DNA of 63,387 bases, the filler included, from Reticulomyxa filosa (lineage: Eukaryota > Protista > Foraminifera), in the NCBI GenBank assembly GCA_000512085.1. It is 16 parts of 16 records of this genome, joined end to end, with 100 filler letters (N's around TTAATTAATTAA, not from the genome) between each part and the next. Parts side by side here need not be neighbours in the genome. Positions count along the whole stretch, not along the records: positions 46,149 to 59,490 come from ASPP01037602.1; 15 more parts are not named here. One strand, written 5' to 3'. Shown here piece by piece: positions 1 through 63,387 of the stretch (position 1 is its first letter; the number at the start of each line of letters is the position of its first letter). The position numbers and the translations under genes are program-made. The notes beneath the pieces were generated by a model. It had not been told where the DNA came from, did not search any database, and was given only the letters and a program-made list of their open reading frames with translations.

Positions 1-1394
1 TCATATGATACCGTTTTAGGCGTTCAGTTTTCTTTGCAACCTAATGTACTAAAAAAGCACTTTTTTTGGATATACAGTTTTTTTTGCAAACTAATGTAAT
101 ACGATCTTCAACAAACGAATCGTTGACTCCTATTTCTATTGTGGTAATGTTTCTACTTAAAACTTTCAAGCTCAAAAAGGAAAAGAAAATGTGTTTATTT
201 AACTATTTTCAAATGAAAGCGACGAAAACATCAATATTAATCTCGCCACCACTAGCACTGGACGTAAAACGATGAAACGAACTGTTCTGAAAAAGTGAAA
301 TAAATATTTTACAGAAAAAAGTTACATTTTCTTTAATACCAAAGATTGTTCAATTTTTTACTTGCAAACACATTTCAGTAACTGTGTTCAATAATTTCTA
401 AGTCGAAAACAAAGTAAAAAATTAAACAACATTTGATTCATAAATCAAATTTGACAATAAATGTAAAAATTGCTAACATGAAAAGTAAATAGCAAATAAA
501 TTGAACATTGCATTGAAATGTATTCAAATGAGCCACACTAATACCGTGCGGATAATAGGTAATAAACAAAGGTTATTATCACTGCCACCAACAATTGCTC
601 GTACTCCAAAATAATGCTCTTCATCTACTAATGGAAATTATGTTGTCATTTTTGTTAGTCAACTAAATCCATTCGTCATATCTTTTTTTAAGTTTTCATT
701 TTCGATTGCCTTATCAACACCCAAACACATATCTCATTATTGCCTTATGTTTAGCTAACCCACCAAACAACAATAAAGTGATTAAATCTCGGCTTTCCTT
801 ATCATCTTCAGTCTTTACTATACAGTGTCAATAGTGAAACGCCTTCTGGTAATAGGTAATGTACTTATGCTAATTTTGAATTGTATGATATGAATGACAT
901 TCCTTATTTTTAAAACTGCCACAAACAAGAATTTCGTGTTTATATGTCATATATTGCGCATACTGAAGTGACTTTGAAATCAACGAAAGTTTGAAAGTGA
1001 TTTGAAATAGTTGGGCTTGTGGTCTGTTCTGACTTCAGACCAGTTATATCCATCTTAATAAAAAAGGCAAAATAACAATTTTAAGCTCGTAAAAGATCCA
1101 GATAATGTCAATATAAAGAGTTATTTACAGACACAAGGGACAGTTTCAAAACACACATTCGTTATGAAATTTTCTAAATACATATGATAATGACGGCTAT
1201 CATTTTGTAGTCCTGTATATTCACGCTTTAGCAGTTTACGGCACACTTATTAAGTTCTATAAGGTAAAAAAAAAATAAACGTTGCTACGTAAAAGAATAT
1301 CTAAAACGTACATGAATTTTTTAGAGGAAAAAATTTTCAAAAAAAGACAAAATCACTCCAATAATTCCATTGCATATAAATACCACATTGAAAG

Positions 1395-3683
1395 ATGAAT
1401 CCAAGTGAAAATGCTTCAACTAACTATATCCCTACGGACAACAATGCTTGCGTTGAAACTTTGACTTCATTACCTACTCCACTTTTCCAGAGCGAATGTG
1501 TGGTTCACGGACGTGAAATTCTTATTTGTGGTGGCTATGAAAATCAACAATGTTACTCTTATCATACAGTTCGAAATGAATACAAGTTCATTTGTTCTTA
1601 TCCAACGGAGGTCCTGTTACGTGGACATTGTGTGGTAAAACTCGTGAATAAGACTAAAAATTCGGACGAAGTCACCTTGCTATCTTTTGGTGGATATCCC
1701 AGACATACTTTGATGATGGAATATGTTAGTGTTTGGGACAATGGGGATGAAGCTGGAATAAAAGATACAAAGCATTGCAATAAATGGATAACAGCCAATG
1801 ACAAAAAAAAAAAGCCAGTGCATATCGGTAGAGATAAAGACAATTATGAAGGAGCGCGTGCAGTAATTGGTGGAAGCAATAACCATTTATTGTTTATTAC
1901 TTATCAATTAAACAATATAAGCGTGTTTGATTTGAATTTATTCCAATTTGTCAAACATAAAACTTTACCAATTACAAAGGATTGGCCAAGATGTCCTTTG
2001 TTTATTTCAAAAAGTGAAAATAAAAATGAAATGTTATTGTTTTGTGACAAGAAAAAATTAATAATTAATTACAATGAAAATTGTAACAAACTTCAATTTT
2101 GTGAAATACCTGTTGATGTTCCGATAATTAAAAGATGTGGATCTGTATATGCCAATGATACAGTTCTCTTTTTTGGTGGGATGGGTAATATTGTTGGTTT
2201 CAAAGAAGTTGCTTTATCTATTGTACACAAATATTCAATAAAACAAAGCCAGTGGATGAGTTGTGGACATAGTTTACCTATTCCGTTATATGATTGTACT
2301 ACAGTATTAAGTGATGACAAAAAATTTGTACATATCATTGGGGGTAAGGACGATAGAAAAAATGCTATGACAACGCACATGAAAACAAAGGTAGAATCAT
2401 GGGTAGAGGAAATAGAACACAGGGAAATGAAAAGCGAAAATCAGCCAGAAGAGCAATCAAAAAAAGACACTATAGAGACGTTAGATTTGAAAAAACATTG
2501 GAGTAAGGATTGGATAAATGCAAATGTAGAGGCAGCAAAAACTGTAGAGGGAATGATCCAAAAAAAAGAAGAGGACTTATCGTTGTAACGAACACCGATA
2601 CATTGGAAAACAATGTTAATTTACTTACATTCGAAGATGCAAGCAAATTGGAAAAAAAAAGATTTGGAAAATATTATGTATATGTAATACAAAGAAATTT
2701 GCTAATATGGAATGATGTAACTATTGATGGAAATGTATATGTTATTGATTGTGCAATTCCCTGTCAAGGAAAAGTAGGTATTACAACTCAACTTTTTGTT
2801 ACAGCAGGAGCGACAGTAGATAATAAGATAAAACAATCTATCACTCCAATTCAATGGAATAGCAAAATGCACCATGATATTTTGCTACAACTTCAAGACC
2901 TTGCTAACGAAGAACAACAATGCTTGAGAAAAAAACTTTTTGACAATGCACTTGTTTATGCAAAAAATTCTTTGAGACTTTCGATTGACACTTTCGGATA
3001 TGATCATCCCTTTGTCGCGAATGCGTATGAAAGTATGGGTGATATCTGTTACAATAAAAAAAATTACTGTGATTCAATTGGATATTATAAAAAAGCATTA
3101 CAAATAAGGCTAGATTTTTTTGGAAACAATCACAGTGAAGTTGCTTTTTCGTACTTTATTTTAGGCAAAAATTGCTATGAAAAAAAGATTTACTCAAGCA
3201 ATTGATTATTTCCAGAAAGAGTTAAAAATTCGATTGGATATTTTCAGCAACTTCAAAATCGAACTTGCGAATACATACAATTACTTAGGCAGTTCTCATC
3301 ATCATAAAGGCAACTATGTTGAAGCAATTGAATACTATAAAAAAGCATTGCAAATTAGATTGGATATTTTCGGTGTTGACCACAACCTTGTTGCTGATTT
3401 GTACAACAATTTGGGACGCACTTACTATGTGAAGAAGCAATATACCGATGCAATTAAATGCAATGAAACTGCACTGAAAACAAGAAAATTAGTATTCAGA
3501 AATGCAAACAAATGTGTTGGTGATTCTTGTTACTATTTGGGTGTCATATTTGAAGAAATGGGAGAAAAGAAAACTGCATGCAAATATTTTGAAGAATCAT
3601 GGAAGATATTCAATACAGTTTTCGGAGAATGGAATAAAATAACATTGAAAGCAAAAAAAAACGTAAAAAAATTGCTTGAATGA
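1395..3683 (+). CDS. Kelch-repeat + TPR-repeat protein, split over three ORFs by two apparent 1-nt frameshifts (~2570 and ~3185)
   Basis: Kelch motifs EILICGG, CYSYH, GHCVVKL, GARAVIGG, VLFFGG, VHIIGG in 1395-2588; TPR motifs (AIEYYKKALQIRLDIFG, LYNNLG) in 2510-3205 and 3177-3683; ORF overlaps coincide with A-runs. Confidence 0.8.
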
Positions 3684-4258
3684 ATTCTGTGAAAATTGAT
3701 ATTCTTTGTTCTTGGATTTCTATCAAGAAAAAGTAATTTTTGCAATAAAGCACATGATCGCAGTTTTTTTAAATTTATTTTTAAATGTTTTGATTAATAT
3801 TTCTATTTGAAAGCACATTAAAGACGATACAGCAGAATGCAGAAAAAGTTGACACTAATATAGATGCTTGACTTTCTTTCGCATATCTATAAACCATTAG
3901 TTTAAATATAGTTTGTTTTTTATTCCATATTTACTAATTCTTCAAAAATATCCGTTCTTTTTATCTATGCAAAGTTCAACTAAAAAAAAATGAACGTCAA
4001 GGCAGTGTATTTATATATTTACCCAGCTTTTTTATGGTTACATAAAACAGTTTAGCTACGTTTTTAAAAGGATTTGTTTGTTGTTGCTGGATTCCAGTTG
4101 CTATGTCAAAAAACATAATATAACGATGACACGTGAAAAGCCACTCGTCTAAAAAGATCGTCGTTACTCCAACAGAGAAAAAAGAACAATTGTGATTTGA
4201 AAAAGAGCGATTCCTCTTTTTTGAATGAGTTGTTTGCCTATTTTTTTATGTCACTCAT

Positions 4259-5324
4259 TTATCCCCACAAACGAATCATTCCGTCATTACAACACGATAC
4301 AATAGTTTTACCATCAAATGAAACATCTATATCTCTGACGTGATTTTTGTGTCCCTCTAATTTCTGAATTTCTTTCCCTGTGTTGACATTCCATATTCGA
4401 ATTGTTTGATCACGTGAAGCTGATACAACAGATTGACCATCTGGTAAATATTTCACACTATTTATCCAATTTGAGTGCCCTTCAATTTTTTTCATTTCTT
4501 TGCTTGATTTCAAATCCCATATTCGAATAGTTTTATCACTTGAACATGAAACAAGAAAGCGACAATCAGGAGAAAACTGTGATTGCAATACTTGCTTTAA
4601 ATGCCCTTTTAATTTGTTTACTTTTTTCCCTGATTGTGCATCCCATATTTCGATTGTTGCATCAATTAATGAAGATACAATAAATCGACCATCTGGTGAA
4701 AATTGTGCATGAAGTACACAAGCTACATGTTCACCCATAACTTTGATAGTTTTGCCAGATTCTAAATCCCACACTCGAATCGTTCCATCCATGGAGCCAG
4801 ATAAAATGGTATTTCCATTTGGTGAAAATCTTGCACTTACTACAACATCTGTATGTCCTTCCAATGTTCTTACTTCTTTTCCAGAATTCACATTCCAAAG
4901 TCGGATTGTTTCGTCTTTTGAACACGATAAAATGGTATTGTTGTCGGACGAAAAATCTATATCGTTCACCCAATCTGAATGTCCTTTCAATACTTGAATA
5001 CTTTGCAGCTTTGCATCAAATATTTCAATTGTATTGCTTCCAACAGATGCAGCGATGTTAGTACCATCTTTTGAAAATTTCACACGTTTTATAGCTTGAG
5101 AATGCTTATAAAATACTGACAATTGTTTATAGTATGTCTTCTATTTATATTTTAAAACAAAAAAGCATTTGCAAAAAAAAACAAACAATAGCTCTTATTT
5201 TCATATATAGAGACTACTAAACAACATACTGTACAATGATTTTGTTGAAGTCATCAATCCATCCAATTCGAATAGATAAGGATCGAGTCCAATACCTTAA
5301 AATAAAGATAATATCCTTTTCATC
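4259..5324 (-). CDS. WD40-repeat protein (about 7 blades) with upstream spliced exon DEKDIIFILRYWTRSLSIRIGWIDDFNKIIVQY; 5' end unresolved
   Basis: GH...IRxWD repeats in 4259-5140; TAG acceptor at 5143-5141; CAG acceptor at 5327-5325. Confidence 0.88.
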
Positions 5325-6171
5325 CTGGTCGTTTTTTTATATATAAAAGAACAACTGTTATTGCATTGTGAAAATAAAAAATAACAAAATCAATTGTTAC
5401 ACTAAGTGCGTTTGCCGCCAGCGTTGTACTTCCAGTAATTGAGGCCTTGTTTCCCACTGTCGCAAAATGTATTTAAAAAAAAAGCAGCCACAAAATATGA
5501 TAGCAATATTAAAAAGGAAAAATAAACTTTCATTCAACTTTTCAATGTCTGATTACAAATTTGACCCCTTTTATTTTTGCTTTAAAAACTGTCAGTTCAG
5601 TTTGACAAGATTTCTGGGAAACGACAAACAAGAAGTTAGATTTGACGCGTTTGCCACCGTCTATTTTGATGTCAGTATTAAAATAAGATAATTGATTTAA
5701 ATTTTAAATAGTTTAAGAATTCGTCGATCAAAAACATGTGAAGCAAAAATTGTGCCAAAAAAAAAAATTTAATATTATACCAAATTTTTGACATAAAAAC
5801 TTTCCAAGTCAAAACTGAAAAAATGGAGTGCAAAAGAAAACAGAGACTGAGTATATCAATCATAGTAGCAAAGAGGGTTACAATAGCAGAAAAAACTGCG
5901 TGGTTATGAAACTTTATTTAAAAAATATTATCCATTAATTTGACTTTTTCAAATAATATGGAAAAATGAACACTACGTATAAAGTAGGATTCGATATTAA
6001 CAACCTACCAAAGATAGCCTTCTATAACTCCATTTAAATCGTTAACCCAGCCAAGAGGCTGGCTTGCACACGTTTTCAACCAATAATTGACTATCGCCTG
6101 GATCTCATGTTCAGTCTTTTTTTTTTTGAAGAGACTACACGTATAAAAAAAAAAAAAGAAATGGCTCGGAG

Positions 6172-7107
6172 TTACAAAACTCGTTCAAGTATCTTTCGGA
6201 GAGGAAGTTTTAACAGTTGTCGGGACTCTTGGTAGCCATCAACGACACCACCCATGATGTAAATACACACATCATGCTCACGGAATATAGCAAAGGAAAA
6301 CTTCATGGCCATAGATAACTTGTGGCTCGATTGTTTCCATCTGTTTTGTTTGATATTATAAATATGCACTTTATTCAAACTTAGTCCATCTACGTAATCA
6401 TAGCCTCCAAACAATATTACAAAATTACCGACATATACGTATGCGTAGTCCCATACGTGCCACAAATCAAAACAGAGGGCCAACTTTTGGTATTGAAATG
6501 TCTTTGTTTGCTCATTATACGTGATGGCAAGCCCATGATTTGTGTTACCAAACAATAGCATTTTGTTCTGTTTGGCTTTGACAAAGCAATTGCCCCCAGA
6601 TATCTTACCGTCAAACGGTAGAATGTCACTTGCAACCATTTTCAGAGATTTGGAGTCAAGTGCAACTATATGTTTTGGAGCGTAAATATAAAAGAGAAAT
6701 TGATCATTTGTTCCACCAATAAGAGCACGCACATTTCTTAAATCGTCGGTTGGGTCTCCAATCTTTTGTGGTGCTGTCGCCCAACTATGATTTTTTTTGC
6801 TTTTAGTATTCCAAACACTTTCATAGTCCAGTATCAATGTGTGCTTATTCATTCCTCCAAATGACAACAGTTTTGCACCCTTCTTTTTGTCCTTCAATTT
6901 TACCACTGCATGACCCCACAGACTCATTTGGTCTGGGTAGCTGCAGATAAATTTGTACCGGCTTTGTGATATACTGTATGTATAGCAGTTGTTATTATAT
7001 CTCCCTCCAAGAATAAGCAATTCATCTTGAAGCAGCACGCATTGGGCTTGATAGTATTGATTTGGTAGCTGGTGCAATTGTTCAAAGGGAGAATGATCAT
7101 CTGCCAT
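6172..7107 (-). CDS. Stand-alone Kelch-repeat protein, intronless
   Basis: ELLILGG, CYTYS, GHAVVKL, LLSFGG, RALIGG, VILFGG, IYIMGG; same family as 1395-2588. Confidence 0.88.
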   Translation of the reverse strand: MADDHSPFEQLHQLPNQYYQAQCVLLQDELLILGGRYNNNCYTYSISQSRYKFICSYPDQMSLWGHAVVKLKDKKKGAKLLSFGGMNKHTLILDYESVWNTKSKKNHSWATAPQKIGDPTDDLRNVRALIGGTNDQFLFYIYAPKHIVALDSKSLKMVASDILPFDGKISGGNCFVKAKQNKMLLFGNTNHGLAITYNEQTKTFQYQKLALCFDLWHVWDYAYVYVGNFVILFGGYDYVDGLSLNKVHIYNIKQNRWKQSSHKLSMAMKFSFAIFREHDVCIYIMGGVVDGYQESRQLLKLPLRKILERVL

Positions 7108-7420
7108 GGAAACTGAAAGATTTTTTTAACTGTTCGTGTTGTGCTGCCTCCCTTTTCACTGTTAATATTTTCCAGTTTCGAACGGAACACTATTCAAAGA
7201 AATTTGGAAACAAAAAAAAATTTTCATTTTTCTCACTTTGAAAGAAAAAAGATAAACTTTTTTTGTCGGTCGTACTTTAAAAAAGTTTTTAAAAAAACTT
7301 TGAGTCACAGTTTTTTTTATTCTGTCAAATAATTTTTTTTATTAATATAAGAAATTTAAAGATCAGGATACAAAAGTACCAACGTGACAGAGTCTCCAGC
7401 GCTATAATAAATTAACTCGA

Positions 7421-9112
7421 ATGGATGAGATATGGTACGACGTTAAAGAAACCAAACAAAAGAGCAATATTTACCTAAGCAATAAAATCGACAAGCAGTG
7501 TAAGAATCGTCATCGTGGCGATCGTTTTAAAAACGGCTCTGCGCCTTCTCAACGACGCGCATACAGACAAAAAAAAAGAAGAGAGATGAACAAAAGGCGA
7601 AAGAGTGTTCGACAGCAGATAAACTACAGATGTGAATTTAAAGTAATTGATAGTTGGAAAATTCCACGAAAGGCATGTAATGATATCCAAAGAGATAAAC
7701 CGTTTGTCAAAGATAAAAAAATCGGCAGCAAGAAAGCAAGCAGAAGGCGAACGAGACCACCCTTCGAAAATAACCCATGCAGTGCAAATGGTTATCGCCA
7801 TCATATTAGTTATCCTCCCACTCGTCACAAATAGTTGAGTTAGTGCATTCAAACAGAGAAGGAAGAAAAGAGGTGGGGTTCATGACTACAAAGACTAGAA
7901 ACATTTTTTAAAATTTCAAATATCGAATTAATTGTTTGTTTATGTAATGCAGTGGACGCTTTCAAGACACCAACAATGATCAGAGTAAAGAGAAAAAAGT
8001 GCAAGCTTGTGCGACAAATAACAGAGTCCAAAACGTTAAACTAGTGGCTAGGTTTGAGCTGGAGGGCCTCAGTATTCAAGACATTGCCAAGCTTGCAAAC
8101 AAAAAGATCCATCAGCTGACAGCCCAAGATTTCACTCAGGTCATGTCCAAAGTCACCGAATTCGGTGTTGAACGAATTGTTCTCAGTTTGAAAATGAAAC
8201 CCAGCGATGAGGATGTTTTAGAAGGTAAAAAACGGAGTAACTCTATGTTTTGGGTCTTGCATGTTTTTTCGAGGGATTTTTTTTTGCAAAGAGATAAGAA
8301 GGGGGGGATGGAAAATTAATAATTTATAACTGCAAATATTATTTTTTATATTAAAAAAAATAACAACGAAAAAAAGAATTTCGAAGTTTTGTGGTAATTC
8401 CCAAGGTAACATTATGTCATTTAGGAATTAATCATCAATACGATCACATTTTGCTATCAGTCCATTCCAAAATGCATTGGTATTATATGGCACATCGCGC
8501 TTTGGAAGCAGCATCCAATATTCTTATTCCGCAAATGTATGCATACAATAATCCTCCCATTTGGTCTTTTGATATTGAGCGGCATTCGTTCATGTTACAT
8601 GAATGTTTTTCTGAGCATTTTCCACTGGACGTTGTTGTTGTTACGTTTTTATTTATGTTATTGTGTTGTATACGTATTTTGCCATTATGTACCTTTCAAA
8701 CAAAAAAAATATACATATGAAGACTATTTCAGCTTATTTGGGAAGTTATTATTTAGCGTGGATCAACGTGAAAAGCTGTGACATCATTGTTCCAAATGAA
8801 CAATGGCTCGGGATATTATATTCAAGTTGGAATGACGGAAATTCTAATATTGTAAATTTCCACAACCTTTCTTCGATGTGTCGATATGAATTAAATACTG
8901 CCACACCTCTCCACCGACTCTGCAGTATTCAAGCGCTTCCAAAGGGATACCAATTATGGACCTATGAAGATTTACAAGAATTACAATGGTGGTATAGAAA
9001 ACTCCACAAACAACCTACAGCACTTGTCGAAACGGAGTATGAATCACAAACTGTTGAAGATTACATTGACAATATTTATCGCTTCGTTGTACAAGATATT
9101 TTCGGAACGTAG
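7421..9112 (+). CDS. Probable multi-exon hypothetical protein; exon structure unresolved
   Basis: Successive same-strand coding-like ORFs (7421-7834, 7999-8319, 8391-8720, 8663-9112) separated by AT-rich intron-like stretches; no domain recognised. Confidence 0.4.
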
Positions 9113-9641
9113 AATATTGTGTCGATTCTTGTCTGCCAATCCCTGCCAGATTAAGGAATTATGAGTAACTTAACGAACTGAAGTATCACAACTTGCGACT
9201 TGTGACTGCTCCTCTCTTAAATATGTATATTGTGCTTTACCAATCTTTTCTGGGCCAGCACTAAGATTTTTGATTGTTCTCTGTTCAGGAGAAGAGAAAT
9301 GAGTATCAAAGAGTAAACAGAGATTTGTTGAAGAAGAGACGTTTTAAAATTTGTGCTTTTTTTTCTAGTTTGTGTCAGAATATTTAGAGATCAGGATTTT
9401 AATTTGAAATACTTTTTTCGAGTCAATGAAAAACTTTAACATTAAAAAAAGAAAAATCAAGACATTTCTCAAAAATTCATCCGTGGCACTTTTTCCCATT
9501 CTCCGTTCCTTCTCCAAACTACTTCCGTATTTCTACTTTTGTACACGATTGTCGAAGGAACGCTCAGAACAACATCTTTTGGGAGAGGGAAAAAAAGTAC
9601 TTTGTAATACAACAAATGAACAAAAAGTGTTGTTAGTTATT

Positions 9642-11466
9642 TTAGATGCTAATTATTTTGGCAAGATGCCATACCGCGACGCCTGTCATAGACAGTAGCC
9701 TCGCCCTTGGGATCAAGGTCAACATCAGAACCGAAGAGATCCAAAATCCTAAATAAGTGGCATACCTATAATAGACATCAACAACTGAGTTGAGCCACAA
9801 AACAGACGTAAGAACATAAATAGCCACACATACATATGTAAACAACATACCAAGGCATTGCATTAGGTTTTCCTCCAAGCTTAACAAGCATTTTATCTTT
9901 AAACCCACGCAGCGACATGGTCTCTGAGAACGTATAATGTTCATCTTTATTGTTATGTCGTATGAAACGTGCGAGCATTTCATCATAATGCTTTTTGGTT
10001 GCTTGATTTTTGAACGAATAAGATTTGACCAAAGTTAATTTGGCGAGCTCAAAGTCTATTTTGGGATAAGTCTCACTTACGTCTTCACACAATGTATACT
10101 TGTACGTTCCTTGACTTCGGTGTGTCATCACCTTTTTCCGGGCCTTCAATAACACCCTTTTACTCACCAGTCCATTCAAAAATTCTTCTTTTTCCAATTC
10201 ATGGACTGCAAACGTCGGCAAAGGTGGTGGTGCAGCTTCATCTTCGTCCATCTTTTTCTGCCATGTGATACTAATCGCTTTTTTCACTCGATTTCCTTCA
10301 TAACCTGTTTTCACGCCATTTTTTTGTTGAAAGAAAAAGTAATGCACGCACAAAAAAAAAAAAAATAATCCAGCTGCGCAAATTTTTTCCCTCTTCTCCT
10401 CCAAGAAAGTAGCCTATCTCTCGCAACAGACCTGAAGGTACGATGATGGCTTGAATGCCGTCCTTATTGTTTCGATCATGGCAGTAATTGATGGCATCTT
10501 GTTCCTCCGTAAAGTACTTCACTATATATCCGGCGTTTTCTAACACGCTATCAAAATTACTATTGTTGAGCATTATCCATAGCACCATATCGTGCTATCA
10601 AAACAAACAAATAAATAAAAAAATTAAGACAAAAATAATATTCTAGCACCGCAAACAAATAGTTTCTTTTTTTTTTAAATATATATTACAAACTATGCAA
10701 AAAAAAAAAAAAAGATACGTTTTAAAAAAAGAGGGAGTAGAGCATTATAAAACTGCATTGGATGGCTTCGTGTAGCAACTTTCATAATGATAACTTTTCA
10801 TGTCCCAATTGATCACTGGATCAGTTTTTCTCAATTCGTCTGTATAATTCAAAATCAACCAAAAAATGTTTGATTGAAAAAGGGACCTCTTTTTTTTTTC
10901 GACAAAAAAAAAGGATTGAGCCCCTTGAAGTAAATGATAAAACTGTTTTTTTTATAATTATTTGATAAAAACTTGTAACCTAATAACTTGACAGTGGCGG
11001 TGTCTTGGTGCCGTAAGTACTTCCACGTGGAAGACATGCAACATTCCACTACGTACAATATGTAGACCAGAACGAAAACAGCCGCGACTAAAGGATTGCG
11101 AGAGACCAACATTACAGCCAACAATATCCATCCCAAAATGGTCAACACGAGAGACTTCACCAACTCTTTACTTTTCAACTGTTTGCAACAGTGTTGTCGT
11201 TGTGATGAACTCTTTGTTGATTCTTTTTCCAAAGGTACATCTTCACCAACCTTTTGCTCTCTTGTCATTGTCTTAGTATCCATACCTTCTTCTGCATCAT
11301 CTGCTTTTATTGTGACAAATGCATCTTGTAACCTCTTGGATTGAGGCGTCAGGTACCCTTTGTCCGCTTCTACTTCGTTTCCTAATTGCTTTGTTAAACG
11401 CTCTTGATCTGGATTATCATCTTCTTCATTTTCACTGCTTGATATTCTCTCCATTTCGTCATGCAT
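9642..11466 (-). CDS. TMEM151-family membrane protein, multi-exon
   Basis: Two TM helices then YILYVVEC..SSTWKYL; PVINWDMKSYHYE; KVMTH; CEDVS; LAKLTLVKSYSF; GFKDKML; FWISSVLMLTLIPR, the motif order of TMEM151. Confidence 0.72.
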
Positions 11467-11798
11467 TTTGTGTAATATTGGCAGAAATGTTTAGTTTAGA
11501 TCACTACGTCCCTTTTTTTGGGGGGGGAAACCCCAGAAAAGACGAACAGGAAGATGCCTTTACTTATTGCAAGCTCTACGAGTTTTGTAGATAAGGTGTT
11601 TGTTTATTGTTTACGTTCATAGCTGTTTTTTGGTTGCTTCTGGTCAATAAGAGCCCCCCCTGATATTGCTAAAAGGGAAGAGAGGGAGAAAAAATTTTCA
11701 CAAAAAGATCAAGAAAAACAGATCACTTTGTACACTTTTGAAGAAGGCCAGTTCAACTCAAAAAAAAAAAAAAAGAAATCACAACATAAGGTAGTACT

Positions 11799-12668
11799 TT
11801 ATCCTTTCGGAGTAGGACGAACATATCTACTTGAATAATCGCGTGTAATTGGTTTGGGAGCAGAAGTAGTTGTATTGGTAGCAGAGGCAGTAGTATTATT
11901 GGTATTGGGATTGACAGTTGAAATTGGTTGAACATTATTGCCATACAACTGTGGTTGCGAGCCATGAGAAGAATAAGCATGCGCATACTGTTGTTGCGGC
12001 TGAACATAGGCCGTCGAAGATATGTTGGCCGGGGTAAATGGAGGCGGCACAATTCCAGTGGGATGAGAGGATTGTTGCTTGGGACTGAAAGTAGCCTGTT
12101 CGTTGGAGTGATAAGAATATTGTTGATATTGTTGCTGTTGTTGCTGTTGTTGCTGTTGTTGAGGGATATTGTATTCGTGATCTTTTTCCGTATGTCGCTT
12201 GTTCGATCGCGATCGTTTCTCAGAAAATGAATCGCTGTCATTGGAGAGATGTATTGGAACTGGGGGCAGTGGCTTTTCCCTGTCAGTCGAGACAGGACCG
12301 TGTTTTGGAGTTCGATGTTTATGTTTCTTTTTTTCTTTGTCTTTGCCCCTGTCTCTATCTCTATCTCTTTCTCTATCTCTGTCTTTGTCTTCTTCAGGTG
12401 AATGGCTGTCATCACCATTGCTGCTGTTGTGACGATCTTTATCTTTATCTTTATCCTTGTCTTTGTCTTTGTCTTTGTCCTTGTCCTTGTGCTTTTGTTG
12501 CTGAGCCGTTGGTGTGTTTTGGTTATTATTTTTGGCGCCGAGATAAGCGAACCGGTCTTCGTTTACTGTGGAGACCACTCCTGTGTTCATCGCCAATGCC
12601 GCGTTCATATCTGCTATTCCAGTATCGTGGCGAGGTCTGTTTTCGATACTTTGGTTGGTTGCTGTCAT
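11799..12668 (-). CDS. Low-complexity exon (KD/RD dipeptide repeats, poly-Q, P/T-rich) of an unidentified protein
   Basis: 289-aa open frame with DKDKDK, RDRERD and Q runs; no folded domain recognised. Confidence 0.55.
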   Translation of the reverse strand: MTATNQSIENRPRHDTGIADMNAALAMNTGVVSTVNEDRFAYLGAKNNNQNTPTAQQQKHKDKDKDKDKDKDKDKDKDRHNSSNGDDSHSPEEDKDRDRERDRDRDRGKDKEKKKHKHRTPKHGPVSTDREKPLPPVPIHLSNDSDSFSEKRSRSNKRHTEKDHEYNIPQQQQQQQQQQQYQQYSYHSNEQATFSPKQQSSHPTGIVPPPFTPANISSTAYVQPQQQYAHAYSSHGSQPQLYGNNVQPISTVNPNTNNTTASATNTTTSAPKPITRDYSSRYVRPTPKG

Positions 12669-12734
12669 TTTTGTTTATTTATTTTTTTTGTTTGTTTATT
12701 TATTTAAAATAAAATAAAATAAAATGAAATGAAA

Positions 12735-12834
12735 NNNNNNNNNNNNNNNNNNNNNNNNNNNNNNNNNNNNNNNNNNNNTTAATTAATTAANNNNNNNNNN
12801 NNNNNNNNNNNNNNNNNNNNNNNNNNNNNNNNNN
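12735..12834. other. Artificial contig linker (44 N + TTAATTAATTAA + 44 N); first of 15 (others start at 17084, 21774, 22998, 24759, 27209, 32702, 36089, 39226, 41810, 44325, 46049, 59491, 60629, 62269)
   Basis: Identical 100-bp structure each time; the core has stops in all six frames; base composition and gene content change abruptly across them. Confidence 0.98.
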
Positions 12835-13774
12835 AATTGTTTGGTTGTTTCAATATCCCATATTCGAATTGTATCATCTGATCCAGAACAAATTGTATAT
12901 CCATTTCCACCAATCACACCAATATTATTCATTTTATTATTATCCTTATTATTATTGCTTTGTAATGGTGAAATATCAACACACCTAAAAGCTGTTTTAT
13001 GTCCATTGAAAACATGCAATAGTTTGGATGTCTTAACATCCCATAAACGAATTGTATTATCATATGATCCAGAACATAAATATCTACCACCATTAAATGA
13101 TGAAAATTCAATACTAATAACACCACCAGTGTGTCCATTGAATATTTGTAATTGCTTATTATGTTTGAAATCCCAAAAACGAATGGTTTCGTCTTGTGAT
13201 GAAGAACAAATGATATTTTGACGATGATTATGATAATGATATGGTGAAAATTTCACACAATATACTGAACTCGAATGTCCATTGAATGATTGAATTTGTT
13301 TGTTATTATCAACATCCCATACACAAACTGTGTTATCATGTGATCCAGAACAAATGAATTGCCAATAATCAAATATTGAATAATCAATACTCCACACAAT
13401 GTTTGTATGTCCAGTGAATGTATTGAGTAATTTAGATGATGAGCGAAACGTGTCAAACATGAAGACAGTAGATGCCTATGTTAAATAAATATTTGAATAT
13501 TTTGATTGAAATTTTTTAAAAAAATAAAGAACAAATGAACTGACATAATTGACGACAAGTTTGTCAAACTCATGAATCCATCCAAATTTAATTTGCAAAA
13601 TTCGAATCCAATGTTGTATGATTACTTGAATCTTTTCTTCTTCTGACTGTTTGGGCCACAAATTACATAATAAATAAAACAATAAAAAAGGCAATAAATT
13701 TTCTGAAAGCTTGTAATAAAACTTACCAACGCCAGTTGTATTGAAGTTTGCTTCTCATTGCTAAGAGTTGTCAT
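12835..13774 (-). CDS. Reticulomyxa-type WD40 protein, exons 13774-13727, 13646-13545, 13475-12835; 3' end cut by contig end
   Basis: GT-AG phase-0 introns give MTTLSNEKQTSIQLAL|SEEEKIQVIIQHWIRILQIKFGWIHEFDKLVVNY|ASTVFMFDTFR...; ICSGSxDxTIRxWD repeats. Confidence 0.9.
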
Positions 13775-13856
13775 TTTGTTTTTTTTCTTAAGATCGTTTT
13801 TGATGATGTAAAATGGAAGATATTGAACTGTTTTCCTCTCAACGAAAAGGTTTTAA

Positions 13857-15135
13857 GTTTTTTTCAACAAAGCCTTGAAAACAGTTGTTCAACTTTTTTT
13901 GTAGTTTTAAAGAATATTTGAAAACGAAAAGGGAATTTCGATGTTGAAAGAGGAAATGTAATTTGACATAACTTTTATAAACTCTAAATGTATTTGTTTC
14001 TTGTTTTTAAATTGGTTATTACTTTGCTAAGCTTGAATGGTAAAAATTTAAACATCCGCGTAAACATAACTTCCATAAATTGAATAAGTTTGTATACTTT
14101 TTTAAATTACTTTATCGTGAAAGGCATTTGATGCACAAAGCGTGGATTGATGTTTCTTTAGATGATAATACAACTCTTGGGATGCGACAGTTTGTAGAGA
14201 TCATTGTGAAGAGGATTTTTGCAACATTAACGTGATTAAAATATAAAACCCTTTGTTTTAATTTTAATCAAATTTTTTTTTGGAGTGGATTTTGTTAGAA
14301 AGGGATAAAATTGGAGTGAATTCGTTAAGACTTGGAAAAAGGAATGATTAATCAATACGTAATAAAAACAGCTTGGCTGCATCAAGTAATAATCTATTGA
14401 CTGTTTTTTGAACTGAGTACTTGCCAGATACAGTTTCAATACTAAGTATTGCTTCAATCACTTTGATGTCTGTTATTTATTAGGTATTGGATTTAATATA
14501 TTTCAAAGTTATTAAACGTGTCAATGATAAAATATTATTAAATTATTTTAACTGGACATTCTGATTATATATTTGGAATAAACTTTCAAAAATTATTTCA
14601 TATTCAAAAGACAAAACTATTCAAATATGGGATGCTTCTTCAGGAATAAATTCAAGTATTAGAAGAACTGTCAGATAAATGAAAAATAAACATATGACAT
14701 AATTTCATTTTTACAAATCAAAAAAAACTATGTTTGATTCAAAAGATAAAAATCCTTCATTGTCTGCAAGTGGATAGCTCTAATTTTATCCTTTTTCTAA
14801 CAAAAATCCACTCCAGAAAAAATAACTATATTAAATTAAAACAATAGTTGTATATTTTAATCATGTTAATGTTGCAAAAATCCTCTTCACAATGATCTCC
14901 ACTCAAATTATTGCATTCCAAGAGTTGTGTTATCTCTAAAGAAACATTCAAGTTTTTACTCTTCAAGCTTTGCGAAGCAATAATCAATTTAAAAACAAGA
15001 AACAAACAAACTTAAAGTTTATAAAAATTATACTTTTTATTTCAACATCAAAATACCTTTTTTGTTTTTAAACATTCTTTAAAACTACCAAAAAAGTTGA
15101 ACAATTTTTAAAAAAATATTTTGAAAAAAAACTTG
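13857..15135. repeat. Long imperfect inverted repeat; arms ~13857-14320 and ~14780-15135
   Basis: GAGATCATTGTGAAGAGGATTTTTGCAACATTAAC at ~14197 is the reverse complement of ~14865-14899; similarity runs along both arms, with ~100 bp (14050-14150) missing from the right arm. Confidence 0.85.
14480..14680 (+). pseudogene. Degraded WD40 repeat fragment in the spacer of the inverted repeat
   Basis: Reads ILTGHSDYIFGINF / KIISYSKDKTIQIWDASSG across frameshifts. Confidence 0.65.
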
Positions 15136-15224
15136 TGATATACAATGCATACTCAATTTTGGACAAGTTCTTTTTAAAAAATTTTTTATTTATTGAAAAA
15201 GAAATCATATGTATTGTTAAAATC

Positions 15225-15330
15225 CATTTTTCATATTAGAATATATAAATATCTACCACTATTAAATGGTGAAAATTTAATGCCAATAACACCATAAGTG
15301 TATCCATTGAATATTTGTAATTGTTAATCT
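15225..15330 (-). pseudogene. Degraded fragment of a Reticulomyxa-type WD40 gene
   Basis: DNA similar to 13070-13155 (AAATATCTACCAC...TCCATTGAATATTTGTAATTG) with no intact frame. Confidence 0.6.
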
Positions 15331-16363
15331 ATCCCACTTTTATCAACAAACATTATTATCATTTGTACAATTTAAGTTTTGATTAATTCACATATGATTT
15401 TTGGGCAGTGTTACATTATTTATTGTTCCAAATGTAGTACTTTCCTTGAGCTACAAAAGTACTGATAATTGAACGAGATTAACAAAAAAAAAACCAATAG
15501 TAATGTTGTTCAAAAATTAACTCCGTCAAACAAAACAAAAGGCTGACCTTTTTTAAGACAAGTTTTCCCCCTTTGTTGTAGCCAAGCGTGCAATTGTTAG
15601 AATTGGAATAAAATCTCCTTCTTTTAAATCAGGAAGTATTGGGCCAAAGTGATGAGAACCATACATATACCTAGAAAAGAGTGAGTACAATTCTTATTTT
15701 TAAAATTGTAAAAAACAATGAGTGATGAAAAATTCACCAGGATACCTAGATATCTACAATACTAAGATTATTATAAATACTTAACAAATTGAAAATTTAT
15801 TTGATTTATGGATCTACAAAAGAGCAAGCTTTTTAGTAATCATAACCAATTTGTTATGAATTAAATAATTCATAATCTCAGAGTTCAGGCCGAGAAGAAC
15901 TGTTATGCATGTCTGCAAGATAAATAATGAAGTCAATTATAAATCATAAAAAATATTAAAAATGAATCCTGAGCATTAAGTTTTATTATAAAAATAATAG
16001 TTGAATTTGACATATTAATCTGTCAAAAACGCAAGACAAAATTGTATTAGATGTTTTTTTTCATGAAGAAAATCGATTCTCTTGATAGAGACATGTCAAT
16101 TTTTCTGCAATCTACTGTACATTCAGATTTGATACTCAATGTGCAAGCTGTCTTATTCGACAAGAACAAATTAAGATCCATATGTCTCACTTCAAACAAT
16201 GTCAAAATTATTTTAAATTGGACCAGTTGTGATGTAAACATATATAAGATTTCATTGAAAGTGAAGAGACGTACGTTTGCAAAAAAGTGTTTGAAAATTG
16301 AAAAAGAGCAAACAAAAAACAAGCTGTTAAACCATAATATAAATTATGTAAGTGAACAATATT

Positions 16364-17083
16364 TCAAAAATCATCAAATTCAGAAAGACTGTCATTTGCG
16401 TCAGTGTTTTTGTTGGAAATATCGAGGTCATTTTTGTGGTTATGTTTGTTGTTTGTATTTGCAACATTAATAGTGATGTTGTTTTCTTTGTTGTGATTGA
16501 AAGTATTATCAGTGGATTGTTTTTCCTTAGTAGACAATAAGGCGTTATCTACTTTTGGTTTTGGCTGTTTGAAAGCTTTGGAGTTGGTTTCACTTTTTAT
16601 TTTGTCAACGAGTTTGTCAATGATCTCATCAGAATAGCCTAATCTCCTCCAATCTTTTCTGTCCATTTCTTCCAACTGTTTCATTGTTGTCAAATAGTTA
16701 TCTGTTAATAATTTCAAATACTTTTTCGCAGCAAAGGATGGATAGCCCAGCTCGTCTAGCACCCCTTTCACAAATTCTTGTGCGGTTTTGTGTTCCTCGG
16801 TTTGGCTAGCCAATAATAACAGCAATTATTATTATTATTATTATTATTGTGTTCAATCTTTTTTTGTTAAAAAAAAAAAAAAAAAAGTTTTGTCGTTTAA
16901 CGTGGTCGAAGGTTTATTAATTCCATTTGTGGCTAATTCTACATCATCTTCCTCATCGTCCTCATCATCATTGAGACGAGCATGTTTACTCCGCACGTCT
17001 GCGCTTTTGCGATTGGCGGATGCATTGAATGAGCCTCCCAAATTTTTGCAAAGCGAGGAGCACGTAGCTTCATTGTCCTCGTC
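16364..17083 (-). CDS. Partial protein with SAM-like helical domain and Asn-rich tail; 5' end cut by contig end
   Basis: FVKGVLDELGY..KYLKLLTDNYLTTMKQLEEMDRKDWRRLGY fits a SAM pattern; acidic upstream exon at 16900-17083. Confidence 0.55.
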
Positions 17084-18093
17084 NNNNNNNNNNNNNNNNN
17101 NNNNNNNNNNNNNNNNNNNNNNNNNNNTTAATTAATTAANNNNNNNNNNNNNNNNNNNNNNNNNNNNNNNNNNNNNNNNNNNNTAATTCATTTCGCTTGT
17201 TTATTATCAAATGTTTTTTTTTCAGCTCTTGTAAGAAATTTTCTCTATTTTTCGACTCGTTTTTGTTTCTGTGTTTTTTTTGCTGTTGTTGATTCTTATA
17301 TCTCATTGTAGAGTTGCATTCGCTCATTTTTTTTTTTTACTGTCTTTTTTGTGCTTATCAAACACTGAATTTGCCATAAGTTTTGCTGCCCTGCCAAAAA
17401 AAATATCGCAAACAAACACCATTCTCAACTTTGCTTACACTAAACATCTTTTTTTTTAGTCCTACTTCTTACGTCACAAAAACAGGAGGATACGTACAAC
17501 TTGTATAACGGTGTTTACAATTATTAAACATCACTTTTAGTGAGTACCCAATTGCACAATCTTTATTTACTTCTTACTCTTAGTCCGCTCTGAAATTAAT
17601 ATTTTTGATTTTTTTTTAGGATTGAATTATGTACGGTGGCACAAAAATTAATTTTCAAAATTTGGTTACTTGAAGAGCCCATCAAAAATTCTAATCTTTT
17701 TTTTTAAATTTGTATTAGATGTTCATTTTGACACATGTCAAAAAAATTTATTCTCTCCTGAACCATCACATACAAAAGTAAGATGAAATAATACATTGTA
17801 TGGATAATTTTTATTTCTTCGTGTTAATTTACTCTTTTTTAATTTTCAGTTTTCTTATTTAAAATCTATATATAATGTCTCTCTTCAATGATTTGAGAAT
17901 TTAACAGTATTATCGATTGTTTTTTTTTTTGAACAATAGAATTTCTTTTTTCATCAAAAGCAAGCATTCATAAAAGGATAATAAAAAGAACAATTCAAAT
18001 TTTAAAATGAACGAATTGGAAATAAAATAAAAACGATTTTTATCCATGTCTTTCAATAAGCAGATTTCAGTAATAAAAAAAAGTAATCTATAT

Positions 18094-19479
18094 TCAGCCC
18101 CAAACACGTATTGGACCGTTGCATGATCCATAACATAAGTTAACACCACAAGTATTATTTGATTTTTGTTCATTATTCTTTCCTTTCTTTTTTAATTGCA
18201 AAAAAATAAGACATAATATTCCACTATCTTCTTTATCATCTCCTTTGATGATATACAACTCATTTTTATTTGATCGAATATCCCAAAAACGAATGGTATT
18301 ATCCCATGACCCAGAACAAATCACATTTGAACTGCTACCGATTTCGATATTATTTACTACAAATGGTGAATATTCGACTGCATTCACACCATTTTTATGT
18401 CCATTGAACACTTGAATTTGTTGACCAGATCGAATATCCCACAAACGAACACTTTTATCATTTGATGTCGATAATATTGTATTTCCTAGTTCATTTGAAC
18501 CATATTTTACACGTCTAACAATATCTTCATGTCCTCTAAACACAATGAGTTGTTTAGTTGTTTCAATATCCCATATTCGAACGGTTTTGTCCCATGATCC
18601 AGAACAAATGGTATATCCATTACCACCAATTACACCAATACCATTACATTTATTATTATCACCATTGCCATTGCTTTGTAATGGTGAAATATCCACACAC
18701 CAAACACATTCATCATGTCCATTGAAAACATGCAATGCCTCTGATGTTTCAACATCACATAAATGAATAGTTCTGTCTCTGGATCCGGAACATAAATATC
18801 GACCACCATTAAAGGCTGAGAACTCGATACCGGTAGCCCAGTTAATGTGTGTATAGAATATTTGTAATTGATGCTTACATTTGACATCCCAAAAACGAAT
18901 GGTTGTATCAATTGATGAAGAACAAATGACATTGCTATTATTCTTATAATAATGATATGGTGAAAATTTTACACAATTTATTTCACTTGAATGTCCATTG
19001 AATAATCCAATTTGTTTGCTAGTCTCTACATCCCATACACGGATTGTATTATCATCTGATCCAGAGCAAAGGAATTTACCATCTTCGAATGTTGAATAAT
19101 CAATGCTAAACACAGATGTAGCGTGCCCACTAAATGTTTTTAGTAATTTAGATGATGAGCGAAAAATGTCAAGCATAAAGATTGACGTCGCCTGTGTTAA
19201 CAATAATTACGAATAATAATCGCAAATAAATATTTGAATATTTTGATTATTATAAACAAAAAAACATAACGTAATTAGCAACAAGTTTGTCAAAATCACT
19301 GATCCATCCTAATTTAACGTTCAGTATTCGAATCCAGTGTCCAATAATTATTTGGATACCTTCTTCTGACTAATTATTGGAAGTAACACACAAAGATAAG
19401 TAAGTTTCTGAATGATTGAAATGAAACATACCAATAACAGTTGCATTGAAATTTCTTTTTCATCAGTAAAAATGTTCAT
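18094..19479 (-). CDS. Reticulomyxa-type WD40 protein, exons 19479-19432, 19369-19271, 19191-18094
   Basis: GT-AG phase-0 introns; exon 2 SEEGIQIIIGHWIRILNVKLGWISDFDKLVANY; complete WD40 exon ending IRVWG*. Confidence 0.92.
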
Positions 19480-20024
19480 GGTTAAACTTTTTTCATCTAA
19501 AAAAAAATGAAAACATTTTGAGGACAGTACACTCAGAGTATTTACTCATTAATCCTTATGAATAAAAATACTTTAAATAATATTTTAGAAAAAGGCAAAA
19601 CTAAAATATATGTCATAATAAATTACTTGAAACTCTGTTAGCTAATAAGTTTCGTGCAAACAAATTTTTAAAAAAAGAGATTAGATATACTTACACACAA
19701 AACATTCATAAAAGAGCTGACTTAAAACTTGACAGTAGGATTCATATTCTCAAATTTTTCGAGAGATCTATTATCAATCGCAACGTCGTATCATATGTCA
19801 TATTTGTCTTACGGTTTTTTTTGATTTAATTTTTGTTTTTTTCTTATCAAAAAACAAAAAAAATGTAATTCAAAAGTGTAAGCAAAACTTAACACAAAAA
19901 TAAGCAATTACTTCAAAAAACGACGTGACAGGTTTGTATTAAATTTTTTTGGAAAAAAGTTCAAACATTTTTCGTCTTATATCATCTAAGAAAATCTCAA
20001 GAGAAACACAAAAGAAGTTAAAAA

Positions 20025-21397
20025 ATGGCTACGCTTGTCAAAGAAAAGGAAGCCTCAGCATTAGTAAGCACATTTCGTTTTTTCAAAAAACTGACGTTTA
20101 CTGTACGTAATTTGTGATTGAATCAGTTTGAAGAAGAAATTCAAACCGTTATTCAGTACTGGATTCGAATATTGAATATTAAATTAGGATGGATCGATGC
20201 CTTTGATACATTTGTTGTCAATTATGTATGTCTTTTTTTTTTTTTTTTCTCTTTTCTCCCATTTAATGACAAATATTTATGATTGATTATTGCAATTTAA
20301 TACAGGCAATTACAATCTTTATGTTTAACACATTCCGTTCATCACTCGAATTACGCAAAGTGTTATATGGACACACCAATGTTGCATGGAGTATTGACTA
20401 CTCAACATTCGATGGTAATCAATTAATTTGTTCTGGATCAGAAGATTGTACAGTTCGTGTATGGGATGTAGAGAATGTCAAACAGATCAACTCATTTGAA
20501 GGACATACAAAACCTGTATATTGTGTTAAATTTTCGCCATATCATTACTACAATAAGCGCCGTAATGTTGTTTGTTCTTCATCAGATGACAATACCATTC
20601 GTTTTTGGGATATCAAAAATACTCAACTGCAAACACTCAATAAACACACAAGTTATATTTGTGGTCTTGAATTTTCATCATTTAATGGTGGCCAATATTT
20701 GTGTTCAGGATCAAATGATAAAACTGTTCGTTTGTGGGATGTTGAGACATTTGAATTGTTGCATGTGTTCAATGGACATGAAAATGGAATTTGGTGTGTT
20801 GATGTTTCACCATTGCAAAGCAATAGCAATGATGATAATAGAAAAAGTAACAGTATTGGCGTAATTGGTGGTAATGGATATACCATTTGTTCTGGATCAT
20901 TTGATAATACTATTCGTACATGGGATATTGAAACGACTAAACAATTGATTGCATTTGAAGGGCATGAAGATGGCATTAGAAGTGTAAAATACGGGTCAAA
21001 TGAGTTAGGGATTTATGGTGGTGCAAATACAATATTATCAGGATCAGATGATAAAAGTGTTCGTTTGTGGGACATTCGATCTGGTCAACAAATTCAAATG
21101 TTCAATGGACACACAGACGATGTACGCACTGTTGAATATTCACCATTTGCGATAAACAATAGTGAAATTGGTGGTAATTCGGCTGTTATTTGTTCTGGGT
21201 CATGGGATAATTCAATTCGTTTTTGGGATATTCGATCAAATAAAAAAGAATTGACTGTGATCAACGAATATTATGGAATATACTGTCTTAAATTTTTGCG
21301 ACTGAATATACAAGAAAATAACAATAAAAAAAGAATTGCTTGTGGTGTTAGTTTATGTTATTGCTTAGACGATTATTCCATTCGTGTTTGTGGATAA
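20025..21397 (+). CDS. Reticulomyxa-type WD40 protein, exons 20025-20063, 20127-20225, 20306-21397
   Basis: GT-AG phase-0 introns; exon 2 FEEEIQTVIQYWIRILNIKLGWIDAFDTFVVNY; paralogue of the divergent gene at 18094-19479. Confidence 0.92.
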
Positions 21398-21873
21398 ACA
21401 CATATTATCACAATTTTGTGAAGTGAAAAGCCTGGAAAAAAAAAAAGTGTATTTCTCTAATTTATTTGTTTCGTAGATTGTGAATGTGTTTTAGTTTCTT
21501 GGTATTGATAATGTTGGAAATGAAACTTTACACAATTCCTTAGAATTTAAATATCAAGAAAAATACTTCATTTTAAAGAAATAAATACAATTTCTGACCA
21601 AAAATGTACAAATTGTTCTAAAAAATCTCATACATGTACAAAACAGCAAAGAGAGATTTGGGTCAGTAATGAAAATACTTTCATTCAACAAGTTTTAACT
21701 GTATGACAATATAGTTGGCTGTGTTTTGAAGGAATAATGAAATGTGCGCTGCTTCCAATGCTTGACTAAGCGCNNNNNNNNNNNNNNNNNNNNNNNNNNN
21801 NNNNNNNNNNNNNNNNNTTAATTAATTAANNNNNNNNNNNNNNNNNNNNNNNNNNNNNNNNNNNNNNNNNNNN

Positions 21874-22997
21874 TCAGACGACGGTCGTTGTGCCGGGCGT
21901 TTTCCAGTTGCTGCATCAGCACTTGCCACTCGCCTTCGGTAGCCAGTACCTCTTGCAAACCCAGGCCTTGCAAGCCATCCTGCCCGGCACCAAACAGCAG
22001 CTCGGCACTGCGGTTGGCGCGCACGATGGCATAGTCGCGATTAAGCCGCAGCAGGCCAACCGGCGACGCACTGTAGATGGCTTCTTCTTGCTGCAGCACC
22101 TCGCGCAGGTGGCGTTCCGAATTGCGGCGCCGGTCTTCCTCGGCATAGAAGCCGACAATGCTGCCGCAGGTACCCAGCAGCGGCTGCAGTGCCACGTACT
22201 GCGCGTCGTCCAGCTGGCAGTCCTGCAGGCCGGCCACCATGACGGTGCGGGCGTCGATTTCCACCGGAATGTAAACCCAGTCGCCATCGCGCACCACGCT
22301 GTGCTGGCTGCCCAGCTGCAAGGTCTGGGCGTTGGGTTTGCGGCGGAAGTCTTCTACCCATTGCGGCACCACCGTGACGCCGCGGCTGGCCTGTACATGA
22401 AAGGACGAGGTCTTGTCGCGGCCGGTTTCCAGCGCCAGGATCAGGCCGCTCTCCAGCCGGAAGTACTCCAGCAGGATGCGCAGGATTTCGGCATACACGC
22501 TGTGGCGCGGGCTGCGTGCGAACAGCAGCCCTTCTACGCGGTGAATGCCGGACAGCAGTTGCAGGCTGCGCGCCAGCGACGCCTCGGCCACCCGCCGCTC
22601 CTGCTCGTTGCGCACGATCAGCAAGTAGTCGTCGCGGTCGCCTTCCTTGTCACCCAGCGCGCTGATCGACACCCCGGCGTAAAAGATGTTGCCATCTGCA
22701 TGCATGCCACGCCCCGGCAACGGGCGATCCAGCGAGGCACCGTTTTCCATCCAGTCGCTGTCTTGCGAATCGATGATCAGCAGCTCGCCGATCGGCAACT
22801 GGCCAAGATCTTCTTTGCTGCGGCCGAACATGCGCTCGGCGCCATGGTTGGCCACCACCACCTTGCGCTCGGCGTCCACGGTGAGGATGGCGTCGCCGGC
22901 GGCGTCCAGCAGCCGCTGCAGCCGGCGCAACGGGTACAGGATGTGGCTGCGCATGCGCAGCAGCAGGTAGACGTACAGGCATACCGACAACAGCGCG
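21874..22997 (-). CDS. Bacterial membrane-anchored PAS-(GAF-like)-PAS sensor protein, cut at both ends (histidine kinase or diguanylate cyclase class)
   Basis: GC-rich and intronless; TM end, then LLDAAGDAILTVD..ANHGAERMFG (PAS) and IYSASPVGLLRL..RANRSAELLFG (PAS); output domain not in contig. Confidence 0.85.
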
Positions 22998-23098
22998 NNN
23001 NNNNNNNNNNNNNNNNNNNNNNNNNNNNNNNNNNNNNNNNNTTAATTAATTAANNNNNNNNNNNNNNNNNNNNNNNNNNNNNNNNNNNNNNNNNNNNG

Positions 23099-23257
23099 CG
23101 CAACGCGCTGGCCCTGTTCTACCTGGGCGTCGCCGCCGAAGCCGCGGGCAACAAGCCGGCGGCGCTGCAGCGCTGGAAGACGCTGCTGGCGTTGTTGCCG
23201 GCCGATGCGCCGATCCGGGGGATGCTGGAGGAGAGGATCAAGGCGGCGGGGGGTTAA
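23099..23257 (+). CDS. ccmI: C-terminal TPR fragment of a cytochrome c maturation CcmI/CycH-like protein (bacterial)
   Basis: Translates RNALALFYLGVAAEAAGNKPAALQRWKTLLALLPADAPIRGMLEERIKAAGG*, typical of CcmI/CycH C-termini; not in the ORF track. Confidence 0.65.
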   Translation, partial: RNALALFYLGVAAEAAGNKPAALQRWKTLLALLPADAPIRGMLEERIKAAGG

Positions 23258-23305
23258 GTCACGGACAGAGAGAGCTTTGCGGCTAGAGAATTCCCTAAAA
23301 TGTTT

Positions 23306-23345
23306 TTAGTCATTCATTGACTAATTAATTATGCCCCTCTACATT
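23306..23345 (+). promoter_or_regulatory. Sigma70-type promoter (-35 TTGACT 23317-23322, 17-bp spacer, -10 TACATT 23340-23345) overlapped by palindrome TTAGTCA-N5-TGACTAA (23306-23324)
   Basis: Read directly; AT-rich patch in a GC-rich contig, just upstream of a GGAGGT ribosome-binding site (23362-23367). Confidence 0.7.
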
Positions 23346-23371
23346 GCCATTGTCGGCAAATGGAGGTGGCA

Positions 23372-23617
23372 TTGAAGCATAGCAAGCATATCGCCGGGAG
23401 AATGAGCCAGCGGGGCATCAGTAAGGCCATGATCGATTTGGCCTTGGCGCACGGCCGCTGCGAGTTGGATAGGTATATTCTTGATAGGCGAGAGGTAGAT
23501 CGCCGGCTCGATGAGATCCGTCAGGAGCGCAGTCTTCTTCTGAAGGTGCGCGATAAAGGTGGCGTTATCGTTGTCGCAAACGACAACACCCTCATCACCA
23601 CCTACAACTGCAGCTAA
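23372..23617 (+). CDS. DUF4258-like small protein (RelE/BrnT-like putative RNase toxin), 81 aa from a TTG start
   Basis: SKHIAGRMSQRGI N-terminus and GVIVVANDNTLITTY C-terminus fit the H..RM..RGI ... vITv pattern; SD GGAGGT 4 nt before TTG 23372. Confidence 0.7.
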   Translation: MKHSKHIAGRMSQRGISKAMIDLALAHGRCELDRYILDRREVDRRLDEIRQERSLLLKVRDKGGVIVVANDNTLITTYNCS

Positions 23618-23634
23618 GGATCGACCCCACGCTA

Positions 23635-24758
23635 ATGGATAACCAAGCAGTCTCGGTCCTGATGGATACTGTGCGGCGCATGCCACACCTGCCCATCTTT
23701 GCAGCCACACCACTGGCTCTTATGTTGCTCTGGTCGCAAGTATCGGCCGCCAAACTGAACGGGCTCCCCTCTTTCGAGGACGCCTCCGCCGATTTCACGT
23801 CGAAGCAGCCGACCAAGATTGCAAACATCCTATGTCCCGCAATTTCGGCCGAGGTGACAGCGGCTCTGCAGCGGCTTCAGCCTAGCGAGATCGAGCATCT
23901 GCGCCGTGCTGTTGTTGTTGCCCTCGACAACCAAAGCAAAGAGGAGTTCGCGGAGGCCATTCTCCAAGTGTGTGTACCCGATGCCTGGATTCAGGCGAGT
24001 ACATCAAACCTCCTTCAGCGTGCGCTCGACGCTACAGAGAATTCGAGCGTCTACTGCTCGTTCTCCTATGCGGTCCGTCCCGCTTGGAGTCTGTCAACGT
24101 GCTGTGATGTCGACCTGGACGTCGAGTCTCCCGAATTGATGCGCATCTTGACACTCCTTGCATCGGCGTGTCGCCGGCGCCTCACAGTTCGAGCAAACAC
24201 ATTGACTTCCGTCACCAGCGAGGTCCGCACACTCAAGCCAGCCCACGCCCTCATCTTCCCACCCATCGGAATGCGATTGAGCCCGGCATACTCCTCGCCG
24301 TTGGCTCTCGAGGTTGGAGGTCCTGGACCCATTAGTTCCGAAGCTCTCGGCGCCATCTGGGGAGCTCAACTCGGCCGTGGACGCGCCATTGTCGTCGTTG
24401 GCAACGGCTTTCTGTTTCGGACGTCGAGCAAGGACGCTGCAATCAAGCAACGACTAGTCAACAATTACGGCTTGGAAGCGGTCGTCGCCTTGCCCCGCGG
24501 TACATTTCCGAGCAGCGCTATCGCCGCGTCAGCGCTTGTCTTCGGCGGAGAGACATACTCGCAATTTCGAAAAGACCATCTACGCTTCATCGACGCGACC
24601 GATGCAGACACAGTCGAGGTTGCACAGCTTATCGATGCCGCAGCGCCGCGTGGTCGCTATAGAGACGCCTCCATTGGAGAAGTTGAAGCTGGCGACTTCA
24701 ACCTGTTGGTTGATCGTTACATCTTAGATCCCGATACCATAAAGAACCGAGATTTCAT
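23635..24758 (+). CDS. Type I R-M HsdM-like N6-methyltransferase homologue with degenerate catalytic motifs; 3' end cut
   Basis: GRAIVVVGNGFLFR, LEAVVALPRGTF, LRFIDA, DFNLLVDRYI are HsdM C-terminal hallmarks; NPPF/Y is replaced by FPPIG and no DPAxGxG is present. Confidence 0.8.
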
Positions 24759-26020
24759 NNNNNNNNNNNNNNNNNNNNNNNNNNNNNNNNNNNNNNNNNN
24801 NNTTAATTAATTAANNNNNNNNNNNNNNNNNNNNNNNNNNNNNNNNNNNNNNNNNNNNTCATATATGTTTTTTTTAAATAAAAAAAATTTGATTAAATGT
24901 TGTTTTTTCATGGAGAAACACAATCATCTCTATAAGGTGGCATTTTAGGTGTCAACTTTCTTTTTTATCTTAATATATTACAATTGACAGATACTAATGC
25001 AGATTATTATAGTCAAATTTCCCTTTTCAAACAACACAATATTTGCAAAACAACACCCAAATTAAATTCATTAAGTCAATCAATACATTAGTTGTTATTA
25101 TTGCTGTTAGTATTTGTATTGCAACAGCAACTATGACAATTCTTTTTCTGAGTCATTGGTTAATTTCTTTATTGCGACTAACATTTTAATACACTCTTTT
25201 TGTTAAAACATTGAATGGTCGAATCACACAAGTTGACCGTGATATTGTTTCGAATTGTAATAATATATCGTGTTTACAAAAAAACAAAGATTGTGTCGAA
25301 TATACTTGATTGTGTTATCTTTGCTTTATATTGCATGTGTAGTCTGAACAGTGTTCGGACTTTTCTACCTTTTTTAGGTCGCTGTTCCAATCGACAAGCA
25401 AAGTGTTTTAATAATGATTTTACATTTTTTGCGATCTATCCAATGTATCAAATCTGCATCGAATACTCACGCTCAAGTTACATTTAAGCATCTGTTCTTC
25501 GGGTAAAAATTGACATTAGAATGTCCTTCTAATATTCGCATTTATTTTGCAGAATATACATTCCATAATGGTAAAAATGTAGTCATTAATTCAATCAGAG
25601 TTTATTTCCATACATCAAATATGGAATGTTCATCAAAGAAAAATTTAAATCATTTGATTTCATGATAATTAAATCATTTTAATACATTTGGTGAAAATTT
25701 ACGCTTTGAACAAAGGTTAAATGAAAATTTTTAATTGTAGAAAAGTTTTTATCCTGTTTAGATATTATTCATTTATTTATTTTTCTACGTTGCAAAATAA
25801 CCAGCATAATTAAATTCTTGAATCTATCCCAAATGGATAAATGATACTATAAGTAAATCAAATTTTTTTTTTCCTGTCATTTGATGTTCCATCTTTTGTT
25901 TAAGGCTTTTTACTTTTTCTTCTTTATTTTGTTGGGTTTTGTTCAGCGATTGTGATATTTATAGTACAGGTAACACAAAAGTCTCACTATTCATTTTTCA
26001 AAATTTTTTTGCTTTGAACT

Positions 26021-27158
26021 TTACAATACTGAACATTTGCAGTCCCTTTTCAAGGTCCATTGGGATTGGTTTTGGCCTCTTTGTAGACTTTCTTGATCTT
26101 TCTTTTGTTTATTCATTCCTATGCTGTGATGGCTTCTATGAAACACAAAACTCGTTCCTTCTTGATTACGAAACCACCTATAAAGATTATCACCTAAACG
26201 AATTCTATACCCGACATTGTGACCTCGCATATAACAGTTTTCTGCGTCAGTTTGGACTGGACGATATGGCCAATTATTTACAATTGATGGCAATTCTCCT
26301 TCACAAGGAGGAGTATTACAATACAAATGCTTCATACTCTCATCATCTTTACCATATCTCCATTCAAATGCATTTTTGATATAATTTTCCAACCATTTCT
26401 TATTTTTATTGATGTTTACACCATTATATGGAAAATATGCAACCAAATATGGTTGTATCCATCCATCTTCATTCTTGGGATGAAGCGTATTTGATGGAAC
26501 AGTATCCATCAATCGATTATCAATCCGAACCAAAACATAATTAGATGCTTTACACAAACTCAAATAAAAGCAATGCCCTTTATGACCAACCACCAAACTC
26601 ATTTCATAATATTTTTCTTTTGAATAAATTAAACGATCCACCACATTTGAACTCCAATCATCAAGTAAATTATCGCAAATATTCATAGCTGTGATATAAT
26701 CCCAATATATTGTCAATTGCACTTGCAATTCTTTCAATCCTTTTTCATACACTTGTTCAAATGTTGTATTCTTTGGTAATTCAGGGTAGCGTTTTCCATC
26801 TCGTTTCAATCGGATACATATTTCGAATAACAAAAATATTCTAACTTTTGGAATGCTGATGATAGCCATCCTTTATTAAATTCGCTTTGAATTGAGTTTT
26901 CAACTTCAATGGATTTCACATTTCGACTGGCTGCCCAATATAATAAATTTTCATTTATTAACATTTTTTGTAATTCTTCTTGATTCATTCCCAATAAAAA
27001 GGATGCTCCTTCTATTAATAATGTTTGACAATTTTCTTCATCAATAACTTTGCTGACACCATCTTCATCAATTAATTTATCTTTGACATAATCAATTACA
27101 TATTCAATTTGTTTCATTGGATATGTTATCCTTTTTTTCAATATCCATTTACACATTT
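26021..27158 (-). CDS. Partial eukaryotic protein with putative CE-clan-like cysteine protease domain; one frameshift near 26815
   Basis: Overlapping ORFs 26806-27156 and 26021-26869; GHCFYLSL..VRIDN and PVQTDAENC motifs. Confidence 0.55.
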
Positions 27159-28239
27159 CTACATTATTTTTTTTTTTTTTTCTTTAATCTTTTTTTTATT
27201 CTTTTTTTNNNNNNNNNNNNNNNNNNNNNNNNNNNNNNNNNNNNNNNNNNNNTTAATTAATTAANNNNNNNNNNNNNNNNNNNNNNNNNNNNNNNNNNNN
27301 NNNNNNNNGGGTCATCAACAATACAATCAATTGTAACGCTGCAAAAAGAAATAAATGCAAACTTGCAAATAATTAAAGAATTGCAGCAAGACCAACACTT
27401 ACAAATATTAGACCATTTGTCATTCTCGGCGATATAGTATCACTTTTAATTTGAATTTTTAATAATGATTATTCTTCCTCCGCATAAAAATATAAATGCA
27501 CTGGATCACACTTAGCTATATTTTTTGTTATGCAATTGTATCATTTCATTTATGTATATGTATCAAAAATATAACCAAATTCGGATAGCACTGAGATAGT
27601 TATTGGTCCTTTTTCGTTGAATCTTTCATAAAACTTGCTTGTAAGAAAATTAATCATTTCCACAGTATAATGATCTTAATGAAAGATTTTGATAATGATT
27701 ATTTCTTATTACAAAAATTTTCTTTATAAAATAGCGTTTGAAAAATTATTTCATTGTTTAAGAAAATATTATATTAATATTAAATTATTTTCATTATATT
27801 TCATTAATTTTATTTGTTCCTTCATAATCATATTTTTTTACCTTAATATTCTTATATTTATTTACTTTAGCATGAAATTTAATTTCTGCACTTAACTAAC
27901 TACTATCATATGTACTTCAAATCCTGAGTTTTATTAAGTCGAAATTGTAAAAAAAAAAAACAGGACTGAAAAAGCTTAGCTAGTTTTATGGTATATTGAA
28001 ATTTGCACGAAAATGTTTTGTGATTACAAAACAAGCAAAGTAAAACAACGTTAATGCTAAATCGAAAACGATGATACAGGTAAAGCTAATAGAAAAGTAT
28101 CAATTAGAAATGCTCTCACCGAGCGAGGAAGATGAGAAAAATGGCGAACTAGTGTGGAAGTAATCAAAGAAAGTACAGAAATAAATACTGTTGGTGCATT
28201 TACCTTTTTTGATAACGAAAAAGACAATATGTTCAAATG

Positions 28240-28897
28240 GAAAAATATATATAAATTGCGGGTGCGTGGCTGTTCATTGTCATGAGTTGTGGCACACCCT
28301 TTTCAAATATTACCACAGTATACGTAACTACGCAGTTTATGGAGTACCTTATAATCAAAAATGAAGAAGTATCTTCCTTGCTGTCATTTTTACCAAAAGG
28401 CTCAAACAGTAATGTATCATTGTTGTATCGCGGAAGTAGGGACGGATTTGAAGCAAAAATATTTCATCTGACATGCAATAGAATGGGAAAAACACTCACA
28501 ATCGTGTAGTCAAAAAAGAATTTTGTATTTGGTGGTTTTACGAACTCTTTATGGTGGAGCCTTAAGACAGATAAGGTAATTTCGCAAGACAATGGAGCAT
28601 TTGTATTTTCATTGAGAAATGTGGATGGTGTTGCTCCTGAAAAGTGTTGTATCCGAGAAATAGAAGAAGAACATGCGATCAAGAACTCTGAAAAATTTGG
28701 ACCATGTTTTGGTAATAAAAAAAAAAATTATTGAAGCATTGCTAAGTTTTTATGTTTGTATTATAGGTGATACCTATATTATTATTACTGACAATTGCAA
28801 CAAAAACAACAATATTGTCAAGTTATACAAGTACGACCACACCAAAGTCACTTTGGCAGAAAGTGAAAAATTTGTAGTGCAGGAAATAGAAGTTTAA
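28240..28897 (+). pseudogene. TLDc-domain gene relic, possibly preceded by an FN3 tail
   Basis: LLYRGSRDGF..FH..C..GKTLTIV*SKKNFVFGGFT..AFVFSL..GPCFG|intron|..FVVQEIEV; in-frame TAG at 28507-28509. Confidence 0.75.
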
Positions 28898-30499
28898 AGA
28901 GTCAGACTGTTCAAGTGGATCATGTGCAAGATGTCATCTTCATTTTTATTTATACCACAATACGAAAGTGAGTGACAATTTCCGTACGGCCAATATATGC
29001 AAAAAAATGCACAACAAATATTTTGCGATATGCTACAAAAAGCATTTAAACTGACTATTATTTTTTTGTTTTTAGGCAGCAATTTTTTTGCCAAAAATTG
29101 CAATGTTGATTGTTTTTTGCCTGGACTAGTACAAGTAATTTGATGTAACAATTGTATTTGAAGCCAACAATAAAGAATCTACAACAAGATAAAAGTTCAT
29201 AGAAGTTTTTTTTTCAAATTATTTTATAAAGAAATTTTATAAAGAAACTTTTTTTGTACTAAAAAGAAATTTAAAAAAAATTTTATGAAATTTATGCTGT
29301 ATGTTTTTTTTTTTAATTTAGTTGCAACTATCATCGTTTGAACTATTTAGTTGCAATTATTTAGTTGCAACTGTTGCTTTTGTTATATACACTACACATT
29401 GTATTTTAAATTCAACGTTATTTGGATACTAGAAAAATTCAAGTGCACATTTCAAGTATATTTTGCAATTTTATTTCTAAATATATTACTGAATGCTAAT
29501 ACTTAAAAGTGTGTTTTTATTTTTTGATAGTCCAGCTAAGGTAGGCCCTTAAGTCTTAGCGTTCCAGATGATAGTAATATTGAACTTTTTGTTTTCAAAT
29601 AAAATAGCCAGACTCTTGTACTTTCCATATCTAAAAAAAAAAATTTGACTTGGAAAATGATTAGATATAAGATGATATATGAAATGCTGATATTTTTGAA
29701 GACGATGACATTGCAACTAAAGTGGATAAAACAAAATTTTCAACCAGGTTTTTTTCGGAAATAGAAAGTACAATACTTTAGCTAATTTTTTTTTTGAAAC
29801 AAATTTTCAATATTACTGCAGTATGGAGTGCTAATATTTAATAGCTTATTTTAGCTTAGCTCCTTGGAAAATAATAACAATCACATTATTGACAATAACT
29901 TATACTTCGATAGATTTACATACATTTGCGAATTTTCAAAGATAAATTGATGAACAAATGGAATAAATAAAACAATTTCAACAAGCACACTTTAGTGAAT
30001 ATCTGGGACAAATGCAAAATCTGAAGCAAGTGCAACATACTGTGTCATACTTGATAAGTGTATTGTCAAAGTTGATTATTGAGCAATTAATGAATTATAT
30101 ACTGATGCTACATATGATGGCTATATAACAACTTTTACCTATAGTATGCAGAATAATTTTGAGTAAAATGTTCAATTGGTGTATGTACAAGTTGTAACAT
30201 TTATTTTTATTTATATCACAAACATTAAAGTATTTGGCAATTCCAATGTGTGCATCATATGTGCAAAGAATGTGTACATAAATATTTTGAATCGACAAAT
30301 ATGAGCTAAAACAAAGTTCCGTAACAAAAATCATTATAAAGAAATTTTTTTATAAGAAATAATTAAATATGAAAATTCTAGAAAGAAATTTTAAAAAAAT
30401 TTTATGAAATTTGTGTTGTATGTTCTATTTTTTATTTTATTTCAAAAAATTATCTTTGTCTTTGCAAGTACAAAAATGAATTTACCAGACACATTTGTA

Positions 30500-30709
30500 C
30501 TACGTCAATCTCGCAGCGCATTTTGCATGTATTAAACGAGAAAGAGCATCCTCAGTAATGTAGTTATTATATATCATATAACTAATATAATCTTTATGAA
30601 ATCGCTTCAGTTGTTTGTTCAAATCTGTTTGATGTTTTTCATACCGCAAAGTAAAGTATTTGCGAGTACAATCTCTGCACATGAAATGGCCACATGGAAG
30701 TCGCCACAT
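30500..30709 (-). pseudogene. RING-finger-like fragment in degraded sequence
   Basis: LPCGHFMCRDC motif with no intact upstream frame. Confidence 0.4.
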
Positions 30710-32801
30710 GCTTCATGTTTGTGGTATACATATAAATGAACTTAACAATTTGTGCATGATCGAATCTCCAAAATAGCATAAACGTTTTTTTTTAATAAAA
30801 ACGTTTATCTGCACACAGAATCACTCATTGCAAAGGCACACATTATCGTAACAAGCAGTAGAAAACAAATAATTATCGTCATTAATTAATGGCAGTAGTC
30901 ATTAATTTATTGATAGCAAATAATTTACAGTCAAGTTTGAATGTGCAAATGAAACAATTTTTGGTGGTAGGTGAAATGGTTCAATATTTGGTATGTTAAG
31001 AAAAGTACATTGTAGATAGAGATTTTTATATGTTTAATGTAATTTGTTATTTATTATTTTTTATTTGTTAGTTAATTATTGACGATCACAAAAAAAGGAC
31101 TTTGATTGTGACACAGTTGCTATCGCATTGACCAGTTAGCAGTAGTCATTGATATGACCAAAAAGATAGCATTTTGATCGTTAATAATTCGAATTTGCCA
31201 AATGGTATTGCATGTGATTATGTAAAAATTTTTGAGGTACAATTGAATAAAAGAATATGCGCATATTCAACGCTTAAAAAATTATTTATTGTTGCAATTG
31301 TTATTTTTTTCGTTGAATAAAAATTTCACTACAAATTGTACTTTAAATTTAATGTTGTTTTGACATTCGCAAATGAAGTTTTATTCGTTTCTTATTATAT
31401 CATAAAATAATAAACGTCCGCAAGTAAAAATTTCGTGTTCATATAACACACATTAAGATCGAAAAGTAAATCAAAAAACTCATTCAAACTTTCGAAGTAA
31501 AAGTATTCATTTCGACACATGAAATGTAACACTTAATGATGCAATTAATTTTTTCTAGGAGTAAACCATTAAGTGTTAGCGCTCGATAATGCGAGAAAAT
31601 TTCCCAAAAAAAGCGGAAAATGTAGTCCAAGACTCCAGCTACAATTTCCGCTTTTTTTGGGAAATTATCTCGCAATATCGAACAATATAGAATGCTAACA
31701 TTTAATGGTGTATTCATAAAGACTTATTCAATTTTGTTTTTACTAATATTTTGTTTTGATAATTGATTGTCTTTTATTTAATTAAGAAAAACAAAACGAA
31801 ACAAAATAAAAACAAAATCGAATAAGTAAGTATTGAGTTTTTTTTGAACGTTCATGGGATCACAACTTTCTCTAAAAAAACTATTATCTGGACATCTATC
31901 ACATTCTTGTCTCTTTCTTACCTAGTAAAGGTCTTAACTTGTTGAAGTGTTTAACATGTTTTTACTTGACATGTTTTTCCTTTGTTGCAAATCTCTTTCT
32001 AGTGTTTTAACATGTCCACAACATATTTACATTATTTTGATATTGGTTACATTGTTTTGCTGCATTGACAATGTGGTATTACTTTAATTCATTGAAATTA
32101 GTAAGTGTATTTGTATTGTCCTTGTGTTAATATAATTGTTTTATATTGTTTATTTTGATATAGGTTTGGGTTCTTACCCATATGATGTCACAACTAAGAA
32201 AAATGCATGAAAAAATGTTTAGTTTTTTTTGGTGGTACCAAGATAATGAGTTACAGCATCCATTATCGAATTGTTACAATGGAACATTTAACAATATTTG
32301 ATAGTAACCATATCAATACATTTACAATTTTTTGTATGAGTTTCTACAAAATTTTTGAAATTATTATGGTTTACTCATTTTGTGAGATGTTAATATAGAT
32401 TTGCATTATATTTTTGTATATCAAAAATGTAAGTTCAAAAATTTGATGATCAACCATGAAGTCAGTTTTTTTTTTGAAAAAGAATATTTTAAAGTTTTAG
32501 TTGGAAAGGGAGCTTTATAATTTGTTATAAGACGCATCTACGAATATGAGTGCCTATTACCAGCGAAATAACGCAACTCCGGGGCCATATCACTTTGGCA
32601 ATAAGGCAAGACTTCAAACTTATGAATGATTGCAAGGATTTAGCAACATGCAAAAACCCAACACAAAGACAAGACAATGGAAACTCAAAACATGTGACAA
32701 ANNNNNNNNNNNNNNNNNNNNNNNNNNNNNNNNNNNNNNNNNNNNTTAATTAATTAANNNNNNNNNNNNNNNNNNNNNNNNNNNNNNNNNNNNNNNNNNN
32801 N

Positions 32802-34654
32802 TATATATATATATATATGTACATATATACAAATATGAGTTTGCATATGTTTGCAAACCAATGTCACCGGCTCCAGGAGCTTGTCGCTTTCGCATGGCCA
32901 TAAACTGTATGACAGCGATGCAGAAACAAGAGAGAGAGCCAATGCAAATAGCAATGAGGGCGAGCATGATGAGAAGAGAAGAGTTGGACTTGGACCCGTT
33001 AGTGTTGCCTCGTTTTTGTTCCAGGAACGTGGACGAGTGTAGCGTAGTGGCCGTGGGTTCGACAGATATGCGTGTCGTCGTCGTCGTCGTCAATTTGGTC
33101 GGAGAATGACTCGGTGCCTTGGTGGGCAGCGTTGAGGGTCTTCGTGTAGGATGTCTGGAAGGCAGTCTGGTCGGCCACCGTGTCGGTCGACTTGTCGGCT
33201 GTTTGGTGGGAGGAATTGTAGGATGTTTGGTGGGCGGAATTGTAGGATGTTTGGTGGGTGAATTTGTAGGATGTTTGGTGGGCTGACCTGTGGGACGACT
33301 TGTCGGATCAACAGTGGGATGAGCCGTCGGAAAGGCCGTGGGTGACCACGAGGGAGACAAAGTAGGGACTAAAGTGGGAGCATAAGTAGGATGATTTGTG
33401 GGTGCATTTGTCGGATATCGAGTCGGAGAGTAAGTAGGTGCACTTGTCGGCTGTCGAGTTGGAGAATAGGTAGGCGCCTTTGTCGGGACCTTGGTAGGAA
33501 ATCTACTGGGAGCTTTCGTTGGGAACGTGGTGGGCCACTTTGTTGGCGCTCTCGTGGGACTTGGCGTTGGATGTGTGCTCGGCTGTCTTGTTGGATGCTT
33601 GCTTGGCTGTTTCGTCGGATGCTTGCTTGGCTGCTTTGTCGGGTGTTTGCTTGGCTGCTTTGTTGGACGCTTGCTTGGATTTTTCGTCGGCTGGACTGTT
33701 GGGCGCTTCGTTGGAACCTTGGTCGGAAGTTTCGTCGGCACTTTTGTCGGTAACTTTGTCGGTAACTTTGTCGGCTGCTTGGTTGGATGTTTTGTCGGCT
33801 GTTTCGTTGGCTTTCGTGTCGGCACGGCTGTGGGAATCGGTGTATACGACGAAGGGCTGCCAATTCCCCCCCATCCCATCCCATCCACCCCATTTCCAAA
33901 CAATATACATACACTTTCAATTTCTCTTTTTTTTTTTTAGTGTGTGTGTATATGTGGTGACCCCCTTTTTAAAAAAAAAAAAAAAATATTCTTTCTATTG
34001 GAAAGTCTTTTTTTTGTTCTTTTTTCATGAGTCTGTAGTATACGTAAAGAAGAAATACGTAAATATATACATATACATACAATATATATATATATATATG
34101 TATACGTATTGTATTACCAGGACGTCGGGGAACAGGGGCCTACACACCCCGTATAACAAAGATGAGAGGTCATCGATGCAACATTTACGCTGAGGACATT
34201 CCTTCCTATATCGTTTATACAGAGAAGTGGAAGATCTTTTTGATCTGGGAAGGGGGAGGGAGGGGGAGGAGGAGGGTACGTAAACAAATAAAACAAAAGG
34301 AAAGAACATTTTAGGATGCCTTGTTTGTACCCGAATTAGTGCAAGCGATACTTGCATTAACATATGGAGTGACCCCGGCGTTCTTGCATGAGAGGCTGAA
34401 AGATTTCCAATTATTTACGGCATCTGTCCCCGACTGAGAGGTACAGCTTATCCTGGTTTTTTGTGACCAATCACATAATGCAGTATTATCAAGTTTTACC
34501 TAAAAAAAAAAGTATCAACGTACGATTGGAAGCTGGCACACACTTGAAACTGGAACTGCTGTCCACTAGTTATCTTCAAGCAAAATATGAGTATAAATGC
34601 CCAGAATGAAAGAAGGTGCTTTTGAAGAAAGGTTTGAAATATTATTGCCAACAT
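32802..34654 (-). CDS. Type I membrane surface protein: signal peptide, Cys-containing N-terminal domain, long PT (PTxx) tetrapeptide-repeat stalk, TM helix; multi-exon, 3' end cut
   Basis: ATG 34654 gives MLAIIFQTFLQKHLLSFWAFILIFCLKITSG; 12-bp tandem repeats at ~33090-33850 encode PTKQ/PTKH/PSKH; TM LLIMLALIAICIGSLSCFCIAVI. Confidence 0.75.
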
Positions 34655-34974
34655 TCTATATTTGTTTTCTTAAAAAAAAAAAAAAAAAAAAAAAAGGAAA
34701 ATTTTGATTTGTCGTCGTGTGTACTTTCGTCGTTTTTGCACTGAAATGGTCTTGCCATGAACATCTTTTGAGTAATTTATTAAATACAATGTTGTTGTTC
34801 TTCACACAAAGGCATTAATGTAAGCTTAAAGGAAAAACCTTGGTGTTGGTTCCTAAGAAATGACAAATGTATTGACATGTCAAGTTGACTTGCTTAATAA
34901 AGTGGTATATTTTGTTCACGAGACATAAAGTACAATTATGTATGTTTGATCCCAAAAAAAAAATGATGCAATCG

Positions 34975-35007
<33 letters not shown>

Positions 35008-35149
35008 CAAAGAAGAACAGTGTATGAATTGAAATAAAATGCTTGCAATTGTGAGAAAATAAATTGTAAAAAAAAAAAAAAGAAGAGAGATATTGATAAA
35101 ATAGCAAAATATAAAACAAGGAATAAAGGACAAAGAAATAAGATGCCTA

Positions 35150-36043
35150 TCAGTACTGCCACCACCACAGACGTATAGTTTCGTCTAAAGAAGAAGAAGC
35201 AATAGTATTTCCATTTGTAGAAAAATTGACATCATTTACACAATCAAAGTGTCCTTCTAATTTTTGTATTTGATTTCCTGATTTTACATCCCATATTCGA
35301 ACAGTGGAATCTTTTGCACATGATACAATAATTTGCCCATCTGGAGAGTAATGAACACCAGTGACTGCTTTGTCATGTCCTTGCAGTGTTCGCACTTCCT
35401 TTCCGGATAGCACATCCCATATTCGTATTGTATTATCACTTGAACAAGATACAATATTGCAGCAATCTGGAGAGAATTTAGTTTTCAACACCACTCCCGA
35501 ATGTCCTCTTAATTGATGTATTTTCTCACCAGATTGTGTATTCCATAGAATAATGGTATTGTCAAATGAAGATGATACAACCATTTGACCATCTGGTGAA
35601 AATTGCACATCACATACAACACGAGAATGTCCTTCCAATTTTTTAATTAAATGTCCAGAATTTACATTCCACAATCGAATTTGTTTATCATATGATCCAG
35701 ATACAATTGTCTTACCATCTGGTGAAAATTGAGCACTTAATGTAGCACTTGGACATTCCCCAATCCTTCGAATTTCTTTTCCGGATTCTGCTTCCCATAT
35801 TCGAATTGTTTTATCACGTGAACATGACACAATGGATTTACCATCCGGTGAAAAATACGCTTCATAAATTGCTTCCATATGTCCTCTCAACACTTTAATA
35901 TCTATTCCCGATTTCACATCCCATATTCGAACTGTTCCATCTGTTGATGCCGACACTAGCTGCTCGCTATTTGGTGAAAATTTTACACTGGTCACATTCC
36001 CAACATGTCCTTGCGCAATCTTCAATGGTTGGAAGTATCTCAT
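35150..36043 (-). CDS. WD40-repeat terminal exon (7 blades); upstream exons lost at contig end
   Basis: Seven GH...FSPDG..IVS.S.D.TIRIWD repeats; preceded by a CAG acceptor after an A-run. Confidence 0.9.
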   Translation of the reverse strand: MRYFQPLKIAQGHVGNVTSVKFSPNSEQLVSASTDGTVRIWDVKSGIDIKVLRGHMEAIYEAYFSPDGKSIVSCSRDKTIRIWEAESGKEIRRIGECPSATLSAQFSPDGKTIVSGSYDKQIRLWNVNSGHLIKKLEGHSRVVCDVQFSPDGQMVVSSSFDNTIILWNTQSGEKIHQLRGHSGVVLKTKFSPDCCNIVSCSSDNTIRIWDVLSGKEVRTLQGHDKAVTGVHYSPDGQIIVSCAKDSTVRIWDVKSGNQIQKLEGHFDCVNDVNFSTNGNTIASSSLDETIRLWWWQY

Positions 36044-36048
36044 CTGTT

Positions 36049-36088
<40 letters not shown>

Positions 36089-36278
36089 NNNNNNNNNNNN
36101 NNNNNNNNNNNNNNNNNNNNNNNNNNNNNNNNTTAATTAATTAANNNNNNNNNNNNNNNNNNNNNNNNNNNNNNNNNNNNNNNNNNNNAAAGAGGATATT
36201 TCTTAACAATAATTGCCTAGAAGGAAATTGTGCGATACATTATGAAAAGCTGCCTTATGTTGCTTTGCACACACACAT

Positions 36279-36735
36279 ACTGGTGATGTGATATACATTG
36301 TGATCCTGTTGTAGATCCTAGCCCATCAGAACAAGCAGCCAAATTTACTGCTTTGTTATTTGTTCGAGATCATCCAGTACAATTGAAAGCTGCAACTAGT
36401 GATGGAAAAGACAACTAATGTGGGTTACTCCATCGATTTATATCCGAACTGCTAAAGCTCCTTGTCAAATGTTGGAAATCAAATGGAAAATGAAAAAAGT
36501 AACAAACAATGCAAAAGTTGATAGCGCTACTTTCATTGAGACCGGTGACTAAGCTGAAGTCATATTTGCTCCAAAAATGCCATTAGTGTGACCTCCTTTG
36601 ATGAGCACAAACCATTAGGTATGTTTAAATATGATAATAATAAAATAACTTATATTGTATTGTTATGATTATTATTATAGGACGAATGGCTGCCATGGAC
36701 TTGAACTCGTTGATTATATTGGGAAAAGTTTTGAC
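36279..36735 (+). pseudogene. EFL: Elongation factor-like (EFL) C-terminal domain pseudogene with a retained intron (36619-36680)
   Basis: KFTALLFVRDHPVQLK, TPSIYIRTAKAPCQMLEIKWKM, FIETGD*AEVIFAPKMP, KPLG|RMAAMDLNSLIILGKV; in-frame stops and frameshifts; not in the ORF track. Confidence 0.8.
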
Positions 36736-37576
36736 ACAAATTTGGCCAATTTTTGTGAAATATCGCTAGTATCAGCTTGTTCATTTTCTCAATTGTGGAG
36801 GTTTCAATAGTTCAATTTCGGAATGTGGTTTGTAACGACTGGCAATTTTTCTGATTCCAACCCATTCACAAATTATATCGTTGATTTTGTTTAAAGCCTC
36901 ACCACTTGCTTTTTTAATTCCTCTTCTTGTGCACCGATTGGTTTCCATGCTCGAATCTGCCCATAAAAAAAAAATTAAAAAAGTTTTTTAAAAAAATATT
37001 TTTTCTTACGCACTGCAATACACAGCATAGTGAAAACTCAAAGTTTTATAAGGCCTTACCAGTCGGGGAACCCCTTTTATCTCAAACTTACTTCACTTTC
37101 TCTCGTCTTTTCTTGTTTGTAGTCTTTTAATTTAATTATTTTGTCCCTTATTGAAAAATCGCTCGGAGAGCAATATTTTCGTATTACACTTTGTGCCACA
37201 GTTTAAATAGATAACAAAATATGCAATCTTTTTTGAAAACAAGCTTGAAAGTAATAGTGAAATTGTGATTAAAAATAGATTACTTTGAACAATGAAAGCA
37301 TGTCAACCATTTAGTATATTTTAAAAGGGATACGATTAACTGTAAGACGCTACATCAAGGTAAAGCAACTATTTAAAGAACAAATTATGTTCATGATCAA
37401 TTCAACATTTGCACAAGATAGCAAAAAGAAGTTCAAAACAAAATTGGAAAAAAGATTGTTTTTACAAGGTTCTTGCCATCCATGTTTGTTTGTCCTCTGG
37501 GGAGTATCCATGACACATTACAACTAAATATACCTTCGGCCCGTCTCATGGAATGATGAAAATGTAAAATGTATCG

Positions 37577-38077
37577 TTGATCAGTTTGAGATGTTTGTGT
37601 ATCTTGCAAAACATTATTGGCACTTACATGACCGACAAAATATCCCGCGCTGAGTTCATTAATATTTTCATTGAAAATGACCTTTGGCATAATATTTCCT
37701 TCAGTCCCAATGGTACGTTCATTTATGTTGCGACAGACAGCAAAAATGGACTGCTTAACAGTTGTAATGTAAAATTGTGGGGTGGTCCAATAAGTGTGCC
37801 CATTTTTATCCGAGTCAAATATCCTTGCAAAGATAACTGCTATTCTTATTGTTTGGGGGAGACGCTGATAGAGCAATTAACAAAAACAATAAACTCTAAC
37901 AATTTGAATGATGTGACAGAAACATCTACAAAAATAAGTGGCTCCAGCGCATGTTCAAGAGAAAACATCATGGACTGCAGAGTTATATTTCGTTATCACG
38001 AGAAATTATCAATGCAATATCATTTATTGCAACTTATTTTTCCAACTCAATTTATCTCAGAGGTTGCTCTTCTGTGA
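37577..38077 (+). CDS. Hypothetical or degraded ORF
   Basis: 166-aa open frame with protein-like composition; no domain recognised; the flanks look degraded. Confidence 0.3.
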   Translation: MISLRCLCILQNIIGTYMTDKISRAEFINIFIENDLWHNISFSPNGTFIYVATDSKNGLLNSCNVKLWGGPISVPIFIRVKYPCKDNCYSYCLGETLIEQLTKTINSNNLNDVTETSTKISGSSACSRENIMDCRVIFRYHEKLSMQYHLLQLIFPTQFISEVALL

Positions 38078-38234
38078 ATAAAAGTAAACGTGTTAAAGTT
38101 AAAATCAAGAAATTAAATAATCTTATAATATTTATAGCAAAATAATGTCACGTATTTATCTTAATAAAATATAAACAACATAACTAAAGAAAAAATCATT
38201 TGACATATTATAAATTATTGCTCCTTCAGACTTT

Positions 38235-38452
38235 GGGACGTCAGCTGCACTAAATGTAAACAAAAGTTTTCTACTCGAAGAAAACTGCTTTCGATAAAAC
38301 AATATTGAATTAACCAATAAAAGATCATAACACAATAAAAGCAAGAAAACAAAGACAAGAAGTGAAGAAAGTTGGTGAAGAAGTTTAGTCCACTGAGGGC
38401 TCCTCAAAGATTTCAGAGTTCAGCCGTCTACAGTATGGAATTGCCCTACAAG
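38235..38452 (-). repeat. Dispersed repeat, homologous to 47110-47336 (+)
   Basis: Shared collinear blocks CTTGTAGGGCAAT, CAGTGGnCTAAA, ACCAACTT, CAGCTGACGTCCCA. Confidence 0.7.
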
Positions 38453-39639
38453 ACTCACCTAAATGTATCTCAATCTTCCTCATTGTCTCTTTAAAATGAA
38501 GAATGGTTTACAAAACCAAATCATCAGTGCCTGCACAGCAAATTTGAAAAATAATAAAAAAATTTCATACAGAAAAGATCATGTACAAGTATTTCCATCA
38601 AAAAGATGTTTATTTGCTTGTAATGCAACCAACAAAATTATTTGTGTTGTTATTTCATTCAATCATCCACTCTCATAAATAATTGATCAATCCTGACACA
38701 AATTATTCATTTTCTGCTGTCTCTCAAATTTTTTTTACAAACGATTTTGAGCAATCCAGCTCAAATGAAACAACATAAATTCAAATAATATAATCGCAGT
38801 AAATATATGATAATAAAAAAATTACTCACAAATGAAAATAGCAATAGTTTCAAATTGTAGAATTCATATAAAATTCCGAACATTTTTTTGTTCTTAAAAA
38901 AAAATCCTTCTTCCCAAAAAAACTACAAGTTTTATAAAATAAATTTTATACGTTTTGGTGCAACGTGCTGAATTGTTATTCTTTTCATGTGTCTTGCTGG
39001 CGTGCAATGATTAGTATTGATCAATAAACTAAAACCTTGGAACCTCTCACCCGTCAAGTCAAACAAACGAGCAAATAAAACTGTTTTTTTGAAGCAAGTT
39101 TTACTCCATTATCCTCAATGTTTCGAAGATCTCTTTTTTGTCCTTTCGTCTTAACCTCTCTGTTCAAATGTGCATTGAATACGATATTTAATTGTTTTGT
39201 TTGATTGATAGCGTCGCTTTATCAANNNNNNNNNNNNNNNNNNNNNNNNNNNNNNNNNNNNNNNNNNNNTTAATTAATTAANNNNNNNNNNNNNNNNNNN
39301 NNNNNNNNNNNNNNNNNNNNNNNNNATTTATTATTAAAAAAACATAGTTATTTTTTTACATTTTATATATAGTAATATAATAAAATATATAATTTTAAAT
39401 TAAATTTGTGATTCGAATAACATAATATAACTTAGCTAAATTATGCATGTTAGCAATAATATGTACGTATATAGTTTAATATTACGAACTGGAAAATATT
39501 GTTGATATCTTAACTTGCAACATTAACAAAATGTACCTGCATATATATTGTGATATTTATTATACATGAAAATTATAATACTGTCTTTCTTTGTTTAAAA
39601 GAAAAAAAATAACACTGTAAAGAAAAAAGACTTTAAATT

Positions 39640-40737
39640 TTGAAGTTGATCTCATCATAAAAACCTCTGCGGCTAAAAAGCAATATTTTGCAAATTTCCA
39701 AGATCTCATCGTTAAACTTCAAAAAGTACTCTCCATTTTCATTGACGTTCCAATGCTTGCAACAGATTTCCTCAAATTGACTCAAAGTGTTTTTGTCAAT
39801 TTTAATATTTTCGTCCTTTAATTTTTCGATTTGCGACGATAGTTGCTCGATCTGATTTGTTAAACTGACAATGTTGTCTTCATTAGCAATGTATTTTTCA
39901 TCAAAACCATTTGCATTTTCTTCTTGACGAAATTTCTGATTATATCTTTTTTTTTTAATGTGTTTTTTTTTGACTGATTTTTTTTTTAAAAAAAAAAGGA
40001 GTTAACCTATAATTAGTTGCACATGACAATTGCACTTGTAAATTTTCAAATTGCTCAGTGAGTGTTTTAATTTGTGAATTGATCTGAGCATGTTTGGTTT
40101 GCTCCTTGTCGTACACCTGAGCGGCGTGAATCAAAGGGTTAACCTCGTTCATAAACTGCCTGGCATAATATAACATGTAATGACATATCAACTCGATGTC
40201 TTTGAAATCATTGATTTTGCAATTTGCAAATGCAAAGGAATTGTTTTTGTAATGGGCCATTACTTCCACTCTTTGTTCCATTGGTATCACATGCTCCGAC
40301 GAGTAGCGCAGCATTCGATGCAATATTGGCTTCATCTCTTTCAAGTAGGTGCGCATGTCCCTTATTCGGAATATGCGGTTTAGCGTAAAGATATTCATAG
40401 GATATTCAATACTCAAGTTGCACTCTGCAAATAACATTTGTCGTAACAACGGTATCACCTTTGACGGGGAGACCCTTGCTGTAGTGCCGTGGGCCTCTTT
40501 CGAGAACTTGTTTTGCTCGTATCGTGGAATTTGTAACATGTTCAGCACAGGATAATCGCGATGAAACAAATTACAAATTAACAACAAATTGTTTCGGTCG
40601 TTTGTCAAAAAGTTAAAATGGAATTTTGAGATTAATGATAACTTTGTCAGTATCTCATGAATGTCAAAAAACGAGAGAAAATACTGGCAAAACGTACTAT
40701 GAAAAAGCAATCCACCAAGTTCCAAGCTCTCGGGCAT
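39640..40737 (-). CDS. Hypothetical protein with F-box-like N-terminus and coiled-coil C-terminus; multi-exon
   Basis: FCQYFLSFFDIHEILTKLSLISK resembles an F-box; coding-like sequence continues past an intron near 39950-40005. Confidence 0.5.
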
Positions 40738-41074
40738 TGGTCGTTCAATGCGTCTCTTTTTTTTTCCCCTTCCGGGTTCACGTTTGACGACCCTTAAAAG
40801 ACGAAATTATACAAAACATTTTTTGAGAAAAGACAAGTTATGCGAAGAACAGGAAGAAAAAAAGACTTGGACACGAAACAAAAAATCAAAAAAGTAGGTT
40901 CTTGTCAACAAGTTGAAAGATAACAGCAATTTAAACAAAATCTCACCTCACTACGTCCAGTTGGAGGTATTTGTATGTATTCTTCTTTTGCGCTGCTTCC
41001 TTGTTAAGGAACCGCCACCCCCCCTTTGGTCTTAGCGTTCAGAGTAAAAAGCTCAAAAGTGAACTAAAGAAACA

Positions 41075-41780
41075 ATGGGTGCTTGTGCAAGTACATCTCC
41101 AGAAAAAATAAATGAGGAGGTCATATTTCAAAAATATAAACTCGATACAGTTAAAAATCATTTTCTGTGGAGAGTGTGACATAGTGTTTTTTTTTTTCTC
41201 TGAGGTCTTGCTTTTTTTTTTTTTTCCGTACTGACGACAAGGGGAACACTAAAAAAGTTTGTTAAGCTTGAGAGAAAAAAAAAAAAAAAAAAAACGAATT
41301 AAAACTAGACGTGTTTAGAAAAATGGACAACAGAGCAAGTGTATCAGTGGATCTTGCACTGTGAAAACGGGCAATTGAGACACACAGCAAAGCGATTTAA
41401 GAAAGAGCAAATAGATGGATCGTTGTTGCTGTTGATAACGGAGAACCATTTGGAAAACGAATTGAAAATGAAAGATGGACAAGATCGGTCTAAGTTTCAA
41501 AAGGCGTTGACAGAATTAAGTAATCGAATGGAACTATCGAAAAGCAAAAGCGCAAATGAATCACAGCAAATGGACAAAAGAAGCAGTTGGACCAAAAAAA
41601 TGTTAATTGACGTGGACGGCATGGAACATGAGAAAAAAAACAAGCAATGGGGAATGGACAGTAATAATAATCCCCACAATACTGACAATAGTGAATACCT
41701 GAGTCTGAGTGCAAGTCGAATTACTCATGAGTATTCCTCATTTCATGGCGGGGTTTCTTTTCAAAACCCATCCAATTTAT
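41075..41780 (+). CDS. SAM-domain protein with N-myristoylation/palmitoylation signal; 3' end cut
   Basis: First exon MGACAST; second exon WTTEQVYQWI..FKKEQIDGSLLLLITENHLENELKM is a SAM domain. Confidence 0.72.
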
Positions 41781-41909
41781 CAGTTTTTTTTTTTTTTTTT
41801 TTTTTTTTANNNNNNNNNNNNNNNNNNNNNNNNNNNNNNNNNNNNNNNNNNNNTTAATTAATTAANNNNNNNNNNNNNNNNNNNNNNNNNNNNNNNNNNN
41901 NNNNNNNNN

Positions 41910-41947
<38 letters not shown>

Positions 41948-41957
41948 ATTATTATTG

Positions 41958-43744
41958 TTATTTTAACTTTTGTAAATTTTTTTGTGTTTGCCTTAACACA
42001 TCGATGGTTAGACTTAAATCGGTGCCATTGACGAGCTGAAAGTTCATCAAATGTTTCATCTTCAATAACAGGTCTTTGATGGCTCCAGGAAACTTTAGAG
42101 GCAATTGCAACAGGCCGTGCACTAGTGAGTAATGCTCGTCCTTGGGGATACCCTCCACACTCGCTTTCGCATGCTCACATGCACGTGCGTGCTCGATTTC
42201 AACGGTACCACTTCGTGGCTCCAATTGCGAACGAGTGTTCATGTCCTCGCGAAGACACGTGTTGGTACTGACATTGGCGTACTCCAACAAGCATTGCGGG
42301 ATTTCGCATTCTCGAATGAACGTGCCCAAAGCTCCTTGTCTCGAAAACACGTTGAGACACTCTTCGACATGTGCGGCATATCTTTTTTTTTTTTTTTTTT
42401 TTCCTCCAATTTTATATGTAATGTATAAAGAGGAGAAAAAGAGTCAGATAAAGTTGATACGTCAGCACTCAACTCGACATGCAAGTTAAATAAGGGTTGA
42501 TAGATGCGAAACAGTCGACCGATTCTTGCATAATCTTTGTCATCCAATGTGGTTTGTTCACCAGAGTCATGACGTCGATGCCTTGTACTACTGACACCAC
42601 AAATACGCAATATTTTTAACAAATCACATAGGAAAGAACACAATATTGTATGTGCATGTGAGTGCATGTAAATACACGTGCGCATGTGTGTGTGTGTGTA
42701 AATATATATGTATATAACCTGTAAGGAACGTGTTCAAAAGACATGGTTTCATCCAGTGACTCTTCTCCAATAGGATGGCGTATGTCAAGCATGTCATGTC
42801 CGCAGACGTGGTCATTATCTTGTTCCTCGTCATCGTCATCCTCGTAGTCGGCAACCTTCCAAATGATTTCCTTCAATTCGGACTTCAAAGTCAGTAAGCC
42901 GTCGATGATTTGCTCTAGTGTGTGTAGTGCAATCACCGCCCCATATTTCATCGCCTTGCACTTGCTCAATGCGTTCAACACCAGCGCTTGGTGCTGGTCC
43001 TCGGAACTTGCATCGCTCGGTACTGTGCTGTCCATTGTCCGTCGTCCGTTATTACCTTTCTTTTGAAATCGACATACTTTTATATCTTTTCGATTGTCAA
43101 CATATATATATATATATATATATGTATATATGTTTGTAGATTACTCCTTTTTTTTTATCTTTCCAAAAAACATAAAGTCAAAAAGATAAGAAAAGCAGAA
43201 ACTGTCAATATAAAATTTGTTATTTTGAACAATATCAAGCAAAGGTCTTCCAAATACTTCCAACAAGAAAGACAATTTGAAAAGGTAATCATGCACATGC
43301 TGGTAAATGAGGTATTGAATGGGTGGTATTTCTGGCTGATGATGATGACGATGATGATGATGATGATGATGATAATGATGACGATGGTGATGATGTGTGA
43401 TATTAGTAGGTTGATGAAAATGACTGCGACTGGGAGTCTCCATGACAATAGGGCCATCGCTTTGGTCGGTCGTTTGTGGCGTTTCAAAGACGTCGAAAGT
43501 GTTTAGCGAGTCGTCCAACGTATACAAGGCGGAGGAAGTGTGATCATGGCGTGTGTTCGTTCGGGTGATCATTAGTGTCCGATTCGAATGGAGTTGTTTC
43601 GTCGAAGTCGGGTCCATACACGGATTGGATGAAAGAGACAAACTGGGCTCCGACGTTAACGACGAATATTTGCGCAACGTCACTGTTGTTTGCATTTTTT
43701 CATTATATGGAATAAAATGGACAATATTACTGTTATTTTCATTT

Positions 43745-43782
<38 letters not shown>

Positions 43783-44160
43783 GTGATTGAGATTCGTACT
43801 CTCCTTATCATTGTCATTACTGTCAACATTTGCTTCATGAATTGTGTTTTCAATAATGGAAAAACGCTTATTATTATTATTATTATGGACACATTCTTTA
43901 CACACACGTTTGAGTTTGTTGTGCGTCAATTTCCGTCGCTCACTGCTGCACGAGTTGCAAACCAAACGTCCGCAGCTGCGACAGTGATGACGGCGATTTA
44001 ACAATGTAAACGTGGCGTGACAAATCATGCATTGACTGCTGCTCACATCTGGAGCCCAGTGGGGCGCAAGTGACGCCTCTCCATTCACCTCCGAGGCCAA
44101 CGAGGTCAATATGGGGGTAGGGTCGCGGATTTTTTTCGTTAATGTGTTGTCAATCGTCAC
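41958..44160 (-). CDS. FYVE zinc finger + probable RhoGEF (DH) domain protein, multi-exon, partial
   Basis: WAPD..CMIC..FTLLNRRHHCRSCGRLVCNSCS..RVCKEC is canonical FYVE; later exons (YLFKLSFLLEVFGRPL, IGRLF, GLLQLPL..LLL) resemble DH. Confidence 0.75.
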
Positions 44161-44424
44161 TTCTACAAAAAAAAAAAAAAAAAAAAGGGAGCATCTTTTT
44201 GTTTGTTTGTTTGTTTGTTTTGTCTTATATCAATCAAAAACAAACACACAAACTTTGTAAACAATCATTGTCATAATAATGGTTACGACAGCCCTCTTCG
44301 TCATTATTATCATTATTGTCATTANNNNNNNNNNNNNNNNNNNNNNNNNNNNNNNNNNNNNNNNNNNNTTAATTAATTAANNNNNNNNNNNNNNNNNNNN
44401 NNNNNNNNNNNNNNNNNNNNNNNN

Positions 44425-45189
44425 TTCATCATATTCAATTGATAATCCTGTATTTCTACAAAATAACAACATTTCATAATTTTGTTTATTTTCTTGATTT
44501 GTTTTCATCATTTCTTGTACTTGTTCATTTTTTAATTTTGATACAAAGCAATGAAATTGAATATGATTAATTGGTAATTTATCATGTTTAATAAATTGAA
44601 ATGTATTTAAATTAAACACACTAATATTATTTTTATGATAAGTGATAAATAATAAATTATTCTTGATTCCACCAATTAATGCACGCGCTCCTTGATAAAT
44701 ATGACATTGACCTTCTCCAATAATAATTGGATGATTATTATTGTCTGTGAAAGGAATCCATTGATTGCAATTGTTTAATTTATTCATTTCATTTTTATCA
44801 TCACTCCAAACACTTATATATTTCATCATCAATGTATATCTTTTCCTACCTTTAGCTCCACCAAAAGACAATAAAGTGATTTGATTATTGTCTTTGTCTT
44901 TGTTATTGTTACTGTTACTATCTAGCAGTTTCAATACACAGTGTTCAATTAATTTAACATGACTTGGATACTCACAGATAAATTTGTATTCATTTTTGAG
45001 TATATGATAAGAATAACAAGCTCTTTGATTATAACCTCCACAAATGATGAGTTCATGTTTGTGTAGCACACATTGAGATTGTTTAAGTGGAGTGGGCAAC
45101 TCCTTCAAAGTTTGAAAGTGGGTAGTAATCTGTTGACTTTGTTCAGTTTCTCTTTTTTGAGAGTTTTGAGTTGTAGTTTGCTTGGACAT
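44425..45189 (-). CDS. Kelch-repeat protein, 3' end cut
   Basis: HELIICGG, CYSYH, HCVLKL, LLSFGG, GARALIGG, FHCFV. Confidence 0.88.
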
Positions 45190-47109
45190 GTTGTTGATGT
45201 TTAGGAAGTTTTTTTTTTTTTTTTAGTTGAAAAAGGAGCTGTGGCCTGACCCCCTTTTTTGACTTTTCTTCATTGATATTTTTTATTTGTTTTAAACATA
45301 ATAATTTAAGCAACGAAAATTGAAATGCGTGAAAGATTGAATTATTGAATTATTGTATCGAAAAATTTAAATGAAAAAGTAAATACTAAATCAAAGGCTG
45401 AGATTGTGACAGTCTTTGAATAATGAAAATATCGGAAAACATATGGATGTTGTATTTTTTTTATTTTAAAAAAAAATTAGTTATTAAGAAACTTGAAATG
45501 ATTTATACTTGTGTGTAACTGAACTGTACAAAATCATTATCTTTTTTTTTTTAGTGAAATTTAAAAAAAACAGAATTCTATGATCATTTCTTTGTATTAT
45601 GAAATGATTGGAGTTTTTAATGATGTAAAACTTTTTGTAAAGTTATGCAACTTGTAAATCCCTGTGTAAATTATCTATTGTTTATTTTATTTTAATTCAT
45701 GCAAATGTATCTTTGAAAAATATCAAATCCAGGTTAAAATAGATTTCATCTTGATCAAAACAATTATGCATAATATATATATATAATCAAATGCATTTCT
45801 TACATATTTTGACTTGTACTTCCATTAATTGGAGCGATTTCAAAAAAAATATTGTTTTTTTTTTATGAATTAAATAAAATTAGATTAAATTTGTTTCTTT
45901 CAACAAAGTTATACTCCTGCATTCCATTCTTTTGGAGGAATATACAAAAATAATTTTAAAACTTTAAAATAGTATTTGGAAAAATATCAATTCTATTTTA
46001 TTGTAGAATATGGATCTGGTGAAGAGCTTAAAACATTTGAACCGCAATNNNNNNNNNNNNNNNNNNNNNNNNNNNNNNNNNNNNNNNNNNNNTTAATTAA
46101 TTAANNNNNNNNNNNNNNNNNNNNNNNNNNNNNNNNNNNNNNNNNNNNAATATATGTTTTAGGCGTTCAGTTTTCTTTGCAAACTACTGTATAATCAACT
46201 TTAAAACGTTCCAAATGTAAGCTGCCCAACAATGAGCCAGTGCATATGCATACACTATGTCCAATAACAAAGCAATATCAACAAGCTTTATCAATCGATC
46301 ATTTACTTTATCGATAATTTGCCAATGTATAATAACAACTGGAAAAATTGTTTGCTGTGTCTTCTTTCACATGGACTAGAAACTCATGGTGGAAAATAGC
46401 AGTAAAAGGGCGTTTTTGACATCATAAATAGCATTTGGTTCAAAGTCAACATATTTATCTTGTTTGTTATAATTAAACGGAAAAACGAAATGCCAACGGA
46501 ATACTTAGCTGCAAGGTTCGATGGGCAAATTGGCCAATGCCTGTTTCTTCAAAGAAGACTTTAAAAGAGTCATCTTTTCATTAGCTATCTTTATTGTTAC
46601 TTACTTGCTTGTTCACAGATGGCGTTACCTAGTCGTATACTGGCTTGGCCGACCTCAATTGTGATAACTTTTATATTTTTTTTTAAAATTTACCAAACAA
46701 CAAAAAATGACACAAGAACTTGAACAGAAAAACAAAAGTTCTATGTTCAAATCAAAACAACACTTGAGCCTTCCCCGTTGGTACTTTACAACAAAACTGT
46801 GTTCCAAAAAAAAGTTTGTTCAACAAATAAAAACTTCAAAAAAAATATCCAAAAAATATGAACATATCCTTAAAATTTGGACTAAAGTTTTTCAAGTGGG
46901 GACCAAATTTGGAGTGCTAAAGCGTTTTGCGCTGTATGCACCCTGCCACATCGAACCAGTTAAATATCTTTTTTTTTCTCAGTAAAAAAATCTTCTAACA
47001 TGGGCCAAATGAACAATTTTTCATGACCTACATTTTTATTAAGGATGAAATATATTTTTTAGATTCACCAGGGCGTGTAGATATAATTCAAAAAAATTTT
47101 GAAATTCCA

Positions 47110-47336
47110 CTTGTAGGGCAATGCCCTATAAATATCTGAATGTTGAAGGAACCTGGAAGTCCCCAGTGGGCTAAAACTCCTCAACCAACTTCACTTACTC
47201 TTTTGCTTTGTTGTCTTCTTTGGTTGCGTTATTCATCTTTCTTTTATTTAATTTACTTTTGTTTTATCGAACATTGGTTTCTTGAGCAAAACCATTTTCG
47301 TATTACATTTAGTACAACTCTCCAGCTGACGTCCCA
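47110..47336 (+). repeat. Dispersed repeat, homologous to 38235-38452 (-)
   Basis: Same shared blocks as the partner copy. Confidence 0.7.
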
Positions 47337-47799
47337 CACACTTATGGAAAATTACGTTTTTTAGTGTTCGTAGGGTTCTCTTTACTGAAATCTTTTTTTT
47401 TGCTGTCAATTATATATTCATTGAGAAGTAGGACAGTCACAAAATCGTATGCTTTCTAATCCGATGAATCACGTGATAGACTTTGGAGTAGACATGTGTT
47501 ACAACTTATAAAACGACTTTTGACGTGTACAACAGGTCTTAAGCTTAACGAACACCGAAACGCTGTTTAACTACAGCTTCGGCAATTATATGTGTATTTG
47601 CTACATATGACAACAACATTCTGTCGTTTTCATTATAAGTCTGATTATCCCAATTTCAACACATACTCGGAATGTATCTACCAAAAAAAAAGAAAATTTT
47701 TTTGAATGATGTATAGATCATTTTTTTTTGGGGGAAAAAAAGATGGTATTTGTAGGTCGACCATTAATTTATACAAGAATATTTATACTTAATTTTTTT

Positions 47800-48631
47800 T
47801 TTTACAAACAAACAAAAAAAAGTGAACCAAAGTAAAACATACAAAGGCGTATTAAGCCAATGAACCAAACCAATAAACGAACAAGCAGACACTGGCTGAT
47901 AAGAAAATAAAGAGTGAAGTTACTCAAGGTTTGTCTTCCAGTAATAGGGCGCTCCCTTGCGTCTCTTTTGAAAACTTTTGAAAAGTATACGTGATGTAAA
48001 TTTTGGCACATCGTGATGGCAAAATTATGAGCAATACAATACCGACAATGATGCAAGCGGTAGTATCTTTGTAGAGTTCTGTAATCATCAACACGCGAAC
48101 TATCAAGAACAGCACTAGCGATATGCAACTAGACAACGCGCATAATCGGATCATGTTTTTTGGTGTTGATTGGATGGCATATGACCTCATCCAAGCAAGA
48201 ATACATGCGTCCAATATGAACCTATTCATATGTTTTTCATTATCAGTCTTTTTTGGGTTTTTTTTTCTCTCTTCGTTCCCTTTTGGTCCTGTCTTTGCAA
48301 AGAACATTTCTTTTTTTTAATGTAACTTCGTCAACACAAAAAACGTGGGGAAATACAACAAATTAATACAAAATGCAAACAAAATTTACCATGCTGCAGG
48401 GATAATCTGGAGCGGGGTGGTGTTTGTTTTGTCCATATAATACTCCACAAACTGCACAATACCTGCAATAAGGTCTGTGATAATAAACCGAATAAAAATT
48501 TTCCGAAACACATCTTCTGAATATTTGTGCATATTAGACGCAAAAATAAGAATACGGCACATTATTTTTCGTGATTTTTGATGATGGCTTTGAACTGATT
48601 CTTTTTTACGTAGTTTTTTCTTGAAGTACAA
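47800..48631 (-). CDS. Multi-pass membrane protein, multi-exon, family not recognised
   Basis: Hydrophobic helices in ORFs 48386-48631 and 47924-48307. Confidence 0.45.
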
Positions 48632-48914
48632 ACAAAACAGTTCGCTTGTGCGTTTATTTGTGTGATAAACACAGCTTTTTATAATTACATCAAAAGCGGA
48701 ACATTCAAGTCATGGTATTGCAAAATACCTAAAATGCTATCTTAAACTTTGCGATGCTTTTAATACAAAAAACCAATAAAGTGCAGAGTTTTTTGAGATA
48801 GCAATATATCGTGGCTGTTTTGGCTTGTCAAACTCTTCTGTAGTTTTCTGCAACAAGCAAGCAATTGCAAAAAAAAAAATTAATTTACTGAAAGCACGTG
48901 TGTGCATATTAATA

Positions 48915-51214
48915 TCAAAGCGCTGTCCAGACTCGAATTATATTTCCTGAACAGAACGACACAATAGCATCGCCATCTGGCGAAACGTCTGTCCCACATA
49001 TATAGTACTGGTGTTCCCCTAATTTTTGTACTTCTACTCCTAATCTGACATCCCACAGGCTAATCCCTTTATTATACAAGAAAATAGTTTGTCCATCCGG
49101 AAAAAATTGCAAATTTGACAGGTTTACAGCTATATTCAACGTCTTAATCTGCGTCATTGACATTACGTCCCAAATTTGTACGCTGTCGTAGGACCAAAAC
49201 GCAATATAGCGGCCGTCTGGAGAAAGCTTTGAATATGAATCGCATTTAAATTCCTGTTTGACATCCGATGTCACGTTCCAAATTTCAATTCGACTGTAAT
49301 TAAATAACAATATGATATGTTGGCTGTCTGGTGAAAAACGTGCACGCGATATTTCTTCAGTCACGACAAAATGTCTTAACAGTAGTCCGGACTTTACGTC
49401 CCACAATCGAATTGGTTCATCGCGTGAAGAAGACAAAATAGTTTTTCCATCAGGTGAAAACTGCACATTACTTACACTTTTTTGGTGTCCTTTTAATTGT
49501 CTAATTTCAGTGTTTGAGTTTACATCCCAAATTTGGATAGTATTGCCTGAGGCAACTGCAATAAGTTTGCCATCAGGCGAAAAGTTAAAATCTTGAATAT
49601 GTTGTAAGTTTTCTTTCCACACTTGTGGACCCTTTCCTAGCTGCCATTCCCATATCAGAACAGTATCATTTATTATAATAATTTTGCTACCATCTGGTGA
49701 AAATTTTACATGACGAACTTTGGAAGAACAAACCGTTGATGGTTTAAAATACTTCATCTATTTTTTTTTGATTTGAATATAGTGCATTAAAAAACTAGCA
49801 TTAAAAAAAAACAAAATAAAACCATTTTTACCAAAATATATCTCGCAATGATATTGTCAAATTCATCAATCCATCCAATTTTAATGGATAACGTACGAAT
49901 CCAATGATTAACTATCATTTCGGTTTCTTTTTTCATCTTATTGTATTTGTTTGTTTGTTTTTTTGTTTTTTTTTTGAGTATTTTATTTCATCACTCTTTT
50001 TTTTTTTTTTTTTTCCAACGAATTAAATGAAAAAGAATGAAAGAAAAGAGATAGAGCCCTAACATTGATCTTTTGGAAATCAAAATCTTCTTTTGGCATG
50101 TCGACATCTTTTCGAATCTCCTCAATGTCATTTTTTTCTTTTTCTTCAAAGGCCCACCGTCTTTCTGTTTCTGTCGAATCTTCCATCCATTCCTTTACTT
50201 TCGTTCTCAGATGCAATTTTATTGAAAGCAAGCCAGAGTATCCTCCGACAATGTGCACATATGTGTTGTCCTCGTTCGGCACCCCAAAACAATCCGTCAT
50301 GGAAATAGAGGCAGTTTGTTCAAACTGCCTCCATTTATTTTCTGTTATTGAGTACTTGTGCACAAGTTTGGAAGAATGGAGTCGGGAATCATCTCCGCCA
50401 AAAAAGAGGATCACATTATTTATAGCCACGTAAGCATACGAACAAAACGGCCTGATTGTGCTACATACACGAATAGAATGGAATTGAAAGGTATTATTGC
50501 TTTCATCATAAGATATGAATAGCCCAGTTTTGTTGCAAAACAACAGCATTTGTTGATTCGAATTCTCATTTCCTGCATCAATTTCATTTGCAAATTTTGT
50601 CACAAAACAGTGATATCTATCTCCTCATTAATTGGTAATATCTCATGTTTTACATATTCCAATGTTGTTAAATCAAACACATCAATATTCTTTGGATAAT
50701 AAGTGATAAACAACAAATTCTTCTTTCTGCCTCCAATCACTGCACGCGCTCCAAAAAAATCATCTCCTTTTCTTCCAATTGTCACGGGTTTTTTATCACT
50801 ACCTATCAAAGGGGTCCATTCATTCCATTCACTTTCTTGTTTGATTTCTTTCCTGTTCTTATTTTCATCCCAAACGCTCATGTATTTCATCACCAATGTA
50901 TGTCTTATAATTTCTCTAGATCCTCCAAAAGATAATAAAGTAATGGCATTTGGATTGTTGTCATCCACCATCTTTACCACACAGTGACCACGCAATACAG
51001 TGTCATCTGGATAATAACAAATACGCTTGTACTCATCTTTATGTGTGTCGTACGAATAGCAATTTACATTCGTACGTCCTCCACAAATTAGAATTTCGTG
51101 CTTGTATTGCACACACTGGGCAAGGCAAAAATTGCACGGTAGAGAAACCAAGGTTTCAAAGGAGATTTTCGTGGATTTGTCTGCTGTTTCAACTTTCATG
51201 CCATTTGAATTCAT
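48915..51214 (-). CDS. Kelch-repeat + HWIR linker + WD40-repeat fusion protein; exons ~51214-50064 (1-nt frameshift ~50618), 49936-49832, 49757-48915
   Basis: Phase-0 GT-AG introns 50063-49937 and 49831-49758 join ..FQKIN|MKKETEMIVNHWIRTLSIKIGWIDEFDNIIARYIL|MKYFKP..; YHCFV is restored by one added base. Confidence 0.82.
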
Positions 51215-51737
51215 CTCAAATAAAAAAACAAAACACAAATTTAATTTACTAGTTATAATTTGAATTTTTTTTTTTTAAAAGCTGTTTCTTACAACAACCT
51301 TTTTTCAATTAGTGTATGCATCTTGCAGCACATATCTTTTTAAACATCATTTACGTCAAAAAGAACTAAAAAGATGTTGTAAGGCACACACACACAAAAA
51401 AATAGAGCAAAATGAATTTGTTCATATCATTTCAACTCGTACTATTTTGGAAGAGCAAACTGAGCCAAAAAAAAATAGGACATAATATTAGTATAGCCAC
51501 ATTAAGAAGCAATTTCAGTGAAAAACTGGTTCGTTTTGGTCCTCGCGAAGGCACATGCACGAACTGAATTTTCTATCTTCTCCAAATATTGTCAAACACT
51601 CATGTTAGAAATAAGAGACGATATGAACAGTTGGCTTGAGGTTTGCTCTATTTTTGTCTATTCATCAATCCTGTAAAACACACATTTGCAACTTGTGTTG
51701 GCGAGAAAAAAAAAAGAAAAAGACAAACAGTAAGACT

Positions 51738-54700
51738 ATGGTCAGTGACATTGATTACGCAGAAATGATAAATTCAATGAAATATTATGGCAAAGCAATT
51801 GACAAAACTATCAGCAGATTGTCGCATATATCGTCAGTATCTTTTCAAAGTAAAGATTATTGTAGCAATGACGCTGTTGCACGCATATGCTTTCCTATTA
51901 ACAGTGCAAAATGCTGTGGAGGGATGCAAGACAATATTGACAATGTCAGAAATGAAGAAAATCGGAACTATTCAAAAGAAATAAAAATACTAATGCGACT
52001 TTTTGGAGAGCTGATAAATAAAGAAGACCTGCAACAAAAGATGGAACAATTTGAGGGAAAGATCGAATTGGTGATTAAGGATCTTGTCCAACAATCGTTT
52101 GAAAAGCAGGTACAAATAACTATATCGTCATTTTATTTTATTTCCTCTGTCATGCACCCACCTCCTTTTTTTTTTTTTTTCTGCCCTATTCAAAATTAAA
52201 AAAAAAAAGAGTAAGTTGGAATCAGAAAGCAAAATCAACGAATTGAAAAATATGGAAGAGGTAAATTACTTAAATTTTTTTTTTTTTTTTTTGCAAGTAA
52301 TGAATGATTCTTGATGTCGTTTAATCTTTGGTTTTGTTTTGTTTTGTTTTGTTTTTTTTAAAAAAAAAAACAAAACAAAACCAGAGACAACAAGAAGGAA
52401 ATATGATAAATGATATTGATATGAATGGACATATGAATCACAATAGCAAAAGTGAAAATGTACAAAAAGAAATAGAGAAAACGGAAATTGGAGAAATAAA
52501 ACCGGGAATTAATCTGCAAGGATATTGTGTGAATGAAATCTGTTTGGCATCAAAGGCAAAATTACCGGTATGGATTAATATTGGATTTGATGATATTGCA
52601 TTTGCTCCCAATAATTCATCTTTTAGCTGTCCTGATTGCAAAAAATCGACAGTCAGTTTTATTGCAAAAGCAATGTTTTACAATTCTGAATATTCGATTT
52701 GTGCAAGTGGTGATTCAATGCTTGTAAAGGACAACAATTATCAATGCTCATATACAATCAAATCTGGACTGTCATATGAATTAAAAGCCAACAAAATTAG
52801 ACAACATGCAGCAAATATCGAAGACTTACGAGAAAGAAGTGAAAATGCAATGAACAGTACTGAAATTCAAAATCTGATCACCGAATTACAAAAATATGAA
52901 ATCACTGTGGTAAAGCCACCCGATTTAAAAGGAAATGAAAGGCTATTGGAAAAGATTCAATCCGATTATGGCGGTGATTTTAATCAGGCATTTGATATTG
53001 GAAGATTTACAATTTTATGTGATAATCCTACCAAATTACAAACTGCTGTTGCAGTCATGAAAAAAGCAGAACAATTTCACTTAATTGTATCTGAAGATAA
53101 AGATTTCTTTAACAAACAGTCAAGGACGCATCATCGGTTCCATAATATTAAATTGTATGTTCCAAAACATGATGTATATATTGAAATGCAAGCAACATTG
53201 AAGAATTTTACAACGTTGGAAGGATATACTGTCATTGAAAATCCAAAGTTGAGTCATTTATTTTATGAACATATTCGAGCATGGAAGCCTAATAATCAAT
53301 CAGAAGAGGAATTGAAACAAGCAAGTGATGAAACATTGACAAAGATTAATGATATAATCTGTGAATGGATTGATGCAAAAGAAGTCAAAAAAATTGCAAA
53401 TCGTTACAAACCACATTCAGAAATTCGAATATTAAAGCCTCCAAAATTAAATGGAGTGACTGAAGAGGATATTCATATCAAAAGAAATGTCTCATTAAAA
53501 TTAACCAAATTTGTGTATGATCAACTTTGCAAATTCGATCCATTGAAAATGAAAGGACAAGCTATTTATGTAGTTTTATTTGAGTATTTCAAGAAACACA
53601 TTATGGGTGAAATGAATCCAGCAAGCTGTGCTGATGTTGTATCACTATTGAAAAAATCAAGAAAACAAGAATTAGAAGATGATACAACAATATTACAAGC
53701 TCTCGAAACATATGTGCCATTGCAAGCAAATGATTATGCACACACAGACAATGACGTCAATGAAAAAAATGATTCATATGATTGTCGTCAGCACATAATC
53801 GATTTCCTAGTGGAACAAAAAGAAGAACAAAAAAGTGAACAGAATAAACAAGTTAGAGTAATGGTTTTGCAAGGAAAGTCAGGATCCGGAAAAAGTCTAT
53901 TTTGTCGTCATTTAGAAGAAGCATTGTGGGAATCATATATAAATGACCCTTCTGCACCTATTCCAGTTTGCATATCATTACCAAAGTGTTACAATGAATT
54001 GAATGAAACACAAATCATTTCTCAAGCACTACAAATGAAAAATATTAATAAAGAGATAATTGATATTATTCGTGAAAATATTTCATTTGTATTTATTTTA
54101 GATGGGTTTGATGAAATATTTGACAAATATTATAAAAATAATAGCAATAATAATGAAAGATATTTTTATGATCGTTTCAATTTAAATGAATGGAATGCAA
54201 AAATTTGTCAGCTGTCGAAGTCATGTGTTAAACGATGAAGATATTCAACATGTTTTAATTGGTTCAAATAATTCAATCACATCAATGGTACATTTGTGGC
54301 CTTTTTCAAAGGAACAAATGAAAGGATACATTGATAAATTTGTGAAGATAAACAAAAAGAATAAAATGAATGATAATTCAGATTGGACAACACAGCAATA
54401 TGAAGAAACATTGAAAAATTATCCAAATTTGAATAAAATGATGGAAGAGCCATTTTTACTTCGAATGATATTAACTGTATTGCCATCATTAATGAAACAA
54501 CATCCAATTGGAACTAAAATATCAAAAGCACAAGTTTATGAAGCATTCAATGAACAATGGATTGATATTCACGTTAAAAACGTTTCCAATAAATTAGCAG
54601 AATTAAGGATTCAAATTTATCCTAAAAAAATTAAATCAGCTTTTCAAAAGTATTGTCGAAATCTAGGATTTGAAATGTTCATTCAAGAGAATCAAGTTGC

Positions 54701-57664
54701 AACAGAAATTTCTGGCGATATAGAATATGAAAATAATGAAAGCACAGTTGTAAATAATAACGAGACTGATAGTGTAGTTGTAACAACAAAAGCCAAATGG
54801 AGGAAATACTTTCGTGGTAGCGTTTCAAAATATATGTCAAGAAGAATTGACGATAACAAATATCAAGACGCAGATGAAAACGTGGAAATAAAAACAAATA
54901 CGACTGTAAAAATAAAAGATATTTGGGAAAAGTACTTCAATGGCGACAGTATTGCTAAATATGTATTACGAAGAATTGGTGATAATAAATATCAATTTTT
55001 ACACAAATCATGTCAAGAATATTATGCAGCACAAAAAATCATATCTGATATCATTTCATGGAAACCTAATGCTATTGCTGTTGACAATCAACAATTTCAA
55101 CAGCAATTTGAAATACATACCCAAAAGTTATCTATAAATTGTAAATTATTAAATGAAGAATTAGGTATTATTCAATTTATCGCAGAAAGAATTCATGACA
55201 GCAATCCCATGTATGTAAATTTAAAATCAAGATTGTTCCGAATTATTGAAGTATCGAAAACAAATGAAAATGTCTGCATTGCTGCAGCAAATGCTGCTAC
55301 GATTCTTAATTCAGCAAATGTAAATATGCATTATCAAAATTGGAGTAATATCAAAATTCCGCATGCAATTTTAGATCGTGCATTTCTTGAAGGAAGTAAT
55401 TTTACCAATGCAAATTTAGATTATGTTAGCTTTTATCAAACTTTTTTAAATAAGGTTAATTTTACAAATGCATCAATGAATGGAATTTATTTTGGAGAAT
55501 ACGCATATTTAAAAGGACACTCAAAGAGAATAAACGGAATTGCATTTTCACCAGATGGCTCCAAACTTGTATCGTATTCAAATGACAAAACTATTCGGAT
55601 GTGGGACATATCATCAGGAAAACAGCTTCATTTATTGGAAGGGCATCCAAATTTTATTAATGTAGCACAATTTTCACCTGATGGCTCTAAACTTGTATCA
55701 TGCTCGTTGGATGGCACGATTCGGCTGTGGGACGTATTATCAGGCCAAACGATTCAAATATGGAAAGAGCATTTGGATAAAGTAAGCGCAGTGCAATTTT
55801 CATTGGACTGTTCTAAGCTTGTATCATCTTCCTGGGATAAGACCATTCGAATATGGGATACATCATCGGGAAAACAACTTCACTCATTCAAAGGCCATTC
55901 AAAAGGTGTAAATGCAGCACAATTTTCACCAGATGGCTCCAAAATTATATCATGTTCACTTGATAGAACTATTCGGATATGGGATATATTATCAGGAAAC
56001 CAACTTCACATTTTACGCGGACATTTAAATGAAGTAATCGATGTGCAATTTTTATCAAACGAATCGAAAATTATATCCTATTCAAGCGACAACACTATTC
56101 GAATATGGGATGCATTACATAAGAAAATGCAAATATTGGGAGGACACACAGATGCTATTAATGGAATTCGATTATCATCAGATGGGTTAAAAATGCTGTC
56201 ATATTCAAAAGAGAATACAATTCGAATATGGGATTTATTGTCTAGAAAACAAGTTCAATTATTGGAAGGACATTCCAATAGTGTAGAAGCAGCGCAATTT
56301 TCACCAGATAGTTCTAGAATTGTATCTGGTTCTTTTGATAGAACAATTCGAATATGGGATGTATCATCCGGAAAGCAGCTCCAGGTAATAGAAGGACATG
56401 CAGGTGCTGTGCGTGGAGTAGAATTTTTTCCAAACGACCATAAAATTTTGTCATATTCTGACGATGGAACAATTCGCATATGGGATGTAATTACAGAAAG
56501 AAAAATTCAGTTAACGGAAGGACATCTAGCTACTGTAATAAGCGTACAATTTTCACCCGATGGTTCCAAAATTGTATCATGCTCACAAGATAAAACAATT
56601 CGATTATGGGATACATGGTCAGGGAGGCAACTCCAAGTTTTAGAAGGTCATTTAAATGGTGTACATGGAGTACTATTTTCCCCAGATGCCTCCAAACTTG
56701 TATCATATTCCAACGATAAAACAATTCGAGTATGGGATGCATCGTCTTGTAAACAGCTTCAAGTATTAGAAGGACATTCAAATTATATCAATGGTGTTGA
56801 ATTTTCGCATGATGGCTCTAAAATTGTTTCTTGTTCTAGTGACCATACCATCAGATTATGGTGTATGTCATCAGGAAAGCTACTCCAGTTATTGGAAGGA
56901 CATTCAGACTTTGTAAAAGGTGCAAAATTTTCATCAGACAGTCTAAAGAATTGTATCACGATCATACGACAAAACCATTCGTATATGGGATGTAGCATCT
57001 GGAAAGCAGCTTCAGATATTACATGGGCATTCAGCTAACATAAATGGAGCACAGTTTTCACCAGATGATTCCAAAATTGTGTCGTGTTCAGAAGATAAAA
57101 CTATTCGAATATGGGACTCGTTATCAGGGAAACAACTCCAAGTATTAGAAGGACATTCGGACTACGTAAGGTCTGTACAATTTTCTCCAGACAGCTCTAA
57201 AATTGTGTCATGTTCTTATGATAAAACTATTCGAATATGGGACCGCATTGTCCGGAGAACAACTTAATATATTAGAGGGGCATTCAGATCACGTATGGAA
57301 AAGCTCAATTTTCATCCGACTCTTCGAAAGTCATATCATATTCACTGGACAAAACTATCCGAGTTTGGAGTGTATCTTCCGGACATCAAATCCAAATACT
57401 GGAAGGACACACAGGTGATATACTCGGAATACATTTATCGCCCGATGGCTCAAAAATGTATCATGTTCAGGAGATAGAACAATTCGATTATGGGGAATGA
57501 TAATACAAATAATGGATGTAACACAGGCTAGTTTGATCAAATGTATTTGGCAAGCAGGTATTCAAAATAATGGCTTATCAATGAAAGATAGCATTTGGAA
57601 AGATACAAATGGTTTGATATATCAGCAAATATCTCTTATAAAACAACGTGGAGGAAGATTTTAA
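51738..57664 (+). CDS. NLR-like STAND protein: helical N-terminus, Cys-rich domain, RelA/SpoT-like nucleotidyltransferase, NACHT NTPase, pentapeptide repeats, ~16 WD40 repeats; exons 51738-52109, 52210-52260, 52385-57664 with about 6 apparent indels
   Basis: Walker A GKSGSGKS, Walker B FILDGFDE, sensor VSCR, EPFLL, WHD FLHKSCQEYYAA; AAANAATIL + pentapeptides; C-terminal LIKQRGG; upstream K.NER..EK..DY.GD...DIGRFTI...EMQ. Confidence 0.85.
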
Positions 57665-57959
57665 TATCTTTTTTTTTTAAGAGGACATTGTGATACAATG
57701 ATGTTGTTAATAACCAAACCATTTTTTTTTTTAACTTTTTTTTTATTTGATAACAATTGAATCTTTTGTGACTGCAAATAATTCAATGTACAAAATTTTT
57801 TGAAGGAAAAAATGTTTATGATTAGATATTTTTGTAATTCTGTATTTCATAAAATGTGTATAATATTTATTCAATTCTTTTAAATCTCTTTTCCAGAATT
57901 CACATTTCATTACCTTTTGTTTTATCATAAAAATAGGAAAATTTAGCACGTAGAAAATA

Positions 57960-58125
57960 TCTACTATTTCAATTCTATTCCTGGGTTTTGCATCCTATGA
58001 TTAAATGGTAGCATTATTTAGGCTCAACAGTAGTTCCATCCAGTGAAAACTCTGCAATATTAATCCAAGTAGAATATTCATTGGAAATTGGATTTGTCTT
58101 CCCAATATTATATTCCATATTCAAA
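57960..58125 (-). pseudogene. Small WD40 relic
   Basis: EYSTWINIAEFSLDGTTV is readable at ~58030-58080; surrounding frame is broken. Confidence 0.45.
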
Positions 58126-58819
58126 ATGAAAAATGTACAACTCCAATTCGTTTTCGTTTTCTGACTTAAACTTAAAAACGCAAATGGTCTTGAATGTAAG
58201 TGACCTGTTTCTGAAATATTTGAAGCAACTTACAGCTGTGGTGTCGTCATCTCTTTTTTATTTTGACGATGAAACTTTTTTTTGTTGTCGAACTTTATCA
58301 TTTTATACGTCTCAATTTTATCCTTTTTTTAAGTGCTTTGATTCCCCCATCAGTCAAATAATTTATTTTAAAGGAAAGCACAAAAATAAACACAGCAATA
58401 GAAAAGGTGAAAAATACATAGATAAGAAGTTTTGTTCCCTTCAACAGCCTTTTTCTTTCAATATCTCTTCTCTCTCAACAAAATTTTACTTTTTGAAAAT
58501 AAATCTTCAAAGATTCCATGTGTTGTGTAAAATTTGTTTTATTTCAATTTTCTTGAGTCAAACAAAGTTTTCAAAGTAATAAGATGTCACTGAATCTAAA
58601 CATTTAAATATAATACAAACTGTCAAATATATGGACTCATTGCTTATTTTTCGCAATGTCCAAACAGGATTATTTTTTAAAAGCGCATAATTAATGTTTG
58701 ACCACTTCACAATCTTTCGAAAATAAACATGTGCACAAACTTTTTCAAACACGTATTTGTACATTTTTTAAAAACACAAAAAAACGCTCGTAGCAAAAAA
58801 AAAAGGGGGAAAGGTTAAT

Positions 58820-59340
58820 ATGAACGATCATTATACTATGAAACCATATACTCGACGAGGTAATCCAAAAACATTATGTAGTTTCATCTTTTTTTTTTAG
58901 TAGTAGTTTTTCCTGTTTTTTTTTTTTTGGAAGTGTGAATAAAACCAAAAAAAAAAAACTAACAAGGAGTTGCGGGGTTCATGTCCAGAGGGATTATGTA
59001 CAACAGTACGAATATAGTAATAAGCCTAGTGAACCTGCCAACATATATGTACATATTGATAAACTTGTATGAAAAGGAAAGAGTGATATTGTATAACTTG
59101 AGTTTGGTGCAACTACTATTAGCACAATTGGTGTATTGCACGGCCTATGTACATCGATATTGTGGAGGACAGAAACCATTGAAAAAAGTGGTGTACTTTA
59201 TAGCCCTACTTCCAGTGGCTTGGACAGTGCCATTTCTGTTTTACTATAAAGACAGGGAATGGATGGAAATCGTCCCATCAGCTCGTGAGGGCGTACATCC
59301 CCATCATCGGTCTCCATATTTTGTCAGGCGGAAAGTGACC
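58820..59340 (+). CDS. Partial membrane protein, family not recognised
   Basis: Hydrophobic segments in ORF 58981-59448; small upstream exon ending at a GGTAAT donor (~58860). Confidence 0.45.
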
Positions 59341-59674
59341 AAGTTTTTGTTTTTTTTTTTGCTTTCCTTGCTCATAAATCTCTTTTTTTTTTTAAAAAAA
59401 AAAAAAAAATGTATATGTACATACATATATGTATATGTACACATATAAATGTAATAAATATACAATAAATACCAAAAAAAAAAAAAAAAANNNNNNNNNN
59501 NNNNNNNNNNNNNNNNNNNNNNNNNNNNNNNNNNTTAATTAATTAANNNNNNNNNNNNNNNNNNNNNNNNNNNNNNNNNNNNNNNNNNNNCAGTTTAAAA
59601 CTAGAAATTTTTTTTTTAATAAAAAAAAAAAAAAGGGGGGAGATCTAACTTGAATTATTTTTTTTTTTTTAAAG

Positions 59675-60590
59675 TTGAAGATTGGACCGAAAAAAAAGAA
59701 AGCAAAGACGAATGGAGTGATGCAATGATGAAAAGTTTGGATGAGTTGTGTTATGTGATAACGCAATTGCCCAAATGCAGCGAGTACATATTTTGCCCGC
59801 CGTGTTCGAATAGTTCGACACGTGCGAATAATGTGTTGAGTGAGTATTTGTACTTGATGTTGCATCGCAATTACAACGACGATCCCGTGAGACACAATGC
59901 AATGGAACGAGCGCAGCAGAGTAAGTTCAAGTCGACCCCATTTCCACAAATGCAATACTTGGAAATGACGATCGAGCCTCCGTTCCGCGTCGACGCAATG
60001 AAATGGTTGTGTCAACTGTTGAGAGACCACTCGACCTTGCGTTATTTCAATTTGACCGTGGCGTTTTCAACATCGAGTTTGAATGTAAATCATAACATCA
60101 ATGACAATGATAATGATAATGACAACGACAATGCCTTAGTGCTGTCGTTGTTGGAACAGCTCTTTCAACAGTTGTCACTTAACACGAGCTTGAAGAAGTT
60201 ACGCTTGTCGTTCCAACTGCCTTCAAGTCGATCGCTCAAAGCCAGCGCCAAGCAACACATTGCCACCGTCCGAAAAGAGTTGGTCTATCTTCTGCTGAAG
60301 CACAAGCAGTTGAAGTGTCTGGATATTGATTTGAGCAGCCAAGCCAATTGGAGAATTTTCGATATTGATCAAGACATTCATCATCATCATCATCCTCCTC
60401 CTCCTCCTCCTCCTCCTCCTTCTCTACCTCTACAAACAAATGCTACGCAAATCTCGCTGGATAATGCCATCGCCGAAAATGGAAATGACGCATTTGACAT
60501 GCGGCCGTTGCTGCAAATGTTCAATCCCAAGTCGACTTTGTATCAGCAAATGTATCACTCGTTGACGTCGATGTCCACAGGTGCGTTTAC
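59675..60590 (+). CDS. Internal exon of an LRR/RNI-like protein with poly-H/poly-P and ND repeats
   Basis: LRDHSTLRYFNL, LSLNTSLKKLRL, KHKQLKCLDIDL resemble RNI-like LRRs. Confidence 0.55.
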
Positions 60591-60728
60591 AATACACCGC
60601 TTACACAGTGTGTAATATTATATATATANNNNNNNNNNNNNNNNNNNNNNNNNNNNNNNNNNNNNNNNNNNNTTAATTAATTAANNNNNNNNNNNNNNNN
60701 NNNNNNNNNNNNNNNNNNNNNNNNNNNN

Positions 60729-62130
60729 GAAGTTTGAATCTTTAGCAATTCTCGAATGGTACCCGATATTTTGTCAATTTTCATTTTATTTTCCTCTATT
60801 GATTTGGCAAACTTTCCGTCACATCCCCACGTGCCCATTTCACTCCATACTGTTTTCCAGTATATTGGAGTTTTACTTTCCCATCCTTGCAATGTATTTT
60901 CCATATTTTGCATTGTATTTTCGATATCACTCCATCCTTTTGGGATTGACTCATATGGCTCTATTTTTATCGGAACTTCCGAAATTTCTGGAATAAAGTA
61001 TGGTCGTTCGACTTTCATTGTTTCAATTTGTTGTTTCAATTTTATTGTCTCTGTTAACAACTCATTCGTTTTTTTGTTCAGTGCTTGGTTCTCATGAGTT
61101 AGATTTGTTATATATTGTGTTTGCTCTTCTATTAATTTTGATTGCTTTTCTTTTTCCCCCACGTTCAATAGTTGTTGCATGCTCACGTGCATGGGCTTTT
61201 TTTGGACATATCCATTGATATCAATTCCACCAAAGTTATGTATAGTATTGTCTTTATCTATTACGGCAAAGGAATCCCAATTTTCTATTGGCAAAGTATC
61301 CTCACATTCGCTCCATGTTTTATATTTCATGGAATACTTCCACACTTTTTTATGTATGTTATTGGCACTATCCTTCCCTCCAAGCAAAAAGATATAATCA
61401 TTGTGATGTACAAACGAATAAAAATTGGAGTCCTTCAGGGCTGGACAAATAGGTAATTTTTCGTATTCAAATGTTCTGTTGTGTTCATTGAAGTTGATCA
61501 ATAATCCTGTATTATAGCAAAACAGTATGAAACAATTAGTTACACAATCATTTTTTATGGTCAATGGCACAAAACAATGATAATTAATTCCAAATTGATA
61601 GGTCTCTACTGGTAGTACATTTGTTGTGCTTTTGTTCAAAATGGAGCCTGTTTCTAAATTAATTACTTGAATTTTTTTTGGAAAGTGAGTGATAAACAAT
61701 AAATTATTGTCTTTTCCACCAATCAATCCACGCGCTCCCACTAAGTTATCTTCAAAGTCACCAATTTGGAAATGACATTGTTCCCATTGAGATTTGGCAT
61801 TAAAATTGCCCCAAACACTTTGATATTTCATTTTAAATGCGTACTTATCTTTTTTTTCGGGCTGTCCTCCAAAAGATAATAAATTAATTGTATTTAAATT
61901 GATTCGTGGATCAGACCATTGTAAAACACAGTGTCCATTGAGTTGAACGTTCTCAGGATAAGAGCACATGCGCCGGTATTTCTTCTTTTGAGTATGATAT
62001 GAATAACACTGGCCAGTGTTAGATCCCCCACAAATAAGGATTTCATCTTTGAACGCAATAGCCTGAGCTTTTTCAAAACCAACTGGCAATTTAGGCGATA
62101 TTTGGAAGCCATACGTCTTTTTTTGTATAT
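60729..62130 (-). CDS. Kelch-repeat protein with C-terminal coiled coil; cut at contig end
   Basis: EILICGG, CYSYH, GHCVL, GARGLIGG, YHCFV, IFLLGG, IHNFGG, then a heptad-rich segment. Confidence 0.88.
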
Positions 62131-62906
62131 GAAAAAATTCTGGAGAGAGCAAAAGTGAGGTGCGAAAAACGGAGCACCGAAGATATAGTTGTTTACTTCT
62201 ATTCAACGTTACACAAAATTATGCGCAAAAGAGAATCTGATTATATTTGTATATTGGCTTACTTCATGNNNNNNNNNNNNNNNNNNNNNNNNNNNNNNNN
62301 NNNNNNNNNNNNTTAATTAATTAANNNNNNNNNNNNNNNNNNNNNNNNNNNNNNNNNNNNNNNNNNNNGTTTTCAAGTGTTATCTTGTTCATTTTTTTAA
62401 GCCAATTTACAAATGTGTAAAAAACTATCTCTGCTGTATAACATCACCAGGATCGAGGTTGTAACTTTTTTTTGGGACAATTGCAAATTAATAATTGCAA
62501 GCGCTCAAATAGATAATTTATTTCGACCAAAAAAAAATTAGCGGTTGAAGATGAAAGGGGCTCATTTCTTCAATGTCGGAAAAAACGAATCTTAAACTTT
62601 TATGTACATATTTTTAAAACAAGTTTTTTTTTTTTTTTTTGCGATCCTCAAATCAATGCAATGTGTCGTGTGGGATTCGCACTTTGATTTTTTTTTTTAT
62701 TGCGCATGTTCTGAGAGAGAATTTTTTTTAAGAAGTTTCTATGCAGATATTCTGTTGCTCGTCCAATTGTAAAAAAAAAAAAAAGTATTTTTTCAAAAGC
62801 ATTGTGCGTATATAAATGAAGAAAATTCACGCATGCTTTTTTTTTTATAAACATATCTTTACAAAAGTGTGTAAAAGCACAGGGGGGGGAAAAAAAAAAA
62901 AAAAGC

Positions 62907-63200
62907 TCACGTATACGTGGGAGGATTAGTGAGATAAGGAGAAGAAGTAGGAACGGGCGTAACAACGTTAACGTTAATGACTTGGGTTTGTGTGGCTTCA
63001 ACAACAACAACAGCTTGGACGCGACAATAGACTTCTTTCTGAAAGTAATAAGCGCATTTGCCCGTTTTCGAATCCATCCAATACCGATATGGGAGCGACA
63101 AGCCAATCAGAGAAATCAGCACAAACCAAGTGGCCGACATCAGCACGGGACGAGCTCCTGGTTCTGACTCACATAATAAGTGCTTTTTCAGTCCGGGCAA
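62907..63200 (-). CDS. C-terminal exon of a second TMEM151-family protein
   Basis: LPGLKKHLL..WFVLISLIGLSLPYRYWM..KEV corresponds to the TMEM151 C-terminus. Confidence 0.65.
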   Translation of the reverse strand: MPGLKKHLLCESEPGARPVLMSATWFVLISLIGLSLPYRYWMDSKTGKCAYYFQKEVYCRVQAVVVVEATQTQVINVNVVTPVPTSSPYLTNPPTYT

Positions 63201-63387
63201 CTTTTTTTTTTTTTTTTTTTTAAAAGTAAAACAAAGGCAAATCAAAAAAAAAAAATTGAAATGAGTTATTTAAATGTGCTTTGTTTCATGGGCAGCCAAC
63301 CAAGGTACGTATACATATATGTATACGCACATATTTTTTTTTTTTTTTGTATACGTATATAGGTATGTAGGATTTTTTTTTTTTTTT

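Follow-up and report, generated by a model that had tools for sequence, protein, structure and literature searches.

Among the architectures catalogued for fungal NLRs is RelA_SpoT-NACHT-WD40 (PMC4986451, PMC12258605), one example being from Gaeumannomyces graminis (Dyrka et al. 2014, PMC4986451); the sequence-only reading of the locus described here had mentioned RelA/SpoT effector domains on some fungal NLRs. The RelA_SpoT domain is rare in this setting, with <1% of annotated N-termini and ~17 instances in Sordariales (PMC4986451, PMC12258605). In bacteria, Tas1/Apk1 of Pseudomonas aeruginosa (6ox6) is a type VI secreted (p)ppApp synthetase toxin, whose homologues include exported alarmone synthetases (PMC12691689). 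CapRel SJ46, FaRel, and FaRel2 are phage-defence or toxin-antitoxin enzymes of the RelA/SpoT-homologue (RSH) type (PDB 7ztb, 9erv; PMC11782079), in which an RSH-fold effector is silenced in cis or by a partner until a nonself cue releases it.

The gene analysed here lies at positions 51738-57664 (+ strand) of the window, a 63,387-nt stretch of joined parts of the genome of Reticulomyxa filosa, a foraminifer, which agrees with the rhizarian host named at the outset. It consists of a short exon 1, a single GT-AG intron, and a 5.3-kb exon 2. Exon 1 (51738..52109, +; 124 codons, phase 0) starts at the first ATG 3' of a divergent intergenic region. It is helical or coiled-coil-like over its C-terminal two-thirds, residues 52-124 share homology with the N-terminal regions of annotated paralogues that include P0005, P0008, P0009, and P0016 (E values as low as 1e-21), and a Pfam search assigned it to no family. 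The spliceosomal intron (52110..52384, +; 275 nt) runs from GT through a polypyrimidine tract to AG, and its acceptor at 52383-52384 sets exon 2 into the frame of the long ORF. Exon 2 (52385..57664, +) is a long coding exon in five frame segments that ends with a stop codon at 57662-57664. The intact paralogue L001 has a matching exon-intron-long-exon layout, with an intron of 135 nt; together with the exon 1 homology, this upholds the earlier description of a spliced host gene. Because the GC content of the gene (0.32) equals that of the remaining piece, an intron is present, and the adjoining genes are of the Kelch and WD40 types, we assign the gene to the host and not to a contaminant.

A domain with a Tas1/Apk1-like RSH synthetase fold, recognized by fold, profile, and motifs, occupies positions 52811..53368 (+). 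The sequence-only reading had placed a RelA/SpoT-type peptide at ~52900-53290, N-terminal to the NACHT domain, and the peptide PDLKGNERLL...FYEHIRAW is indeed encoded at 52919-53284 on the + strand. An uninterrupted ORF (52328-54238) holds this peptide along with the Walker A and Walker B motifs of NACHT; the effector and the P-loop therefore cannot sit on separate transcripts, which confirms the linkage that had been supposed. In Pfam, this copy scores below threshold for RelA_SpoT (E = 0.0019, 18.9 bits versus a cut-off of 27), so the RSH assignment rests on fold and profile, not on Pfam. Among PDB sequences, nothing but Tas1 (6ox6) matches the domain (E = 0.063 for a single-sequence query and 0.0016 for the profile). 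In Foldseek searches with the AlphaFold model, the best 50 matches are all RSH synthetases, with Tas1 in first place (5e-7). VIA-align superimposes the model on Tas1 with a Z score of 12.9 and an rmsd of 2.8 Å over 168 residues (21% identity), and ranks SAS1, SAS2, RelP, an exported alarmone synthetase, and CapRel after it. A profile search with the RSH domain yielded 125 matches, and hhalign aligned the family profile with its distant relatives with a probability of 99.8% (E = 2e-28). The Pfam RelA_SpoT domain is found in 29 of 70 such relatives (best E = 3.6e-10), and their partner domains include eCIS_core, Phage_Mu_F, Ntox3, ART-PolyVal, TPR, and Ank plus NACHT. The Foldseek result, the Tas1 match, and the profile alignment bear out the nucleotidyltransferase fold proposed from the sequence.

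The nearest relatives of the R. filosa domain serve as effector modules in polymorphic toxins of bacteria and in other proteins with NACHT or TPR domains; relatives occupy the ends of polymorphic toxins, a toxin context like that of Tas1. Tas1 and the R. filosa domain have a common motif pattern, LK..R..EK..DY.GD....D..R.TI and H..YE..R, and differ in the acceptor region, which reads HHRF in R. filosa and GYRD in the Tas1 comparison. Their settings differ as well: Tas1 is secreted as a toxin and has a cognate immunity protein, whereas the R. filosa domain forms part of a STAND NTPase. CapRel and other toxSAS proteins match the model at Z scores of 9.8 to 10.3 but are less similar to it in sequence than Tas1; they are bacterial, and their autoinhibition involves a small C-terminal domain or an antitoxin, not NACHT-WD40.

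Numbered within 52775-53437, the RSH motifs are K52, R56, E59-K60, D64-Y65-x-G-D68, and D74-x-G-R77 in the first half and K109-D110-x-F112, H120-R121, E137-x-Q139, and H161..Y164-E165..R168 in the second. The domain retains the Lys/Arg residues that bind the ATP phosphates, the Asp that binds Mg, the catalytic Glu-x-Gln, and the His..Tyr-Glu..Arg motif towards its C-terminus. Conservation of the key D, R, E, and Q residues, to which the sequence-only reading had attached importance, is nearly complete among 74 paralogues: K52 and D74 are conserved in 100% of them, R77, R121, and E137 in 99%, and Q139, H161, and Y164 in 97%. Mean conservation is 0.956 for motif columns versus 0.813 for all columns. 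The dN/dS ratio of the RSH domain, 0.04-0.10, is the lowest of the regions compared (dS 0.6-1.3), with 0.14-0.27 for the linker and NACHT N-terminus; as estimated from these alignments, such ratios show very strong purifying selection on the RSH domain. The acceptor-site motif departs from that of the relatives: GYRD has become HHRF, with H120-R121 replacing its Y-R, and E-x-Q-x-H-L has become E-M-Q-A-T-L. The acceptor, and even catalytic competence, is therefore not assured.

The His-for-Tyr change in this motif, together with a fixed architecture without effector swapping, could be taken to indicate that the RSH domain, no longer catalytic, serves as a scaffold and that the family acts in housekeeping signalling, with no role in conflict. 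We consider this very improbable, given that the ATP-phosphate-binding, Mg-binding, and catalytic residues of the relatives are 93-100% conserved in the 74 paralogues, that the RSH dN/dS is below that of the NACHT N-terminus, that toxin modules are the nearest relatives, and that a housekeeping gene would not be expected to exist as over 70 diverging copies, many of them broken. The altered acceptor site also bears on the proposal that the domain spares the host, acting through (p)ppGpp or a related nucleotide on bacterial prey, symbionts, or pathogens, or arresting translation by pyrophosphorylation of tRNA 3' ends in the manner of CapRel and FaRel2. The model aligns well with SAS1, SAS2, and RelP, which make (p)ppGpp (Z scores of 10-11), and with the tRNA pyrophosphokinase CapRel (Z score of 10.3); manipulation of bacterial ppGpp signalling has been proposed for the fungal RelA_SpoT domain (Dyrka et al. 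2014, PMC4986451), and an exported Tas1-like enzyme produces both (p)ppApp and (p)ppGpp (PMC12691689). Nevertheless, this proposal appears unlikely: in the PDB, Tas1 alone matches in sequence and also leads the structural matches, the RSH domain lies inside a STAND protein of cytosolic type without a signal peptide or export context, and the features examined include no indication of tRNA binding.

The NACHT NTPase core (53855..54320, +) scores 36.9 bits against a Pfam cut-off of 26.7, with Walker A (GKSGSGKS) at 53873-53896 and Walker B (FVFILDGFDE) at 54086-54115, both on the + strand; its CRSH and WPF motifs stand 3' of a first frame change. The motifs are thus present as originally described, with a change of frame inside the NACHT. 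Pentapeptide repeats (55317..55496, +; PF00805, E = 4.1e-7, 29.9 bits versus a cut-off of 20.2) sit between the NACHT module and an array of 16 WD40 repeats (55515..57490, +), in agreement with the pentapeptide repeats and ~16 WD40s first reported. The array has a period of 126 nt (Tandem Repeats Finder: period 126, 10.5 copies, 65% matches), and Pfam finds WD40 in 11 stretches of the long ORF (E = 1.5e-118), with further pieces elsewhere; the 16 motifs are sufficient for two propellers. As judged from these sequence features, the overall architecture is the tripartite one of STAND/NLR proteins, and the assignment of its parts (RSH pyrophosphokinase-type domain, NACHT, and WD40) is, in our view, highly probable. 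The NACHT-pentapeptide-WD40 chassis is common to proteins from Mortierellomycotina, a Gammaproteobacteria MAG, and metagenomes (19-33% identity over the NACHT region); none of these bacterial and fungal matches has Cys4 or RSH-like modules of the R. filosa type.

The Cys4 module is an all-beta, beta-sandwich domain with four cysteines (52484..52801, +), delineated by an alignment of paralogues and an AlphaFold model (pLDDT 86). Its C-x4-C (52526-52543, +) and C-P-x-C (52628-52639, +) motifs contain C25, C30, C59, and C62, which are invariant (alignment A3), and its dN/dS is 0.13-0.19. Comparison with the PDB gave no convincing match (best Z score of 5.8), and the domain resembles unnamed rotifer and sponge proteins (ESM Atlas; score 0.94; TM 0.61-0.64).

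The locus is one member of an R. filosa family of at least 74 genes, which encode proteins of ~1,850 residues with a fixed order of parts: N-terminal helical segment, Cys4, Tas1-like RSH, NACHT, pentapeptide repeats, and 16 WD40 repeats. A search for family members gave 54 matches, 53 of them from R. filosa, and most of the 80 matches to the NACHT region came from the same organism; PADLOC and NCBIfam searches returned no matches. The Cys4 domain accompanies all 74 complete RSH domains, 59 of which occur with a Walker A motif and 30 in proteins of at least 1,400 residues, and nearly all full-length members have both N-terminal modules. The fungal NLRs have the same order of RelA/SpoT-type domain, NACHT, and mutually similar WD40 repeats, and both sets of proteins are eukaryotic and cytosolic and come from syncytial organisms. 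However, the fungal RelA_SpoT domain is one of many shuffled effectors, whereas in R. filosa it is a fixed module; the full-length R. filosa members, nearly all of which have the same N-terminus, showed none of the effector shuffling that characterizes fungal NLR repertoires. In addition, the R. filosa proteins have Cys4 N-terminal to the effector and pentapeptide repeats ahead of WD40.

The reading frame of this particular copy is broken five times, once inside NACHT and four times in the last WD40 repeats, which the initial reading had missed. Frame change 1 (54201..54206, +; frame 2 to 0) falls in the interval from Walker B to the CRSH sensor motif, between NEWNAK and VSCRSH, where all paralogue alignments switch frame. 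Frame change 2 (56943..56950, +; frame 0 to 1) lies in WD40 repeat 12 and is followed by changes 3 (57243..57246, +; frame 1 to 2), 4 (57291..57297, +; frame 2 to 0), and 5 (57452..57458, +; frame 0 to 2). Change 5 is followed by the final WD40 repeat and a tail of ~55 residues, and P0068 aligns to 57452-57661 in frame 2. With five frame changes, we give this copy only about an even chance of being functional. The odds are just as balanced that it is a recent pseudogene that makes no full-length protein, so that only the intact paralogues matter. L001, from the same assembly, has no frame change in 5.2 kb, a single 1,744-codon ORF after the short exon and intron, as opposed to five in 5.3 kb here; a simple homopolymer miscount does not account for frame change 1, other copies are also damaged (L004 has two frame changes, L005 lacks NACHT), and none of the annotated proteins retrieved matches this copy, the best being 84% identical. 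Birth-and-death turnover is, moreover, usual in NLR families. Conversely, the ~1,880 codons contain no in-frame stops other than those induced by the shifts, and three of the five changes fall at A4-A5 runs and that of L004 at a long A run, which resembles homopolymer sequencing errors. The dN/dS versus paralogues is as low as in intact copies (0.04 for the RSH domain), and any inactivation of this copy must therefore be very recent.

The best overall explanation of the locus, to which we assign a probability of roughly 0.6, is that it belongs to an NLR-like family with a ligand-switched RSH effector. By analogy with STAND/NLR proteins, Tas1, FaRel, and CapRel, the WD40 propellers would keep the protein off until a ligand binds; binding would lead to nucleotide exchange and oligomerization of NACHT, which would activate or unmask the RSH domain. 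The latter may then move pyrophosphate from ATP onto the 3' hydroxyl of an acceptor, for which an adenine nucleotide would be the likeliest candidate and the tRNA 3' end a less likely one. The analogy with Tas1 tentatively suggests (p)ppApp as a possible product, with accompanying ATP depletion, and the part of the syncytial cell concerned could undergo local metabolic arrest or die.

R. filosa forms syncytial networks, and the family might accordingly serve allorecognition rather than pathogen defence, controlling fusion of the reticulopodial network as het/NWD NLRs do in fungi. Its architecture matches those of fungal NLR repertoires, the source of het genes, its WD40 repeats are highly alike among themselves, as in fungal HNWD genes, and fungal NLRs are reportedly restricted to filamentous, fusing species (PMC4986451). 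No feature sets such a role apart from pathogen sensing, and allorecognition as the specific function seems quite unlikely. The novelty claimed in the sequence-only reading is weaker than it had implied, as the architecture is already listed for fungal NLRs, and some R. filosa paralogues already bear automatic PF04607 and NACHT annotations. The RSH-NACHT-WD40 architecture, known in fungal NLRs and with no prior description in Rhizaria, would by analogy have about as good a chance as not of playing a nonself-triggered role, in defence or allorecognition, in this foraminifer.

The gene at 51738-57664 (+) has the tripartite layout of an NLR-like STAND protein, with an N-terminal effector, a central NTPase, and C-terminal repeats, and the same layout is found in ~40 full-length paralogues. 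The effector peptide quoted in the sequence-only reading is encoded at 52919-53284 on the plus strand. One uninterrupted open reading frame (ORF; 52328-54238) carries this peptide together with the Walker A (GKSGSGKS, 53873-53896, +) and Walker B (FVFILDGFDE, 54086-54115, +) motif matches of the NACHT domain, so that the placement of the effector and the NACHT on a shared transcript is settled by the sequence itself. The remaining parts of the proposed architecture were also borne out: the NACHT, in which Walker A fits the GxxxxGK[ST] consensus and Walker B fits hhhhDGhDE, scores 36.9 bits against PF05729 (cutoff 26.7), the pentapeptide repeats score 29.9 bits in Pfam (cutoff 20.2), and the "~16" WD40 repeats come to 16 units in a tandem array with a 126-nt period. 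The gene is spliced, as had been suggested. Exon 1 (51738-52109, +; 124 codons) ends at a GT, the acceptor AG (52383-52384, +) is preceded by a polypyrimidine tract, and exon 2 starts at 52385 (+), in frame with the long ORF. Exon 1 is homologous to the N-terminal regions of numerous annotated paralogues, and the intact paralogue L001 (contig ASPP01018909.1) shows the same exon-intron-exon layout, with a short exon, a 135-nt intron, and a single 1,744-codon ORF. An extra small exon at ~52211-52261 was ruled out, as there is a stop in that frame and exon 1 meets exon 2 in phase at 52385.

The proposed RelA/SpoT-type nucleotidyltransferase held up on four lines of evidence, but the Pfam score of the window copy itself is no more than suggestive, at 18.9 bits (PF04607; E = 0.0019), below the gathering cutoff of 27; a precomputed PF04607 match is present in three paralogues (P0001, P0015, and P0024). 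In a PDB sequence search, the sole chain matched was that of the P. aeruginosa type VI toxin Tas1 (PDB 6ox6), a (p)ppApp synthetase (E = 0.063 with the single sequence as query; E = 0.0016 with a profile built from 26 family members); the H..YE..R motif is aligned in a further stretch of this match. The AlphaFold model of 52775-53437 has a mean pLDDT of 72, most core residues exceeding 80, and all 50 of its top Foldseek matches are RSH synthetases, Tas1 being the first (5e-7). VIA-align superimposes the model on Tas1 with a Z score of 12.9 (root mean square deviation, 2.8 Å over 168 residues), followed by SAS1, SAS2, RelP, and an exported alarmone synthetase (Z of 10 to 11), CapRel (10.3), and long Rel, RelA, and SpoT (~8), with unrelated nucleotidyltransferases at 7.5 or less. 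A search of 1.84 billion representative proteins with the family profile produced 125 protein matches. Among 70 distant matches, mostly ENA or JGI metagenome proteins, 29 reach Pfam RelA_SpoT on their own (best E value, 3.6e-10). Profile-profile alignment of the R. filosa family with this distant set has a probability of 99.8% (E = 2e-28) and places the motifs LK..R..EK..DY.GD....D.GR.TI, KD.F, R121, E.Q, and H..YE..R on its (near-)invariant columns. These four independent lines, PDB sequence, structure, profile, and motifs, settle the RelA/SpoT-type identity of the domain, and Tas1 is its closest relative within the RSH superfamily by both sequence and structure.

The K..R/S..K, D..R, and ExQ motifs, named in the sequence-only reading as the catalytic motifs of RelA/SpoT synthetase domains, are kept across 74 paralogues, but the G-Y-R-D acceptor motif of the relatives is replaced. 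Numbered within 52775-53437, residues K52, R56, K60, D74, R77, E137, and Q139 fall on (near-)invariant columns of the distant family and are 93 to 100% conserved in the 74 complete paralogous domains: K52 and D74 are invariant in this set, R77, E137, and the acceptor-region R121 are conserved at 99%, and Q139, H161, and Y164 at 97%. This set covers the basic residues that serve the ATP phosphates, the Mg-binding Asp and the Arg after it, and the catalytic Glu-x-Gln. Mean identity is 0.956 in the motif columns versus 0.813 in all columns. The acceptor region reads H-H-R-F in the R. filosa family versus G-Y-R-D in its relatives, with only the Arg (R121) kept; the Tyr of the G-Y-(R/K)-x motif contacts the acceptor nucleotide in the RelSeq and SAS structures. 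Comparison of the window copy with three paralogous loci by the Nei-Gojobori method (dS of 0.6 to 1.3) gave dN/dS values of 0.04 to 0.10 for the RSH-like domain, 0.13 to 0.19 for the four-cysteine domain that precedes it, and 0.14 to 0.27 for the linker plus the NACHT N terminus. By this comparison, the effector is the most constrained of the regions measured, and this favors an active enzyme over a scaffold.

The four-cysteine (Cys4) domain (52484-52801), a beta-sandwich, contains C-x4-C and C-P-x-C motifs that are invariant in its alignment (A3), and its model has a pLDDT of 86. It matched no known fold family in Pfam or in a Foldseek search of the PDB, and the best score in an exhaustive VIA-align comparison (Z of 5.8) was within noise. 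The only look-alikes are unnamed rotifer and sponge proteins, some of them ubiquitin-fused (ESM Atlas TM score, 0.61 to 0.64). Cys4 appears to be an undescribed eukaryotic domain.

A query around the claimed effector domain yielded 54 protein matches, 53 of them named R. filosa, with 44 to 92% identity and none identical to the window. The best overall identity to the window copy among all retrieved proteins is 84%, so no annotated protein in the retrieved set corresponds to this copy. In the NACHT-pentapeptide-WD40 family, almost every full-length R. filosa member (~40 gene models of 1.3 to 2.0 thousand residues) has Cys4 followed by the RSH-like domain as its N-terminal modules, and no effector swapping was seen among them. 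Outside R. filosa, both modules were found in a single environmental relative, P0048, encoded on an ENA metagenome contig (44 to 50% identity). In the gene model of P0001 (RFI_08856), two tandem copies of the Cys4 plus RelA/SpoT-like module (residues 26 to 391 and 390 to 976) precede the NACHT, owing either to a true internal duplication or to an assembly artifact. At locus L004 (ASPP01024156.1, 6001-11128), annotation splits a family member into two genes, one of 477 residues for Cys4 plus RSH-like and one of 1,177 residues for NACHT-WD40, with frame changes in a long A run just before Walker A and again near 8309-8432; accordingly, the gene models of this assembly understate the number of full-length family members. 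At locus L005 (ASPP01001993.1, 1490-4262), a WD40 model of 322 residues comes almost immediately after the Cys4 plus RSH-like model (484 residues), and the absence of a NACHT between the two marks a truncated or rearranged copy.

The coding sequence for all three NLR parts is continuous in L001 but is interrupted in the window copy by five frame changes that were not noticed in the sequence-only reading; the window-copy protein was analyzed as separate pieces. The first (~54201-54206, +) falls within the NACHT, after NEWNAK and before the CRSH motif, a stretch that all paralogues read through, and the other four (~56943-56950, ~57243-57246, ~57291-57297, and ~57452-57458, all +) lie within the last five WD40 repeats. 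The window copy itself may therefore be broken, and we consider a pseudogene and an assembly error about equally probable. A pseudogene would fit the presence of five frame changes here versus none in L001 from the same assembly, the first change, which is not a simple homopolymer miscount, and the existence of truncated or split copies elsewhere in the family, whereas an assembly error would fit the ~1,880 codons without in-frame stops, selection signatures that match those of intact copies, and the A4-A5 runs at three of the changes, together with the split of L004 at a long A run. Since the effector is strongly constrained in the window copy, any inactivation of this copy would be recent. 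In a separate case, the model of P0056 (ETO36350.1) omits, at about residue 600, the conserved IVTCRSHVL sensor segment that is present after NEWNAK in all other paralogues; this omission may reflect splicing by the gene predictor around a defect at the site where the frame of the window copy shifts.

The distant relatives of the RSH-like domain are of two kinds: bacterial polymorphic-toxin-type proteins (with eCIS_core, Phage_Mu_F, Ntox3, ART-PolyVal, or calpain-like protease domains) and proteins with TPR repeats or with ankyrin repeats plus NACHT. These contexts place the domain in the conflict-system branch of the superfamily and not in the stringent-response branch. In P0104 (L003, an ENA metagenome contig, 2745-6257), an unrelated environmental protein, a Tas1-like RSH domain occurs together with ankyrin repeats and a NACHT. 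The pairing of this type of effector with NACHT is therefore not confined to R. filosa and fungi; a search seeded with P0104 retrieved only itself.

Contamination or a bacterial origin of the gene was ruled out by its composition, its intron, the eukaryotic neighbors, and the many R. filosa paralogues; its GC content, 0.32, is the same as that of the surrounding piece (46149-59490). Divergently transcribed from it is a Kelch-repeat protein (minus strand, 49983-51238) made up of two abutting ORFs (50600-51238 and 49983-50603, the second matching Kelch_1 with an E value of 2e-5), whose junction at 50600-50603 has the look of either a further frame change or an intron of very small size. On the same strand, a 280-residue ORF (48915-49757) contains divergent WD40 repeats (E = 1.6e-22) that share only ~33 to 37% identity with those of the NLR-like family's arrays; it may be a WD40 gene in its own right or form the tail of the Kelch gene that lies upstream. 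Rfam and ARAGORN scans of the piece revealed no RNA genes, and NCBIfam and PADLOC returned no relevant family.

What has direct support is the architecture and fold, the presence of catalytic-type residues, the constraint on the domain, and its kinship with toxin modules. By analogy with STAND/NLR proteins, Tas1, FaRel, and CapRel, binding of a ligand by the WD40 propellers would release the NACHT, oligomerization of the NACHT would activate the RSH-like domain, and this domain would use ATP to pyrophosphorylate an acceptor. Because Tas1 is the closest relative, the acceptor is most likely an adenine nucleotide, which would give (p)ppApp and deplete ATP. Another acceptor, though less likely, would be compatible with the altered acceptor motif (H-H-R-F), with the good superposition on (p)ppGpp synthetases, and with the similarity to CapRel, a tRNA pyrophosphokinase. 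Candidate triggers would be a pathogen, prey, or a conspecific, the last implying allorecognition in a fusing syncytium, comparable to that by fungal het NLRs. We give a probability of roughly 0.3, that is, a tentative one, to the full reading, in which Foraminifera would possess a large NLR-type repertoire with a single fixed Tas1-like output and ligand-induced oligomerization of the NACHT would lead, through conversion of cytosolic ATP to (p)ppApp or through tRNA pyrophosphorylation, to local shutdown of the syncytium.

Fungal NLRs were reported in 2014 to include RelA_SpoT-NACHT-WD40 proteins (PMC4986451), and RelA_SpoT now counts as a rare but canonical domain at the N terminus of NLRs in fungi (PMC12258605). 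As judged from the described architecture, these proteins have the same domain order as the R. filosa family, which differs from them in its rhizarian lineage, copy number, fixed effector, extra four-cysteine domain, and pentapeptide linker. In contrast to Tas1/Apk1-like toxins, which have a secretion delivery domain and a cognate immunity protein, the window copy is without these features; the R. filosa RSH-like domain is internal to a eukaryotic NACHT-WD40 protein, and the neighboring genes encode Kelch and WD40 proteins. The earlier suggestion of an uncharacterized rhizarian system stands insofar as our literature search found no paper mentioning both Reticulomyxa filosa and NACHT (the papers found for R. 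filosa plus WD40 concern other topics), but the architecture is not new, being cataloged in fungi, and P0001, P0015, and P0024 already bear automatic PF04607 and NACHT annotations; the function is one that we infer.

Animals, plants, fungi, and bacteria are all known to have NLR-like proteins that carry enzymatic death effectors. We know of no innate immune or allorecognition system described in Rhizaria and of no assay of any fungal RelA_SpoT-NACHT-WD40 protein or, more generally, of any eukaryotic counterpart of the bacterial (p)ppApp and toxSAS toxins, the RelA_SpoT domains of fungal NLRs included. With its more than 70 members and a single toxin-type RelA/SpoT-fold effector under strong constraint, the R. 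filosa family is a concrete, testable candidate that ties eukaryotic NLRs to these toxins, and its intact paralogues are suited to expression, product analysis, and structure determination. It also raises the question of whether eukaryotic immunity uses ATP depletion through (p)ppApp in a way comparable to the NAD depletion that TIR domains bring about. If the proposed function is true, a (p)ppApp-type toxin would here, for the first time in a eukaryote, serve as an immune or allorecognition effector directed at self, and Rhizaria would have their first described innate immune system.
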